Source: an uncultured virus (IMG/VR IMGVR_UViG_3300042477_000445)
Lineage: Duplodnaviria; Heunggongvirae; Uroviricota; Caudoviricetes
DNA length: 64,000 bases
Virus record (IMG/VR): IMGVR_UViG_3300042477_000445
Location: 1-64,000 of that record
Strand: one strand, 5' to 3'
A program made the position numbers and the translations under genes. Each line of letters opens with the position of its first letter. Position 1 is the stretch's first letter. Positions 1 to 64,000 of the stretch are shown in pieces. Under the pieces are notes generated by a model that worked only from the letters and a program-made list of their open reading frames with translations, was not told where the DNA came from and made no database searches.

Positions 1-1
1 T

Positions 2-241
2 AATAAAATGTGTATAATTAGAACTTTTTTTGGAAATGATAAAAAAGAATACTGTCTTAAAAATAATGCTAAAGAAAGTTATTTGATAAGAGAATTTGAT
101 ACTGATAATTTTTTAAATTTAATCAATAATGATTGGAGCATTTCTTTTCAAGAAGATTTGGCTACAAAAGGAATAGAAAAGCTTATTTGTAATGATAAAA
201 ATATATTAAGAAAACAAAAGGTATTAATTTTAAAAAAATGA
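2..241 (+). CDS. 3' part of an upstream gene (frame open to the window edge), unknown function
   Basis: No in-frame stop before the ATG at 8; stop overlaps the next start (ATGA 238-241). Confidence 0.5.
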   Translation, partial: NKMCIIRTFFGNDKKEYCLKNNAKESYLIREFDTDNFLNLINNDWSISFQEDLATKGIEKLICNDKNILRKQKVLILKK

Positions 242-918
242 ATTGTCTAATATTAGCCAGAGGAGGAAGCAAAGGAGTTCCTGGTAAAAATATAAAATTA
301 TTAAATAATAAACCTCTTATAGCTTATCCGATAGAAGCGGCTATAAAATCCGAATATATAGATAACATTTATGTGTCAACAGATTCCGAAGAGATTGCAA
401 AAATAGCAATGAAATTTGGGGCAAAAATAATAGAGAGGCCGAAAGACTTGGCATCAGACAATTCATTAGATATTGATTCTTTTGTACATGCTGTTAAATA
501 TCTGAACGATTATCGAGACATTGTTCAGCTTAGAGCTACTACTCCAATACTAGATCCAAAAATAATAGATAAAGGAATAAATTTTTTCTTAGAAAATGAA
601 TTAGAATGTTCTTCTTTAAGATCTGCTCATGAATTTTCAGAATCTGTTTACAAATTTTTTAAACAAGATGGGAAATATTGGACAGGATTTTTTCCAGAAT
701 TATCTGGCGAATATTATAATATGCCAAGACAAAGTTTTCCGAAATCGTATCTTCCTAATGGATACATTGATATAGTCAGGCCTAAGATTTTTATGGATAA
801 AAAAACATTTCATGGAGACAAAATATTATCGTTTATAACCCCATACGCAATAGAAGTTGATACAGAGGAAGATTTTAAAAGATTAGAGGCAAAATATTCT
901 AATGATAAGCAAATATAG
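238..918 (+). CDS. Acylneuraminate (CMP-nonulosonic acid) cytidylyltransferase, NeuA/PseF/LegF family
   Basis: N-terminal ILARGGSKGVPGKNIK, then VSTDS, PRQ, NGYI and EVDT-DF motifs. Confidence 0.93.
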   Translation: MNCLILARGGSKGVPGKNIKLLNNKPLIAYPIEAAIKSEYIDNIYVSTDSEEIAKIAMKFGAKIIERPKDLASDNSLDIDSFVHAVKYLNDYRDIVQLRATTPILDPKIIDKGINFFLENELECSSLRSAHEFSESVYKFFKQDGKYWTGFFPELSGEYYNMPRQSFPKSYLPNGYIDIVRPKIFMDKKTFHGDKILSFITPYAIEVDTEEDFKRLEAKYSNDKQI

Positions 919-2179
919 AAAAATTAATAAAGATTTTAAATTAATTGAAACAAAATATGATAAAGATCGTAAAAAAAATGAACCGTCTTGTATAAGAAAT
1001 ACATTACCAATAATTTGGAATAAAGCTAAGAATTTTGTTGTTTATGACGAAGAAGATAATTCTTGGATAGATATGACATCTGGAATCTTTGTATCAAACG
1101 CTGGACATGCTAATAAAAAAATTGGTAAAGCAATAAAAAAACAAATAGATTCTGAGCTTTACTTCTCTTTTCTATATGATACAAAGATAAGAAATGATTT
1201 AATTAATAAGATTTTAGATATTTCTCCAAAATACTTTAATAAAGTTGTTTTAGCTAGTACCGGAACAGAAGCTACTGATTTATCTTATAAATTAATAAAA
1301 TATTGGGCTAAAAATAATAATAAAAAATATATTGTGACATTTAGAGGTAGTTATCATGGTAGAGCTTTAAGTTGCGATTTATTTAGTGGAAATGAAAAAA
1401 GCTCTGATTGGGCAAGAGTAACAGATGAAGAGATAGTATTTATTGATTTTCCATACGATCAATCTTCGGAATTTAATCCGAAGGATTTACCGCCAGCAAA
1501 TGAAATTGCAGCTTTTTTTTTAGAAACATATCAAGGATGGGGAGCTTGGATGTATCCAAAAAAATACATCAAAGAATTATATGACTTTGCTAGACAAAAT
1601 GGAGCGTTGGTATGTTTTGATGAGATACAATCTGGTTTTTATAGAATGGGCACTCTTTATGGTTATGAAACATATGGAGAATATTTACAACCGGATTTAA
1701 TTTGCGTTGGTAAAGGTATTACATCATCGCTTCCTTTATCTGCTGTTATAACAAAGAAAGAACTTACTGAGAATAATATTAATATGGGTTTGGGGGGAAC
1801 ACATTCTGGTAATCCATTGTGTTGTGCAGCTGCTATGGCTAATCTAGATTTTTTAACAAATAAAAAGTTTCAAAAAAAATTAGCAAATAATGTTGATATT
1901 TTTGAAGAATGTTGTTATAGTTTATTAAATATTGATATAGTAAAGAATATCAATGTTAAAGGTATGGTAGCGGGATTAATTTTTAAAGATGCAGAAATTG
2001 CCGACAAAATAGTTTTTGAATGTGTATACAATGGTGTGTTGCCGGTAAGAACATATAAAAATTCAATTAAGTTAGCTCCTCCTCTTACGATTAATAAGGA
2101 AGCAATTTTAGAAAGTTTTAACGTTATTAAAGATGCTATAATTAAGGTACAATCAGAATGTTTAGACACGTTGGAATAG
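902..2179 (+). CDS. Class III PLP-dependent aminotransferase
   Basis: GHAN, STGTEA, SYHGR, FDEIQSGFYRMG, PDLICVGKG (PLP Lys), THSGNPL motifs. Confidence 0.92.
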   Translation: MISKYRKINKDFKLIETKYDKDRKKNEPSCIRNTLPIIWNKAKNFVVYDEEDNSWIDMTSGIFVSNAGHANKKIGKAIKKQIDSELYFSFLYDTKIRNDLINKILDISPKYFNKVVLASTGTEATDLSYKLIKYWAKNNNKKYIVTFRGSYHGRALSCDLFSGNEKSSDWARVTDEEIVFIDFPYDQSSEFNPKDLPPANEIAAFFLETYQGWGAWMYPKKYIKELYDFARQNGALVCFDEIQSGFYRMGTLYGYETYGEYLQPDLICVGKGITSSLPLSAVITKKELTENNINMGLGGTHSGNPLCCAAAMANLDFLTNKKFQKKLANNVDIFEECCYSLLNIDIVKNINVKGMVAGLIFKDAEIADKIVFECVYNGVLPVRTYKNSIKLAPPLTINKEAILESFNVIKDAIIKVQSECLDTLE

Positions 2180-2571
2180 TTGTAAAAGATCTAGAAAAGC
2201 AATTAAAATTTTATAGGGATTTACTTAGCCTAGAAGTATATTATAGTGAAGTAGAAAAAGGATATTTTTTAGAAAACTTAATAGGCGTAGAAGGAGCTTC
2301 GCCCTTAATATATAAGCTTGGAAAAAATAATAAAATTATTGTTGAATTGTTGTTTTTTGGGAATGGAAATGAAGTAGAAAAAAAAATAACAACATATGGT
2401 TTAACTCATTTCGCAATTAATGTTGATGATATAGAGAAACTTTATATGCAAATGATAGACAGCGGAATAAAATTTATAAGTGCTCCATTGTTATCAAATG
2501 ATAAAAAAGTAAAAGTATGTTTTTGCCAAGATTATGAATCAAATTATATAGAATTAGTTGAGGTTTTATAA
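2158..2571 (+). CDS. VOC/glyoxalase family protein
   Basis: RHVGIVVKDLE, VELL, THFAINVDDI and C-terminal D-E-NYIELVE pattern. Confidence 0.88.
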   Translation: MFRHVGIVVKDLEKQLKFYRDLLSLEVYYSEVEKGYFLENLIGVEGASPLIYKLGKNNKIIVELLFFGNGNEVEKKITTYGLTHFAINVDDIEKLYMQMIDSGIKFISAPLLSNDKKVKVCFCQDYESNYIELVEVL

Positions 2572-2575
2572 TAAA

Positions 2576-3352
2576 ATGAAATTGGGAATTATTCAAGGTA
2601 GATTAAGTGCTCCTGTAAATAACCATATACAAGAATTTCCGTATGAAAAATGGAGAGAAGAATTTAATTTATTAAATAAATTAAATTTAAATCATGTTGA
2701 GTGGATAATAACTAAAGATAGCTATAATACAAATCCGTTATTTAATAGTGATCTTAAAAATTTTAAAATTAGTTCAATATGTTGTGATCATATAATTGAC
2801 GATAAAATCGAAATTTTTTCTTACCTATATGACAATTTATTAAATGTGTGTAAATTTGCTACTAAAAATAACATAAATTATATAAGCATCCCTTTACTAG
2901 AACAAAGTAATATGGAGTCGGACACCAGAAGAAATGAATTTATAAAGTCTATATTAAAAATCAAAGAATTAACCGGAGATACTAAATTTATTTTTGAAAC
3001 AGAGCTAACACCAGAAAAATCTTTAGAAATAGTAAGCTCACATAAAGATTTTTATATTACATATGATACTGGTAATGTTAATTCATATCTAAAAGAACAT
3101 GAAAAATATATTAAAATTTTGCAACATAAAATTATAAATGTTCATCTTAAAGATAGAACTTTTGATGCCAAAACTGTTATTCCTTTTACTGGTGATACAA
3201 ATTTTGATCAAATATTTAAATTTTTAAAGGAAATAAATTATAATTCAATGTATACTCTTCAAATAGCAAGAGGAATTACTGGACAAGAAGAAGCGCATAT
3301 TATATACTACAAAAATAAATTTAAGGAATTACATGATAAATACTTTATTTAA
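2576..3352 (+). CDS. Sugar phosphate isomerase/epimerase, xylose-isomerase-like TIM barrel
   Basis: MKLGIIQGRLS start, FETE, YDTGN, NVHLKDR, GDTNF metal-binding motifs. Confidence 0.85.
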   Translation: MKLGIIQGRLSAPVNNHIQEFPYEKWREEFNLLNKLNLNHVEWIITKDSYNTNPLFNSDLKNFKISSICCDHIIDDKIEIFSYLYDNLLNVCKFATKNNINYISIPLLEQSNMESDTRRNEFIKSILKIKELTGDTKFIFETELTPEKSLEIVSSHKDFYITYDTGNVNSYLKEHEKYIKILQHKIINVHLKDRTFDAKTVIPFTGDTNFDQIFKFLKEINYNSMYTLQIARGITGQEEAHIIYYKNKFKELHDKYFI

Positions 3353-4148
3353 TTTGTCTGGTAAAACAGCATTTATAACCGGTGGTGGCGGATTACTTGG
3401 ACCCAAACATGCAGAAGCAATTATAGAATGTGGAGGTAATGTAATTTTATGTGATATTGATCATAATACAAAATTAGTAGCAGATAATTTGAATAACAAA
3501 TATAATAGAGAATGTGCTACATTTGTATATGGAGATGTTTGTAATAAGTTATCGATAGAAAAAGCTCTTGAAAGCATAGATAAAATAGATATCTTAATTA
3601 ATAATGCAGCAAAAGATCCGAAAGTAAAAAAAGATAATAATATTAATGTAGAGACTAGGTTTGAAACAATGTCACAGGAATATTGGCAGGAAGGAATAGA
3701 CGCCATTATTAATGGAACTTTTATTTGTTCGCAAGCCGTTTGTAATAAGATGCTACAAACAGGAGGAGGAGTTATTTTAAATATTGCATCAGATTTATCA
3801 GTAATTGCTCCTGATCAAAGGATTTATAAAAAAGAAAATCTTAAAGATGATCAGCAACCTGTAAAACCAATAACATATTCTGCGGCAAAATATGCAGTAG
3901 TTGGAATGACAAAATATCTTGCAGTTTATTTTGCCGATAAAAATATAAGAGTAAACTGTTTAAGCCCAACTGGTGTATATAACGATCACCCAGAAGAATT
4001 TGTATCTAAACTTTCTAATATAATTCCAATGAGAAGAATGGCAGATATAGACGAATACAAGGGAGCAGTTGCTTTTATGTGCTCTAATGCCAGTAGTTAT
4101 ATGACTGGACATAATCTTATAATTGATGGTGGAAAGACGGTCTGGTAA
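3333..4148 (+). CDS. Short-chain dehydrogenase/reductase (PtmA-like)
   Basis: TGGGGLLG, NNAA, YSAAK, IRVNCLSP, YMTGHNLIIDGG. Confidence 0.92.
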   Translation: MINTLFNLSGKTAFITGGGGLLGPKHAEAIIECGGNVILCDIDHNTKLVADNLNNKYNRECATFVYGDVCNKLSIEKALESIDKIDILINNAAKDPKVKKDNNINVETRFETMSQEYWQEGIDAIINGTFICSQAVCNKMLQTGGGVILNIASDLSVIAPDQRIYKKENLKDDQQPVKPITYSAAKYAVVGMTKYLAVYFADKNIRVNCLSPTGVYNDHPEEFVSKLSNIIPMRRMADIDEYKGAVAFMCSNASSYMTGHNLIIDGGKTVW

Positions 4149-4990
4149 TGTTAAAATTAGATTACAAACAAATATTAGATAAAAATAAAAATATGCCTGC
4201 CTTTGTTTGCGCTCACGGTCCTAGCTTGAAAAAATATGCAAAGATTATAGAAGAAAAACAAGAAGAGGGTTTTATAAGAGTTTCGGTTAATGATTGGTGG
4301 AATTTTTTCAAAATGCCCCCAGATTATTGCTGTTTAGCAAACTCTGAATTAACAATAGATAAATATATCAATAGAGATGATACAAAAGATGTTATGTTTT
4401 TTTATGCTGATTCTGTTGATGGTACAGGTAGAAAAAAAATAATAGATTCTAAATTAAATGTATTTGGATATGATCAGCGACATTTTAAAAATAAAGATTG
4501 TAAATTGATTATTGAGGATTATTTAAGTTTTAAAGATAAAAGCAATTTTTTAGAATATGGAAATAATAATATAATGTGGCACGACGGGAGAGATGCACCA
4601 GAAGTGGGATTTGCTGGATTTAACCAGTTTGGATATTGTTGCACGCAAAAAATAACTAATAGACCAACTGTGCAAGAATATTTACAAAAAATTTCTAAAA
4701 CAAAACAACATTATAGTACCGGAGATACTGTAGCATTACATGCTATTTCTTTTGCAATAATTTTAGGGCTTAATCCAATATATGTATGCGGATTAGATTT
4801 AAATTATAAACTTGGCTATGCAAATGGCAATAGTTGTCCATATCAAGATGATGAATGGAATAAATTTAAAAATAATACATTAAATGACTTAAATATACTT
4901 AATGAATCTGCAGCAAATAGGGAAATAAAAATTATAAATTTAACTCAAAATCCTTGGTATGGTAATATATTTGAAATTGGAGAAATATGA
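4148..4990 (+). CDS. Maf/DUF115 (MptE-like) family protein, candidate glycosyltransferase
   Basis: AFVCAHGPSL, SVN and TVALHAISFAIILGLNPIYVCGLD motifs typical of this fold. Confidence 0.7.
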   Translation: MLKLDYKQILDKNKNMPAFVCAHGPSLKKYAKIIEEKQEEGFIRVSVNDWWNFFKMPPDYCCLANSELTIDKYINRDDTKDVMFFYADSVDGTGRKKIIDSKLNVFGYDQRHFKNKDCKLIIEDYLSFKDKSNFLEYGNNNIMWHDGRDAPEVGFAGFNQFGYCCTQKITNRPTVQEYLQKISKTKQHYSTGDTVALHAISFAIILGLNPIYVCGLDLNYKLGYANGNSCPYQDDEWNKFKNNTLNDLNILNESAANREIKIINLTQNPWYGNIFEIGEI

Positions 4991-5301
4991 TTATTTATGT
5001 TGACATAGACGAAACTATTTGTGAGAATGAAGAAAGTAGGGATTATTCCAAAGCACTTCCAATTAAAGAAAATATAAAAAAAATAAATAAATTATATGAC
5101 GAAGGTAACACAATAATTTATTGGACAGCCAGAGGAACCACAACTCAAATAGACTGGTCAGAAATTACAAAAAAACAGTTTATTGATTGGGGAGTCAAAT
5201 ATCATGATTTAAAATTTGGAAAGCCATATTATGATTTGTTTGTTTGTGATAAAGCTATAAATTCTAATTTATTTTTCAAAGGAGAAAAATATGCCCATTA
5301 A
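4987..5301 (+). CDS. Small HAD-superfamily (capsule-biosynthesis type) phosphatase
   Basis: YVDIDETI, YWTARG, FGKP, DDK-like CDKA motifs. Confidence 0.85.
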   Translation: MIIYVDIDETICENEESRDYSKALPIKENIKKINKLYDEGNTIIYWTARGTTTQIDWSEITKKQFIDWGVKYHDLKFGKPYYDLFVCDKAINSNLFFKGEKYAH

Positions 5302-5861
5302 TTTTGATATTAAAAAATATTCAAAAAATAAAAAAGTTTATATAGAAACAGGATTTTTTAAAGGAGAATCTACAGAAATAGCATTTAAAGCGAATTTTGA
5401 AGAAGTACATAGTTGTGATATAAATGAAGTTTTTTTAGAAGAAGGAAGAAAAAAATTTTCTCATGAAGTTTTAAATAAAAAATTATTTTTGCATTTTGGC
5501 AGATCAACTGATGTTCTAGAAAAAATCTTACAAGATTTAAATAACGAAGCAGTTTTTTCTAGATGCTCACGATATAACATATAAAGGAACAGAAACAGAA
5601 AAATGGAACGAACAAGATGCTTGTCCCATAATGCTTGAATTAAATTTAATTAAAGAACATAAAATCAAAAATCATACAATAATAATTGATGATATTAGGA
5701 TGTTTAGCTACGGATGTACACCTGGAACTTGGGCATACGAGAAAAGTATAACTCCAAAGCATTTATATAATAAATTAAAAGAAATAAATAAAAATTACCA
5801 TATTACACTAGAAGATGGCATTTGCGAAAGAGATGTTATGATTACTTATATAAGAGAATAA
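5291..5861 (+). pseudogene. Class I SAM-dependent methyltransferase-like gene split by a frameshift at a T6 run (5553-5558)
   Basis: ORF 5291-5584 (IETGFFKG) continues in another frame as LDAHDITYKG...CPIMLEL...IIIDDIRMF, joining ORF 5631-5861. Confidence 0.75.
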
Positions 5862-5864
5862 AAT

Positions 5865-6773
5865 ATGAAAAATTTTTTAATTACCGGCGGTTCTGGCATG
5901 GTAGGAAATGCCTTTAAAAATCTCCTACCAAACGCAGAGTATATATCAAAAGAACAACTACATGATTTTTCTTATATCATAAAAGATAAATTTATTATTC
6001 ATTTAGCAGCTAAAGTCGGAGGCGTAAAAGCTAATACAGATTTTGTTTCAGATTTTTATACGTATAACTCAGAGATAAATCAAAAAGTATTAGATTACGC
6101 GAGGATTGGTAAAGCCAAGAAAGTTGTCTCACTTCTTTCTACTTGTGTATACCCAGATGCACTATATGTAACCTATCCCCTTACGGAAAATCAGTTGCAC
6201 ATGGGACCACCACATGAATCGAATTTTGGTTATGCATATGCTAAAAGAATGGTTGATGTTATGTCTAGAGCCTACAGGCAACAGTATGGCTGTAATTTTA
6301 TAACAGCTATTCCAAATAATCTTTACGGAGAAAATGACAATTTTGATTTAGAAAATAGCCATGTTCTACCAGCTTTGATTCGTAAAATTTGGGAAGCAAA
6401 AATAAATAATCAGCACTCAGTTGAGGTTTGGGGCGATGGATCACCCTTGAGAGAGTTTACATATTCAGAGGATATAGTGAAAATTCTCATTTTTCTTCTT
6501 GAAAATTATAATGAGTCAGAACCAATTAACATAGGAAATACAGAAGAATACTCCATAAAAGAGGTTGTTCAGTTGTTATGCGAATTATTGAATTATGATG
6601 GAAAAATAAATTGGAACATAAACAAACCAAATGGGCAGTATAGAAAGCCAAGTAGTAATAAAAAACTACTTGATTTAGGCTGGGAAAAAGAAAACTATAC
6701 CTCTCTAAAAGAAGGACTAAAAAAAACTTGTGATTGGTTTATAATAAATTATCCAAATGTAAGAGGAATATGA
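5865..6773 (+). CDS. fcl: GDP-L-fucose synthase
   Basis: TGGSGMVG, HLAAKVGG, STCVYP, YAYAK, PNNLYG-NDNF, SHVLPAL, WGDGSPLREF. Confidence 0.95.
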   Translation: MKNFLITGGSGMVGNAFKNLLPNAEYISKEQLHDFSYIIKDKFIIHLAAKVGGVKANTDFVSDFYTYNSEINQKVLDYARIGKAKKVVSLLSTCVYPDALYVTYPLTENQLHMGPPHESNFGYAYAKRMVDVMSRAYRQQYGCNFITAIPNNLYGENDNFDLENSHVLPALIRKIWEAKINNQHSVEVWGDGSPLREFTYSEDIVKILIFLLENYNESEPINIGNTEEYSIKEVVQLLCELLNYDGKINWNINKPNGQYRKPSSNKKLLDLGWEKENYTSLKEGLKKTCDWFIINYPNVRGI

Positions 6774-7762
6774 AGACAGCTTTTATAACGGGCATAACTG
6801 GTCAAGATGGTTCATACTTAGCAGAACTATTGCTAAATAAGGGATATAAAATAATAGGTTTAAAAAGAAGAACATCACTTATTTGCACTGACAGAATTGA
6901 TCATGTGTTTGAAAATTCTAATTTTAAACTCGAATACTTCGATTTAAATGATGTTGGAAGTATTTATCGCTTACTTCTACAGTATAAACCCGATGAATTT
7001 TATAATTTGGCTGCTCAATCACATGTTAAAGTGTCGTTTGAGTTGCCAGAAAACACCGTTGACGGTATTGCAATGGGCACCATGCGCCTTCTTGAAGCTG
7101 TTAGGAATGTTCATCCAACTTGTAAATTTTATCAAGCATCATCCTCAGAAATGTATGGAGATAATCCAAACTATCCCTATAATGAGGAATCAAGATTTAT
7201 GCCAGCTTCTCCATATGCGAATGCAAAAGTTTTTGCACATCAGCTCATGAGAAACTACCGAAAATCCTATGGTATGTTTTGCTGTGGTGGTATTCTTTTT
7301 AATCACGAATCACCACGTAGAGGCGAAACGTTTGTCACCCGAAAAATTACCATTGGAGCCGCCAAAATCGCCCTAGGAATTGAGAAAGAATTACGATTGG
7401 GTAATCTTGACGCTTACAGGGATTGGGGATTTGCGGGGGATTATGTTGAGGCTATGTGGTTGATGCTTCAACAAGAAGAAGCAGATGACTATGTAATAGC
7501 AACAGGAAAAACCTATTCAGTTAGAGAATTCTGTAAACTAGTGTTTGAATATGCAAGCTTAGGTGATTATCAAAACTATGTGGTACAAGATCCTAAGTAC
7601 TTTAGACCACACGAAGTCCCATATCTTCTTGGAAATCCATCTAAGGCAAAAGAAAAACTTGGGTGGGAACCAAAAACAGATATAAAAAATCTTGTAAAAA
7701 TGATGTATGATGAGGACTTCAATAGGATTAGAAATGAAATACGAATTATGGGAAATGGGTAG
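6770..7762 (+). CDS. gmd: GDP-mannose 4,6-dehydratase
   Basis: ITGITGQDGSYLAELLL, LAAQSHV, FYQASSSEM, LFNHESPRRGETFVTRKI, RDWG; ATGA overlap with fcl. Confidence 0.97.
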   Translation: MKTAFITGITGQDGSYLAELLLNKGYKIIGLKRRTSLICTDRIDHVFENSNFKLEYFDLNDVGSIYRLLLQYKPDEFYNLAAQSHVKVSFELPENTVDGIAMGTMRLLEAVRNVHPTCKFYQASSSEMYGDNPNYPYNEESRFMPASPYANAKVFAHQLMRNYRKSYGMFCCGGILFNHESPRRGETFVTRKITIGAAKIALGIEKELRLGNLDAYRDWGFAGDYVEAMWLMLQQEEADDYVIATGKTYSVREFCKLVFEYASLGDYQNYVVQDPKYFRPHEVPYLLGNPSKAKEKLGWEPKTDIKNLVKMMYDEDFNRIRNEIRIMGNG

Positions 7763-7892
7763 TTATGGTACTGGAGATTTCGAGCCATTATTATTAAATG
7801 AAAGATTTGATAATTTTATGGACGCATATTTTGCATTTCAAAAATTAATAAAAACCATACCTTGCTGTATTATATTGAACAAAGGAGTATAA
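7734..7892 (+). CDS. Hypothetical protein
   Basis: Short ORF with AGGA upstream, fits gene packing. Confidence 0.45.
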   Translation: MKYELWEMGSYGTGDFEPLLLNERFDNFMDAYFAFQKLIKTIPCCIILNKGV

Positions 7893-7893
7893 A

Positions 7894-8094
7894 ATGAACT
7901 ACAAAGTAAACGACATAATATACTTTAATGAGCAAGAATATGGCAAAATATTGGAAATTAAGTACAATAAAAAATATTGTTTTGAAGAAATTTTATTTGA
8001 AAATTTTATAACAAACAATAATGACATTTGTTATAAAAGAGATCTAAGAATAGATAAAAACAATAAATTACAATATTATCCACAAGGAGATTAA
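7894..8094 (+). CDS. Hypothetical protein
   Basis: AAGGAG ribosome-binding site, tight packing. Confidence 0.6.
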   Translation: MNYKVNDIIYFNEQEYGKILEIKYNKKYCFEEILFENFITNNNDICYKRDLRIDKNNKLQYYPQGD

Positions 8095-8095
8095 A

Positions 8096-8311
8096 ATGAA
8101 ATTAGCACCACAAGCACATGCAGCAATTATGATGTGTTTACAAAAATGTATTATGGAAGAAACAGACATTCGCCCACTACTGGACGATCTTGATTTTATT
8201 GTCGATGATGATCAACCAGAATTTCTAATTGTTACTAATCCGCCTACTTTTAAAGTAAGCGAAGAAGTAAAAGAAGTAGTTGAAGAAAAGGCATTCCAAT
8301 GGAAAGAGTAG
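8096..8311 (+). CDS. Hypothetical phage protein
   Basis: AAGGAG RBS, tight packing. Confidence 0.7.
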   Translation: MKLAPQAHAAIMMCLQKCIMEETDIRPLLDDLDFIVDDDQPEFLIVTNPPTFKVSEEVKEVVEEKAFQWKE

Positions 8312-8649
8312 AAAAACCTTGGGGTTATGAAATAATCTGGGCTAAAACTGATAAATATGTAGGAAAGATTATAAGGATCAATCCAGGACATAGACTGTCT
8401 TTACAATATCATGAAAATAAATTAGAGACAATATATGTTAATGAAGGAACGTTAGAATTAATTTTAAAAAATAATAATGATATTTTTTCTAATATTTTAA
8501 CAAAGGGGGAATCTTATCATATTCCAAATAAAATGATTCATAGATTTTCTTGTCCTGCTTGGTGCTCTAACGGAGTAGAGCTGATAGAAGTATCAACACC
8601 AGAATTAAATGATGTTATCAGATTAGAAGATAGTTATGGAAGGTCATGA
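8299..8649 (+). CDS. Cupin protein (mannose-6-phosphate isomerase type II C-terminal-like)
   Basis: EKPWG, LSLQYH--K-ET, HRF, LIEVST, DVIRLEDSYGR. Confidence 0.88.
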   Translation: MERVEKPWGYEIIWAKTDKYVGKIIRINPGHRLSLQYHENKLETIYVNEGTLELILKNNNDIFSNILTKGESYHIPNKMIHRFSCPAWCSNGVELIEVSTPELNDVIRLEDSYGRS

Positions 8650-8894
8650 TGCCAGCTTACGATTATAAATGTGATTCTTGTCAAAAAGAATGGGTAGAAA
8701 TTCATGGTTTTGATGAAAAGCCAGAAAAATGCCCATTTTGCGAAACAGGTGGATTTAAAAAAATTTATAAGTACACAGAAACAATAAACAAGCTTCAAGA
8801 AGCAATGCAAAATAAAACTGGTCAAAAAACCAGAGAATTTATTGAGCAGGCAAGACAGGATCTAAAAGAACATAAGGCAGAACAAAAAAGATGA
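8646..8894 (+). CDS. FmdB-family zinc-ribbon protein
   Basis: MPAYDYKCDSC ... CPFC. Confidence 0.85.
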   Translation: MMPAYDYKCDSCQKEWVEIHGFDEKPEKCPFCETGGFKKIYKYTETINKLQEAMQNKTGQKTREFIEQARQDLKEHKAEQKR

Positions 8895-9178
8895 TTTATT
8901 TTTTATTTGCAGTATCAACAATATTAAATGGATTTCTGGTTTGGTATTGTTATAATTTACTAAAAGACAGAGTCGCCTTAGTTGAATTATTTAAAGAGTT
9001 TAATCCTCTAATTAAAAAATACGAAGAGCATCTAACCTCTTTAACTAAAATGGAAATGTATTTTGGAGAACCAACTATTATGGCTCTTTTGGATCACACA
9101 AAAGAATTGAATAAAACACTAGACATTCTAGTTGAATCAATAGAGGTGGAAGAAGACGAGGATGACGAAAAAGAATAA
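8891..9178 (+). CDS. Hypothetical protein with N-terminal transmembrane segment
   Basis: Hydrophobic first ~22 aa, acidic C-terminus. Confidence 0.7.
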   Translation: MIYFLFAVSTILNGFLVWYCYNLLKDRVALVELFKEFNPLIKKYEEHLTSLTKMEMYFGEPTIMALLDHTKELNKTLDILVESIEVEEDEDDEKE

Positions 9179-9839
9179 TTATTATTTTACACAAGTTCAC
9201 GAAGATGCCATTATCAAATATGCTCTATCTGGCGACAGGATGGAGAGAACTAAGTTATACGTTCAGTTTATTCAACCAGCATTTGACGAAATGGTAGATA
9301 AAATTATCTTCACCTATAAATTTAATACACTACCAAACATAGATCAACTTCGTGATGAGTGTAAAATATGGCTTACTACAATCCTCGATAAATATGACAC
9401 ATCAAAAGGTTCTAAAGCATTTTCTTATTATTCAGTTATTACAAAAAACTGGTTTATTCAAAATGTAAAAAAGACCAACAAAGAAAGAAAAAGAGAATTA
9501 ACAATTGAAGATGCTGAGAAAGAGATAGACGAAGAAACAGACACAATACCAAATGATTATGAAGGAACAAGAGAAAACGACGAGTTTTGGTCTCATTTTA
9601 TGAATGAAATTAACTCATGGGAAAAATTAGACCTTAGAGAAAATGAAAGAAAAGTTTTAAATGCCATAATCCAAATATTTAATAACATAGATAATATAGA
9701 AATTTTTAATAAGAAGGCTATTTATTTATATATAAGAGAAATCACTGGACTAAACACAAAACAAGTTGTAAGTGGATTGTCTGGTATAAAATCAAAATAT
9801 AGAGTCTTTAAGGAAGAATGGGACGATGGCGAAATCTAA
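9162..9839 (+). CDS. Phage sigma factor, probably late sigma (T4 gp55-like)
   Basis: YYF N-terminus and KYDTSKGSKAFSYYSVITKNWFI, resembling sigma region 2 of gp55-type factors; lies just upstream of structural genes. Confidence 0.7.
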   Translation: MTKKNNYYFTQVHEDAIIKYALSGDRMERTKLYVQFIQPAFDEMVDKIIFTYKFNTLPNIDQLRDECKIWLTTILDKYDTSKGSKAFSYYSVITKNWFIQNVKKTNKERKRELTIEDAEKEIDEETDTIPNDYEGTRENDEFWSHFMNEINSWEKLDLRENERKVLNAIIQIFNNIDNIEIFNKKAIYLYIREITGLNTKQVVSGLSGIKSKYRVFKEEWDDGEI

Positions 9840-10122
9840 ACTAACAGATGCAGAATTATTAGAAGAAGCAATAACAAACATTAGAGAAGATCGTGGATTA
9901 ACCTATGAATTGATCAACGAGCTTCGAGCAGACTTAGTAGCGGCTAGAGTTTCACATAAAGAAGTTGGATTCACTGCTGCTAAATATATGGAAACCTTGC
10001 AAAGATCAAATGAACAATTAATCAAAGCAGTTGCCATAATGAAAAAAGAAAAAACAGCAAGCGAATCCCTTAGCATATCAGATGAAGAAGTTGACGAGAT
10101 ACTAGATATTATTAAGGGGTAA
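9826..10122 (+). CDS. Hypothetical helical phage protein
   Basis: ORF overlapping the sigma gene stop; helical composition. Confidence 0.7.
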   Translation: MAKSKLTDAELLEEAITNIREDRGLTYELINELRADLVAARVSHKEVGFTAAKYMETLQRSNEQLIKAVAIMKKEKTASESLSISDEEVDEILDIIKG

Positions 10123-10128
10123 TAATGA

Positions 10129-11274
10129 ATGGCAGACATTAATTCTTCGCCAAATAATTTAGCTGGAAATGTGGTTCTTGAGAGAGCTGCTGTTATCCCT
10201 GTTTCTAGAGAAGCCTTATTAAATCAATATTTAAGAGATTTAACAGTACCAAACATAGATAGTAAAAGAACTTTTTATAAAGGTTTGGTGACTTTTATTG
10301 TAGACGAAAATAGTAGTGAATTTAGACTAGATGACATATTTTTGGATGCAATTGCAGAACAAGATAGAAATTCTAATACTAATACTACAAAAAATAACAA
10401 AAAACTACTATTTGTTCATATACCATTCTTTACAACAAGTAGTAGAATAAATACAACAGAGATATCAAATTATGATAACTTTAATAAACTAAAAGTCTTT
10501 TACAACGAAGATAAACCAATAAAAGTTGGAGATATAGCACTAATAGAATTTGAAACAAAACAAAATTTTTTGTTTCCAATAGTAAAACAAATAATACCAT
10601 CAGAAACAGCATTTAAACCTGGAAATACAGAAATATCATTAACCGCTTTTCAAGATGTACAACCATATCCCTCTTTAAATATATCCCCTCCTGAGTCACA
10701 AGATCAAATACAAAAAAAAGAAATAACTCGTCCAGGTGGTGGGTATAGTGATGCTTTAAAAGAAATAGAAAAAGTTTTTCAATCAGATTTTATAGAATAT
10801 TACACAGAATTACTTCAAGATCCAGACAAAAAAGTTAAAATTAATTTAAAAATTGAAAAAGTTACTGCTCTTGAAGAATTATATAATTATTTAACAAGTT
10901 TACCAATAACAACAAATTATCAAATTATTCCGGAAAACGATCCAACAAAAAAAGATTATTTAGTATATATTTATGCTTCTTCACAGACAGAAAACATAAA
11001 TAATGTTGGATTTACTAATGGGTTTTTTAATTATATAAAACAATATTTTTCTTCTACTTTAAAGTTTAGTATAAATCCGATATCTTTTGGAGATGATTTT
11101 AGGTTTTCTTTAGATGTAAATTTAAACGAATTAAACGGTTCTAGTAAAACTTTAAATAATTATTTAGAAATTTCAAAACAAACTTCTCTAGATGTTCAAA
11201 AAAATTATGTGTTTGAAAATATACCGCAAAAATCTATTCCGGGAATAATTACTGATAACACAGGTATAGCGTAA
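10129..11274 (+). CDS. Hypothetical protein, possibly baseplate hub (gp5 N-terminal-like)
   Basis: PIKVGDIALIEF resembles the gp5/Vgr OB-fold motif; position before spike-like gene. Confidence 0.4.
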   Translation: MADINSSPNNLAGNVVLERAAVIPVSREALLNQYLRDLTVPNIDSKRTFYKGLVTFIVDENSSEFRLDDIFLDAIAEQDRNSNTNTTKNNKKLLFVHIPFFTTSSRINTTEISNYDNFNKLKVFYNEDKPIKVGDIALIEFETKQNFLFPIVKQIIPSETAFKPGNTEISLTAFQDVQPYPSLNISPPESQDQIQKKEITRPGGGYSDALKEIEKVFQSDFIEYYTELLQDPDKKVKINLKIEKVTALEELYNYLTSLPITTNYQIIPENDPTKKDYLVYIYASSQTENINNVGFTNGFFNYIKQYFSSTLKFSINPISFGDDFRFSLDVNLNELNGSSKTLNNYLEISKQTSLDVQKNYVFENIPQKSIPGIITDNTGIA

Positions 11275-11290
11275 AATATAGGAATTTTAT

Positions 11291-12349
11291 ATGTCCGTAA
11301 TTAATACTTCAAATGTTGATTCTTTAGTTTTTCAGATGCAATCTATAGAGGCTGCATTAAAACAAAATATAGAGCAACAAAAAAAGACGGTAGAAAATTT
11401 TGTTAGAGCGCAAAAAGATAAAATTAAATCTTCAGAAAATTTAAGCAAAAAATTAGCAGAAGGATCAATTTTACCAGAAGAATATCAAAAAAAGATAAAA
11501 GAAGTAGATGATAACTTAAATCAAATTTATCATCGCAGTCCGACACCGGATGTTCAAAAAGGTAAAAACGGCAGTATTGTTGCCAAACATAAAAATAAAT
11601 TAGGTTTTATTTTTATTGGAGATACATTAAATGCAGAAGAAAATGATTTATTTAATGTAAATTCTCCTAAAATAACTCTTGCCGTTGGTGGCGCACTAGA
11701 GACCTCTTTCAATCCATTTAAAAACAATCCTGCATTTGTTGACCCTAGAGAAGAATTTATACCACAAGCATCGGCACAAATACATCTCATTTCCAGTTCG
11801 GATATAGACGTGGAAGGAATAGCCGCTCAATCTGCGTTTAGAAACAAATCTGCTGTAAAAATTAGATCAGATGTGCTAGATTTTTCCGCCAATCAAGCAG
11901 TAATAATAAGAAGTTTAAACACTCCCTATATTGCTGGAGTTAGATCGTATTCTCCTGGCGGTGTTCATATAGTTTCTGGAAAGGGAGAAGGGTCAAATTT
12001 TAAAGAACCAGAACCAATGGTTTTAGGAACATCTTTAAATTTTGTTTTAAATGATATTATGAAATTAATTGGAGATATAATATCTGTAATTAAAGATATA
12101 AATACTGGAATAATTTCACTAAAAACGGTTTTATCTTTACACACACACATAGTTCCACTACCAACTCCAATACCAACAGCACCCTCTGTAGAATTAGTGA
12201 CTCACAACACTACAACTGCTATTACAGAAGATCTGTTGAATACTGGAAATTTATATTCAATTTTGTTTAATGCAGAACTTTTAAAGTTAAATGATTTAAT
12301 GGAAATGTCTCCAAAATCTTTTACAAGCAAATTTAATAGGGTAAATTAA
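11291..12349 (+). CDS. Baseplate hub/spike-like protein (gp5 C-terminal-like)
   Basis: Beta-strand-rich middle, EPMVLG, and HTH (HxH) spike-tip motif at 12140-12148. Confidence 0.55.
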   Translation: MSVINTSNVDSLVFQMQSIEAALKQNIEQQKKTVENFVRAQKDKIKSSENLSKKLAEGSILPEEYQKKIKEVDDNLNQIYHRSPTPDVQKGKNGSIVAKHKNKLGFIFIGDTLNAEENDLFNVNSPKITLAVGGALETSFNPFKNNPAFVDPREEFIPQASAQIHLISSSDIDVEGIAAQSAFRNKSAVKIRSDVLDFSANQAVIIRSLNTPYIAGVRSYSPGGVHIVSGKGEGSNFKEPEPMVLGTSLNFVLNDIMKLIGDIISVIKDINTGIISLKTVLSLHTHIVPLPTPIPTAPSVELVTHNTTTAITEDLLNTGNLYSILFNAELLKLNDLMEMSPKSFTSKFNRVN

Positions 12350-15300
12350 TGGCAAGACAAATTCCTTTGAGCGAAATAAGGCAGTATACTTCTAGAAGTA
12401 ACGTAAATACTTGGTTGCCAAGTATTAGTGGTAATTTAGTTAATTTTGCAAAAACTTTTACTTTGAACGGCGAAAATTATAATGGAGCAAGCAGTTTAGG
12501 AGAAATTAATTCAAATACAATATTTGGAAAAGGTAAAGATGAACTTGGAAAAACATATGACAATACTAAAGTATTAGAAGAAAATTTACTTAAATTTTAT
12601 TTAACATTGTATTGCCTACTGCAAGATCCATTAAAAAACCAGAAATTTGCTGGACCTTCAATAGAAGGAACTGCAACAGTCAAAAACGATCGTCTTTTTA
12701 CAAAAGATTTACAAAATTTATTTTTTAATTTACAAACATATAATACAAATCTAATAACTCCAAACACAGAAATAGCGAAAAAAATATCAAGATCTATTAC
12801 ATGTGATGCAGTTAGATATTACAAAAAAGATTTGGTTGGCGATGTTGATCCTATTCAAGATCAAGTTAAATTTACAAATTTAATTAAATTTGCTCAAAAA
12901 CTAAATGGAAATTATCAAAAGAATGTTGCAGGAGTTTTAGGAAAAGTTACTTACGATAGTATTATTAAACATACTTTATATTCATTATTAAAACAAAATA
13001 ATTTTATAAAAGATTTAGAATCAACTGATGCTTGGACAGTTAAAGCTTCAAAGGTACAACCAACAAAAACAGATATTTTTGTTGACGTTGCAGGTGGACC
13101 TTATTTAAGAGCGTTTCCAGTTGCTTGTGTGGTTTTTAACGATACTTCTGGTAAAACTTTGAATGAATTATTGCCAACAGCAAATAATTTAGTTGGACAA
13201 GCTTTTGGGAGAAAATTAGACGGGACAAATCAATTAGTTACAACAATAATTGATAAAGAAAAAAATTTCCTAGAAGTTCAAAATAGAGCAACAGGTTCCT
13301 CACTTTACTGTATTGTTTATGACTTAATAAAAGTATTGGTTTTAGATCCAATTCCAGAAGAAAACATCTTTTTAGATTTAATAAAAATAGGTCTTTCGCT
13401 ATTAAGTCGTAAAGGCTTTACACAAAAATATAAATTTACTAAAGACAGTCTATTTAAACAAATAAGTGAAATTAAAAATTATTTAAATGCTAATTTTACT
13501 AATTTAGATAATAATAAATATAACATCTTATATCAAAATAAACATAATCTAGAAACATCATATATTTTAAAAGATGCCATAGAATCAATAAAACCAAAAA
13601 CAGCAAAAGAATTTTCTGTTCAAATACAAAATCTAGGTAATTCATTAGAAAATGTTTATCAACAAATCTTGCAAAGTGTTAATACAGATGCCTTTTATCT
13701 ACATTTTGACACTTTTTATAATTTGCTGGCGGTAACAGCCGACAAACAAATAACAGCATCTACACAATCTCCTCCTGCTGATGGACCATTTGTCTTAGAA
13801 GAATACTCGGCTAAAGGATTGGAATCTGATCTAATAAAAACATTTTTTCAAAATTCAAACACATTACCAAAGTATGGAGATAAAGACCTTTATGAGTTTA
13901 ATCCAATCATTGCTCAAACACAAAAAATTATTTCTATAACTGATTCTTTTATTTCTGAATTTTATGGAATTTTAGACGATCAAGAGTCTTTATTATTATA
14001 TGATACTGATGAAAATTCTACAGTTGATGATGTTAAGACAATTTTAAATATAAATTTATTAAAATTAATTGATGATAGAACGGGTGGGAAATATAAATTA
14101 AGTAAAAGTAATTATATTTCTAAAGATGCTCAAGGAAAGGTAAATACAGTTTCTTTGCCCCCTAGTATCAATAAATTAGATATAAATACTTTAAACTATT
14201 CTTTTGACTCTGTCGGAATTCCAAAAATAAAATTACAAACTTTAAGTCACTTTTTGTTCACTGATTTAATTACAAACCCAAAAGAAGATGATTTTATAAA
14301 ACTAATTTATTATCCAAGATTAAAGTTGTCTACTAGCACATCGTTACCTACTGATGAAACAGATAGAAGAAAATCCGAACCACCAGAAGATAAACGAGAA
14401 AGAAGTGGTTTGGAAGGTATACCAATACCAAAATTAGATGATGTGCTAAATCCAAAAGAAAAAAATAGAGATTTCTTAATAAATAATATTATCACTAGCG
14501 AACTAGCATGTTATGAAGACATTGCTGAGAGTATAGATGCTTTAGTAAATTCTGATTTTTCACCAGAGGAAAAAATCTCTAAAGTTTTTAAAGTAATATA
14601 TAACATAGGATTTCCGTTTCTATTGGCAACAGTTTCACAAATAATATCTTCTAAGTTATCAGAATTGCTAAAAGACGGGGAGACAATAGATCCAGATCTT
14701 CTTGCTTGCGTAAATAAAGATCTAGATAAAGTTAAAAAAACAATTATAAATTATGCTGATCTTCTAGCAAACCTAGATAATGCAGAACAATTAGCAGGTT
14801 TATTTTTACAAGAAATTCCAGACATACCACAGATCCCAAATATACCATATTTATTAACTTTTGATTCAGAAGAGGAATTAAAAAGAAAAGTTATTCAATA
14901 TGTTATAGATGGAGTAATGCAATTCTTGTCTGGGGCAATTAAAAAAGTTTTAAAGAATTTTATTGATATTTGTAATGCTGATAGTTATTTGTTTGCATTT
15001 TTACAAAGCGCCTTTGATTTAGGAGAGGATACTGGTAAAAAACTTAGTTCTCCAACTCCATCGGGCATGGTTGCAGGCAATATAAGCCCAGTCTATATAC
15101 CAGTATCTATAACCGACATAAATGACTTGATAGATAAAAGTGGCATTGAGACAAAAGAGTTTGTTTATGAAGCTTTTAGAAAAACATTTTTTGTTAATAA
15201 AACAGAATATGGCGATCAAGAAATCTCTATATTCTTTTCAAAGATTAGTGAAGTTGTAGATGCTGGAGAAATGGCATCATTATTAAAAGGAACATCTAGT

Positions 15301-16821
15301 ATTGAAACGAGAAATGTTGTTCTAGGTTTTATAAAAAATTATCTTGTTTCTTCATCTGGTGTTGGTAAATTTTATCTTGTAATTTCTGATGATCAAGGCA
15401 TACAATTATTGTTTTCTTTTCTATCACAATATATAAATTATAGATTGTGTTATGAACAACTTAGTAAATCAATAGCAAATTTCACTCCAACAGTTTGTTT
15501 TAATCCAAATTCAAAATTTGATGAGTATAACAAAATTTTTAACGAAGATGCTATTGAACAAGAAAAAAACAACTTGTTAAGATCATTAGATGATTTATGT
15601 TCTACAAAATTACCTGATGTTTTTGATTTACTTGATAATGGACCAACTGTTGTAACAAAGAATTTTATAAAAACAATTGTAAATGCAGTAAGTGTTGCGA
15701 CATCTTATAAGCCACAAATATTGTCTGTAGGACCGCAACCAGTAACTCCTCAATCAATATATGATTCTGCTCTTTTGTTAGAAGAAGGACAAAATACACT
15801 AAATTTAATAAAAAAATTAAAAGAAAAATCAAGTTATATATTGAACCAAGCGTTTAGGATTGGTATGTCATTTACTGATTATAATTTTCTTATTACATAT
15901 CCAGGAGGACAAGTTGCAGGAGTGACTTATAATGATTATCCAGAACCAACAATAAAAGATAATAAAATTATAGCAGTTCAATCCCCAACGGCAAGATTTT
16001 TTCAGAGAATTGGTTATGAAAATAATATTACTACAACAAAATATGTTGATTTTGAAAATGAATATGAATTTACTAAAAATTTTGTAACTCAATTTTTAGA
16101 TGCTGTAAAATGGAAAAACATAGAAAAACCAGCATATCAAAATAATCCAACGCTTTCTCTTTATAATGAAAAAATTTCTGATAATTTTATTTTTGATGAG
16201 TATTTTGCAAAACAATCTAAAGTTCCAGAAAATGTTGCAAAACTATGGAAAACTGTTAGAAAAGAAGGAATTTTAAACTATACGAACATATCTAATGAAA
16301 AATATCAAGAAAATATTTTTATCTCTGAATTATTATGGCTTTATTATTTATATCTACTATCTAATTTTCATCAACCATTTATCGATGAAGTTAATAAATC
16401 AGTCGGTTCAGAAGAAGAAGACAATACAATAAAACAATTATTTAAAGTAGTAAAAGAAACTCCATCTTTGGAACAATATTATATTTTCTCCGCAAAAATT
16501 TATGAAATGGCATATCAATTAGAGCAAGAATTATTAGGAGACAGCACTATAATAGATGAAGATTTGAAACCTTGGTTAAATTTAGAAATTAACAAATTCC
16601 CACTATATGCGATTAATCGTGGTAATTATAGTGAAGAAATAAAAACATATGTTAAAAATCTTGGTAACTATGCAATTAAAACAGACATGGGAGCGATAGA
16701 TGGATATTTAAAAGAATATGAAATTTTTAGAAAAACAGATACAAGAATATACGACTCAATATCTCCAGGAGTACCTGTTTCAGATCCAAATTTGATAATA
16801 AACTTTATTGAGGAAGAATAA
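12349..16821 (+). CDS. Large hypothetical virion protein (1490 aa)
   Basis: Long ORF inside the baseplate module; no motif recognised. Confidence 0.6.
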   Translation: MARQIPLSEIRQYTSRSNVNTWLPSISGNLVNFAKTFTLNGENYNGASSLGEINSNTIFGKGKDELGKTYDNTKVLEENLLKFYLTLYCLLQDPLKNQKFAGPSIEGTATVKNDRLFTKDLQNLFFNLQTYNTNLITPNTEIAKKISRSITCDAVRYYKKDLVGDVDPIQDQVKFTNLIKFAQKLNGNYQKNVAGVLGKVTYDSIIKHTLYSLLKQNNFIKDLESTDAWTVKASKVQPTKTDIFVDVAGGPYLRAFPVACVVFNDTSGKTLNELLPTANNLVGQAFGRKLDGTNQLVTTIIDKEKNFLEVQNRATGSSLYCIVYDLIKVLVLDPIPEENIFLDLIKIGLSLLSRKGFTQKYKFTKDSLFKQISEIKNYLNANFTNLDNNKYNILYQNKHNLETSYILKDAIESIKPKTAKEFSVQIQNLGNSLENVYQQILQSVNTDAFYLHFDTFYNLLAVTADKQITASTQSPPADGPFVLEEYSAKGLESDLIKTFFQNSNTLPKYGDKDLYEFNPIIAQTQKIISITDSFISEFYGILDDQESLLLYDTDENSTVDDVKTILNINLLKLIDDRTGGKYKLSKSNYISKDAQGKVNTVSLPPSINKLDINTLNYSFDSVGIPKIKLQTLSHFLFTDLITNPKEDDFIKLIYYPRLKLSTSTSLPTDETDRRKSEPPEDKRERSGLEGIPIPKLDDVLNPKEKNRDFLINNIITSELACYEDIAESIDALVNSDFSPEEKISKVFKVIYNIGFPFLLATVSQIISSKLSELLKDGETIDPDLLACVNKDLDKVKKTIINYADLLANLDNAEQLAGLFLQEIPDIPQIPNIPYLLTFDSEEELKRKVIQYVIDGVMQFLSGAIKKVLKNFIDICNADSYLFAFLQSAFDLGEDTGKKLSSPTPSGMVAGNISPVYIPVSITDINDLIDKSGIETKEFVYEAFRKTFFVNKTEYGDQEISIFFSKISEVVDAGEMASLLKGTSSIETRNVVLGFIKNYLVSSSGVGKFYLVISDDQGIQLLFSFLSQYINYRLCYEQLSKSIANFTPTVCFNPNSKFDEYNKIFNEDAIEQEKNNLLRSLDDLCSTKLPDVFDLLDNGPTVVTKNFIKTIVNAVSVATSYKPQILSVGPQPVTPQSIYDSALLLEEGQNTLNLIKKLKEKSSYILNQAFRIGMSFTDYNFLITYPGGQVAGVTYNDYPEPTIKDNKIIAVQSPTARFFQRIGYENNITTTKYVDFENEYEFTKNFVTQFLDAVKWKNIEKPAYQNNPTLSLYNEKISDNFIFDEYFAKQSKVPENVAKLWKTVRKEGILNYTNISNEKYQENIFISELLWLYYLYLLSNFHQPFIDEVNKSVGSEEEDNTIKQLFKVVKETPSLEQYYIFSAKIYEMAYQLEQELLGDSTIIDEDLKPWLNLEINKFPLYAINRGNYSEEIKTYVKNLGNYAIKTDMGAIDGYLKEYEIFRKTDTRIYDSISPGVPVSDPNLIINFIEEE

Positions 16822-16833
16822 GAAGGATTTAAT

Positions 16834-17541
16834 ATGCTTGGTTATGGATTAGCAAATTCTTATACGCAAAAATTTTCAGTAGAAAATATAGTATATTCTT
16901 TTTTAAATCGATGTATTATTTCAAATCTAACGTATTTGTTAGGAATTAAAATTATTATTAATAGAAATATAAATCCAGATGTTTTATTCTTATCTGATCT
17001 TCTAAAGCCGAACATAGAAAGCCTTGATGAATATCAAATTTATGTTGATGAATTATATAATTTATTTATAGAGGAAGAATATCATCTAACAAGAGCAATA
17101 GAAGTTGACAACACAAATCTAGAGATAGATTATCAAAAAGAATTATATAAATATTTAATGTCTTCAAACGTCATAAACAACAAAGATTATAATTTTGATA
17201 AAAAATTAAAAGAAGAAGTAATATTAGAAGGTGAAAATAATTTAAAAAAAATATTTAAAAACGTTTTACTACTATATTTAAACAGCTCCATACCTTTAAC
17301 TGGAAACTCACCAGAAGTTAATAATCTTCTTAATAACGAAGGATCATCTTTATTTATAAGACCAGATCTTGAATTTGTTTTACCACTAGTATTTACAAGA
17401 TATAGGAAGGATTTATTACTACTTAAATCAAGTGGGTTTTTTAATTTTTATGATAAAAATAAATTTTTAGATATAAGAAATAATTACTTAGAGATTCTAA
17501 AAAGACAAGTAAGTGGTCTGGGCGGGCAAAGGATTATATAA
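16834..17541 (+). CDS. Hypothetical protein
   Basis: ORF with AAGGA RBS. Confidence 0.6.
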   Translation: MLGYGLANSYTQKFSVENIVYSFLNRCIISNLTYLLGIKIIINRNINPDVLFLSDLLKPNIESLDEYQIYVDELYNLFIEEEYHLTRAIEVDNTNLEIDYQKELYKYLMSSNVINNKDYNFDKKLKEEVILEGENNLKKIFKNVLLLYLNSSIPLTGNSPEVNNLLNNEGSSLFIRPDLEFVLPLVFTRYRKDLLLLKSSGFFNFYDKNKFLDIRNNYLEILKRQVSGLGGQRII

Positions 17542-17542
17542 A

Positions 17543-17923
17543 ATGGCGCAAGGAATATCAGTTTCACTACCTCTTTTTTATGATAAGCAAGATGGACCAT
17601 TTAAATTAAATAAAACAATACAAGAATCGGTCAAACAGAATTTTAAAAATTTAATTCTTACAAACAAAGGGGAAAGAATAATGGATCCTCTGTTTGGAGT
17701 TGGTATTTATTCTTATTTGTTTGAAAATTATTCACAAGCAACTCAATCCATAATTAATGCAGAAGTGGTATCACAAGTAAATAAATATTTACCATTTATT
17801 ACAATACAACAACTTTTATTAAATGAAACCTCGACAAATTTAAATCAATTTTATATTTATATAAAGTACTCTATAAATTCTTTAGATGTATTGGACGAAC
17901 TTAGTTTTGTCGTAACAAGATAG
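17543..17923 (+). CDS. Baseplate wedge subunit, T4 gp25-like
   Basis: KQNFKNLILTNKGERIMDPLFGVGI-YLFE ... YLPFI motif. Confidence 0.92.
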   Translation: MAQGISVSLPLFYDKQDGPFKLNKTIQESVKQNFKNLILTNKGERIMDPLFGVGIYSYLFENYSQATQSIINAEVVSQVNKYLPFITIQQLLLNETSTNLNQFYIYIKYSINSLDVLDELSFVVTR

Positions 17924-17935
17924 TGAGAAACAAAT

Positions 17936-19726
17936 ATGATTAAAACTAAACCACCTATTTCTTATACAAGCAGAGATTTTGCTTCTATCAGAAATGATTT
18001 AATAAATTATGTAAAGGTATATTACCCAGATACATATAAAGATTTCAACGAAGCGTCTTTCGGAGCTTTGATGGTCGATATGGTTGCATATGTTGGCGAT
18101 ATTTTGTCATATTATGTTGATTATCAGACAAATGAATCTTTTATAGAAACAGCAATAGAGAGAAATAATCTTATAAAAATTGCCAAACAAATGGGATACA
18201 AATTTACTGGATCCCCTTCCTCTACTGGTATTTCTGCATTTTATGTTTCTGTTCCTGCTTTGGCAAATGGTGGTGGAGAAAATACAGATCTAATACCTGT
18301 CTTGAAAAAAGGTACTTTATTAGGATCGGATTCTGGAGCATCTTTTATATTGGCAGAAGATCTAGATTTTTCAAATCCAAAAGCGGAAAAGAAAGTAATA
18401 AAAGAAACTGCAAACAGCAATCCAACTGGTTATGCTTACAAAATGTATGGCAAAATAATCTCTGGTGAGGTTAGACAAAAGCAAATTGTTATTGGAGATT
18501 ATGAAAAATTTTTAAAATTACAAATTGATGATGAAAGAATATCAGAAGTTATTAGTGTTTACGATTCTGTTGGTAATGAATACTATGAAGTAGATTATTT
18601 AACACAAGACACAATATATAGAGAAATTAAAAATACTTCCTCAGATTCAATAAATGCTCCATTTTTTTTGAAAGAATTTCAAACATTTAGAAAGTTTGTT
18701 ACTGAATTTGATGAAGATGGAAATTGTTATTTACAATTTGGATTTGGATCGGAAACAGAGTTTGTAGAAAACAATTTTCCAGATCCAAGCGACGTATCTT
18801 TACAACTATTTGGAAAAAACTATTATACAGATAGTTTATTTGATCCAAACGTAATATCAACAACAGAAACACTAGGAATATCTCCAGCAAATACAACTTT
18901 AACAATTGTATACAGAGTCAATACAAGTGATACAGTTAATGCAGCGGTTTCTACTGTTAATGTTGTTGTGGATCCTGTATTAAGTTTTCAAACAAACAAT
19001 TATTCACAAACGGAAGCGTCTTCTTTGTTGCTAGGTCTAGAAGTTGATAACGAAGAACCGATTGTTGGGTCAGCAGAAATTGTAAGTAATCAGGAAATAA
19101 GATTAAGAGCGTATGGAGCTTTTGCAACTCAAAATAGAGCAGTTACAAAACAAGATTATGTTTCAATAGCATATAGAATGCCTTCTAAGTTTGGAACAGT
19201 TAAAAGAGTTTCTTTGGTGCAGGACTTAGATTCCTCCAAAAGAAATCTTAATCTTTATATCGTTTCTGTAACTTCTGATAATGAATTAACTTTAGCTACT
19301 GACACTATAAAACAAAATCTTAAAACGTGGATTTCTAAGTATAAAATGTTAAACGATACAGTGGACATTCTTGATGCCACAATTATAAATATAGGTATTA
19401 ATTTTGAAATAATCACAGAACTTACAAAAGACTCTACGATTATATTAAATGATTGCCTAACAAAGTTAAAAGAAATGTTTACAGAAAAAATGAATATTGG
19501 TGAACCACTTTATTTAACAGAAATTTATAAAACATTAAATGCTGTTCCTGGAGTCGTTGATACAAAATCCGTATCCGTTTTCCAAAAAACAGGATCTGGA
19601 TATAGTTCATCTCAGTTCCCAATATTTGATAATTTATCAAAGGACGGAAGATATCTGTCAGTACCAGAAAATGTAATATTAGAGATTAAGAGTCTTGATG
19701 ATGATATTACTGGAGTAACATTATAA
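17936..19726 (+). CDS. Baseplate wedge subunit, T4 gp6-like
   Basis: YTSRDFASIR, DFNEASFG, AYVGDILSYY-D-Q-NE, TQNRAVTKQDY. Confidence 0.93.
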   Translation: MIKTKPPISYTSRDFASIRNDLINYVKVYYPDTYKDFNEASFGALMVDMVAYVGDILSYYVDYQTNESFIETAIERNNLIKIAKQMGYKFTGSPSSTGISAFYVSVPALANGGGENTDLIPVLKKGTLLGSDSGASFILAEDLDFSNPKAEKKVIKETANSNPTGYAYKMYGKIISGEVRQKQIVIGDYEKFLKLQIDDERISEVISVYDSVGNEYYEVDYLTQDTIYREIKNTSSDSINAPFFLKEFQTFRKFVTEFDEDGNCYLQFGFGSETEFVENNFPDPSDVSLQLFGKNYYTDSLFDPNVISTTETLGISPANTTLTIVYRVNTSDTVNAAVSTVNVVVDPVLSFQTNNYSQTEASSLLLGLEVDNEEPIVGSAEIVSNQEIRLRAYGAFATQNRAVTKQDYVSIAYRMPSKFGTVKRVSLVQDLDSSKRNLNLYIVSVTSDNELTLATDTIKQNLKTWISKYKMLNDTVDILDATIINIGINFEIITELTKDSTIILNDCLTKLKEMFTEKMNIGEPLYLTEIYKTLNAVPGVVDTKSVSVFQKTGSGYSSSQFPIFDNLSKDGRYLSVPENVILEIKSLDDDITGVTL

Positions 19727-21177
19727 TGAGCATTAGAAGATATATAGCAAACTCAGATAATACCATAACAAATGCTTTCGAAGCAGATCTTACTACTCGC
19801 GGTACAGGGTCAAACATGGGAGCTTCTGATATTCTTGAAGTGTTTACCATCTACGGGCAAACAAGCGGCGCTTCTGGTTATACGAGAGAGGAATCAAGAA
19901 TTTTAATTAATTTTCCAATCTCAACAATTTCTTCGGATAGAACATCTAAATATATACCTGCTTCTGGTTCTGTGAGTTTTTTCTTAAAACTATACAATGC
20001 TATACATACATCCACAACTCCAACTAATTTTACTTTAAAAGTTGCCCCAGTTTCTGCTTCTTGGACTGAAGGCTTTGGTCTTGATATGGATGAGTATCAG
20101 GACCTTGGAGTATCAAATTGGATTTCTGCTTCTTTGACTTCTGGTTGGACTAATCAAGGTGGAGATTTTTTAACCGGTTCTGGGGCCTCTACTGGCTCTC
20201 AAACATTTGTTCTTGGAACTGAAGATTTAGATGTTGATATTACTGCTCAAGTTGAAAAATGGATCGCAGGAACAACTGGTTCATACGGACTCGCGGTTTA
20301 TCTAGATCCAGTACAAGCTACAGAGGCAAGATCATATTATACTAAAAAGTTCTTCGCAAGAACAAGTGAATTTCAATTATGGAGACCACACATAGAAGCA
20401 AGATGGAATTCTCAAATTGCAGACGATCGTGGTAATTTCTATATAAGCAGTTCTTTACTATCCACAGAAAATGTAAATACAGTATATCTTTACAACTATA
20501 GAAACGGAAAAGCAACAGATATTCCATCAATAGGAACTGGAAATGTTTATGTAAAAATCTATGAAACTCTTGGTGGTTCTGCTTCCTCTATGCCAGTTGC
20601 TGGTGGTGTTTCTGCGGGCAATACGTCGGTTGTAACGGGCGGTTGGGTTTCTACCGGTGTCTACTCCGCCTCGTTTGCTTACACGGGTTCTGCGTCAACA
20701 ATTTACGATGTATGGCAGAATCAAGCTGGTACAACTCTGTTTCACACAGGTACAATTTATCCAATAACTTACAATGCCTCTGGGGACTCGGATATACCAA
20801 ATTATGTATTAAAAGTCACAAATGCTCAACAAAAATATTATCAAAATGACAAGCCAAGACTAAGATTATTTGTTAGACAAAGGGATTGGAGTCCGACAAT
20901 ATATAATGTCGCTTCTACAGAAATAGAGTCTACAATAATCGAAAAAGCTTACTACCGCCTATTTAGAGTACAGGACAATTTTGATGTTGTCCCATATGGA
21001 ACAGGAAGTACACAACACACTCTCCTGTCTTTTGATGTAAGCGGAAACTACTTTGATTTTGATATGTCTATTCTAGAAAAAGGATATATGTACGGTTTCA
21101 AATTTGCTTTTGACTTACAGCAAAATGGTCAAATAGAAGAACAACCATATATCTTTAAATTTAGAGTAGAAGAATAA
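19726..21177 (+). CDS. Virion structural protein (baseplate-associated), Ser/Thr/Gly-rich
   Basis: Follows gp6; DNTI, SRILI-F, W-EG-G, W-NQGGD, RPHIE-RW pattern. Confidence 0.65.
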   Translation: MSIRRYIANSDNTITNAFEADLTTRGTGSNMGASDILEVFTIYGQTSGASGYTREESRILINFPISTISSDRTSKYIPASGSVSFFLKLYNAIHTSTTPTNFTLKVAPVSASWTEGFGLDMDEYQDLGVSNWISASLTSGWTNQGGDFLTGSGASTGSQTFVLGTEDLDVDITAQVEKWIAGTTGSYGLAVYLDPVQATEARSYYTKKFFARTSEFQLWRPHIEARWNSQIADDRGNFYISSSLLSTENVNTVYLYNYRNGKATDIPSIGTGNVYVKIYETLGGSASSMPVAGGVSAGNTSVVTGGWVSTGVYSASFAYTGSASTIYDVWQNQAGTTLFHTGTIYPITYNASGDSDIPNYVLKVTNAQQKYYQNDKPRLRLFVRQRDWSPTIYNVASTEIESTIIEKAYYRLFRVQDNFDVVPYGTGSTQHTLLSFDVSGNYFDFDMSILEKGYMYGFKFAFDLQQNGQIEEQPYIFKFRVEE

Positions 21178-24100
21178 TGAGTATAAAAGACCTCTGGCAA
21201 AAACAAAAAGAAAACAAACTTTCTGTAAAAACAATTAATTCACAGAATTCTCAAGAATTCTTTAATGAAGTTGAATCACCAGATTATGTAACTCAATATC
21301 AAAAAAGCATTAATTTATATCTCCAAGATGTTAATTTTGCTACAGCATCAAACTTTGCAAGATTTGGATCGGCAAGAAAATATTATGAAAATTTAACTAC
21401 AAGAATAACAGAAACATATACTGGCAAAGATGTTTATTATCCATATGATGGATCAAAAGCAAAACAATTAGAATTTGAAAATAATTTAAATCCATATGAA
21501 AAATATATATTTCTTTACGAGTATCCAAGATCAACTGGATATGTTGAGTTCGGTAGAACGTGGGATGCGGTAGGGTCAGGGGTCAGTGGATTCGGCGCAA
21601 CAAATACACCAGAGTATATTAAATTTTTTAATCAAAATAACGATAATATATACGATCCAGACAATGGACTTAGAGAAAATACTAGATTTATTCCAGAATC
21701 TGGAAGTACAATAGAATTTTGGATGAAAAAAAATGCTTTTCCAAATTCAGCGACACAAACTGCTAAAGAATGTATTTTTTATACAAAAACATATGATTCT
21801 GATAAACTTTTAATAATTTATATAGATCAAGCGGTTAATACAGGTTCTTTTGTTATAAATTATAAATATTCTAATCTTGGAACTTCAGATCTAATTTATG
21901 TATCAAGCAGTCTTTCTACTCTTGCTGATTCTAATTGGCATCATCATGCTTTCGTATTTAGTACCTCTTCTGGAAAAACTAGCATAGATTATTATTTAGA
22001 TGGTGTTTATAGGAATACAAATTCTACTTCAACTACTTCTTTAACTTACAGTTTAACAGGATCATGCCTCAACGCGATCGGTGCGTTAGGCGGTAAGATA
22101 ACTTCTGCTGGATCTGATTTGATTGGGTATGGTAAATTATCTGGATCAATTGATGAATTTAGATTTTGGAATACAAAAAGAAATGCAAAACAAATTGGTT
22201 TAAATTATTTTACTACTATTGGTGGCGGAAATAATGTAATTAATAATTCTAGTATTGGAATATATTACAAATTTAATGAAGGAATATATGGAGATTCTTC
22301 TGTGGATTCCGTGATTTTAGATTATGCAGGTGGAAATTGTAACGGACAATTTGTGGGTTATAATTCTAACTCTAGAAACACAGGTTCTGCCATAACTTCT
22401 ACTCAAGATAACCCAGAACTTGGAACTCCCATATTGAGATATGGTGATCCGTTGGTTCAAACATTTTTAACAGAAAAATTGTATTATGCTGATGAACATG
22501 ATTTTACAAATAATTTTATGTTAAAAAACTCAATCCCATCATGGATCCTAGATCAGGATAATGATAATGGTGGAACATTAGTTAATTTTCTTCAAACAAT
22601 TGCAAGTTATTTAGATACTTTATATCTTCAAATAAAAACACAAAAAGATCTAAAAAATAAAGATTATTTAAATTACGAAGGTAAGGCTCCACCCTTTTCA
22701 GATTTATTGCTAACATCGGCAGGGTTTGATTTACCATCTCTATTTTTAAATACAGATATTGTACAATCTTTACTAAATCAAGATTCTAAAAAAACATACA
22801 ACGAAAGTATAAATGATTTGAAAAATATTATTTATAAAAACATATATAATAATTTGGAATTGTTATATAAATCAAAAGGAACAGAAAATTCTATAAAGCA
22901 ATTGATTAAAAATTTTGGTGTAAATCAAGATATTTTTTCATTAAATATTTATTCTAACAATACTCAATATGAGTTAGAAAATAATTTTGTTAATAAATCA
23001 ATTAAAAAAGATTATATAGATTTTACACCATTTTCTTCTTCGATAAATTCAACCGCAGTCGTCTACCAAATAAATACAGAGTCCGGTACTTCTCCATTTA
23101 TAACTGGTACACTAAATAATCAATTGTCTTTTACTGCAGAGTGTGATGTTGTTATACCAAGTTTCCCTAAAAATTATGATTATTTACAATATAAAACATT
23201 AACTTGGAATACTTCCTCCGTATTTGGCATTAGAACCGCTGGACCAGGAACAGTAGGACTAGGTGGAATAACATATGATACAATTGTACCATCTGGGGAC
23301 CCTGCTGGATTAAAGGTTAGGTTTATCTACAGAGATAACAAAGGATATTTTTCTTTAAATTATCCTTCCGCAAGTGTAACATTAACTTCATCTATTTTTG
23401 AAGATATAACAACAGATCAACATTGGAATTTATCTGTAAGATTAAAACCAGTTTATACTGGAAGTAGTTATGTATTAGAGTTTGCTGGTTATTCTAATTT
23501 TGTTTCAGATAATTTTAGATCCTTTTCTGTTTCCTCTAGTTTACCATCTACGAGTGGTTCTTTGTTACTCTCGACAAGCAAAAGACTTTATGTTGGAGCA
23601 GAAAGAGATGATGTGACAGGATCTTTGGTATATAAATCTTTAATAAAAGGTTTGTCTGCTAAATACTGGGCAGATTATTTAACAGCGGAAGAACTAAAAG
23701 AACACGCAAAGAATCCAAACAATTATGGTCGTTTACAACCATATGAACCATACACATTAGCAACCTCAAGTTATATTCCAAAATCCGAAACACTTTTGTT
23801 ACACTGGGATTTTACAAATGTTACTTCCAGTAATTCAAATGGAAATATAAATTTAATTTATGATTTAACAAGTGGAAATACTTTTGGAAATTCATACGCC
23901 AATACTCCGTTAGAATATTTAGTTGGGAGAAGATATGACGGAAAAGGTTATGGTTTTAACCCCAGTTCAACAATTAAAAATTATGAATTAGTATATTCTT
24001 CCGAGCAACAATCACCAGAAAATGTTTATTCCAATCAATTAGTTAATATTCTAGCAACCGATGATGATTATTATACAACTGCAATAAGACCACAAAAATA

Positions 24101-24776
24101 TTTTTTCTCTTTAGAAAACAGTATGTATGATGTAATATCAAAGAACATGTTAAATATGTTTGCATCAATTGTAGAATTTAATAATTTTATTGGTGAGCCT
24201 GGAAATTTGTATAAAGCACAATATTCAAAACTTAAATTTTTCAGAAAAATATTCTTTGATAAAGCTTCAAACACACCAGATTTAGATAAGTATGTTGGTA
24301 TTTATAAATGGCTTGATGATGCATTAGATAGTATTTTGTTTAATTTAATACCCGCTTCTGCAAACGCTAATGATAAAATTAGAACAATGGTGGAGAATCA
24401 CGTTCTAGAAAGAAGCAAAATTCAATTGCATTTACTGCCAGACGAAGGAACAAATATTGTAGGAGGCAATACTCCAAATCCTGGTAATGCTAATGCGGTA
24501 TTGCCTCCTCCCGGTTCCTCAATTAATATAACTCCGCTTCCTCCAATTTTTTTACCAGAGATTCCAATACCAGGAAAGCAACCTAAAAAGAGAGGATATG
24601 CCCAACCAAAAAATAAAAAGATTGATTATGTAGATGTTAGTGGATTGATACCTGCAGAAGGTTCATTCATAACTCTATATGAAATTCCATCATCTTTTAT
24701 ATCATATTTGTCCTTTAATAAAAGAACGAGAGAGCAGAAAAAAACTATATCAGCTAGAATAGGAAGAGGAAGATGA
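21177..24776 (+). CDS. Virion structural protein with LamG/concanavalin-like domain
   Basis: TIEFWMK, WHHHAFV, YLDG, GSIDEFRFWN; KSKGT motif typical of baseplate wedge proteins. Confidence 0.75.
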   Translation: MSIKDLWQKQKENKLSVKTINSQNSQEFFNEVESPDYVTQYQKSINLYLQDVNFATASNFARFGSARKYYENLTTRITETYTGKDVYYPYDGSKAKQLEFENNLNPYEKYIFLYEYPRSTGYVEFGRTWDAVGSGVSGFGATNTPEYIKFFNQNNDNIYDPDNGLRENTRFIPESGSTIEFWMKKNAFPNSATQTAKECIFYTKTYDSDKLLIIYIDQAVNTGSFVINYKYSNLGTSDLIYVSSSLSTLADSNWHHHAFVFSTSSGKTSIDYYLDGVYRNTNSTSTTSLTYSLTGSCLNAIGALGGKITSAGSDLIGYGKLSGSIDEFRFWNTKRNAKQIGLNYFTTIGGGNNVINNSSIGIYYKFNEGIYGDSSVDSVILDYAGGNCNGQFVGYNSNSRNTGSAITSTQDNPELGTPILRYGDPLVQTFLTEKLYYADEHDFTNNFMLKNSIPSWILDQDNDNGGTLVNFLQTIASYLDTLYLQIKTQKDLKNKDYLNYEGKAPPFSDLLLTSAGFDLPSLFLNTDIVQSLLNQDSKKTYNESINDLKNIIYKNIYNNLELLYKSKGTENSIKQLIKNFGVNQDIFSLNIYSNNTQYELENNFVNKSIKKDYIDFTPFSSSINSTAVVYQINTESGTSPFITGTLNNQLSFTAECDVVIPSFPKNYDYLQYKTLTWNTSSVFGIRTAGPGTVGLGGITYDTIVPSGDPAGLKVRFIYRDNKGYFSLNYPSASVTLTSSIFEDITTDQHWNLSVRLKPVYTGSSYVLEFAGYSNFVSDNFRSFSVSSSLPSTSGSLLLSTSKRLYVGAERDDVTGSLVYKSLIKGLSAKYWADYLTAEELKEHAKNPNNYGRLQPYEPYTLATSSYIPKSETLLLHWDFTNVTSSNSNGNINLIYDLTSGNTFGNSYANTPLEYLVGRRYDGKGYGFNPSSTIKNYELVYSSEQQSPENVYSNQLVNILATDDDYYTTAIRPQKYFFSLENSMYDVISKNMLNMFASIVEFNNFIGEPGNLYKAQYSKLKFFRKIFFDKASNTPDLDKYVGIYKWLDDALDSILFNLIPASANANDKIRTMVENHVLERSKIQLHLLPDEGTNIVGGNTPNPGNANAVLPPPGSSINITPLPPIFLPEIPIPGKQPKKRGYAQPKNKKIDYVDVSGLIPAEGSFITLYEIPSSFISYLSFNKRTREQKKTISARIGRGR

Positions 24777-27700
24777 AAAAGTTTGTTTTTAGAAGCAATA
24801 AATATAACGTCACTCATCAAGACCTTCAAAGAGGAATTGAGGATCGTGGGTATATAGATTCAAATCCTATTACCGATAGTGAGACAAACCCTTTAAGTAA
24901 ATGGAAAAAATATCAAGGCGAGAGAGACGATACAAATTTGTTTGTTTCTTCTAGCAACAATATTTCAAGAATTCAAATCCATCAAGCAATAAATAGATTG
25001 TATGATAGTTTGGAGTTTGGTCAAGTTAATGTAAGTGTAGATGTTGATCCAACATATAAGGTTGGATACAATTATAATAAACAAAAGTTTTTTAATTATG
25101 TTGAAGAGTATTTAGTTCAAAACCCATCAGAAACTTTGGCATTTGTAAAAGATCCTCAGCAATTTTTAGTAACTATTCCAGGATTAAATGTTAAAAATAT
25201 TCTTGTTTATCAAGGTGGAAGTAACAAAACAAATACAACACTTCCTTTTTTAAAAACAAACACTGGAGACATTGTTGGTCATCATAAAGATGGACAATTT
25301 GAGAGAGGTTTACAAGGACCATTTACAGAAGCAAATGTTGGTGGTTACAAACATAGACACCAGAGAGTTGGCAACACAACTGATAGACCAGAAAGATTTA
25401 AAATAACAGATGACGGTACAACAATTACTTTTTCCTCCCCTATTAGCGGAAATACAAACGCTCCATATGCTAGATTTAGTAGAGAAGGATTTACAAAATC
25501 TGTTGTTAATATTGCCAATATAAGAGCAACAGGATCCTTCGCTTTGGGAAATTTTCAAAGAAACTATGAAGTAGTCAGCGGGCTACATAGAAGAGCACAA
25601 AACCTAGCATTAGTTGATCGTCCACAAAACTTTCAACAAAGAGCAATAGAAAATCCTCTTTTAACAGGATCTTCTGATTATGCTATACCAGATAGAACCT
25701 TATTGGATGGAACTTATAATAAAACAGTTTTTGTGAACAAGTTTGGAGCGCCAGGAGATTCAAAATCATCTACTCCAATTCATATGGATTTTGATTCGGA
25801 AGAATATTCAGTATATAACACGGTTAATTATAGAAATATATCTGGAAGATTGTTTTTAAAGAAGAATTTGTCAACTGGTTCATATTTTGGAGGATATATA
25901 TCTGGTTCTTATGGAATTACAACCTCCTATAATAAAACGCAGAGAAACAATAGAAGAATACCAATTTCCGGTACAACACAATTTAAGTTAAGACCAGATA
26001 ATACATTTTTTAGTTACGGAATTCCCGCAAGAGATGGTGGATATTCTTGGATATTAAATTATACAACAGGCGGAAATAATCCAGGACTTTATATAAATGG
26101 AGTTGATAATGATATAAACTTCATTACATCGTCAATTGATGGGAATTATTTTACAAATCTGTCAAGTAGTTATGTAACTTTTACAACATCTTCTGTTTCT
26201 TTAAATACTTCAACTAATAATGTTTTAAGGAAGTTTAATGTTCAATTTAGTGGAATGTGGAAATTTACTCCAAAAAAACAATTATCGCAAAATTATAATC
26301 CAATAATTGTTAGAAACAAAGCAAGAAATTATTTTGTTGATTATGTTCCGGATCCACAAACGAATACAAGACAAGATATTCGTTTTAAAGATTCTTTTAT
26401 AAAAGATAAACATACAAACATTGTTAATGTTTATGTTGATGAAAACGGAAACGAAGAAAGATTGTCTTTACCATTTGGTCAAGAATATGGATCATTAACT
26501 TCAGATTTTTATAGAGTCGAAACAGATCAAAATATTAATATATATAAAGACTACAGAAACATCAGACAATCAGATAAATCAAAATCTTTATTTGCAAAAC
26601 TATTCAAATTTGATAGATATACAAAAAAGAATAATTTAAATATTAAAAAAATTAAATCAATTATTCATGAAGAAAAAATTTATCCAAGAAGTCAAAATGT
26701 TTATAGAGATATTGCCAGAGTCAGAAACAATTATTCTAGTAAATGGGCAGATAATTTAGATAATAGATTGACAGAATTAACAAATAGTCAAGGTCAAGTT
26801 TATGTAAGAACCGCTTTCTTAAACAAAGACAGTGGTGGAACAGAATATAAATTTAGTTATTGGCCAATGGATGCTAATGAGGATCCAACTTTTACTGGAG
26901 CGATCGTAAGAGATAAATCTGGTGAATTAATACAATTAGATAACATTAATTTTTATTTCAGCGCTTATGGTGTTAACCCTGGTTTAATCGTTCCATCTGG
27001 ATCATATTATGGAGCAAGATTCGGTAGAAACTGGAATCGTAATCGACCAGCGAATGTTGTTCATGAACAAGCAGGCAGAGGACCGTTTAAAAATTCATAT
27101 GAGCAGTTTTACTCGGATATTAAATTGATTGGTCAAGACTGTTCGGTGGTTCCAGAATACAGAATCAGTCCAAGACTAGACACATTTTATAGTAGCAACA
27201 TTTCATATTATAGTGATACATTTAATTCTTTAGAATTAACTGGAACAGTTGTTGAAGATGCAAGTTTGGCAATATCAACAAGTTCCGCTTTCTTGGAACA
27301 GAGAGTCAATTCCGACTATATTGATTTAAATGAATATCTCAATAAAGAACTAACAGAATTTAAATTAAACACGATTAAATTAAAAGTTAAAGGGATTAAG
27401 AAATTTTTGCCATATGATGGATTTTATCCACAGCAAAGAATGTTGCAATTGGCAAGTCAATTTTCTTCATCTTATAATGGATTGTTTACGTTGTTTGGCG
27501 TTCAATCAACATTTAGAACCGCTCTAACTCCATTCTACGCTCCAGGAATTGGATTCAATTCCATTAAAGCAGGAATGGGTATGCCATTTAATGTTGCTAC
27601 GGCAAGTATCGGATCAAACCCTTTTTCTGACATAACAAGCAGTATTGATTCTGCAAGTTTATTTTATCATAAATTACCTTGGGATTCTATTTTATATCCT

Positions 27701-29632
27701 TATAAAAGATTGCAAGAAATATCTGGATTAAAGATAGTTGATATTGATCCTGATATGCCAATAAATTCAACGGCAAGTATCAATAGCAATAATTCGTCAA
27801 CTACTCAAATAAAATACAACCTTGCCTATGATTATATGGCAAACAACTACTACTCAGAAGTAATAGATTTTTTTAAAGACTCTGGGAACTTATCGTCATT
27901 AAAATCAAGACCAAGCAATCAATGGTATTTTCCTGATATTTCAAAAAGATATGCAATGGACATTGTTATACTAAAACAAGGTTTGTACACGACATATTCT
28001 TCACATGAGAATTTTGGTCCAAAACCATATGGATTTCACGCTCCACCATGGAACTTTGCAGATCTATCAAATGCAACAACACCTGGATATAACTCAGATG
28101 TTTCTGAGTCGCCAAATAGTTTTAGAATCTCTGGACAAACATACGCTCAGATCATTTTTGATCCGCAATCTCTTGCAGTTGGTGATCTCGATTATTATTT
28201 GAAAGGCAAGTTTAACATTGGAGATGTTTTAAGAAACAGTACTGTGAGTTATACTTCTTTTATGCTCGGGAACAATACATCATCTGCAACAGTTCAAATA
28301 AACGATCTTGTTGATCTGTTTTCTGTATCCGCAGATGGTTTAACTTGGCAACCACAAGTTAAATGGGAGTGCCCAACTGCTGACTTAAATTTCTATGCTC
28401 TTTCGGCAAAACTAACCAACTCTTCTGGAAATGATAGTGGAGGTGGTTCTAATGGTGATGCAATTAGAGGTATTTGGCATCAATATGCTTCATTGTCTAA
28501 CAATAATGATGGTCTTTTCTTGTCTGTAAGAAACTCAAATGTTAATACAGATTTAACGGGTTCGTTATTGGACGTTGTCGGATTTGACAAATCTGCTAGA
28601 ACAAAAATAGGAAAGATTGCCTCCTCCAGGGTAATAAGTGAAACATTACTTGTCATTCCTTATTATCTAAATGATTGTGGCGAAGAAAAATATTTCGACA
28701 TTGATATTGACACGTTTGAAAGATTATATACAACAAATACTGGTATAGTTGGAGAAATGAAGTTAATTTCAAGAAATTATGTTTTGCCTCCACAGATGGA
28801 TTTTATAAGATTAAGAGATCAAACTAGAAGAAGATTAGAAAAACCAGACTATGGTAGTATTAAATCTCCATTTATAATGTTCCCATTTGAGTTTAAGGCA
28901 ACATTAACACAACAAGATCTTGCAGACATTTGGCAAGGAGTTTTGCCAACTTCAGCAGATGTTGCAGAAGTCGATTACCAAGAAAAAGAATTCTTCATAG
29001 GAAATTATCTAAAAGATTTAAATTATAAATTACCAGATAATACAAGATTTAAAGTCTTTAAAGTTAAAAAGAGAGCAGTTGTAAACTATGAAGAAATCAA
29101 TTACAAGTCTCTTGGATACGCTTATTCTGATACAAGTTATGGATATAATTGGCCTTACGACTTCTTCTCTTTACTGGAGATGGCAGAAGTTAGAGCAGAA
29201 ATGACATATGGAACAGAGACCAAAGAAGATACAAGCAAAGTTGATATAAGTGACATTACAACACAACAGGTACAAACTATTTTAGAGAGATCTTCTATTT
29301 TGGGAACAGTATCACCAGAGGTTGCTTCTGTTTTACAAAGAGAGATTGGAACGCTAGGAGTTATTTCAGACTCTGAAGGTGTAGATGCTACCGCAAGATT
29401 AAGAACTGGTTTAACATTGTCTACTGCAGATACAGTATTGGGATCGGCAGATTTATCAACAAACGTTGCTACGACTACAATTGGTAGAACAATAGATATT
29501 ACAGGAACAACTCTCAACACGAATGGCGGTTCAACAAGTACGTTCATGCCGACATCAACAAATTCTGGTGGTTCAACGACAACGTTTATGCCAACTTCTA
29601 CAACAGACACGGGAACAAATACTAGCGGGTGA
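24773..29632 (+). CDS. Large virion structural protein (1619 aa)
   Basis: Long Ser/Thr/Gly/Asn-rich ORF in the tail module; ATGA overlap. Confidence 0.65.
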   Translation: MKKFVFRSNKYNVTHQDLQRGIEDRGYIDSNPITDSETNPLSKWKKYQGERDDTNLFVSSSNNISRIQIHQAINRLYDSLEFGQVNVSVDVDPTYKVGYNYNKQKFFNYVEEYLVQNPSETLAFVKDPQQFLVTIPGLNVKNILVYQGGSNKTNTTLPFLKTNTGDIVGHHKDGQFERGLQGPFTEANVGGYKHRHQRVGNTTDRPERFKITDDGTTITFSSPISGNTNAPYARFSREGFTKSVVNIANIRATGSFALGNFQRNYEVVSGLHRRAQNLALVDRPQNFQQRAIENPLLTGSSDYAIPDRTLLDGTYNKTVFVNKFGAPGDSKSSTPIHMDFDSEEYSVYNTVNYRNISGRLFLKKNLSTGSYFGGYISGSYGITTSYNKTQRNNRRIPISGTTQFKLRPDNTFFSYGIPARDGGYSWILNYTTGGNNPGLYINGVDNDINFITSSIDGNYFTNLSSSYVTFTTSSVSLNTSTNNVLRKFNVQFSGMWKFTPKKQLSQNYNPIIVRNKARNYFVDYVPDPQTNTRQDIRFKDSFIKDKHTNIVNVYVDENGNEERLSLPFGQEYGSLTSDFYRVETDQNINIYKDYRNIRQSDKSKSLFAKLFKFDRYTKKNNLNIKKIKSIIHEEKIYPRSQNVYRDIARVRNNYSSKWADNLDNRLTELTNSQGQVYVRTAFLNKDSGGTEYKFSYWPMDANEDPTFTGAIVRDKSGELIQLDNINFYFSAYGVNPGLIVPSGSYYGARFGRNWNRNRPANVVHEQAGRGPFKNSYEQFYSDIKLIGQDCSVVPEYRISPRLDTFYSSNISYYSDTFNSLELTGTVVEDASLAISTSSAFLEQRVNSDYIDLNEYLNKELTEFKLNTIKLKVKGIKKFLPYDGFYPQQRMLQLASQFSSSYNGLFTLFGVQSTFRTALTPFYAPGIGFNSIKAGMGMPFNVATASIGSNPFSDITSSIDSASLFYHKLPWDSILYPYKRLQEISGLKIVDIDPDMPINSTASINSNNSSTTQIKYNLAYDYMANNYYSEVIDFFKDSGNLSSLKSRPSNQWYFPDISKRYAMDIVILKQGLYTTYSSHENFGPKPYGFHAPPWNFADLSNATTPGYNSDVSESPNSFRISGQTYAQIIFDPQSLAVGDLDYYLKGKFNIGDVLRNSTVSYTSFMLGNNTSSATVQINDLVDLFSVSADGLTWQPQVKWECPTADLNFYALSAKLTNSSGNDSGGGSNGDAIRGIWHQYASLSNNNDGLFLSVRNSNVNTDLTGSLLDVVGFDKSARTKIGKIASSRVISETLLVIPYYLNDCGEEKYFDIDIDTFERLYTTNTGIVGEMKLISRNYVLPPQMDFIRLRDQTRRRLEKPDYGSIKSPFIMFPFEFKATLTQQDLADIWQGVLPTSADVAEVDYQEKEFFIGNYLKDLNYKLPDNTRFKVFKVKKRAVVNYEEINYKSLGYAYSDTSYGYNWPYDFFSLLEMAEVRAEMTYGTETKEDTSKVDISDITTQQVQTILERSSILGTVSPEVASVLQREIGTLGVISDSEGVDATARLRTGLTLSTADTVLGSADLSTNVATTTIGRTIDITGTTLNTNGGSTSTFMPTSTNSGGSTTTFMPTSTTDTGTNTSG
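29525..29602 (+). repeat. Two imperfect 42-nt tandem units encoding GGST(S/T)TFMPTST
   Basis: GGSTSTFMPTSTNS-GGSTTTFMPTST, unit starts 29525 and 29567. Confidence 0.8.
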
Positions 29633-29655
29633 TCTAATTATTTTAGGGAATCATA

Positions 29656-31032
29656 ATGGAATTTTTTAATAAAAAAGAAGAGGTATTAGAAATAGTTTTA
29701 ACCCAAAAAGGGAGAGAACTATATTCACAGGGAAAGTTTAAACCTACTTATTATTCTTTTCACGACACCGACATTACATATGATAATGCATCCGGGGAAG
29801 AGCAGAATGATATTGTTTCAAGAATAAAAGATACCCCAACATTAAAGTCCATAGTTGGATTACAGAATCCTATTACATCGTTTATAGATTATGCTTCTAA
29901 CAAGAATAAACAAAAAGAGTTTGTTTTAAAGAATGAGATAGGATCTAAAACATTAGGCGATCAATATGCTCCATCCTGGAATTTGAAATTTTTAAAAACA
30001 CCACCGTTTCAGTGGTATGGAACAAGCAGAGATCAAATAACAGATAATAAAAAATATCAATTAAATTTTAGCTCAAGTATTGATTTTGATAAAAGTTCAC
30101 AAGAACTAATACCACAATTTAATATTCAAACTCTGTATCAAGTTTATGATGTAGATGATTTAACTCAAAACAAGTTTTCCATTCAATTTCCTAAACAAGA
30201 TTATTCTTTAAGTGGATTTTATTCTTTTGTAGCGAAAGAATTGGGAACAAAAGTCTCTTCAAGCGATAAGCCATTTATACAATTCATACCAAAAAAAGTA
30301 AAAAAGAAATTTGGGTTCTCAGAGATTGAAGTAATAGAATATGATACGATAATAACTCCCACTAATCTTTTTGGATTTCCATCAGAAGAAAAAGAAATTT
30401 TTGGATCAAAAATAAAAACTTATAAAATATTTAATAAATCTTTAAAAATGGATTTATTTTTTTCTATATCACAATTTGAACAAGAACTAAAAAATCTTTA
30501 TGATGCTTCTATATTTGTTTTAACAAAATTGTTTAATGAACTTTTTCCTTTACAATTACAAACTACAGAAGAGTTTGTTAAATTAATGAAAGATGGGTTT
30601 AGTACAGATTATAATTATGATTACGAACAAATTAAACAATTAAGCAAATCACTGATGAATGTTAGTTTTATTATTGATACATTTAAAATGTCAAGCATAG
30701 ACGGGATTAATGTTGAATTTTATAATAGCAAAGATCAAGCAATAAAAATGCAAATTCCTAAATATGATATCCTAAAAAGCATGTGGTTGGTCAGAGATCC
30801 AAAACTTTTAATTGATTTTCAGGAATTAAACGCATATGAAACAAATGAAGAAAGTTTATATGAATTAAAATATTATGAGATTTTAAATAATTCTGGTTTA
30901 TATAAAAAACTAAATACAGATGAGATTAGAGAATATGTTAGTATTTCTTTTGATTCTGTTGCTGATTTAGAAAATAAGCAATTAACTAGAAATATATATG
31001 ATACTAATTCGGCGGACGATACAACATGCTAA
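29656..31032 (+). CDS. Virion structural protein
   Basis: N-terminal VLTQKGRE...FHDTDITYD is paralogous to the N-terminus of 34642-35709. Confidence 0.6.
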   Translation: MEFFNKKEEVLEIVLTQKGRELYSQGKFKPTYYSFHDTDITYDNASGEEQNDIVSRIKDTPTLKSIVGLQNPITSFIDYASNKNKQKEFVLKNEIGSKTLGDQYAPSWNLKFLKTPPFQWYGTSRDQITDNKKYQLNFSSSIDFDKSSQELIPQFNIQTLYQVYDVDDLTQNKFSIQFPKQDYSLSGFYSFVAKELGTKVSSSDKPFIQFIPKKVKKKFGFSEIEVIEYDTIITPTNLFGFPSEEKEIFGSKIKTYKIFNKSLKMDLFFSISQFEQELKNLYDASIFVLTKLFNELFPLQLQTTEEFVKLMKDGFSTDYNYDYEQIKQLSKSLMNVSFIIDTFKMSSIDGINVEFYNSKDQAIKMQIPKYDILKSMWLVRDPKLLIDFQELNAYETNEESLYELKYYEILNNSGLYKKLNTDEIREYVSISFDSVADLENKQLTRNIYDTNSADDTTC

Positions 31033-32261
31033 ACCTTTTTGATCAAAACAAAGTATATTATGATAATTTCAGTTATTATTTTGATAGAGGTCAAAATTTA
31101 AATGTAATATTTTCTTTTAATTTCTATAAATTTATTTTAGATAATGTTCCAAACTCTACTATAGACTTTGCTTTATTAAACAAAGACAGGTATTCTATAA
31201 AAGTTTTTTTGACAAAAGAAAATCAATTTAAAAATTACATAGAACTTTTTGATTCTTATACCAAAGTAAACTTAACAACAACACCATTTTTCGTAGACAC
31301 ATATTTTTGTTCAAAAAGAGTTTCAAATCTAAGTGGAAATTATAGAGTAATGGTTAAAATTAGTTATGGTTCTATAGAATCAGATTATCTTAATTATGAG
31401 ATACCGCTTTCAATACAAAATTCTTCCAAGCTTAATAATCTTAAATATGAAAAAATTATAAATGAACCAAAATATGCATTTTTTGAACAAAAATCTAATA
31501 ATGTAGAAAATCAATATATGTTCATGTCGGAAGATATTAATATAAATTTGAAAGATAAATATATTTACAACTTATACGATATATATTCCAACAATATTAC
31601 ATATAACAATTTATCTAGTTATTTATCATCTTTAGAAGTGAATAGAGGCATAAAATACGATGGTTCTCTTACCACCAACAATTATTATGACCAAGAACAA
31701 AAACCACTTGATTTTAATTTCATAAATAATTCCGGAGATAAAACAAATTATACAAATTTAGTAACAAAAATATTTCAGAATTCTTTACAAGAAAAACAAT
31801 ATAAAGAAATTTGTTATTCAAATAATCTATTTATACAAACTTCTAAGAACGATAGAAACAGAAAAGAATCAATTAAATCATACGAAGTTCTTGCTGGATC
31901 GCTCACGTCTACGGCATGTGAAAATGATTTATTCAACGAATATTCAAAAAAATCTGAAATTTTAAGTTCTGATATTCTTATGTTGTCTTTTTATTATGAC
32001 AACATTTATAACTTGAGTATAAATGATTTTTGGAAAGACGATATAACACTATTACCTGTTTATGTTTTAGATGTTAAAACAAAATATAAAATGTATTATA
32101 TGTCTAGTTTATTACCAGATAGTATGACACAAAATTGGAATTTGTTGGACAGGACAACTTTAGAAAATCTTACTAGTGGAAATTATTTATGCAAGATAGT
32201 TAATGATGAGATATATCTCACAAATTTGTTAATGGAAAATTATTTTATCTTAAATAAGTGA
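31026..32261 (+). CDS. Hypothetical protein
   Basis: Long ORF in the structural module. Confidence 0.6.
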   Translation: MLNLFDQNKVYYDNFSYYFDRGQNLNVIFSFNFYKFILDNVPNSTIDFALLNKDRYSIKVFLTKENQFKNYIELFDSYTKVNLTTTPFFVDTYFCSKRVSNLSGNYRVMVKISYGSIESDYLNYEIPLSIQNSSKLNNLKYEKIINEPKYAFFEQKSNNVENQYMFMSEDININLKDKYIYNLYDIYSNNITYNNLSSYLSSLEVNRGIKYDGSLTTNNYYDQEQKPLDFNFINNSGDKTNYTNLVTKIFQNSLQEKQYKEICYSNNLFIQTSKNDRNRKESIKSYEVLAGSLTSTACENDLFNEYSKKSEILSSDILMLSFYYDNIYNLSINDFWKDDITLLPVYVLDVKTKYKMYYMSSLLPDSMTQNWNLLDRTTLENLTSGNYLCKIVNDEIYLTNLLMENYFILNK

Positions 32262-32268
32262 AAAAAGA

Positions 32269-34599
32269 ATGGCAACACCTAAAACCTCACCAAAAGCTAA
32301 AGAAACATTCCCAAACGGAAATGTAATAGATGTTAATAAATTATTAGATCCAAGCGTTTCTGTATCAAATCAGTTTGAGGATAAGATAAGAAAAGCAGTA
32401 AAATTTATAAATGATATAAATGTTTATACTTTTGATTTTAAACAAGCGGAAGAAACAAAAAAGTTTTTTAAAGATTTTAAACTTACAGAGTATGGAGCAA
32501 AAACAGGTCCAGAACCACCAAAATTTATTTATGATGTAATAAAAACAAACATCATTGATCAATTATATAATTTCTTTAATAATATATTAAAAGAAGATTT
32601 TAAACAACTTGGATTGTCTCCAAATCAATTATTTAAGCAATTAATAGTTGGTCTTAAGGTAAAAACTTATGATCCAAAAGTGAAAGCAATAATTGATGAA
32701 AAAGCAAAAAATTTTAATACGAATCCTATTCCTGCATCTTTATTCATAAATTATGTTTATGATAATCCAAATGTATTGATTCCAAAAACAAGAATACCAA
32801 AACTTCTATTTATCACTGGTGATTCAAATCAATTTTATGATACTTCTCCAATAGTCATAAATCAAGAAGAAATAATTAAATATTTAAATATAAAAAATGC
32901 TCCTTTTGAGCAAATTGGATTTAAAATAGAAAATTATTTCTTATATAAAATAATTGATTCTAAAAAGTCAACTGAAAAATTAAGTGAAAAAACCGCAGAG
33001 GAGTATTTAAAAACAGTTAAGGAAATTTATCAGAGTTTTTTATTCGATATTGATCAAGTTTTTAATAAAGAGTCTGTTAATTCGCCAGCTGCTAAACAAA
33101 AAGTAAAAAATGCCATACAATTAGTAATAAACAAAATCAATGAAATTGATTCATATATTGCTATAAACGAAAATAAGATAATTTTTCCTCCTCAAGAACA
33201 AATTAAAGATAAAAAAGATTTATATAATTTTATTGTTAAATACGGATTGGATCAAAAAAATTTAATTGAGTCTCTTAAAGATATTTCATTAAATGCCATA
33301 AAATTAATGGAGCAAATAGGGCCTCTTTTACCCAAAAGTCCAAATCAAACATCTTCTGGATATTCAGAAACGCTAAAAGAGTTTGAAAAATTTTTAATAG
33401 ATCCACTATTTCAAACAATAGATAGAAGATATAAAGATTTTGTAAAATATTATACAAAATTAGAAGAGGAAATAGGCAAAAAAGTATTACCATATTTAAA
33501 AATTCTTTCTACATCATTTGTAAAATTTCCAATATACAAATATACAGAAGAGTTAGTAAATCCAAAATTTTATGGACCAACTCCAGATTTGGATATAGAT
33601 TTATTATATGATAAAAAAGTTGATATATATAAAAACAAAGACCCAAAACTTTTGTTTACTTTTCAAAAACCTCAACTTTTATCGCATGAGAAAATATTAG
33701 TCCCAATTTTTAATAAAGAAGGAAAAAATAATTATAAACCATCAAAAGAGCAAGAATTTATTAACGCTCTACAACCAACAAAAATATTTGTTTATAGAGC
33801 AGATTATGAAATAAAAAACCTAACTCCTGATTTATTATCTGATGGAAATTTGTTAAAAGAATTAGATGTAAAAAGTGATAATTTATCTTTTTATGATATT
33901 TTAGAACCAAATAAAAATTATTATTATTTTTACGTTTCTAAATTTACAAAACCAACTGATGAAACAGTTTATTTAATAGACAACAACTATGTTATTATAA
34001 GCGGAGAAGATTTATATTGGTTTTGCTCTCCAATTATAAAAGTTAAATTAGTTAAAGACTCAAATTTTTATTTTCTTGAAACTGATACTTTGACTGAAAA
34101 TGATTTTATAGAAACAAAATATGAAGAAAGTTTTAAAAACAAGATATCAATAACACCAAAATCAAAACCTTTTGGTTATGGTGGTAGTAGCTTTGCAAGC
34201 GGTCAAGAAAACTATTTAAAAATTAGAGTTACATCTTCGAAAACAAATAAAAAATTAGATTTAAATCTAAAATATACAATTAACAAAGAAAAGAAAAATA
34301 TGAAAAATTATGAAAAAGAAAAACTAAAACCAGAAATGGTAGAAGATCTAAACGATGAAATAGTAAAAAATATTATAAAAAGCAAATTTAAAAATCAAAA
34401 TGTAACAGAACTTATAAACAACATAGTAAAAGCGGAAGAAAGTTCATTAAAGATTGAAACAACTAATTTAAAAATACCTGTTAATTCTGTTCTAAATACA
34501 GCGTTAGCAGAGGCGATTATTATAGAATCAACAATAAATACTATAGATAATGTAGATAAAGAAATTGATGCAATAGGAAAATTGTTTCCAAAAAAATAA
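32269..34599 (+). CDS. Hypothetical protein
   Basis: Long ORF in the structural module. Confidence 0.6.
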   Translation: MATPKTSPKAKETFPNGNVIDVNKLLDPSVSVSNQFEDKIRKAVKFINDINVYTFDFKQAEETKKFFKDFKLTEYGAKTGPEPPKFIYDVIKTNIIDQLYNFFNNILKEDFKQLGLSPNQLFKQLIVGLKVKTYDPKVKAIIDEKAKNFNTNPIPASLFINYVYDNPNVLIPKTRIPKLLFITGDSNQFYDTSPIVINQEEIIKYLNIKNAPFEQIGFKIENYFLYKIIDSKKSTEKLSEKTAEEYLKTVKEIYQSFLFDIDQVFNKESVNSPAAKQKVKNAIQLVINKINEIDSYIAINENKIIFPPQEQIKDKKDLYNFIVKYGLDQKNLIESLKDISLNAIKLMEQIGPLLPKSPNQTSSGYSETLKEFEKFLIDPLFQTIDRRYKDFVKYYTKLEEEIGKKVLPYLKILSTSFVKFPIYKYTEELVNPKFYGPTPDLDIDLLYDKKVDIYKNKDPKLLFTFQKPQLLSHEKILVPIFNKEGKNNYKPSKEQEFINALQPTKIFVYRADYEIKNLTPDLLSDGNLLKELDVKSDNLSFYDILEPNKNYYYFYVSKFTKPTDETVYLIDNNYVIISGEDLYWFCSPIIKVKLVKDSNFYFLETDTLTENDFIETKYEESFKNKISITPKSKPFGYGGSSFASGQENYLKIRVTSSKTNKKLDLNLKYTINKEKKNMKNYEKEKLKPEMVEDLNDEIVKNIIKSKFKNQNVTELINNIVKAEESSLKIETTNLKIPVNSVLNTALAEAIIIESTINTIDNVDKEIDAIGKLFPKK

Positions 34600-34612
34600 A
34601 AAGCAATTTCAT

Positions 34613-34620
34613 ACTATTTA
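34613..34620 (+). promoter_or_regulatory. Putative late promoter motif ACTATTTA
   Basis: Intergenic, followed by AGGAG RBS and ATG 34642; recurs before other late genes. Confidence 0.65.
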
Positions 34621-34641
34621 GTAAAGAGCAGGAGATAAAAA

Positions 34642-35709
34642 ATGTCATTTTTAAATAACAGCGGTGATATAATTGTAGATGCGGTATTGACTGATGTAGG
34701 CAGACAAAAATTAGCTCAAGGTGGCGGAAATTTTTTAGTGACGAAATTTGCCCTCGGTGATGCAGAAATTGACTATAGATTATATAATATAAACAATCCA
34801 AGTGGTTCTGCATATTATGATTTAAGCATACTACAAACGCCCATATTTGAACCTTCTACATATGCAGTAGCAGACCTAACAAGCAAGTTAATAACTTTAA
34901 CAGATAATAATTTATTATATCTTCCAGCGATGAAGTTGAATCAAAGTCAATTTACAACACAAACTCCAGTTTTAACAATTGATTCAAATACAGAAGCTCT
35001 TGATCTAATTGCCACTGACAACTTTGCGACTTTTATTTCCAACAATGTAACAACAAGTTTGTTGGACGGAAGAATTAATTTACCAAGCAATGTTGCAAAT
35101 CCAGCAAACAATTTAGCATCCTCTGTAGCGTTTAGAAGTTCAGAGTTGGTGAAAAGAATAGTTAAAGTTTCTCAAGGATTTGATAACCCATTAACAAATG
35201 TTTCTTTGAAAAACAACGGTACAAATCAGAATCCAGACCTAGAAGAAACATCTTTTTCTATTTATGTAAACAGACTTTTCTTACAAGTTGGAGACAACAA
35301 CTTACAAACAGATACTGTTTTGCCAGTCTTTTCTACAAACACATTTAATAGAACTCAAACATCTGATGTCTATAAAGTGGATGTAGTTAATAATCCAAAT
35401 TTCTTTGGTGAAGTAGAAACATATAATGACGGAACTGTCACAAAATTAGCAACAAGTTTAAATGCGCTTGGTATTGATCAGGTTGGAAAAGAATTACAAT
35501 TTTCTTTAAAAATTTCTAATATTTTAGCAAGCAATCCATCATATTACTTTACTACATTTGGTTCTGCTCTAGGAACTGGTTATATTGTTTCGGGAAAAAC
35601 ACTATCTAGTTCTGATAGTATTTATATGATTTCTACAACAGTAAGAGTGGTTGGTAATACATATGGGTACTCTATTGATATACCAGTCAAATTATTTTAT
35701 AAGGCATAA
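34642..35709 (+). CDS. Virion structural protein (tail-collar/baseplate-like N-terminus)
   Basis: IVDAVLTDVGRQKLAQG-FLVTKFALGDAEIDY. Confidence 0.7.
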   Translation: MSFLNNSGDIIVDAVLTDVGRQKLAQGGGNFLVTKFALGDAEIDYRLYNINNPSGSAYYDLSILQTPIFEPSTYAVADLTSKLITLTDNNLLYLPAMKLNQSQFTTQTPVLTIDSNTEALDLIATDNFATFISNNVTTSLLDGRINLPSNVANPANNLASSVAFRSSELVKRIVKVSQGFDNPLTNVSLKNNGTNQNPDLEETSFSIYVNRLFLQVGDNNLQTDTVLPVFSTNTFNRTQTSDVYKVDVVNNPNFFGEVETYNDGTVTKLATSLNALGIDQVGKELQFSLKISNILASNPSYYFTTFGSALGTGYIVSGKTLSSSDSIYMISTTVRVVGNTYGYSIDIPVKLFYKA

Positions 35710-35721
35710 CGGAGAAAAATA

Positions 35722-36765
35722 ATGATTTATACAACATTAACAGCAGATCAGATTTCTACTGCCAGAGAAACACTTTATGAGTCAATTCCAATTACAGGAA
35801 CTCTTGTTTCTGGGACATACGGAACTTATCCAGATGATACAAACGTTTTAAAGTATACAGCAAGTCATGGATTGTTTGAATCTGTATATGATTATCCGTA
35901 TGCCAGTTCTTCGGCAAATAGTATATTTGATCTTACATACGGAGTTAGAAGCGGAAGTTCATTGACACCAGTAACACAGTCTGCTGAGAAATACAGAATT
36001 TATAAAGAGATGGCTCAAACTTTATTTGGATTTGATGTAACTGGTAATGTTAAAAACTTTGTTATTAACGGATCAACTGTAGACAGAATGTTTTTTGTTA
36101 ATTTTTCTCGTCTTTTAACAAAAGACGGAATTAAAATTGGTAGTTTTTCTGCTTCTATGGGCACAAGTTCTTGGACAGCTCATAAATTTGCAGGTCCTCT
36201 ATTACAAATGAGTGACAATCCCAGCTCTACATATTTAACTGTTAACAGCGATTCTCCAGTAGGTCAATATTGGAAAATATATAGCGGCTCAACATATACA
36301 GACGCAAATCAAATTGGTTTCTTGTTTTACCAACAAGGAGTTTTAGCTTTAAATCAAGGTAATTCTGTATTTAATTCTTTGGCTTATAGCAGTTCGGTTT
36401 CAAACCCTCCAGGAGGTTATTTAAGTGGTTCGTTATTGGCATCTACGGGAACTATTACTGAAATCTCTGATGCATTTAGAAAACACGTTAATAATCTTCA
36501 ATTTCAAAACACTGTTCAAATTAATTCAACAATTTATAATTGCCAAGTTGGATTAAATCAATACAATTACAGTTCAAACATCACATATACATCTGCAAGT
36601 CAAATTGTTGTTAAGAATAGTGTTATTGACACTCCAGTAACTTATATAACAACAGTTGGTTTATATGATGACACAGATCAGCTTTTAGCAGTTGCTAAAC
36701 TATCAGAACCACTAAGAAAGACCTCTGCCGATTCAATTAATTTAAGAGTAAGATTGGATTATTAA
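35722..36765 (+). CDS. Virion structural protein
   Basis: C-terminal YITTVGLYDD--QLLAVAKLSEPLRK...VRLDY. Confidence 0.7.
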   Translation: MIYTTLTADQISTARETLYESIPITGTLVSGTYGTYPDDTNVLKYTASHGLFESVYDYPYASSSANSIFDLTYGVRSGSSLTPVTQSAEKYRIYKEMAQTLFGFDVTGNVKNFVINGSTVDRMFFVNFSRLLTKDGIKIGSFSASMGTSSWTAHKFAGPLLQMSDNPSSTYLTVNSDSPVGQYWKIYSGSTYTDANQIGFLFYQQGVLALNQGNSVFNSLAYSSSVSNPPGGYLSGSLLASTGTITEISDAFRKHVNNLQFQNTVQINSTIYNCQVGLNQYNYSSNITYTSASQIVVKNSVIDTPVTYITTVGLYDDTDQLLAVAKLSEPLRKTSADSINLRVRLDY

Positions 36766-36771
36766 AAGTGT

Positions 36772-38019
36772 ATGAAAAAACTTACAAACAATGACATATT
36801 TTATAATGATATTTTGGCTAAACCAAAATATGTTATAACTATGCAATCTGGTTCTTTAAGAATTAATGATCAAATTAATCAGAATCAAGAGAAAAGTTCT
36901 TCTATATCGATCATAGAATATCCAAGAACATATTCATATGAAAGCTCAAATAAAGCAAACTATTCTGGCTCATATCAATATAGTTCCTCTATCAATAGAG
37001 AATTTATATATGCAACAAGTTCTATATTTGGAACAATTTTTAACTCAAATTACACGGACTATTCCTCTCTAAAGAAAATTTTAGTTTTAAAAAATGTTTT
37101 TAAAGATTATGTCATAGAAAATGAATATGCAAAAATTGACTATTATCTTTTAAACAACGGCTTACCATTGGTGCAAAAAGTAGAACCTGGTGATACAATA
37201 AACAAGTCTTTAGATATAAACAAATATGCATATTATATTAGACCCTCTTCTTCAATAAATTTAATTACAATTCCAAACTTCTTCTATGGAAGTTATATAA
37301 ACCCTGGAAGTGTTCATTTAAATATGTATGTCTCTGGCGTATTAACTGCGTCTGCGGTAGATACTAATAAAAATGGTAAATTGATACAAACATACGGCGG
37401 AACAACGGGTAGTGTTGTAGGAAGTGTTTTTTACGATCATGGAATAATACTTTTAACTGGATCACAGCAACTTTCTAGTCAGCAAGCTCCATACATACAA
37501 CCACTTACATCATCTAACTCAGCGGTAAATGATTATTTGAAATGGATACACTTTGGGTCTTATATCGGAGTTACTGGATCTGCTCCAGAAACAAAATATG
37601 AATTGACATTTCAAGGAACAAATTATGTTCCAACATTAACGATGTTTTGTCACGCAGAAAAAAATGAATTATTTTGGAGCAACAATAGATCATTTATAGA
37701 AGCAGGACAGGGTGAAGAATTATATGTTGGACAGTCAACTTCTTCTATGAACAACAGTGGTCAAGTTTATTACGCAGAAAGCGGAAGTTTTTTATTGCCC
37801 TCTGACAATACGTTTAAAGAAAATCCATATGTTATAATCAAAAATACAATTTCTAGTTCTTTTGCTCATTACAGTGCATCCTACCAACCACAAGTATTCA
37901 TCAGTCAAATTGGTATTTATGATGAAGAAAAAAATCTAATAGGTATTGCTAAATTAGCAAATCCGGTGAGAAAAACAAAAGAATTGGATTATACATTTAA
38001 ACTTAAGATTGATATGTAA
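36772..38019 (+). CDS. Virion structural protein, paralog of the preceding gene
   Basis: C-terminal FISQIGIYDE--NLIGIAKLANPVRK...LKIDM. Confidence 0.7.
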   Translation: MKKLTNNDIFYNDILAKPKYVITMQSGSLRINDQINQNQEKSSSISIIEYPRTYSYESSNKANYSGSYQYSSSINREFIYATSSIFGTIFNSNYTDYSSLKKILVLKNVFKDYVIENEYAKIDYYLLNNGLPLVQKVEPGDTINKSLDINKYAYYIRPSSSINLITIPNFFYGSYINPGSVHLNMYVSGVLTASAVDTNKNGKLIQTYGGTTGSVVGSVFYDHGIILLTGSQQLSSQQAPYIQPLTSSNSAVNDYLKWIHFGSYIGVTGSAPETKYELTFQGTNYVPTLTMFCHAEKNELFWSNNRSFIEAGQGEELYVGQSTSSMNNSGQVYYAESGSFLLPSDNTFKENPYVIIKNTISSSFAHYSASYQPQVFISQIGIYDEEKNLIGIAKLANPVRKTKELDYTFKLKIDM

Positions 38020-38025
38020 TATAAT
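37997..38025 (+). promoter_or_regulatory. Possible sigma70-type promoter for the resolvase-primase-nuclease operon
   Basis: TTAAAC (37997-38002), 17-nt spacer, perfect TATAAT (38020-38025); the -35 is weak and the DNA is AT-rich. Confidence 0.4.
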
Positions 38026-38031
38026 GTTTTT

Positions 38032-38556
38032 ATGATTTTAGGACTTGATATTTCAACAACAACCACCGCCTTTACTGTCTTAGACGAAGATGGTAAGATT
38101 GTCTTATGCGAAGCGGTGAGATTAGAAAAACTTAAAGATCTATTTGTTAAAGCTTCAAACATTAAAAAGTATGTCGAAAATATCAACAAAACATACGATA
38201 TTAAAGCAGTCTATGTAGAAGAGCCTCTCATGTCTTTCTCTGCTGGAATGTCTTCTGCTAAAACAATTTCAACACTAATGAGGTTCAATGGCATTGTGTC
38301 TTGGATCTGTTGTGATGTGATAGGTTTGGATCCTCAGTTTATCTCCGCAGGAACAGCGAGGAAAATGTATGGGATTAAACTGGAAAAAGGTAAGAAGGCA
38401 AAAGAAGTCGTATTTGAAGCAGTGCTTGACCGAGAACCCGACTTCAAGGTAGAATACACCGCCCATGGCAATCCAGTACCTGGATCTATGGATAGAAGCG
38501 ATAGTTTTATTATTGCTAAAGCCGGTTATTTACAATGGAAATCACTGAAAAGTTAA
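38032..38556 (+). CDS. RuvC-like Holliday junction resolvase
   Basis: ILGLDIS, VYVEEP and DRSDS acidic catalytic residues. Confidence 0.85.
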   Translation: MILGLDISTTTTAFTVLDEDGKIVLCEAVRLEKLKDLFVKASNIKKYVENINKTYDIKAVYVEEPLMSFSAGMSSAKTISTLMRFNGIVSWICCDVIGLDPQFISAGTARKMYGIKLEKGKKAKEVVFEAVLDREPDFKVEYTAHGNPVPGSMDRSDSFIIAKAGYLQWKSLKS

Positions 38557-39473
38557 ACATAGTTAGTTCATTTCTTGGGGATTATCACAAGACAGGAAAT
38601 GAATTTTTATTTTTTTGTCCCTTCTGTAAACATCACAAAAGAAAAATGTCCCTTAACTTTGACAAGGGCAAGTATAAATGTTGGGTCTGTGATACAGCAG
38701 GCAACATTCGCAAACTTGTTCGAAAGAAAGGTACATTTGAAGCATTCCAAAAGTGGAAGATGCTTGATGGTGAAATTGACCTAAATACAAATTTAGATGA
38801 TCTATTCTTAGACAAAGAGGAGTCTATCGAGGAAATCTTCTCTCTACCAGAGAAGTTCGTTTCTCTTACTGGTCTAGAGCATTCTCTTGCCCATACAAAG
38901 CCTTTAAACTATCTTAAGAAGCGAGGACTTACACAGCAGGATATTCTTTATTGGAAAGTGGGATTCTGTTTTGACGGAGAATATAAAAACAGAGTTGTCT
39001 TCCCGTCTTTCAACTCTAACGGAGACTTAAATTATTTTGTTGGTAGAACGATTACGGGTGAAAAATTTAATAAATTCAAGATGCCACCAGCATCCAAAGA
39101 TATTGTTTTTAATGAGTTGTATCTTGATTTTGACTCCGACATAATACTTACGGAGGGAATATTTGATGCCGTAAAGGCAGGACAGAATTCTGTTCCTCTT
39201 CTTGGTTCAACTCTAAGAGAAGAAAACAAACTTTTTCAAAGGATTGTAAATTATGATACGGCAGTTTATCTTGCTCTTGATCCAGATGCGAAGAAAAAAG
39301 AAAATGAACTCATTAAAAAATTCATTAACTACGGAGTCGAAACATACAAAGTAGAAATTTCTCCATACAAAGACGCAGGAGAAATGACAAAAGAAGAATT
39401 CCAAAAACGAAAGTCAGAAGCAAAACGAATGACTTATGAAACACTACTACAACAAGAATTAGAGGTTGCTTGA
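38535..39473 (+). CDS. DNA primase (zinc finger + TOPRIM)
   Basis: CPFC...CWVC, YLKKRG, RVVFP, YFVGR, TEGIFDA, LDPDA, KDAGE. Confidence 0.92.
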   Translation: MEITEKLNIVSSFLGDYHKTGNEFLFFCPFCKHHKRKMSLNFDKGKYKCWVCDTAGNIRKLVRKKGTFEAFQKWKMLDGEIDLNTNLDDLFLDKEESIEEIFSLPEKFVSLTGLEHSLAHTKPLNYLKKRGLTQQDILYWKVGFCFDGEYKNRVVFPSFNSNGDLNYFVGRTITGEKFNKFKMPPASKDIVFNELYLDFDSDIILTEGIFDAVKAGQNSVPLLGSTLREENKLFQRIVNYDTAVYLALDPDAKKKENELIKKFINYGVETYKVEISPYKDAGEMTKEEFQKRKSEAKRMTYETLLQQELEVA

Positions 39474-42400
39474 TGAAATTTGCCCACATAGCAGACATTC
39501 ACATTAAAAATTTAAAACACCACAACACTTACGAACATATTTTTGGGCAACTATACAATGCCGTAGAAAAAGAAGAAGTTGATTGTATCGTATGTTGCGG
39601 AGACATTGCTCATACGAAAACAAACATTTCACCAGAATTTGTTGAGATGGCAAGTAGATTATTTAACAATCTTGCCGACATTGCTCCTCTTTATATTATT
39701 CTCGGCAATCACGACGGCAACTTAAAGAATGCCGATAGACAGGATGCTATTACTCCAATTGTGGAAGCAATCAATAATCCAAGAATTAAGTTGCTTAAAA
39801 ACTCCGGTGAGTTTCATATCAACGAAGAATTTTGTTTAAATGTTTTATCGATCTTTGATCGAGATAACTGGATTAAACCATCAAACCCAGATAAAATTAA
39901 CATTGCTCTTTACCACGGGGCAATTCAAGGAGCAAAAACGGATACTGGTTGGGCGATGAAAGATACGGACGATAGTATCAACATCTTTGATGATTTTGAT
40001 TTTGCTTTTCTTGGAGACATTCATAAACAACAATTTTTAACAGATAGAGTTGCCTATTGTGGTTCAACAATTCAACAGAATTTTGGAGAAGAGATAAACA
40101 AAGGTATTCTTGTATGGACAATCAAAGACAAGAAAAACTTCTCTGTTAAACCAGTTAACTTTCAAAATCCAAGTCCTTTTATAACTTGTGAATATTCTGG
40201 TGTTAATCCAGTGGTTCCTGCGGGTTCAAATGTTAGAATTGTTTTAGATAAGTATTATGATCAAGAGTTCATTGAAAAACTCAAGAGAGATATTCAACTT
40301 CGTTGTAATATAAAGTCAATTCTCATAGTTAATAAACATGCGAAGGAAGTAGAAAACAAAGTAGAAGATACCGATAAAACAAAATTAAACTTGAGAGACA
40401 ATAATGTTCAGCAGGATCTAATCAAAGAGTTCTTGTCCTCTGAGAATCTTACAGATGAACAATTACAACAGGTCCTAGATATTAATACCAAGTTTAACCT
40501 TGATGCTGAAATCAAAGACGAAACAGCAAGAAATGTTAAGTGGGAACTGGCAAAGTTTGAATGGGACAATCTGTTCAACTACAAAGAAGGGAATAAACTA
40601 GATTTCTCTGAACTATCTGGTATTGTTGGTATTTTCGGTAAAAACTATTCAGGAAAATCAAGTGTAATCGATAGTTTACTTTATACTCTGTTTAATACCA
40701 CATCAAAGAATATTCGTAAGAATTTTGATGTGATAAATGAAAGAAAGAATTCTGGTAAAGGTAGAATTGAAATAAAAACGGGCAACGGAGAATATGTTGT
40801 TTTAAGAGAGACAGAAAAGAATATTAAGAAGTCAAAGGGCAAACTGGTTGAAGAAGGAAAGACTTCTGTTGATTTTGAGTTTACAGATGTTTCTTTGAAT
40901 ATTAATTCTTTAAACGGAAATGATAGAAACGAGACAGATAAGAACATTCGCAAGGAAATAGGAACCTATGAGGACTTTTGTAATACCTCCTTATCAACTC
41001 AACATGGATCCCTTGATTTCATTAATGAAGGTTCGGCAAGAAGAAAAGAAATCTTAGCGAATTTTCTTGATCTTCAAATATTTGAAAATAAATATAAACC
41101 AGCGAATCAATATGCAAATGAACTTAAGTCTTTAATTAAAAAATTAGAGATAAAAGATTATTCAAAGATTCTTGTAGATATTCATTTTAAGCACCATGCT
41201 TCTCTTAATGTTTTGTCAGAGGTAAATGAGTCTGTTGAGTCGTTAAAACAAGAACAAGAGTTATTACAGGACAAACTCAACAAATTAACAGCAGATCTAG
41301 CAAAAGTAGAGGACCCAATTGATATTGAGAAGATTACTTCTTTACAAGAACAACTTAACTCTAAATTATCTCAAATAGAATCTTTGATCAGTGATAAAAA
41401 AACTGAACTAAAAACTCACGAAGATACAATTGCTAAGATTAATGAAGTCATTGAAAGACTAAATGTTGAAGAACTTAAAAAGAAACAAGAAACCTCCAAG
41501 AAAATTACAAAAGAAATCGATGCGATCTTGTATGATAAGAAACTAAAAAATAATTCTTTATCAATCTACAAGAAGTCAGCAGGACTTATAGAGACTGTAC
41601 CCTGCGGGAAAGATCAATACAAAGATTGTTCTTTTAAAAAGAATGCTTATGAATCATTAGAAGAGATTTCAATTGTTGAACTTGCTCTAAAGTCTCTAGA
41701 AGAAAAAGAAGAATTATTAAAAGGTGATCTTCTTAAGTTAGATACTGATAAAGTAAATGAATACTTAGACAAATATTCTAAACTTCAAATTAAGTCTGGC
41801 GACTCCTCAAAGAAAGTTGCTTCTCTTTTAAAAGAATTAGTTGATTTACAAGCAAAGCAATCAAAGATTCAGGAAGAACAGAAAGAAAACGAGAAACTAA
41901 TGATTCGCTACGAATCAAATAGAGAACTGTACGAAAACATTGGTGAATTAGAAAAACAAAAAGAATCATTAATTAAAAGCAAATCATCTTCATTTGTCCA
42001 ATTAAAAGAAGAAGAAAACAGACAGAAGAAGGCAATTGCCGATCTTGCTTCAATTGAACAGCAAATAGATTCTTATGAGGAGCAAATTGAAGAACTTAAT
42101 AGATTAAAAAAAGAATACTCGTCTTATGAATTATTCCTTAAGTGTACACATAATAGCGGAATACCATTTGAATTAATCAAGAGAACTCTTCCGATTATTA
42201 ACGAAGAAATTAATTCATTGCTAGCAAATATTGTAGAATTTGAGGCAAGTTTTCAGAATGAAGATGGCAAGTTAGAGATCTATATTAAACATCCTAATTC
42301 TTCTCCAAGAGCAATCGAAAACTGTTCGGGAGCAGAGAAGTCTCTAGTTGCTATGGCAATTAGATTAGCATTGATTAAATGCGGTAGTTTGCCCGTAAGC

Positions 42401-42595
42401 AACTTGTTTATTCTCGATGAACCAGCAACATCTCTTGATGCTGACCACTTAGAGAGTTTTATTAAGGTTCTAGAAATGATTAAAACACAATTTAAGCTTG
42501 TATTATTAATCACTCACCTAGATACATTAAAAGATTCGGTTGATAAAATAATTGAGATCAACAAGGACGAAGAGGGATTTGCGTATTTCAACTAA
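39473..42595 (+). CDS. Fused Mre11/SbcD nuclease + Rad50/SbcC ATPase (T4 gp47-gp46-like)
   Basis: ADIH, GDIAH, GNHD, GDIH in the N-terminal part; Walker A GKNYSGKS, coiled coil, CSGAEK signature, ILDEP, ITH. Confidence 0.93.
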   Translation: MKFAHIADIHIKNLKHHNTYEHIFGQLYNAVEKEEVDCIVCCGDIAHTKTNISPEFVEMASRLFNNLADIAPLYIILGNHDGNLKNADRQDAITPIVEAINNPRIKLLKNSGEFHINEEFCLNVLSIFDRDNWIKPSNPDKINIALYHGAIQGAKTDTGWAMKDTDDSINIFDDFDFAFLGDIHKQQFLTDRVAYCGSTIQQNFGEEINKGILVWTIKDKKNFSVKPVNFQNPSPFITCEYSGVNPVVPAGSNVRIVLDKYYDQEFIEKLKRDIQLRCNIKSILIVNKHAKEVENKVEDTDKTKLNLRDNNVQQDLIKEFLSSENLTDEQLQQVLDINTKFNLDAEIKDETARNVKWELAKFEWDNLFNYKEGNKLDFSELSGIVGIFGKNYSGKSSVIDSLLYTLFNTTSKNIRKNFDVINERKNSGKGRIEIKTGNGEYVVLRETEKNIKKSKGKLVEEGKTSVDFEFTDVSLNINSLNGNDRNETDKNIRKEIGTYEDFCNTSLSTQHGSLDFINEGSARRKEILANFLDLQIFENKYKPANQYANELKSLIKKLEIKDYSKILVDIHFKHHASLNVLSEVNESVESLKQEQELLQDKLNKLTADLAKVEDPIDIEKITSLQEQLNSKLSQIESLISDKKTELKTHEDTIAKINEVIERLNVEELKKKQETSKKITKEIDAILYDKKLKNNSLSIYKKSAGLIETVPCGKDQYKDCSFKKNAYESLEEISIVELALKSLEEKEELLKGDLLKLDTDKVNEYLDKYSKLQIKSGDSSKKVASLLKELVDLQAKQSKIQEEQKENEKLMIRYESNRELYENIGELEKQKESLIKSKSSSFVQLKEEENRQKKAIADLASIEQQIDSYEEQIEELNRLKKEYSSYELFLKCTHNSGIPFELIKRTLPIINEEINSLLANIVEFEASFQNEDGKLEIYIKHPNSSPRAIENCSGAEKSLVAMAIRLALIKCGSLPVSNLFILDEPATSLDADHLESFIKVLEMIKTQFKLVLLITHLDTLKDSVDKIIEINKDEEGFAYFN

Positions 42596-42602
42596 CTATT
42601 TA
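42595..42602 (+). promoter_or_regulatory. Putative late promoter motif ACTATTTA
   Basis: Followed by AGGAGG RBS and ATG 42625. Confidence 0.65.
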
Positions 42603-42624
42603 TATCACCACTAGGAGGTGCATC

Positions 42625-42693
42625 ATGGCAAAAGGTAATGGAAATGGCAAAAAGCCAGAAAAGAAAGAAGTAAAGAAACCAGTTAAGAAATAA
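42625..42693 (+). CDS. 22-aa Lys-rich peptide MAKGNGNGKKPEKKEVKKPVKK (not in ORF track)
   Basis: Perfect AGGAGG RBS, upstream motif and downstream terminator. Confidence 0.7.
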   Translation: MAKGNGNGKKPEKKEVKKPVKK

Positions 42694-42710
42694 TTTTTCT
42701 TCACTTCTAG

Positions 42711-42742
42711 GGCACCAAGAATAAAACCTTGGTGCCTTTTTT
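42711..42742 (+). terminator. Rho-independent terminator
   Basis: GGCACCAAG / CTTGGTGCC perfect 9-bp stem followed by a T run. Confidence 0.88.
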
Positions 42743-42751
42743 ATTTGCGAT

Positions 42752-42759
42752 ACTATTTA
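42752..42759 (+). promoter_or_regulatory. Putative late promoter motif ACTATTTA heading the head/packaging operon
   Basis: Just after the terminator, before AGGAGG and ATG 42785. Confidence 0.65.
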
Positions 42760-42784
42760 TTGTATAATCTCAGGAGGATTAGTT

Positions 42785-42949
42785 ATGGCAGATCAAAAAC
42801 CAAAAGGACACGGACCAGCAAAAGTTGCTCCATTTACACAAAGCCCAGGTACAGGAAAAGGAAGTAATTGGCCAAAACCAGGTGCTCCAAATACAAAAGG
42901 TTTCAGTGAAAAAGTTGGCAAAGGCCACAGCGCTCCAAAGCCAAAATAA
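42785..42949 (+). CDS. 54-aa Lys/Gly/Pro-rich basic protein (not in ORF track)
   Basis: MADQKPKGHGPAKVAPFTQSPGTGKGSNWPKPGAPNTKGFSEKVGKGHSAPKPK with AGGAGG RBS. Confidence 0.75.
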   Translation: MADQKPKGHGPAKVAPFTQSPGTGKGSNWPKPGAPNTKGFSEKVGKGHSAPKPK

Positions 42950-42958
42950 GAGGTAGTT

Positions 42959-43315
42959 ATGCCTTTTGATCCAAAACAGATTCCTGCTCTTGAAAAAACA
43001 GTTGAGATCAAGTATGGCGAAAAAGCCATACTTGATCCTTCTGTATTTTGGACTGCAGAAAAAGAAAAGATATACCTTGAACAAGTTAAAGAAGTTGAGA
43101 AATATTATCGTCAACAGCCATACGAAAATTACAAAGATCAAGGTGGATTTATTGTTAAAGAAAAACTACTTAATAAGAGGAACTTTAAAAATTGTTCTTA
43201 CTGCGGAGAGCAAGCATATAAGACAGACGACGAAGTTTATATGACCAAGTTTGATTGCTGTTCTAAATGCTATGTTATACACCTAGAAGGAAGAGAATAC
43301 AAATGGCAGAAATAG
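42959..43315 (+). CDS. Hypothetical protein with C-terminal Cys cluster (putative zinc finger)
   Basis: CSYC ... DCCSKC; GAGG RBS. Confidence 0.75.
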   Translation: MPFDPKQIPALEKTVEIKYGEKAILDPSVFWTAEKEKIYLEQVKEVEKYYRQQPYENYKDQGGFIVKEKLLNKRNFKNCSYCGEQAYKTDDEVYMTKFDCCSKCYVIHLEGREYKWQK

Positions 43316-43893
43316 TAAACAACGAGGTCCAAAATGATATTTACGAAATTGTCCGTGGGATTAGTCAAGCAGCCTCATTGATGTATGATGGACCAACTTA
43401 TAACGAAGATTCAGATAATAGAGTTGGTCTTAGAAGAGAAGAAGGAAGTTATGCTTTTGATAAAAGAATAATGGATGGTCTTCATGTTAAAATGGGTGGA
43501 AGAAAATTAACTATTAATTACCACACAGAAGTTCCCTTAGCGTATATTCACAAAGTAGGCGCTGGCAAATACGAAGATGAAGTAGAAGAAATGTTAGAAA
43601 GAGGATTAACTTTTATTAAAAAAGAATTTAAAAAAATTACTGGCAAAACTCTTTCAGTCAAAGAAGCAAAAAGAACTTTAAAGAATGGTAAGACAGTTAA
43701 GGATTTCGATGTTTTGATTCAACCAGTTTCTCGCTTTAGAACTTCCGTAACAGCACACAAATGTTATGAACTTACGGGTATCCCAGAAGCAGAAGAATAT
43801 AAGAGTGAGATTATCGCTCAATACGATAAGTACCATAGCAAACTCTTTAAGAACAAGAAGAAAGCAGAAGAAGCTCCTAAGCGAGTTGCATGA
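43303..43893 (+). CDS. Hypothetical phage protein
   Basis: ORF directly upstream of terL with ATGA overlap. Confidence 0.7.
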   Translation: MAEIVNNEVQNDIYEIVRGISQAASLMYDGPTYNEDSDNRVGLRREEGSYAFDKRIMDGLHVKMGGRKLTINYHTEVPLAYIHKVGAGKYEDEVEEMLERGLTFIKKEFKKITGKTLSVKEAKRTLKNGKTVKDFDVLIQPVSRFRTSVTAHKCYELTGIPEAEEYKSEIIAQYDKYHSKLFKNKKKAEEAPKRVA

Positions 43894-45470
43894 GTGTCCA
43901 ATTAACTAAGAAGGAAGTTGTTAAAGAAATAATTAAATGCGGGAAAGACCCCATTTATTTTATCAATAACTTTGTCAAAATTTCCCATCCAGTTCAAGGA
44001 CTTATTAGTTTTAAACTTTATCCATTCCAAGAAGATTGTATAAAGCAATTTCAAGATTATAGATTTAATATCGTACTTAAAGCTCGTCAGATGGGTCTTT
44101 CGACTGCAACTGCGGGCTTTATTCTTTGGATGGTATTGTTTCATAGAGAAAAGACTGTCTTATCTGTTGCTACACAATTAAATGTTGCCGTTGGTATGGT
44201 TAAGAAAGTTAAGACCATGTACAAGAATCTTCCAGAGTGGATGAAAATTGCAAAGATTCAGGGAGACAACAAATCCACACTAGAACTTAATAATGGTTCT
44301 TGGGTCAAGGCGGCGTCCACAACTGGCGACTCTGGTCGTTCTGAAGCACTCTCTTTGCTTGTCGTTGACGAAGCTGGCATCATCCAGGGTATGGATGAAA
44401 TGTGGGCTGGTATTTACCCCACGATCGCTACTGGTGGTCGCTGTATTGCAGTATCAACTCCAAAGGGTGTTGGTAACTGGTTTCATAAAACATATACTGA
44501 TGCAGAACAAGGAAAGAATAACTTTAACCCTATTAAATTAAACTGGGACTCACACCCCGACCGAGATCAAAAATGGTTCGATAGCGAAACAAGAAACATG
44601 GGTAAAAAAGAAATTGCCCAAGAATATGAATGCTCTTTTAATTTCTCAGGAAATACGATTGTTGATGGAGAAATTATACAAGAAATAAAAATAAACTGTA
44701 TGAAACCAGATCGTCGTGGTGGATTCGACGGAAACTTGTGGATTTTTAAAGAACCAGAACCAGGTAGAAGATATTTACTTTCTGCTGACGTTGCCCGTGG
44801 CGATGCAGAAGATAATTCAGCATTCCACGTATTTGATGTAGATTCTATGGAACAAGTGGCAGAGTATCAAGGTAAAATAACTCCAGAACTTTATGCCGAC
44901 CTTTTGTTTCAAATATCAAAAGACTATGGTCTATGTTTAACAATTGTAGAAAATAACTCCTTTGGATATGGTGTACTGGAAAAACTCAAATCAATGAGAC
45001 ATCCATCCATTTACCACCACAAAAAATCAAGTTATGATTTTATTGAGCCAATGACAGCAACATATGATTCCAGCGCTGTTCCTGGTTTTTCTACTAATGT
45101 TAAGATGCGTCCTCTTGCTATTGCAAAAATGGAAGAGTTTTTACGAACCAAGTCTGTAAAAATCAATTCCGAAAGACTAATTACAGAGTTAGAAACATTT
45201 GTTTGGAATAACGGCAAAGCGGAGGCAATTAAAGGTTGTAATGATGATTTAGTAATGTCCCTTGCTATTGCCTGTTGGGTAAGAGAAGGGGCCTTAATTA
45301 TTTCCCAAAGAGATGTACAATATCGTCAAGCATTCATAACAGGATTGTCAGTTGGCGGTAGAACATTTGAGTCATCAATACCAGGAATGCCTCAACATGC
45401 TACCGCCGAAAAAAGAAAAAGATGGGCAGAAGCCTACAACAATGCAAGAGAATTTTCTTGGTTAAAGTGA
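43890..45470 (+). CDS. terL: Terminase large subunit (T4 gp17-like)
   Basis: LYPFQ, KARQMGLST (Walker A), LLVVDEA (Walker B), VSTPKG, QEYEC, ADVARG, DDLVMSLA. Confidence 0.96.
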   Translation: MSVQLTKKEVVKEIIKCGKDPIYFINNFVKISHPVQGLISFKLYPFQEDCIKQFQDYRFNIVLKARQMGLSTATAGFILWMVLFHREKTVLSVATQLNVAVGMVKKVKTMYKNLPEWMKIAKIQGDNKSTLELNNGSWVKAASTTGDSGRSEALSLLVVDEAGIIQGMDEMWAGIYPTIATGGRCIAVSTPKGVGNWFHKTYTDAEQGKNNFNPIKLNWDSHPDRDQKWFDSETRNMGKKEIAQEYECSFNFSGNTIVDGEIIQEIKINCMKPDRRGGFDGNLWIFKEPEPGRRYLLSADVARGDAEDNSAFHVFDVDSMEQVAEYQGKITPELYADLLFQISKDYGLCLTIVENNSFGYGVLEKLKSMRHPSIYHHKKSSYDFIEPMTATYDSSAVPGFSTNVKMRPLAIAKMEEFLRTKSVKINSERLITELETFVWNNGKAEAIKGCNDDLVMSLAIACWVREGALIISQRDVQYRQAFITGLSVGGRTFESSIPGMPQHATAEKRKRWAEAYNNAREFSWLK

Positions 45471-45479
45471 GAATAAAAT

Positions 45480-47531
45480 ATGGCAGACAAAAAACCAGAT
45501 TATACAAAAAATATACAAAATCACAACTCTCCTTTGTTCAAGAGACTAACCAAGTTATTTTCTGGTCCTATTGTCAATTTTAGAGCGCAAAAACCAACAA
45601 GAGAAAGAAAATATCAATTAGATAAATATGCTAGTCGTTTTAATTCTCTCCAAGGTTTATCATACAAGAAAAACGTCTACAACCCATTTGACTCACTGCG
45701 CTCTGGAAACATGGCAATCCAAAGCCGTGCGGAAAGATATGTTGACTTTGAACAAATGGAATTTTATCCAGAGTTAGCATCGGCTCTTGATGTTTATGCA
45801 GATGAAATGACGACCTTTACAGAGGTTTCAAAACTATTAAAGATTGATTGCCATAACGAAGAAATCAAGAACATTATTGACACATTGTTCTACAAGACAT
45901 TAAATATTGAATCAAACCTGTTTAACTGGGCAAGAACAATGTGCAAGTATGGAGATTTCTTTTTATATCTTGATACAGACGAAGTCTTGGGTGTTAAATC
46001 AGCAATTGGTCTTCCTTCTCAAGAGATTGAAAGACTAGAAGGCGAAGATCAAACCAATCCAAACTATATTCAGTTCCAGTGGAATGCTGGTGGTTTAACT
46101 TTTGAGAACTGGCAGATTGCTCACTTTCGTGTACTGGGTAATGATAAGTATTCTCCCTATGGTACATCTGTATTAGATCCAGCAAGAAGAATTTGGAGAC
46201 AATTAATTCTTGTAGAAGATGCAATGATGGCAGCGCGTGTTATTCGTGCTCCAGATAGAAAAGTATTTGAGATCGACGTTTCTGGTATTCCCCCAGAAGA
46301 TGTTGAACAATACATGCAGAGAGTCATTACTCAACTCAAAAGACATCAAGTTGTAGATGATACAACAGGGCAAGTAGATCTTCGCTATAATCCTCTAAGC
46401 GTAGAAGAAGATTATTATCTGCCTGTCCGCGCTGGTTCGGCATCCAAGATCACTCCACTTGCCGGTCAAAAAGGTATTGATTCAATTGATGATATTAAAT
46501 ACCTAAAAGATAAATTGTTTGCGGCGATTAAGATTCCAAAAGCTTATCTATCTCAATCAGATCAAGGAGGGGAAGATAAATCAACACTTGCTCAGAAAGA
46601 CATTCGTTTTGCTAGAACAATTCAAAGACTACAAAGAGCAATGCTTTCAGAAATGGAAAAAATTGGTATTGTTCACCTTTATACTCTTGGATTTAGAGGT
46701 GATGATTTAATCTCATTTAAACTTACTCTTAATAATCCTTCTCGTATTGCTCAAATGCAAGAACTAGAGGGATTAAGTCAAAAACTTGATGTTGCTTCAA
46801 AAGCGCTTGGTGCAAACTTTTTCTCTCGTCAATATGTTTCTAAGAATATATTTGGCATGTCTGACGAAGATTTCGAGAAGATTGAAAGACAGCGTTTCTA
46901 CGATAAGAGAGTTGATGCTGCTCTTGAAGCATCTGCTCAAGATACTCCAACAGCAGGAGATATGAGTGGACTTGGCGCACCAGCAGGCGCAGAAACTCCA
47001 ACAGCAGGAGCAGAGGCAACGCTTCCAACAGAAGCCCCGGGCGGACTAGGAGCAGGATTAACACCACCAACGCCCGAAGGAGAAACACCAGCAGGAGAAA
47101 CACCAGAGGCAGGAGCAGAAGCCCCACCCGCCCCAGGTGAAGAAGGCGGATCAGCACTATTAGCAGCGCCACCACCAACAGCACCAGCCAAAAGAGACAG
47201 TGTTGTAGCAAGGGACGACAAAGATAAACCAGTTAAAATTGAATATGCCGATGGAGCGTACATAACTCTTGGTTCAAAGGGCAAAAAATATAAACCAGTT
47301 GATGATGACAAAAGAGAAGATCGCGGACCATTTACAAGACATGTTAAATCTTTATGGGGAAGTCAAGCGTATGGTAAGAACTCCAAGAGAAATACTTTCG
47401 GATTTGGATATGTTACATCAGATCGTTTAGCAAAAGGTATTGCAGAGTCAATTGATACTAATTATAATAAGTCAGCCGAGGATCAATTAAATAAACTTGA
47501 CCGGGATTTAGAAACCATAATGGAAGAGTAA
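45480..47531 (+). CDS. Portal protein (T4 gp20-like) with low-complexity C-terminal extension
   Basis: PYGTSVL--ARRIWRQL-LVEDAM---RVIRAPDRKVF-IDV, EEDYYLP, KIPKAYL, DIRFARTIQRLQ. Confidence 0.95.
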   Translation: MADKKPDYTKNIQNHNSPLFKRLTKLFSGPIVNFRAQKPTRERKYQLDKYASRFNSLQGLSYKKNVYNPFDSLRSGNMAIQSRAERYVDFEQMEFYPELASALDVYADEMTTFTEVSKLLKIDCHNEEIKNIIDTLFYKTLNIESNLFNWARTMCKYGDFFLYLDTDEVLGVKSAIGLPSQEIERLEGEDQTNPNYIQFQWNAGGLTFENWQIAHFRVLGNDKYSPYGTSVLDPARRIWRQLILVEDAMMAARVIRAPDRKVFEIDVSGIPPEDVEQYMQRVITQLKRHQVVDDTTGQVDLRYNPLSVEEDYYLPVRAGSASKITPLAGQKGIDSIDDIKYLKDKLFAAIKIPKAYLSQSDQGGEDKSTLAQKDIRFARTIQRLQRAMLSEMEKIGIVHLYTLGFRGDDLISFKLTLNNPSRIAQMQELEGLSQKLDVASKALGANFFSRQYVSKNIFGMSDEDFEKIERQRFYDKRVDAALEASAQDTPTAGDMSGLGAPAGAETPTAGAEATLPTEAPGGLGAGLTPPTPEGETPAGETPEAGAEAPPAPGEEGGSALLAAPPPTAPAKRDSVVARDDKDKPVKIEYADGAYITLGSKGKKYKPVDDDKREDRGPFTRHVKSLWGSQAYGKNSKRNTFGFGYVTSDRLAKGIAESIDTNYNKSAEDQLNKLDRDLETIMEE

Positions 47532-47533
47532 AA

Positions 47534-48352
47534 ATGAAGATAAACCACAATAAAAAAAGAAATACATTATTTTTATACGAAGCTCTTGTAAGAGAATACA
47601 CAAAAGCAAAATTAGATAATGATCCAAGAAAATTACAAGAGATTCGTAATTTATTTGTGGAATATTTTTCAGAAGGAAAAGTTCTCAAAGAAGAACTAAA
47701 AATTTATAAAGCCGTTCTTGAAACAAAAAATGTAGATAAAGAATTGGCAGAAAGAATTTTATCAGAAGCGAAAAGAATGTATTCTGGTCTTGGAATGGAT
47801 AAAGTGTTCCAACAACAGAGTTCTTTGATCGCTAAAGTTAATCGTTCGTTAACTCCTAAGTTTTTTGCAAATTATGTTCCAAACTATAAAGATATTGCTA
47901 CTCTTCAACAAATCTTTGGAGAAAAAGTTTCCATTCCAGCAAGAATGTTGATGGAGAGACAAGCGATTGAGAAGATGACAGTTGGTGAACAAACATTAGA
48001 TCAAATTAATGAGAAAATTGATAAGTATGTTGTTCATAGTTATTTAAATGCTTTTAACAAAAAATACTCTGATCTATTAGAAAACCAGAAGTCTTTATTG
48101 AAGAAATATATGACTGCAACAGAAGATGATAATACTGATTTTGTTGTTTTCTTAAACGAAGAATTACAAAACATTTCTTCTAAATTAAATACTGCTCACA
48201 ATGTTGCAGAGATTAAAGAAGACAAAGAAATTCTAAAGAAATTAGTCGAAGTCAAAAAGAGATTTAACACTCTCAAAGATGAAGAAATTGACGAGAAGTA
48301 TCTACAAAAGATCCTTAAATTCCAAAAACTCGTCAATGAATTAGAGAACTAA
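47534..48352 (+). CDS. Hypothetical head-module protein
   Basis: HNKKRNT N-terminus, helical; directly after portal. Confidence 0.7.
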   Translation: MKINHNKKRNTLFLYEALVREYTKAKLDNDPRKLQEIRNLFVEYFSEGKVLKEELKIYKAVLETKNVDKELAERILSEAKRMYSGLGMDKVFQQQSSLIAKVNRSLTPKFFANYVPNYKDIATLQQIFGEKVSIPARMLMERQAIEKMTVGEQTLDQINEKIDKYVVHSYLNAFNKKYSDLLENQKSLLKKYMTATEDDNTDFVVFLNEELQNISSKLNTAHNVAEIKEDKEILKKLVEVKKRFNTLKDEEIDEKYLQKILKFQKLVNELEN

Positions 48353-48355
48353 AAT

Positions 48356-48967
48356 ATGGCAATAACTATTAAAATAACAGACAATGAAGTTGCAGCTGCT
48401 GGTGTTAATCCAGAAGATATTGGAACACCTATAGGTGCAACTGAAGAACCAAAGAAAGAAGAAATTAAAATTATCTTTGGACCAAGGTTCTTAAAAGTTA
48501 AACTTAATATAAGAAAAACTTTGGACAATAATATTGTTATTTACGATCATCCTTTAATTGATATAGTAGTTATTCCATCTAAGAATAAAATATTCACAAT
48601 TCCAAAAGATAATGTAACATCTGATACATATCCTGCTCAAAATAGATATTTTAAGTTCCTAGATACCAAAGGAGTTTTGGTTAAAGGAACCATTAGAAGT
48701 GGAGCGATAATAAATTCACTAGAATCATTTTATCCGCCAAACGATAAGATTGATGTTTTACAAGTTATAATTCTTCTTACCAAGAGATTTCTTGAAAAAG
48801 AAATGGAGTTTATTGATATAGCAAAGAATTATGAAGAAAATGTAGAAGATATGTATGTCAATCCAGACGAAGAAGACACAACAGAACTTGGTGAAGTTCC
48901 ACAAAAACCAAGAAAGGGACATGTAAATATCTATCAAACTGCTTATGGTATTCTGTACAGAGTGTAG
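48356..48967 (+). CDS. Hypothetical head-module protein
   Basis: ORF, tight packing. Confidence 0.7.
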   Translation: MAITIKITDNEVAAAGVNPEDIGTPIGATEEPKKEEIKIIFGPRFLKVKLNIRKTLDNNIVIYDHPLIDIVVIPSKNKIFTIPKDNVTSDTYPAQNRYFKFLDTKGVLVKGTIRSGAIINSLESFYPPNDKIDVLQVIILLTKRFLEKEMEFIDIAKNYEENVEDMYVNPDEEDTTELGEVPQKPRKGHVNIYQTAYGILYRV

Positions 48968-48974
48968 GTGAAGA

Positions 48975-51599
48975 ATGCCTATTAATAATTCAAACTTAAA
49001 AAAGGGCATTAGTTTAGTAGGTATTTCTTCTCCTGCTAATTTAAAGATTTATCCAACTGGATCTTATGTTATTCCACCAGGAACAGATGGTTATGTGTTA
49101 CAATCTGATTCTACTTCTCTAACTGGATTCTCTTGGGTTTCTGCAAGCGGTGGAGGTGGTGGTGGCTCTCCTACTGGCAATGCAGGAGGGGATTTAACAG
49201 GTTCCTATCCAAATCCAACATTAAAGACAATAACTACCGCCGCAACATCTGGTTCTGCTTCCGTGGTTCCTGTCGTGACAGTGGATGCAAAAGGCAGAGT
49301 AACAGGCATGTCCTCTGCAAACATTGCCATTTCTCAATCTGCTGTTGCAAATTTAACAACCGATTTGTCCTCTAAACTTGCCTTAACTGGCGGAACAATG
49401 ACAGGAAATTTAAATATTTCTGCCGGAAATCAATTGTTTTTACAGGGAGTAGGAAATCTTCGTCTTGGTGTTGGGTTTTCTGTTGGAAATTTTTCTAATG
49501 CAAATGCAGTTGTAGAATTTAAACCGAGCACTTCTTCTAGGTTTACCTTTTTGGATAATGTAAATGGAGCATTAAAAAATCCAGTTCTCGCCCTTTGTAA
49601 TTTGGACGGAGCAGGAAAAGGAATGGCATTGTTTGCTGATTCAAATTCGTCAGCATTCATCTATAGTGATAACGGAAATTTTGACATTACAAGCGATACA
49701 AAGGCTCGCATTGAAGCATCAACCTTTGGTTTAGGAACTTTAAGATTTCGGGTTGATAATAGTGGTTCTGCTTATGTTACAAATAAAATGTATGTCGGTG
49801 GCACGGTTGTACCAACAGCATTAATACATCTTAAAGCAGGAACAGCGACAGCAAATACAGCGCCTTTGAAATTTGCATCTGGTTCTCTTCTGACCTCGCC
49901 AGAAGCCGGTGCTGTTGAGTTTAATGGAGATAATCTTTACCTAACTATTACAAGCAGCACTGCCCGTAAAAACATTCTTTTAGCAGATAATGGTCTAACA
50001 TTCGGACAAATTCCTTTTACAACAGGAAGCGGCAGATTGGCAGGAAGCTCTGCTTTGACATACACAGCAAGCAATTCAACTTTGAACATGTCTTTCAATC
50101 AAAGCGCAAGAACTGCTATGATTGTTACAAACAACAGCACAAATCCTGCTGGTGAAGCTGGATTTTCTGGTGTAACAACTGCGGGAACAGCTTTCTTCGG
50201 GATGGGAAGTAGCGCAAGCTCAAAATCCGCCGGTATTTTAATTTATACAAACGAGTCAGTTCCTGTGTCGTTTTGGAATAATAATACCCGCGCCATGACC
50301 ATAAATACCTCACAGCAACTTGGTATTGGTGTTTCTAATGCTACTGCGAATTTACATATAAAAGCAGGAACGGCAACTGCAAACACAGCGCCTTTGAAAT
50401 TTAACTCTGGAACTCTACTTGGTACAGCAGAAGCGGGTGCTATTGAATTTTTAACTGATAAGTATTATGCTTCAATTACAACTGGTCCTTCAAGAAAAGA
50501 AATTGCTTTAAGCGAAGGTCTAACATCTGGTCGAGTTCCTTTTGCCACAACAAATGGAAGATTAACAGATAATGCCAATCTAACATATAACACAACAAAC
50601 CTAATGTTGATGAGTGGTTCGTTTATGACTTCGCCAACATCAGGTGTTACTGCTTCAATTAGTGTTTTTGGTTCTGGAACTGTTGGTGGTTCTACATACC
50701 TTGATTTTATGCGTGTTACAAATGCTTCTTCTGGGGCAGGAACTCCCGCTAAAACATTTAGAGTGGATAATAGTGGTTCGCTTGAAATAGTAAATAATGC
50801 TTATAATCAAGTATTACTTTCTTTAACCGACAACGGAAATCTTTCTGTAAACGGAACCACAGCAGCAACAGTTGTAAGCAATGATGCAACTTCTGGTTCT
50901 TTGAGATTCAATAACAATAATAGTCAAATATATGACGACGGAAATTTCCACATTCATTCTAGAGGCACTGGACAATCATTGTGGATTAATGCGAATAGTG
51001 GTTCAATTATTATAGGAAATCAAAGTCCCGTTTCTGGTGGAGCAGCAGCAACTGCAATCACAATGGGTTCTTCTACAACCGCAACTGCATACGTAAGTAT
51101 GTATGGTAGCAAAACTTACACCATAGGTAGTTATGGTTATGTTTTTGCCGGTGGTGCTGGTGGACCATTAAGCGGCACAACAGCACCATATACTTTATAT
51201 TGCGATAATCGTATTCAATGTTCAGAACTTGATGCAACATCTGATGAAAGATTAAAAGACATACAAGGAGAAATTCCGCTACAAGAAGCCATTGATTTGG
51301 TAAACAATGTAAAGCCTATCAAGTTTACTTGGAAAGACGGCGAAGATAAAGGATTAAAAACAGGTTTCTCTGCACAACAAACTCATAAAGCCGGATTCGA
51401 CCATTTAGTCGGAGCAATTAAAAATGAAAAGGTGAAAGAAGAGATTGACGAAGACGGATTTGTAAGCCCAGATCAAGTTCAACTTACAATCGCTTATGAC
51501 CAAGTAATCCCATATCACACAGCAGTAATAAAACATTTATTAGAGAAGATTGAAAAACTGGAACAAACTGTGGCAGAATTACAAGCAAAGAATAAATAA
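48975..51599 (+). CDS. Fibre/spike protein with C-terminal intramolecular chaperone (peptidase S74)
   Basis: AGGDLTGSYPNPT, VTVDAKGRVT, LTGGTMTGNL fibre motifs; SDERLK, F-W, GFSAQQ and a terminal coiled coil. Confidence 0.88.
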   Translation: MPINNSNLKKGISLVGISSPANLKIYPTGSYVIPPGTDGYVLQSDSTSLTGFSWVSASGGGGGGSPTGNAGGDLTGSYPNPTLKTITTAATSGSASVVPVVTVDAKGRVTGMSSANIAISQSAVANLTTDLSSKLALTGGTMTGNLNISAGNQLFLQGVGNLRLGVGFSVGNFSNANAVVEFKPSTSSRFTFLDNVNGALKNPVLALCNLDGAGKGMALFADSNSSAFIYSDNGNFDITSDTKARIEASTFGLGTLRFRVDNSGSAYVTNKMYVGGTVVPTALIHLKAGTATANTAPLKFASGSLLTSPEAGAVEFNGDNLYLTITSSTARKNILLADNGLTFGQIPFTTGSGRLAGSSALTYTASNSTLNMSFNQSARTAMIVTNNSTNPAGEAGFSGVTTAGTAFFGMGSSASSKSAGILIYTNESVPVSFWNNNTRAMTINTSQQLGIGVSNATANLHIKAGTATANTAPLKFNSGTLLGTAEAGAIEFLTDKYYASITTGPSRKEIALSEGLTSGRVPFATTNGRLTDNANLTYNTTNLMLMSGSFMTSPTSGVTASISVFGSGTVGGSTYLDFMRVTNASSGAGTPAKTFRVDNSGSLEIVNNAYNQVLLSLTDNGNLSVNGTTAATVVSNDATSGSLRFNNNNSQIYDDGNFHIHSRGTGQSLWINANSGSIIIGNQSPVSGGAAATAITMGSSTTATAYVSMYGSKTYTIGSYGYVFAGGAGGPLSGTTAPYTLYCDNRIQCSELDATSDERLKDIQGEIPLQEAIDLVNNVKPIKFTWKDGEDKGLKTGFSAQQTHKAGFDHLVGAIKNEKVKEEIDEDGFVSPDQVQLTIAYDQVIPYHTAVIKHLLEKIEKLEQTVAELQAKNK
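49826..50590 (+). repeat. Internal duplicated module in the fibre gene
   Basis: HLKAGTATANTAPLKFASGSLL...EAGAVEF...GLTFGQIPF versus HIKAGTATANTAPLKFNSGTLL...EAGAIEF...GLTSGRVPF; boundaries approximate. Confidence 0.8.
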
Positions 51600-51611
51600 G
51601 GGAGCAATAAA

Positions 51612-51803
51612 ATGGAAATAACTGTTATTATAAAATTACCAGACGGCACTACAAAAACAGTAGAACTTGTAGGAGCAAATATAAATACAACTTGGAACAG
51701 TACCGTACCATATAATCCATCTTTAACACCAGATGCTCCAATCGTAGGACATCTATCATTGCAAGGTATAATAAAAGATAGTTTATTGGTTGGTTCAGTT
51801 TAA
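51612..51803 (+). CDS. Hypothetical protein
   Basis: GGGAG RBS. Confidence 0.6.
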   Translation: MEITVIIKLPDGTTKTVELVGANINTTWNSTVPYNPSLTPDAPIVGHLSLQGIIKDSLLVGSV

Positions 51804-51813
51804 TAGAGGAACA

Positions 51814-52161
51814 ATGCTACAACTAATTTATTTTATTCTCGTTTCTTACGGTTTAACCCAAATACTTTGTTATGGTAGTATATTAAATCCAATAAGACCA
51901 ACAAAAGGTAAACTTGGAGAACTATTCAAGTGTCCTATGTGTATGGGATTTTGGGTAGGAATGTTCCTATGTGGCATTTCGCCATATACAGAACTATTTA
52001 GTTTTGGACAGACATTTATTAATTTTATCCTGTTGGGGTGCTTAAGTTCAGGAACAAGCTACATACTGAACATGGGAGTAAGCGATGACGGCTTTAATTT
52101 TAAAATCAAATCAGGGAGTCAACCTCTGGACAAACAAGTGGATGAAAAGACCACCAACTAA
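51814..52161 (+). CDS. Small membrane protein with CxxC (DUF1360-like)
   Basis: Hydrophobic segments around CPMCMGFWVG; GAGGA RBS. Confidence 0.7.
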   Translation: MLQLIYFILVSYGLTQILCYGSILNPIRPTKGKLGELFKCPMCMGFWVGMFLCGISPYTELFSFGQTFINFILLGCLSSGTSYILNMGVSDDGFNFKIKSGSQPLDKQVDEKTTN

Positions 52162-52182
52162 TTGTAAGGGCGGGTGCTGACT

Positions 52183-52401
52183 ATGAAAATATCATATGAA
52201 AGATTAAATGAAATTATTGAAGAAGAAGTTTCTAGATTTAAAAATTTAAATGAACAAGTTGGTAATCCAACTCCTGTTGATTCTTCTACATTAAAACAAC
52301 TAAATAGTTTGCTTGATGACGCAAGAAAATTTGCCACGATGAACCAAGCAAATGCTCTCGCAGTAATTTCAGCTGTTTCAAAATTTAAGGCAACACCATA
52401 A
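52183..52401 (+). CDS. Small head-module protein (candidate internal head protein)
   Basis: LNEIIEEEV...LNEQ, rich in L/I-x-E motifs. Confidence 0.6.
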   Translation: MKISYERLNEIIEEEVSRFKNLNEQVGNPTPVDSSTLKQLNSLLDDARKFATMNQANALAVISAVSKFKATP

Positions 52402-52402
52402 T

Positions 52403-52993
52403 ATGAATAAATATGTTTTAACAGAATTTCTTGAACTTGATAACGATTCTTCTCTTCTAACAGAAGACGATAAGAGAATGATTGAAGCTGGCGATGTTAT
52501 TCTTGCTGGCCGTTTACAAAAAGCAGATGCTAAGAACGGCAACGGCAGAGTTTATCCAAAGAGAACTCTCCAAAGAGAAGTGGAAAACTATAAAAAGCTT
52601 GTTCAAGAAAAAAGAGCATTAGGCGAATTAGACCACCCAGATTCTTCTGTTATTGAATTAAAGAATGCTTCTCACATTGTAACACACATTGAGATGAAAG
52701 GCGATGAAGTTGTTGGCAAACTAAGACTATTAGATACTCCAGCAGGTAGAATCGCTAAAGATCTTATTAAAGGTGGAGTCAAACTTGGTGTCTCTTCTCG
52801 CGGTCTTGGATCAACAAAAGAACAAAGCGGAGTTACGATGGTACAAGACGACTTCCAATTAATATGCTTTGACCTTGTTTCAGAACCATCCACAACTGGT
52901 GCTTTCTTATTTAAAGAGCACAAAGAACCAAATATCTTTACAAAATCCGATAAGATTTATAGAGCAATAAACGACATTCTTATTGGAGAGTGA
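52403..52993 (+). CDS. Prohead core protease (T4 gp21-like)
   Basis: NGNGRVYP, ALGELDHP, NASH, TPAG, GVSSRGLGS, FDLVSEPST. Confidence 0.95.
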   Translation: MNKYVLTEFLELDNDSSLLTEDDKRMIEAGDVILAGRLQKADAKNGNGRVYPKRTLQREVENYKKLVQEKRALGELDHPDSSVIELKNASHIVTHIEMKGDEVVGKLRLLDTPAGRIAKDLIKGGVKLGVSSRGLGSTKEQSGVTMVQDDFQLICFDLVSEPSTTGAFLFKEHKEPNIFTKSDKIYRAINDILIGE

Positions 52994-53847
52994 TAATGCT
53001 GAATGAAGCAATATTACAGAAAGAACTTTACAAGGAGTTAGAACAATTTTTAGCAAGTTCTAATTTCCTAGACGAAGATAATGAATTTACTGATTCTGTG
53101 AGAGTTGCTGGTTATGGAGAGATTGAACAAACAGAAAGTGCTACTGCATTATCAAAAGCATTAAAAACATTCTTCAAAACCAAAAAAGTTCCTTTATCTG
53201 TTGTTGTATCTACGATAAATCCATCAGATGTTAAAATGGAACCATCCTCACAGACTAACGAACATCCAAATAATTATTTAATCGCTGCCGAAGCAGGATT
53301 AGATCAAAAAGGTAAGATGCAGTTGATACTTCATACTGCGGAAACCTCTGAAGATTTTAATCCGAGCTTAATGAATAAAGATAAAATTATTCACAGCATA
53401 GCAACAGCAATTAGGCACGAACTAATACACGATAGGCAATACACTGGGTTGTCTAAGAAAATGGGTATTACAAGACCAGAGGCAAAACAAAAATACGAAG
53501 ACTGGGGACAAATACCAGGAGCAGATACAGATAGAAAACAATACTTAGGAGCAGACATCGAACTAGATGCTTTTGGTCATGAGTTTGCTGAATTGCTTGC
53601 TCGCAATTTTGGCATAGATAAAGCGATGGAATTGGTCGCCACATCAGATTCTACAGAACTACAAAAAGTAGCAAAAGATATAGATTTTGGCGATAATCTT
53701 AGAGAATATTATATAGACCATCCACAAGAAAGATTTACAGGCAAATTACAAAAGAAAATAAGAAAATATTTAAAGCATTTTAAAGATCAACAGATTTATG
53801 AAAACTATTTATATAGTGTTTTGAGAAAAAATTTATTAGAAGGTTAA
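52990..53847 (+). CDS. HExxH-containing protein, putative zinc metalloprotease
   Basis: IRHELIHDRQY followed by Y----IELDAF. Confidence 0.55.
   Translation: MIMLNEAILQKELYKELEQFLASSNFLDEDNEFTDSVRVAGYGEIEQTESATALSKALKTFFKTKKVPLSVVVSTINPSDVKMEPSSQTNEHPNNYLIAAEAGLDQKGKMQLILHTAETSEDFNPSLMNKDKIIHSIATAIRHELIHDRQYTGLSKKMGITRPEAKQKYEDWGQIPGADTDRKQYLGADIELDAFGHEFAELLARNFGIDKAMELVATSDSTELQKVAKDIDFGDNLREYYIDHPQERFTGKLQKKIRKYLKHFKDQQIYENYLYSVLRKNLLEG
53804..53811 (+). promoter_or_regulatory. Putative late promoter motif ACTATTTA
   Basis: At the end of the preceding CDS, 37 nt before ATG 53849. Confidence 0.5.
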
Positions 53848-53848
53848 T

Positions 53849-54223
53849 ATGACAAAAAGTGAAATGAAAAAAATTATGAAACCACTTGTAAAAGAATGTC
53901 TCCAAGAGATGCTTTTAGAAGAAGGTTTATTATCAAATCTTATTAGTGAAGTAAATAAAGGTAATAAAACTACCTTCTCTGAATCTTCTAGAAGAGATCC
54001 AACTCCTCTAAGACCAAGAGAGCAAGTTAAACCACAAGCAAAACCACAAATAAACGAAGTTAGAAGAAAATTAGCAGACTCCATAGGAAATGGAGCATAT
54101 GCGAATGTCTTCGAAGGAATCGAACCAGCACCAAGTCCAAGTAATCTTGGAGGAGATAATGGAGATCCAGGACTGGATTTATCAGTCCTTAGTAACATCC
54201 CTGGATTAAAGGGATTTAAATGA
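53849..54223 (+). CDS. Hypothetical head-module protein
   Basis: LVKECLQEMLLEEGLLSNLISEV N-terminus. Confidence 0.7.
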   Translation: MTKSEMKKIMKPLVKECLQEMLLEEGLLSNLISEVNKGNKTTFSESSRRDPTPLRPREQVKPQAKPQINEVRRKLADSIGNGAYANVFEGIEPAPSPSNLGGDNGDPGLDLSVLSNIPGLKGFK

Positions 54224-54229
54224 GGCGTT

Positions 54230-54472
54230 ATGGCAAACAAGAGAGTTAATGTCGAAGTTAAACTAAGACTAGGCGAACATCAAGATAAAATGATCAAAAG
54301 ATTTCTTAATAAAGTTAAGAAAGAAAAGATTGTTGAAGAGTTACAAAATAGAAGATATTATGAAACTCCAACAGCAAAAAGATCAAGATTGAAGAATCGT
54401 AGAAAGAAAGTACTTGCTAAACTTCGTAGAGAAAGAGAAGCAATCGACAGACCAAAAGAAAAGAAAGATTAA
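54230..54472 (+). CDS. rpsU: Phage-encoded ribosomal protein bS21
   Basis: V-V...E--DKMIKRF--KVKK--I--E---RRYYETPTAKR, basic C-terminus. Confidence 0.85.
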   Translation: MANKRVNVEVKLRLGEHQDKMIKRFLNKVKKEKIVEELQNRRYYETPTAKRSRLKNRRKKVLAKLRREREAIDRPKEKKD

Positions 54473-54480
54473 ACTATTTA
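54473..54480 (+). promoter_or_regulatory. Putative late promoter motif ACTATTTA
   Basis: Intergenic, before AGGAG and ATG 54503. Confidence 0.65.
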
Positions 54481-54502
54481 TTGGAAACTAGGAGATTAAA
54501 AT

Positions 54503-54931
54503 ATGTCAAATATACAGTGGCCTTATGCTGGGCTTGGAAATGCCCCGTCTTATCAAGTAAGTGGTATTCCATTTGCAACAAGCAGTAATGCAATTCCTGC
54601 TCTTGGCACAGCTCCTTTGCAAATTAGCTTTCCTTATGTAACAAAGAATGTAACAATTCACCTTTTAAATAAAAATAAAAAATTAAGAGTAGGTTTTAGT
54701 CAAAACGGAGTTACTGGTTCTGGAACAAATTATTTTGTAATTGACAGCAATTCTCCTTCTGATCCAATAGTGACTTTTGATGTAAAGTGTTCCTCTGTTT
54801 TTTTATTGAGTGATAGTGCAGACATTTTAACAGGTTCTGTTTATGCAGCATTAACTGGAATACAAACATCCGAGTTACAAGCATCTGGACCAAATGGAGC
54901 AAATTGGTCTGGTTCGTTGGGAGTTGGATAG
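54503..54931 (+). CDS. Probable virion (head decoration-like) protein
   Basis: GLGNAPSYQVSGIPF, beta-rich, Ser/Gly-rich; own promoter motif. Confidence 0.55.
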   Translation: MSNIQWPYAGLGNAPSYQVSGIPFATSSNAIPALGTAPLQISFPYVTKNVTIHLLNKNKKLRVGFSQNGVTGSGTNYFVIDSNSPSDPIVTFDVKCSSVFLLSDSADILTGSVYAALTGIQTSELQASGPNGANWSGSLGVG

Positions 54932-54937
54932 TATAAT

Positions 54938-54945
54938 ACTATTTA
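54938..54945 (+). promoter_or_regulatory. Putative late promoter motif ACTATTTA for scaffold and MCP
   Basis: Intergenic, before GGAG and ATG 54971. Confidence 0.65.
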
Positions 54946-54970
54946 TTATACAATAAGTGGAGAAACATAT

Positions 54971-56779
54971 ATGAGTTCAATGTTAGAGCAAGCAATTCTA
55001 GATGCTAAAGAATTAAAAGAAGCAGCAATTAAAAACGCCCAACAGTCCATTATCGAGAAATACTCTAATGAATTTGAAGGTGAGATAGAAAAACTACTAG
55101 AACAAGCCGCTGCTCCAGCTGATCCCGCTGCGGCTGCTCCCGCTGCTGATCCAATGGCCGGTCTTGGTGCTGCTCCTGCGGCTGCTCCTATGCCCGGTAT
55201 GACCATGCCAGGATCTGCTCCTGTTGATCCAGAAAAAGCAAAGTCAGACTCAGATAATAAATCTTCAATGTTTGATAAACTAAATTATGCTTTTAAAGAC
55301 GGAGAAGTAATTGAAGATAAAATTTTCCCAACAGGACTTGTTGAGGTAGATTTAGATTCTTTGTCAGAATTTAGTTTTGAAGATAATAAAAAAACACCAG
55401 AACAAATGGCGTTACAAGAACTTAAAAACCTTTCTCTTAGAGAGCAGATTGAAGAAGAAATGAATGATGACGATGATTATGATTTCGATTCAGATTCTTT
55501 TCCATATGAAGACTCAGAAGAAGAAGATGATGAGAATGAAGAAGAATCAGAAGAAGACGAAGAACTAGACGACGAAGAATTCGAAGATGAAGACGAATTA
55601 GAAATGGACGATGAAGATTTTGAAGATAAAGATATGGAATCCGATTCGGATGAATTAGCAGATTTACAAGATTATAATGATGAAGGTAGTGTTGACCTAG
55701 AAGACGAAGAATCCGATATGGACATTGATATTGAAGACGAAGAGTTTACAGACGACGAAGATATGGAAGATGAAGATCTTTATGGCACAGAAGACGATGT
55801 AGGATTCCACGTTGATTACGATACAGACGAAGAGGATGAAGAATCCGAAGAAGACTATAATCCAGACGCTGACGTAGAAGATTTTGAAGATGAAGAGTCA
55901 GAAGAAGATGTAGACGAAGAAGAAGAGGACTCCGAGGAAGACGAAGAGGACGAAGAATATTATTATGACGACGAAGAGGAAGATTCTGAGGAAGACGAAG
56001 AAGATTCCGAAGAGGACGATGAGGAAGAATCAGAGGACGAGGAAGAAGATTTAGATGAAGCAAGAGATTTAACAGATAAAGAAAAGTCTAAACTTGACGA
56101 TATTATTTCAAGATTAGAGAGAGCCTCTAAGTCTATCGAAAAAGGTAGTGCAAAGAATATGGTTGATGCTTCTGCTCGTCAACTAAAAGATCTACTAGAT
56201 TCTCTTAAGGGTTCGGATAAAGAAGAACTACAAGAAGCTATTAAACTTGATTGGAAGAGATCTGGTCAAAGATCTCCATTCACCGGTATGTTTAAAGAAG
56301 AGGCAGAGCATGATTACATGCTAGAGCAAGTTCAAGCACAAATTGAAGCATTAGAACAAGAAGTCGAAGAACTTCAAGAATCTAATAAAAAACTAAAAAG
56401 TGGTTTAAAAGAGTCAATTAATCTTGTTGAAAATTTAACTGATAAAGTTAAAAAATATGAACAAAAATTGCACGAATCAAGATTATTGAATTATAAGCTA
56501 CTATATACTAATAAGGCGCTATCAGATAGTTCCCTAAATGGACAGCAAAAAAATAAAATTGCTGAATCTATTGACGGTGCCAAGACAGCTGAAGAAGTAA
56601 AATTGCTTTATGAAACATTAAAAAGCACAATGCGGGATGGAACCAGTAGAAGTACACCCAAATCATTGAGCGAGGCAGTTGAAAGACGTTCTTCTTCACT
56701 TTTGCTAAGAGGCTCTCGTGCGGAGCCTAAGAAGCAAGATGATTTTGCTGAACGTATGAAACGGTTAGCAGGTTTATAA
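54971..56779 (+). CDS. Prohead scaffold (T4 gp22-like position) with ~200-aa Asp/Glu tract
   Basis: Directly upstream of MCP; coiled-coil C-terminus ending RMKRLAGL. Confidence 0.8.
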   Translation: MSSMLEQAILDAKELKEAAIKNAQQSIIEKYSNEFEGEIEKLLEQAAAPADPAAAAPAADPMAGLGAAPAAAPMPGMTMPGSAPVDPEKAKSDSDNKSSMFDKLNYAFKDGEVIEDKIFPTGLVEVDLDSLSEFSFEDNKKTPEQMALQELKNLSLREQIEEEMNDDDDYDFDSDSFPYEDSEEEDDENEEESEEDEELDDEEFEDEDELEMDDEDFEDKDMESDSDELADLQDYNDEGSVDLEDEESDMDIDIEDEEFTDDEDMEDEDLYGTEDDVGFHVDYDTDEEDEESEEDYNPDADVEDFEDEESEEDVDEEEEDSEEDEEDEEYYYDDEEEDSEEDEEDSEEDDEEESEDEEEDLDEARDLTDKEKSKLDDIISRLERASKSIEKGSAKNMVDASARQLKDLLDSLKGSDKEELQEAIKLDWKRSGQRSPFTGMFKEEAEHDYMLEQVQAQIEALEQEVEELQESNKKLKSGLKESINLVENLTDKVKKYEQKLHESRLLNYKLLYTNKALSDSSLNGQQKNKIAESIDGAKTAEEVKLLYETLKSTMRDGTSRSTPKSLSEAVERRSSSLLLRGSRAEPKKQDDFAERMKRLAGL

Positions 56780-56810
56780 TTAACTTAACTTTAACAAAGG
56801 AGAAAACACA

Positions 56811-58640
56811 ATGGCAAGTATAGTCGAAAGATTAACAGAAAATATTGTTGAAAGAAATCTCCTTCGTGAAGGCGCTGCCCTCTCAAAGAAATGGGAAAGA
56901 ACAGGTCTTCTAGAAGGAATCGATAGTGAGATGACAAAGACAACCATGTCTCGTCTTCTCGAAAATCAAGCAAAGGAACTACTCCGCGAAGCTTCCACAA
57001 TGTCCGCAGGTGACGTTGAAGGTTTCGCAGCAGTTGCATTCCCAATTGTTAGACGCGTATTCGGTGGTCTAATTGCAAATGAACTCGTTGCAGTTCAACC
57101 AATGAGCCTCCCAAGCGGTCTAATCTTCTTCCTTGATTTTACCTATAGCAATGACACAGGAAACAAAACATTCGCTGGTGCAGTCGGTGGCCAATCTATT
57201 TACGGCGGTAACGTTGTAGCTAGCCAAATCACTGGTGGTGTTAGCTTAACTGGTGTTGATGCAAGTGGCGTACAAAACCTAGAAAAGAGCTTCTACTCTT
57301 TAAATAACGGTTTCTCAAGCGTAACTGGCTCAAGAGTGCTTAATCATTCTTGGAATTATGGCAACGCTGGTAAGGCTGGTGCATCTTCTACGGTTGTTGT
57401 TTACCAAACTTCCAGCTGGACAGACGTTGGTCTATCAACTGCTACAGGTAGTTCATTAACTGGCTCAACAGATGCAGCGTTCGTCGCATACGATCCAGAT
57501 GTTCTTGCAGACACTTCTGCTTTAACATACCAAAAATTAAGACTATTCTTTGATTTGGGAACTTGGAATCAACTAGATAGAAATAATCTAGTAGCAATCA
57601 ACATTACTGGTTCAACAATTTCTGGTTCATTGGTTAGAAGACTAACTAAATTGGGTCCAGTAAGCCAATCTTTAGATGTAGTTGTTAAAACAGATGCTGG
57701 TGCTCCAATTTCAGAAGTTGGTGTTGCCCCATCTATTGCATCAACAACTTTTGCAATTAGGGATACATTAACAACTGGTAATTCTATAGGTTCTGTTCTT
57801 ACCGATCTATATGGTCTAGAAGGCGCTGGATCTGGTTCAACATTGAATGGTCAGGATATTCCTGGGGCTAACTTTACAATTCCAGAGATTGACATCAAAG
57901 TTGATAGCATCGCTGTAACAGCTCAAACCAAGAAACTCAAGGCCAAGTGGTCACCAGAATTAGGTCAAGACCTAAATGCTTACCATAATCTTGACGCCGA
58001 AGTTGAGTTAACAAGCATCCTCTCCGAGCACGTTGCTCTTGAAATCGATCAAGAAATCCTCAACGATCTCGTTAAGGGTGCAACAGCTGGTACTAAGTAC
58101 TGGAGCCGTAGACCAGGTAAGTTTGTCAACCGTGACACAGGTGCAAGCATCACATCAGTTGGTGCCCCACCAGACTTCACAGGTAATGTCAGCATGTGGT
58201 ATGAAACACTCATTGAAACAATCAATGACGTTTCTGCTCAAATCCACAGAAAGACAAGACGTGGTGGTGCAAACTTCCTCGTAACTTCACCAGAAGTTGC
58301 TAACCTCCTAGAGTTCACCTCTGGTTTCCGCGCTGATGTCAGCATGGAAGACCTAAAGGGCGGTTCAGTTGGCGCAGTCAAGGCTGGTAGCCTCAGCAAG
58401 AAGTTTGATCTTTATGTTGATCCATATTTCCCACGCAACCTAATCCTAGTTGGTCGTAGAGGCAAGGCATTCCTCGAAAGCGGTTATGTCTACGCTCCAT
58501 ACGTCCCACTAATGATTACACCAACAATCTTCGGTACAGAAGACTTTGTACCAAGAAAGGGTCTAATGACTCGCTACGCCAAGAAGATGGTTCGTCCAGA
58601 CATGTATGGCCTAGTAGTTTGCCAAGACCTAATTGGTTAA
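56811..58640 (+). CDS. Major capsid protein (T4 gp23-like)
   Basis: KWERTGLLEG, LLENQ, FPIVRRVF, VQPMSLPSGLIF, KLKAKWSPELGQDL-AYH-DAE-EL, EIDQEI, YAPYVPL, TRYA. Confidence 0.97.
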   Translation: MASIVERLTENIVERNLLREGAALSKKWERTGLLEGIDSEMTKTTMSRLLENQAKELLREASTMSAGDVEGFAAVAFPIVRRVFGGLIANELVAVQPMSLPSGLIFFLDFTYSNDTGNKTFAGAVGGQSIYGGNVVASQITGGVSLTGVDASGVQNLEKSFYSLNNGFSSVTGSRVLNHSWNYGNAGKAGASSTVVVYQTSSWTDVGLSTATGSSLTGSTDAAFVAYDPDVLADTSALTYQKLRLFFDLGTWNQLDRNNLVAINITGSTISGSLVRRLTKLGPVSQSLDVVVKTDAGAPISEVGVAPSIASTTFAIRDTLTTGNSIGSVLTDLYGLEGAGSGSTLNGQDIPGANFTIPEIDIKVDSIAVTAQTKKLKAKWSPELGQDLNAYHNLDAEVELTSILSEHVALEIDQEILNDLVKGATAGTKYWSRRPGKFVNRDTGASITSVGAPPDFTGNVSMWYETLIETINDVSAQIHRKTRRGGANFLVTSPEVANLLEFTSGFRADVSMEDLKGGSVGAVKAGSLSKKFDLYVDPYFPRNLILVGRRGKAFLESGYVYAPYVPLMITPTIFGTEDFVPRKGLMTRYAKKMVRPDMYGLVVCQDLIG

Positions 58641-58663
58641 TCAACTAAGGGTTAATTAAGCAG

Positions 58664-58696
58664 AACCCCTGTCAGGGAAACTTGACAGGGGTTTTG
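58664..58696 (+). terminator. Rho-independent terminator after MCP
   Basis: AACCCCTGTCAGG-GAAA-CTTGACAGGGGTT stem with GNRA loop, then T-rich tail. Confidence 0.9.
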
Positions 58697-58708
58697 TGTT
58701 TCTGATAA

Positions 58709-58716
58709 ACTATTTA
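58709..58716 (+). promoter_or_regulatory. Putative late promoter motif ACTATTTA
   Basis: After the terminator, before AAGGAG and ATG 58732. Confidence 0.65.
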
Positions 58717-58731
58717 TCAAAAGGAGAAACT

Positions 58732-60603
58732 ATGAAAAAACTTTTATTATCTTTATTATTGTTGACTGCATGTGGCGACGATTTAGGTTGGGAACACAAA
58801 GAAACAAAACACGATTGTGCTGATGCAGTTGTTGGAGACAGCGGTGTTTGTAATTTATGTCAAGACGTAACGGAGACAAAAGATGAGCAATCTGGAACAG
58901 AAGAAGTTGTTAGCGATGTTGCTGACAGTACCCAAAGTGACGTTCTCGCTGACAGTGGGAGCGATGACGCTGACGTTTCTGTCCCTGATGGCGTTACAGG
59001 AACGGACACAGAAGATACGCAAGATGCACAAGATGTACCAGAAGATGTAACTCAGGACGTTGCTCCACCACCAGAATGTGTTACGGCGACCGATTGTGTC
59101 GTTATAGCTTTGCCTTGTGTGGCACCAGATTGCCAAGAAGGTAAGTGTGTTAAAGTTCCATTTGATACACCATGTTCCGATAATAATGAATGTACGGCAG
59201 GCGATCAATGCCAACTTGGTGTATGTGTTGCTGGTATTCAAATTAATTGTGACGATCTAGAATCTTGCACATTAGATTCTTGCGAGGCAGATAAAGGTTG
59301 CGTACATTTGCCAGTTGATGCAACTTGTGTCGATGGAGATGGTTGCACCGCAGAAGATATTTGCAAAGATGGTAAATGTGTAGGCGGTAAACCATTTAAT
59401 TGCGATGATGGAAATGTTTGCACAGATGATACTTGCGAGACATTTGGTAAGGATGAAATTCATGTTTGTAATCATTTGCCAAATCAAGCGACTTGTACAG
59501 ACAACGATGTTTGCACATTAGATGATGCCTGTGAGGGTGTTGTTTGCAAATCAAAAGCAGTTGCTATTTGTGATGATAATAATGTTTGTACAGACAATAC
59601 TTGCGATCCAGCAAATGGTTGTGTTTATTTAGCAAATGTAGCAACTTGTACCGACAATGACGCTTGTACTGTGAATGATTTATGCTCCGAAACTGTTTGT
59701 AAATCTGGATTAGTATTAAGTTGTGCAGATAATAATGAATGTACAACTGATCTATGCAAGTCAGAATCAGGTTGTTATTTTGAGAATAACACAAATGTTT
59801 GTAGCGATAATAATGTTTGTAGCATTGACGATAAGTGTGAGGCAGGATCATGTATTGCTGGCGCTCAAAAGGTTTGTGATGACGCTAATCTTTGCACCGT
59901 TGATTCATGTGATGCTGTAAATGGATGTGCTTCCGTAAATGCTGTTGATGGTACAAAATGTGCTGAAGGCGTCTGTAAAGACGGCTCTTGTGCTTGTGTA
60001 AGCGGGTTTGGCTGTGCTTTGCCTGCCTTCGTATATACTGGCGATGTGACTGCTGGTATGTTAGGAGGAATGGGTGGTGGTGTCGGTCCAAAGATGGGTT
60101 GCCCTGCTACTGATGTTTTAATCGGTTTAGGTTTTGATTTCAGTAATGGTCAAAAAACAGCCACTAGAACAACTGCCGTTTGTGGTAAAGTTACAATTGA
60201 ACAAAATGGAACTGTCATAACAACTCAAACAACTACACAAAAATCAGGTGGTTCTGGATGTTTTGGTTGGGATCCTTCAACTCCAACTCCGCTTGTAGTT
60301 TGCAAGAGTGGTTGGGCTGTTGTTGGTATTAAAGGCAAAAAACCCGGAGGCACTCTATTCAATTCTGTAAAAGTTGTTTGTGGTAAACTCGATGTTGCTG
60401 GCAAACCAACTGGCGAGACAGAAGTTTTAAATGTAGAAGGAACACTAGGCTCAGGTGTTGATCAAGAAGTATTATGCCCAGAAAAAACAATTGCTCGTTA
60501 TTTTGAGACAAGAGCTGGTTGTGGGCAAGATGCTTTGACTATGTATTGTGCTACTGCAACACCAGATTGTACTGGTCAAGAATTAATTTGTAAGGATTTA
60601 TAA
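58732..60603 (+). CDS. Lipoprotein with acidic linker, ~10 Cys-rich repeats and a three-fold repeated C-terminal (beta-prism/lectin-like) domain
   Basis: MKKLLLSLLLLTAC lipobox; CDDGNVCTDDTC-type repeats (Dictyostelium CTDC/myxobacterial style). Confidence 0.85.
   Translation: MKKLLLSLLLLTACGDDLGWEHKETKHDCADAVVGDSGVCNLCQDVTETKDEQSGTEEVVSDVADSTQSDVLADSGSDDADVSVPDGVTGTDTEDTQDAQDVPEDVTQDVAPPPECVTATDCVVIALPCVAPDCQEGKCVKVPFDTPCSDNNECTAGDQCQLGVCVAGIQINCDDLESCTLDSCEADKGCVHLPVDATCVDGDGCTAEDICKDGKCVGGKPFNCDDGNVCTDDTCETFGKDEIHVCNHLPNQATCTDNDVCTLDDACEGVVCKSKAVAICDDNNVCTDNTCDPANGCVYLANVATCTDNDACTVNDLCSETVCKSGLVLSCADNNECTTDLCKSESGCYFENNTNVCSDNNVCSIDDKCEAGSCIAGAQKVCDDANLCTVDSCDAVNGCASVNAVDGTKCAEGVCKDGSCACVSGFGCALPAFVYTGDVTAGMLGGMGGGVGPKMGCPATDVLIGLGFDFSNGQKTATRTTAVCGKVTIEQNGTVITTQTTTQKSGGSGCFGWDPSTPTPLVVCKSGWAVVGIKGKKPGGTLFNSVKVVCGKLDVAGKPTGETEVLNVEGTLGSGVDQEVLCPEKTIARYFETRAGCGQDALTMYCATATPDCTGQELICKDL
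59173..60000 (+). repeat. Tandem Cys-rich protein repeats (C-x-D-x-x-x-C-T/S-x-D-x-C), alternating two subtypes
   Basis: CSDNNEC, CDDLESC, CVDGDGC, CDDGNVC, CTDNDVC, CDDNNVC, CTDNDAC, CADNNEC, CSDNNVC, CDDANLC. Confidence 0.9.
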
Positions 60604-60605
60604 CA

Positions 60606-61556
60606 ATGAAAAAACTGCTCTTAACTCTCTTTTTATTACTATTATCAAATACTGCCAATGCTTGGGAAGCAACAGTTGGGCTTGGTGGCTATGGTAGGAT
60701 TTTTGACGAAAAGGATCAGTTAGGAGCAGTTTCAAAACATGAAAGTTTAATTCCAGAATTTTCAGGTGGGTTGGCATTGAATGGATCATTTCTGTTTGAT
60801 GCCAGCCCTTCTTTTAGAATTGGTCCAGATTTAATGCTTGGATACGGCTGGTTGTCTGCCCAAGTAAATGAAAGGTTTGGAACAAGTTTGCAAAATCAAA
60901 CTATTATTACCTCTCTAAATGTTCAGTATCAAATTTATGATTTTAGAGTTTCTGTAAAGCCCGGCTTTGTTGTCAATACTCTAACCGCTGGATACACAGA
61001 TAAAATTGACTCTGACACAGGTTTCTCTTCGTCCTTAAGATTTTCAACGGATCTATTTTCATCAGCAAGATTTTTTTTTGAGCCACAGGTTTTATTCTCT
61101 CCCTCTGTAGAATCAAAGAATTCTTTTGTTCCATCGTATAGTTTAACTTTGGGCTTTGAAAAAATCTTTTCGCCAAAGAAGGTTCCTGCTCCCGTTGTGG
61201 AGAAACCAGTAGAAGTAAAGCCAGCAGTGAAAACACCAGAACCAGTTGTTGAACCTATTAAACTTCCAGAACCAGCAACCCCAGTTAAGCAACCAGATCC
61301 ACCAGTTAAAGTTGAGGAAACTAAAGTAGAACCTCAATTAAATGTTGAGTCAAAAGGATACTTGGAAAACATATTAAAGGTTCATAAAGTATTAAAATCA
61401 TCCATTAAAATAATTTATAGTGAAGATAAGATTCTTAAAGAAAAGGCAGAAAAATTAGCAACTTGGTTTGCAGAGCGTGGAGTAAGTAAAGAAGATATTG
61501 TTCTAACAAACACGCTTGAAACAAAAGGCATAAGAATAGAAATTCTCAAAAAGTAG
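60606..61556 (+). CDS. Secreted outer-membrane beta-barrel protein with Pro-rich linker and degenerate OmpA-like C-domain
   Basis: Signal peptide ending ANA, amphipathic beta strands ending YSLTLGF, PAPVVEKPVE...PEP linker, KAEKLATWFAERGVSKEDI...RIEI. Confidence 0.6.
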   Translation: MKKLLLTLFLLLLSNTANAWEATVGLGGYGRIFDEKDQLGAVSKHESLIPEFSGGLALNGSFLFDASPSFRIGPDLMLGYGWLSAQVNERFGTSLQNQTIITSLNVQYQIYDFRVSVKPGFVVNTLTAGYTDKIDSDTGFSSSLRFSTDLFSSARFFFEPQVLFSPSVESKNSFVPSYSLTLGFEKIFSPKKVPAPVVEKPVEVKPAVKTPEPVVEPIKLPEPATPVKQPDPPVKVEETKVEPQLNVESKGYLENILKVHKVLKSSIKIIYSEDKILKEKAEKLATWFAERGVSKEDIVLTNTLETKGIRIEILKK

Positions 61557-61562
61557 GATAAT

Positions 61563-63626
61563 ATGTTAAAGAAAATAATACCGCTTTTATTTTTAGTCTC
61601 CTGTTCGCAAGAGACAGCAGCGCCCACTATTCAAGGGGGCATTGGCTTTGACATACAGCAAGACACCACCATCATTGTTAAAGATATAGAACAACCAGAT
61701 GTTATTGAATCAGACACAGAACCAGTGGAAGATACACAGGTAGAAGACGCGGAAAATGACCTAGAAAATACGGAAATAATAGAAGTAGAAGAAGATGCGG
61801 TCGAAGATGTTGAGCCTCCTGTAGAGGACACAGAAGAGCCTGAATGTATTGATGAAGACGGCGATGGGTTTGGTGAAAACTGCAACTTTGGTATTGATTG
61901 CGATGACTTCAATCCAAACTTTGGAGATGTATGCCCAGATTGCTCAAAGGCTGGAACTATAGGCTGTACTTGTTCTGGCAAGCCTTTATCGTGTTATGAA
62001 TACGATCCAGCGACAGTAGGAAAAGGCTTGTGTAAAAAAGGTCAGCAATTATGTACAGACGGCTTCTGGAAAGCATGTAGCGGGAGCATTGGACCAGCAC
62101 CAGAACTCTGCGACTTCAAAGACAACGACTGCGATGGCGAAACAGACGAGGGCGTAAAATCAACTTGTGGTAATTGTGATCTAACTTGTAATCAACAAAC
62201 TATTGGTTCTGGTGGTAAAGGATGGAATCTAAATAGTGAAAATGCTACAGGGCTTGGTTTGGATCCACAAGGTAATGTAACTCTTGATTTATCAGCGATC
62301 TCGCTCAACTTGAAGTTTATTTGGATCGCAAACTCACCAAATAACACTGTATCCAAAGTTGATTGTAAGACCATTACAGAAGTTGGTAGATTCCAAGTTT
62401 GCTCAGACCCTTCAAGAACTTCTGTTGACCTTGAGGGAAATGTTTGGGTTGCTTGCCGTGGCGATGGTGCCGTAACAAAAATTATCGCAGATAAAACAAA
62501 ATGTGCTGATAAAAACGGCAATGGTATTATTGAAACATCGACAAGCTCACAGCCAATAGGCAATGATGAGTGTATCAAGTTTATTGTAAACCCCGGCAAA
62601 GGATCTTATGCTAGAGGTGCCGCTGTAGATAAAGAAAATCATGTATGGATAGGTTATTGGAACCAAAAAACAATGGTTCGTCTTAATGCCAACACTGGCG
62701 CAACGATGACGGAAATTCCATTGGGTGTATCGCCCTATGGTTTAGTAATTGACCAAAAGGGAATGATCTGGGCGCAAGGTGAGTTCAACACGCTGGTCAT
62801 GATAGACCCTTTGACACAAGTCGTTACAAAGAATAATACCTTACCACAACTAAAGTTCCCTGCTAGTGCTTACGGGCTTAATGTAGATAAGTATGGTCGT
62901 TTGTGGGTTGCTTCGGGCAACAAAGCATCTGTTTATGATCCCAAGACATTACAATGGAAGGTCGTTAACATGAACTGGGGTGGTGGTCGTGGTGTTGCTA
63001 CATCAAATGATGGTTATACTTATGTCGCCGTAGATGGTTCAGGCGGGGCAGTAAAAATAAATGGCAATGTTGATCCACCACAAGTAGAAGGTTTTATCAA
63101 GGGAGCAGGAAGCCCTGTCGGTGCTGCTATTGACTATGATGGTTTTGTTTGGGTCGTAAATCAAGGTGGTTCAAGCGCAACAAAGATGGATCCAAATACA
63201 ATGTCTGCGGTAGGAACTGTTTCAGTTGGTTCATCTCCATACACATACTCAGACATGACTGGTTATACTCTAAACTACTTTACTGCGCCAAAAGGTCAAT
63301 ACAGCACAGTATTCTTTGGAAGTGTATCATCAAACCCAATAACAACTTCCACAATGAAACAAGTGTGGCAGTCAATTTCAGCAGAAGCGGATCTTCCAGA
63401 AGGGACAGCATTGAGGTTTAGATTAAGAGCGGGCAATACAAAAGTAGAACTAGAAAATGCTAAATGGTCTGAGCCTATTGATTTTCCGCCAGAAGTATTT
63501 CCTTATGATCTTACCAAGGCAAATATTATCGGCAACATGCTACAAGTTGAAATACAGTTGACAACAAAAGATAAAAAGGTTGCTCCAACTCTAAAATCTA
63601 TAACGGCGAAGTCCAAACTGATTTAA
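61563..63626 (+). CDS. Lipoprotein with MopE-like metal-binding motifs and a beta-propeller (Vgb/NHL-like)
   Basis: LFLVSC lipobox; DEDGDGFG...DCDD, ELCDFKDNDCDGETDEG; repeated VD--G-VW blades; PYTYSDMTG. Confidence 0.8.
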   Translation: MLKKIIPLLFLVSCSQETAAPTIQGGIGFDIQQDTTIIVKDIEQPDVIESDTEPVEDTQVEDAENDLENTEIIEVEEDAVEDVEPPVEDTEEPECIDEDGDGFGENCNFGIDCDDFNPNFGDVCPDCSKAGTIGCTCSGKPLSCYEYDPATVGKGLCKKGQQLCTDGFWKACSGSIGPAPELCDFKDNDCDGETDEGVKSTCGNCDLTCNQQTIGSGGKGWNLNSENATGLGLDPQGNVTLDLSAISLNLKFIWIANSPNNTVSKVDCKTITEVGRFQVCSDPSRTSVDLEGNVWVACRGDGAVTKIIADKTKCADKNGNGIIETSTSSQPIGNDECIKFIVNPGKGSYARGAAVDKENHVWIGYWNQKTMVRLNANTGATMTEIPLGVSPYGLVIDQKGMIWAQGEFNTLVMIDPLTQVVTKNNTLPQLKFPASAYGLNVDKYGRLWVASGNKASVYDPKTLQWKVVNMNWGGGRGVATSNDGYTYVAVDGSGGAVKINGNVDPPQVEGFIKGAGSPVGAAIDYDGFVWVVNQGGSSATKMDPNTMSAVGTVSVGSSPYTYSDMTGYTLNYFTAPKGQYSTVFFGSVSSNPITTSTMKQVWQSISAEADLPEGTALRFRLRAGNTKVELENAKWSEPIDFPPEVFPYDLTKANIIGNMLQVEIQLTTKDKKVAPTLKSITAKSKLI

Positions 63627-63629
63627 CAA

Positions 63630-63637
63630 ACTATTTA
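63630..63637 (+). promoter_or_regulatory. Putative late promoter motif ACTATTTA
   Basis: Intergenic, 5 nt before ATG 63643. Confidence 0.55.
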
Positions 63638-63642
63638 TAGTA

Positions 63643-64000
63643 ATGTTAGTTATTTTTAAGCTGAGTTTCTGGATCAGCTTATTGTTCTCTTGTAGACCAG
63701 TAGATCCAGTAATAAGCAACAAAATAATTGATTCAGTTGAGTTTCAGGAATCGAGAGGTGTAGCTTCTGTAAGAGATAATGGTTATTGTGTTGGGTTAAT
63801 GCAGATAGATAGAAGATATTCTCCAATACAAAAACCTTATTTAAAAATTCCTTATCTCAATCGAATCATTGGCGTGCGAATGCTTCGATATTGGCATAAG
63901 CAGGCGAGAGGTGATATGAATCATGCTCTTGCGGCCTATAATTGTGGATATGCTGGATTAAATACCACTTGCGGTTCTGGATATGCCAGCGCCGTTTTAA
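63643..64000 (+). CDS. Lytic transglycosylase (SLT domain), runs off the window end; not in ORF track
   Basis: Translated by hand: MLVIFKLSFWISLLFSC...QESRG...VGLMQI...ALAAYNCG...GYASAVL (ES, GLMQ, AYN motifs). Confidence 0.88.
   Translation, partial: MLVIFKLSFWISLLFSCRPVDPVISNKIIDSVEFQESRGVASVRDNGYCVGLMQIDRRYSPIQKPYLKIPYLNRIIGVRMLRYWHKQARGDMNHALAAYNCGYAGLNTTCGSGYASAVL

Follow-up and report, generated by a model that had tools for sequence, protein, structure and literature searches.

A mobile three-gene cassette in an uncultured T4-like lake phage, predicted to encode exported envelope proteins with myxobacterial relatives

The genome of an uncultured, T4-like phage from a lake carries, directly after its major capsid gene, three genes that form a mobile, moron-like accessory cassette. 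The phage probably alters the surface of the infected cell through the exported products of these genes, which are composed of myxobacterial parts. We favor, with a probability of about 0.4, a reading in which the products of the first two genes of this mobile cassette act together as an adhesin displayed at the surface of the infected cell. The whole stretch of DNA that was analyzed, hereafter the window, is 64,000 nucleotides long and contains the following features:

56811..58640, plus strand: Gp23-type major capsid gene, left flank (Pfam PF07068, 2.3e-69; phrog_138, 1.1e-69)
58660..58697, plus strand: terminator hairpin of the capsid gene, 17 pairs then a T-run, letter-identical in the cassette-free close relatives L161 and L162
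58707..58717, plus strand: left copy of the 11-nt repeat AAACTATTTAT, containing the promoter-like motif
58709-58716, plus strand: promoter-like motif ACTATTTA
58721-58726, plus strand: Shine-Dalgarno sequence AAGGAG, 6 nt ahead of the gene 1 ATG at 58732
58732..60603, plus strand: gene 1, predicted stalked lectin-like lipoprotein, 623 aa (lipobox, Dicty_CTDC repeats, head model)
60606..61556, plus strand: gene 2, predicted outer-membrane protein of OmpA architecture, 316 aa (signal peptide, AF2 model)
61563..63626, plus strand: gene 3, predicted NHL/SGL-type beta-propeller lipoprotein, 687 aa (lipobox, Pfam SGL)
63628..63638, plus strand: right copy of AAACTATTTAT, the resident motif upstream of the transglycosylase gene in all its homologues
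63643..64000 in the window (ORF end 64158), plus strand: resident lytic transglycosylase gene, 171 aa (Pfam SLT)

The tail sheath and tube genes follow downstream, past the window end. The earlier note on this DNA had described four genes with export signals after the capsid terminator, and we found every feature that it described, although its grouping of the four into one module had to be revised. In five contigs of the closest relatives (L159-L163), we recovered the capsid gene, the same hairpin, the AAACTAyTTAT motif, the transglycosylase gene and the neck gene (87-88% identical to that of this phage) but not the cassette, the empty site being an 83-nt spacer. Because these relatives keep the transglycosylase gene between the capsid terminator and the neck gene, it is the lineage's own gene and stands outside the inserted unit. 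The insert comprises three genes only (58732-63626, about 4.9 kb) and is bounded by the two AAACTATTTAT copies, 4921 nt apart (repeat family D16). A different insert, of 1.28 kb, occupies the same spot in L165 and L166. The 111.6- and 117.4-kb records of close relatives contained zero matches to gene 2 or to the gene 1 head anywhere; as a positive control, the gene 2 profile recovered its gene in G004.

The set occupies another position in five sister phages (L141, L142, L130, L131, and L139), between an SbcCD-like gene and the terminase gene and next to an endolysin-like gene. In all 12 other gene 2 loci (10 metagenomic and 2 viral), gene 1 lies directly upstream of gene 2. Both genomic positions of the set adjoin a wall-cutting gene, so that a role in lysis fits this neighborhood as well as adhesion does. 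The cassette would then weaken or detach the outer membrane late, or sense the outside and tune the timing of lysis, for instance with the gene 2 product as an OmpA mimic competing for the wall; the OmpA-like fold modeled for its periplasmic domain would suit this. The neighbor is the transglycosylase gene in this phage and, in L130, the gene of a PG_binding_1 protein matching endolysin PHROGs, with three small proteins encoded behind it that have hydrophobic segments, N-terminal or internal. However, the adjacency seen here arose when the cassette entered a promoter/terminator junction where unrelated inserts also occur (L165 and L166), close relatives manage without the cassette, phages of the L130 type already have the endolysin-like gene and the three small membrane-type proteins alongside, and a stalked lectin head has no evident part in membrane rupture. 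We thus consider an accessory role in lysis improbable.

The insertion site recalls the PeSL-mediated modular shuffling of T4-like phages (PMC2839356; PMC4122927): here, a terminator hairpin meets a promoter motif, a repeat of the motif bounds the insert, and the junction carries other inserts in relatives. PeSLs are early-promoter stem-loops of coliphage-type T4 relatives, whereas the motif studied here precedes structural genes. The number of ACTATTTA copies in the window is not significant (12 vs 6.6 expected, with 8 of 100 shuffles reaching 12). Their placement is significant: 8 of the 12 plus-strand copies are intergenic, intergenic DNA being 1.9% of the 74.9-kb contig (binomial P 8e-12), and these copies stand 13-36 nt (515 nt in one case) upstream of starts in this contig. 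The motif is a candidate promoter and may have had a role in recombination. The earlier note had called the cassette late-expressed, a label whose sole basis was this motif and which could not be sustained, the sister phages having no such motif before gene 1, which starts there 12 nt after the SbcCD-like gene. Late timing in the present phage may be suggested by the motif.

The cassette shares with envelope morons (lambda Lom and Bor; Cor of HK022, N15, and phi80, which inactivates FhuA according to passages of PMC3594210; T5 Llp) the encoding by a phage of an outer-membrane barrel and lipoproteins, in an add-on unit among structural genes whose products the host machinery would make and export. 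It is absent from close relatives and has a promoter-like motif upstream; no terminator of its own was found after gene 3. Each of those morons is a single small gene, in most cases carried by a temperate phage and expressed from the prophage, whereas three large genes stand together here and a stalked lectin-like protein with a dedicated barrel partner is added. No lysogeny genes were seen in 75 kb of this phage.

The close Myxococcota relatives of gene 3 and of the gene 1 head, and a G+C content of the insert (about 0.40) exceeding the window mean (about 0.31), could also point to host DNA joined during assembly, as the earlier note had considered, or to a recent neutral pick-up serving no phage function. 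However, the insert has phage genes on both flanks, and the G+C content of the capsid gene is equally high. The region recurs with 100% identity in two other viral contigs, and contigs of lake runs X18 and X21 bridge the capsid-to-gene-1 and transglycosylase-to-neck junctions with 0 differences. The region is not chimeric, because contigs from other runs span both junctions. Moreover, the set is retained in phage lineages whose terminases are only 55% identical, and the changes seen in natural variants fall mostly at third codon positions (8 of 9 for gene 1 and 3 of 4 for gene 3). An artefact or dead cargo is refuted as far as present data go, and we find it scarcely credible.

The N-terminus of the gene 1 product reads as a signal peptide ending in a lipobox, LLTAC, with Cys14 followed by a conserved GDDLG, both present in the eight gene 1 N-termini listed. 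Behind it come an acidic linker (residues 45-115), a stalk of Cys repeats (about 116-420; 59077-59991), which match Dicty_CTDC (Pfam PF00526) at 4e-19, and a head (about 434-612; 60031-60567). The 64 cysteines of the protein fit folding in an oxidising compartment and would be awkward in the cytoplasm. The head was modeled as a beta-prism of jacalin/VMO-I type, with Z scores of 13.3 against VMO-I (rmsd 2.6, 140 aa), 12.9 against ZG16, 12.6 against Heltuba, and 8.7 and 8.1 against the sugar-binding prisms of V. cholerae Bap1 and RbmC. In a search of 48161 chains, 36 reached Z >=2 and the higher scorers were all beta-prism domains; the Foldseek list consisted of jacalin-related lectins, from 2.1e-5. 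Although the model is of middling quality (pLDDT 74, with two of five models scoring about 50), it bears out, at the level of fold, the lectin-like tip proposed previously.

The head is also the best-kept part of the set, with 74-86% identity between phages, as against 55% for the terminases of the same lineages. Its alignments contain three invariant Gly-rich...Asp loops (GLGFDF, GGSGCFGWD, and GCGQD), which we take to resemble the sugar loop of lectins, and the modeled domain may bind sugar. Over 205 aa, it shares 47% identity (E 1e-63) with the head at the N-terminus of a 1482-aa Myxococcota protein (L157) that carries 16 myxo_disulf (TIGR02232) repeats and a MYXO-CTERM tag. The two proteins share the homologous beta-prism head, a disulfide-rich stalk and a lipid-type anchor; they differ in that the Myxococcota protein has its head at the N-terminus, TIGR02232 repeats, a MYXO-CTERM anchor and no adjacent barrel gene.

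In gene 2, a signal peptide (residues 1-19, ending ANA|WE) can be read from the sequence. The AF2 model (pLDDT 78) shows an 8-strand barrel at residues 20-188 (strands with pLDDT >90, final residue Phe), a Pro-rich linker at 189-249 (disordered over 193-249), and a predicted small OmpA-like alpha/beta domain at 250-316. The barrel scored Z 17.5 against OmpW and 16.5 against the OmpA transmembrane domain, and the tail a middling 7.8 against 3td3 (rmsd 2.3, 70 aa aligned, residues 247-316). Foldseek also placed the model as an outer-membrane barrel, and the nearest Atlas protein-language clusters are OmpA families (0.93-0.94). The barrel, Pro-rich linker and OmpA-like tail announced in the earlier note, which had named the absence of such a fold for 60606-61556 as decisive against it, are thus present in the model, the tail being small (about 70 aa). 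The likeness to the OmpA/OprF (OOP) family would extend to the 8-strand barrel, the Pro-rich hinge and the periplasmic OmpA-like fold, whereas the tail is only about half as long as usual and, at sequence level, matched neither PF00691, with E values up to 5 allowed, nor any solved OmpA chain. No clear relative of gene 2 was found in 301 sampled Myxococcota genomes, which leaves the gene 1-gene 2 pair as such without a known cellular model.

The product of gene 3 starts with a lipobox, FLVSC (Cys14, read from the sequence), which is kept in the phage and bacterial homologues listed, followed by an acidic linker, a MopE-like Cys motif, a propeller and a beta-rich C-terminal part. The description of a MopE-motif/beta-propeller lipoprotein was thus borne out with respect to the lipobox and the SGL/NHL-type propeller (Pfam SGL at 38.1 bits vs a cut-off of 26.3; Pizza/PknD propellers at 3e-9), while the MopE motif, although present, lies under Pfam's cut-off (3.5e-5). 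We recovered 253 homologues. Relatives of the propeller, up to 74% identical, occur in 51 of 201 sampled Myxococcota genomes; together with the homology of the gene 1 head, this makes the previously suggested myxobacterial link stronger. In the trees, low-GC/phage sequences formed two separate clades within the Myxococcota family. On our reading, gene 3 would be an exchangeable third member, acquired more than once from this gene family.

The location of the set between capsid and neck genes could suggest that the Cys-repeat and propeller proteins decorate the capsid or form fibers, especially as more distant relatives hold at the capsid/neck junction small unknown genes that may encode decoration proteins. 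This is very improbable: the lipoboxes and the type-I signal peptide are conserved across homologues, gene 2 models as a membrane-embedded barrel, 64 cysteines suit the cytoplasm poorly, where the heads of tailed phages assemble, and the neighbors of the set in the sister phages are genes for replication and packaging and not structural ones. The view that these are not ordinary virion or spanin genes agrees with these predictions, which indicate genes of an exported-envelope type.

Passages of PMC12045341 and PMC3325183 describe TraA as a head, a Cys-rich stalk and a lipid anchor, set on TraB, itself a barrel, a linker and an OmpA domain; in a passage of the latter, the authors noted that PF00526 repeats resemble those of TraA. 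Like the M. xanthus traA and traB genes, genes 1 and 2 are adjacent and in the same order. Gene 1, which matches PF00526, resembles TraA in joining a lectin-type head to a lipid anchor by a cysteine-rich stalk. Gene 2, as modeled, has in common with TraB a signal peptide, an outer-membrane barrel and a linker, followed by a small domain of probable OmpA-like fold; the likeness of the barrel is one of fold class and not of homology. In contrast, the present pair is phage-encoded, its chain runs from anchor to head (N-terminal lipobox) and not from head to anchor, and its head is a conserved beta-prism whereas that of TraA is a polymorphic PA14 domain. No PA14 match was obtained in Pfam, either with the whole protein (E up to 0.01) or with the head (E up to 5). 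In NCBIfam, gene 1 matched 0 families at E up to 1, thus neither the TIGR04201 repeat of TraA nor its MYXO-CTERM (TIGR03901), a tag that the same scan detected in the L157 protein; the C-terminus (...ELICKDL) has neither a hydrophobic helix nor an Arg tail. The linker is Pro-rich in gene 2 vs TSP3 in TraB, and the OmpA-like part of about 70 aa is unmatched by PF00691. The wording of the earlier note, analogy but not orthology, is therefore retained.

The conservation of the head, unlike the polymorphism of TraA, argues against kin recognition. Outer-membrane exchange between kin cells moves lipoproteins, and the infected cell could be a donor in such a contact, through a TraAB-like junction or by riding the exchange of its host; phage lipoproteins, including the propeller, would then be passed to uninfected neighbors ahead of lysis, priming or marking them for a further round of infection. 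We find this distinctly improbable.

In the favored reading, that of a displayed adhesin, the cassette was inserted downstream of the capsid-gene terminator and ahead of the promoter-like motif belonging to the resident transglycosylase gene. Its three products would be made as precursors with Sec signals; the lipoproteins of genes 1 and 3 would be lipidated and sent to the outer membrane by the host lipoprotein pathway, and the gene 2 product inserted by the host barrel-assembly machinery. Export and location are predicted here from sequence features. Genes 1 and 2 would be the conserved core, working in a TraA/TraB-like manner without belonging to that family, and their products may bind each other. 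The gene 1 product would form a disulfide-stiffened, lipid-anchored rod keeping the beta-prism head off the cell, and the periplasmic OmpA-like domain of gene 2 would tie the assembly to the wall. With a stalked head and a wall-tied barrel, the infected cell would therefore show a new sugar-binding adhesin. It would most likely stick the cell to neighboring hosts or particles, so that the burst is released beside new hosts; adhesion as the purpose and the host, possibly a myxobacterium, are suggested by these likenesses. Base composition speaks less for such a host, the phage having 30-40% G+C and the Myxococcota loci of the nearest relatives 64-66%.

The same surface proteins could serve superinfection exclusion or the protection of progeny by masking, binding or mimicking the phage receptor on cell and debris, as a stalked decoy acting like Cor or T5 Llp. 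Other phages would thereby be kept out, and newly released virions would not be lost on debris. That phage-encoded outer-membrane proteins and lipoproteins can block entry is well established, and we count the T5 lipoprotein Llp among them; the cassette is an accessory element of patchy distribution, a common trait of exclusion genes, and its head is homologous to that of a host-type surface protein, itself a possible receptor. However, the exclusion proteins known so far are small and work within the membrane plane, whereas the stalk of about 300 residues would put a lectin-type head far from the membrane. The head is also highly conserved between divergent phages, and variation would be expected of it if receptors drove an arms race. 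We regard exclusion as unlikely, though a serious candidate.

Most phage genes known to alter the host surface are small, occur singly and belong to temperate phages. In the present lineage of T4-like lake phages, a surface module of several genes has been maintained and has changed its place in the genome. Its parts derive from the surface-protein toolkit of myxobacteria, one member having apparently been acquired from bacteria at least twice, and the lineage-specific sorting tag is replaced in the phage by a lipobox, which is independent of a lineage-specific sorting enzyme. If the pair is an adhesin, it would represent a viral way of controlling the site of burst release in dilute water. 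As a compact, conserved two-protein analogue of TraA/TraB, it could also be used to probe the features needed for adhesion vs membrane fusion. The repeated exchange of genes with Myxococcota offers the best hint to date as to which host this abundant, uncultured group of lake phages infects.

Finally, the resident transglycosylase has an SLT domain (3.5e-8, 33.5 bits vs a Pfam cut-off of 21.3) and an N-terminal hydrophobic segment with LLFSC, and its ORF overlaps the next gene. It holds Glu-Ser in ...EFQESRG, the Glu presumably being the catalytic residue.

The window is the first 64,000 bases of a viral contig of 74,862 bases whose completeness is estimated at 33%. Among its gene products are baseplate wedge proteins, a T4-type portal, a large terminase and a head protease, as well as a Gp23-type capsid protein. 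Past its end the contig continues with a head-tail adaptor (weak match), the tail sheath and two tube proteins. Two of the called genes are on the minus strand and the remainder on the plus strand. The nearest cultured relatives of the capsid protein belong to Flavobacterium, Microcystis and Rhodothermus myoviruses (40-48% identity). Most of the window has a G+C content of 0.24-0.39; its last 8 kb stand at 0.39-0.42. All four open reading frames, the capsid-gene hairpin terminator, the motif ACTATTTA and the ribosome-binding site were recovered where the earlier note had placed them. The main features are as follows.

900-7760: sugar-modifying cluster (aminotransferase, FabG-like reductase, phosphoheptose-isomerase-like gene, two nucleotide-sugar epimerases), which may modify the host surface or components of the phage itself
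21177-24776: 1199-aa protein with a concanavalin-A-like Laminin_G_3 domain (5.7e-12), among large baseplate/fibre genes; candidate receptor-binding protein
54230-54472: phage homologue of ribosomal protein S21 (phrog_21469, 1.2e-7), with 56 homologues, mostly on short contigs
54971-56779: 602-aa protein just 5' of the capsid gene, with a very long Asp/Glu-rich middle and coiled-coil-like ends, the latter conserved across 65 of the 80 related loci, and with no family match; probably a scaffold, judging by position
56811-58640: capsid protein, 609 aa, to which the Gp23 profile aligns as two separate segments (its positions 2-62 and 126-354); about 250 middle residues lie outside the match and are likely an insertion domain
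58732-60603: gene 1, lipoprotein with a Cys-repeat stalk and a beta-prism head
60606-61556: gene 2, predicted barrel with a possibly OmpA-like tail
61563-63626: gene 3, propeller lipoprotein
63643 onward: transglycosylase gene

Chimeric host DNA had been named as a possible source of the cassette region, and this could be dismissed. The region lies between phage structural genes, two further viral contigs are 100% identical to it across 22 kb and 8.7 kb, and contigs from two other lake runs (X18 and X21) bridge the capsid gene to gene 1 and the transglycosylase to the neck gene with zero differences. A single X18 contig runs from the end of gene 1 across all of gene 2 into gene 3. The stretch is present in 24 lake or freshwater runs, 13 of which, including X18 and X21, are not flagged as its possible source. 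The four proteins gave zero tblastn matches (E up to 1e-3) among 50,697 GenBank phage records.

The earlier note had grouped the four genes into one module, and we first held to a four-gene insert as well, as 0 of 80 capsid-related loci contained any of them. These loci span only 10 kb on each side of the capsid gene and are distant (53-61% identity, one segment 73%), so that absence from them is a weak argument, which we replaced with closer relatives. There the transglycosylase is resident in phages devoid of the other three genes, which rules out the four-gene insert and reduces the unit to genes 1-3. In five such relatives (L159-L163) the capsid gene is followed in turn by the same hairpin, AAACTA(C/T)TTAT, the transglycosylase and the neck gene, with a spacer of 83 nt, and the neck gene is 87-88% identical to that of this phage. 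Gene 2 and the gene 1 head are absent throughout two long records from close relatives, of 111.6 kb and 117.4 kb. Here the three extra genes are flanked by two exact copies of the 11-nt repeat AAACTATTTAT, spaced by 4921 nt. Two other contigs (L165 and L166) have a different insert, of 1.28 kb, at the cassette site, and in L164 and L167 the transglycosylase sits within tRNA arrays, there too directly 3' of the motif. A terminator/promoter junction that accepts different inserts resembles the PeSL-mediated shuffling reported for T4-like phages in the available text of PMC4122927, and by this analogy a PeSL-type mechanism may operate at the cassette junction.

Transglycosylase homologues were found on nine other viral contigs (54-64% identity); comparing the sequence with those of solved structures gave nothing meaningful. 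Upstream of this gene (window 63628-63645; L159-L162 and L164-L167), AAACTAyTTAT ends 4-9 nt before the ATG and the interval contains no Shine-Dalgarno sequence; the transcript may be leaderless, or the actual start may be elsewhere. The capsid/neck junction is an accessory-gene hot spot also among distant relatives (L003-L082), 31 of 72 carrying 0.2-2.8 kb of extra DNA there (for instance L012 12482-13123, L044 3784-4317 and L069 3269-4213). This DNA often encodes a family starting with MGTKRVGLARIEAL together with a short Lys-rich ORF, and in L069 a lipoprotein with a weak VWA match.

The ACTATTTA motif occurs 12 times in the window for 6.6 expected, a count that is not significant by itself; only its placement is. 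On the contig, 8 of the 12 plus-strand copies are intergenic although intergenic DNA makes up 1.9% of the sequence (P 8e-12), and the minus strand has 2 copies. The motif stands 5' of the scaffold-like gene, gene 1, the transglycosylase and the tail sheath, among others, with a further copy 28 nt upstream of the neck gene, and it was found at corresponding positions in related phages. It is thus a putative structural-gene promoter, judging from its placement. Late timing of the cassette cannot be generalised, because in the sister phages gene 1 starts 12 nt past the upstream gene, without the motif. The sequencing runs carrying the stretch include no listed RNA run.

Profile scans with gene 2 retrieved 10 metagenome loci and 2 further viral contigs, and in 12/12 of these loci gene 1 lies immediately 5' of gene 2. 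Gene 3 comes next in five loci; in L137-L139 it is replaced by a 221-aa protein (218 aa in L137) and a 161-aa protein. In the loci with flanks (L130, L131, L139, L141 and L142), the set is located between an SbcCD-like gene and the terminase, a position nearly empty in this phage. These sister phages are related but distant (terminase 55%, portal 65% identity). Identity between phages reaches 68-80% for gene 1 and 74-86% for its head, and only 36-45% for gene 2. As a side observation, the corresponding spot in this phage (42595-43266) holds two ACTATTTA copies; downstream of each are a ribosome-binding site and a short Lys/Pro/Gly-rich ORF, and a terminator-like hairpin separates the two units. 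The propeller-less variant (L139 6073-7388; L138 3122-4285) has two extra genes on either side. Those upstream encode proteins of 277 aa (with a signal peptide) and 155 aa, those downstream an acidic protein of 221 aa and a YunG-like one of 161 aa; a PG_binding_1 endolysin-like gene comes next.

The gene 1 product carries GDDLG directly after the lipobox cysteine (conserved in the eight N-termini listed), then an acidic linker and roughly twelve Cys repeats matching Pfam PF00526; homologues differ by the gain or loss of entire repeats. The head corresponds to roughly the last 190 residues. Its AF2 model (pLDDT 74, pTM 0.74) was compared with 48,161 chains, 36 of which reached Z 2, and it matched beta-prism proteins only: VMO-I (Z 13.3), ZG16 (12.9) and plant jacalin-related lectins at the top, and also the sugar-binding prisms of V. 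cholerae cytolysin, Bap1 and RbmC. Foldseek listed jacalin-related lectins, and a protein-language search gave VOMI and Jacalin as weak leads. Nothing meaningful came from Pfam (E up to 5), nor from the head alone or its profile against the sequences of solved structures. Among 201 sampled Myxococcota genomes, the head profile matched 4. The best match is a 1482-aa protein with a signal peptide, an N-terminal head 47% identical to that of gene 1 (E 1e-63), 16 TIGR02232 repeats and a MYXO-CTERM tag above cut-off, that is, the TraA layout with another head. Gene 1 has the same parts, except that the phage anchor is at the opposite end, as a lipobox.

The barrel fold proposed for gene 2 (60606-61556) was borne out by modelling. 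In the model (pLDDT 78), residues 20-188 form eight strands, the last residue being Phe, and are followed by a disordered Pro-rich stretch and an alpha-beta-alpha-beta-beta domain. Outer-membrane barrels align with the barrel part at Z 15.8-17.5 (OmpW, the OmpA transmembrane domain, OprF, NspA), the OmpA-like domain 3td3 aligns with the tail (Z 7.8, 70 residues), and the Atlas neighbours are OmpA families (0.93-0.94). Sequence methods did not find an OmpA domain (Pfam at E up to 5; profile against solved structures), and Pfam at that threshold gave nothing meaningful for barrel or tail. The family comprises 45 homologue clusters, on short contigs. We found no clear member in 301 sampled Myxococcota genomes, where the single weak match covers linker and tail (E 1.4e-5).

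Export signals, already noticed on the module genes, would place all three cassette products outside the cytoplasm, and the 64 cysteines of gene 1 would suit an oxidising compartment. Natural variants fall at the third codon position in 8/9 cases in gene 1 and 3/4 in gene 3, versus 4/11 in the gene 2 linker, a bias indicating that the genes are under selection. Finally, the strict pairing of genes 1 and 2 recalls TraA, a head, Cys stalk and lipid anchor seated on its barrel-linker-OmpA partner TraB, as described in the available text of PMC12045341. This is an analogy and not orthology, as had been proposed: the genes fall outside TraA/TraB on PA14, TIGR04201 and MYXO-CTERM. On signals, cysteines, variant bias and pairing taken together, genes 1 and 2 are best read as a stalked lectin adhesin whose anchor is tied to the wall. 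The favoured gain for the phage would be an infected cell that sticks to neighbours or particles, and we put adhesion of the infected cell at roughly 40%, the entire chain of reasoning included. Exclusion, or protection of the progeny, would be another use of such envelope proteins; we rank it after adhesion and consider it unlikely. In one sister phage (L130), the gene following the set encodes a PG_binding_1 protein matching endolysin PHROGs, and three small proteins with hydrophobic segments come after it; a role of the cassette in lysis ranks lower again and seems rather improbable.

The cassette belongs to a known class, phage accessory units that encode envelope proteins, of which lambda Lom and Bor and also Cor are examples (for Cor, see the text available in PMC3594210). 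It differs from these in being larger, multi-gene, mobile in a T4-like lineage and made of myxobacterial parts. A limited literature search (MYXO-CTERM and phage, phage-encoded barrels and lipoproteins, Myxococcota jumbo phages) retrieved no description of a phage-borne module of this kind; the "moraphage" paper, in its available text, treats another lineage (PMC12619734).

The lipoprotein encoded by gene 3 combines an acidic linker, a MopE-type Cys motif, an NHL-type propeller and a C-terminal part for which Pfam (E up to 5) gave nothing meaningful. It has 253 homologues, and 51 of the 201 Myxococcota genomes sampled contain relatives, often as multiple copies, with up to 74% identity. The Myxococcota loci concerned have a G+C content of 64-66%, and one of the relatives has a two-component system downstream, in a plain chromosomal context. 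In the trees, the phage-locus sequences formed two separate low-G+C clades, each adjoining high-G+C Myxococcota sequences, and a single phage clade was rejected (AU p 0.0002, for a group defined after viewing the first tree). Gene 3 was therefore exchanged between phages and Myxococcota at least twice. This exchange is the best clue to the host, which the G+C gap makes less certain. We do not consider the mismatch decisive against a Myxococcota host, since large phages can have a G+C content far below that of their host, as phiKZ and Pseudomonas illustrate. As a last observation on gene 3, contigs from each of the four runs show loose ends of high G+C at its MopE-motif part (L127 10541-10591, window about 62100-62150), and this short conserved stretch also occurs in other, G+C-rich organisms of the same lakes.
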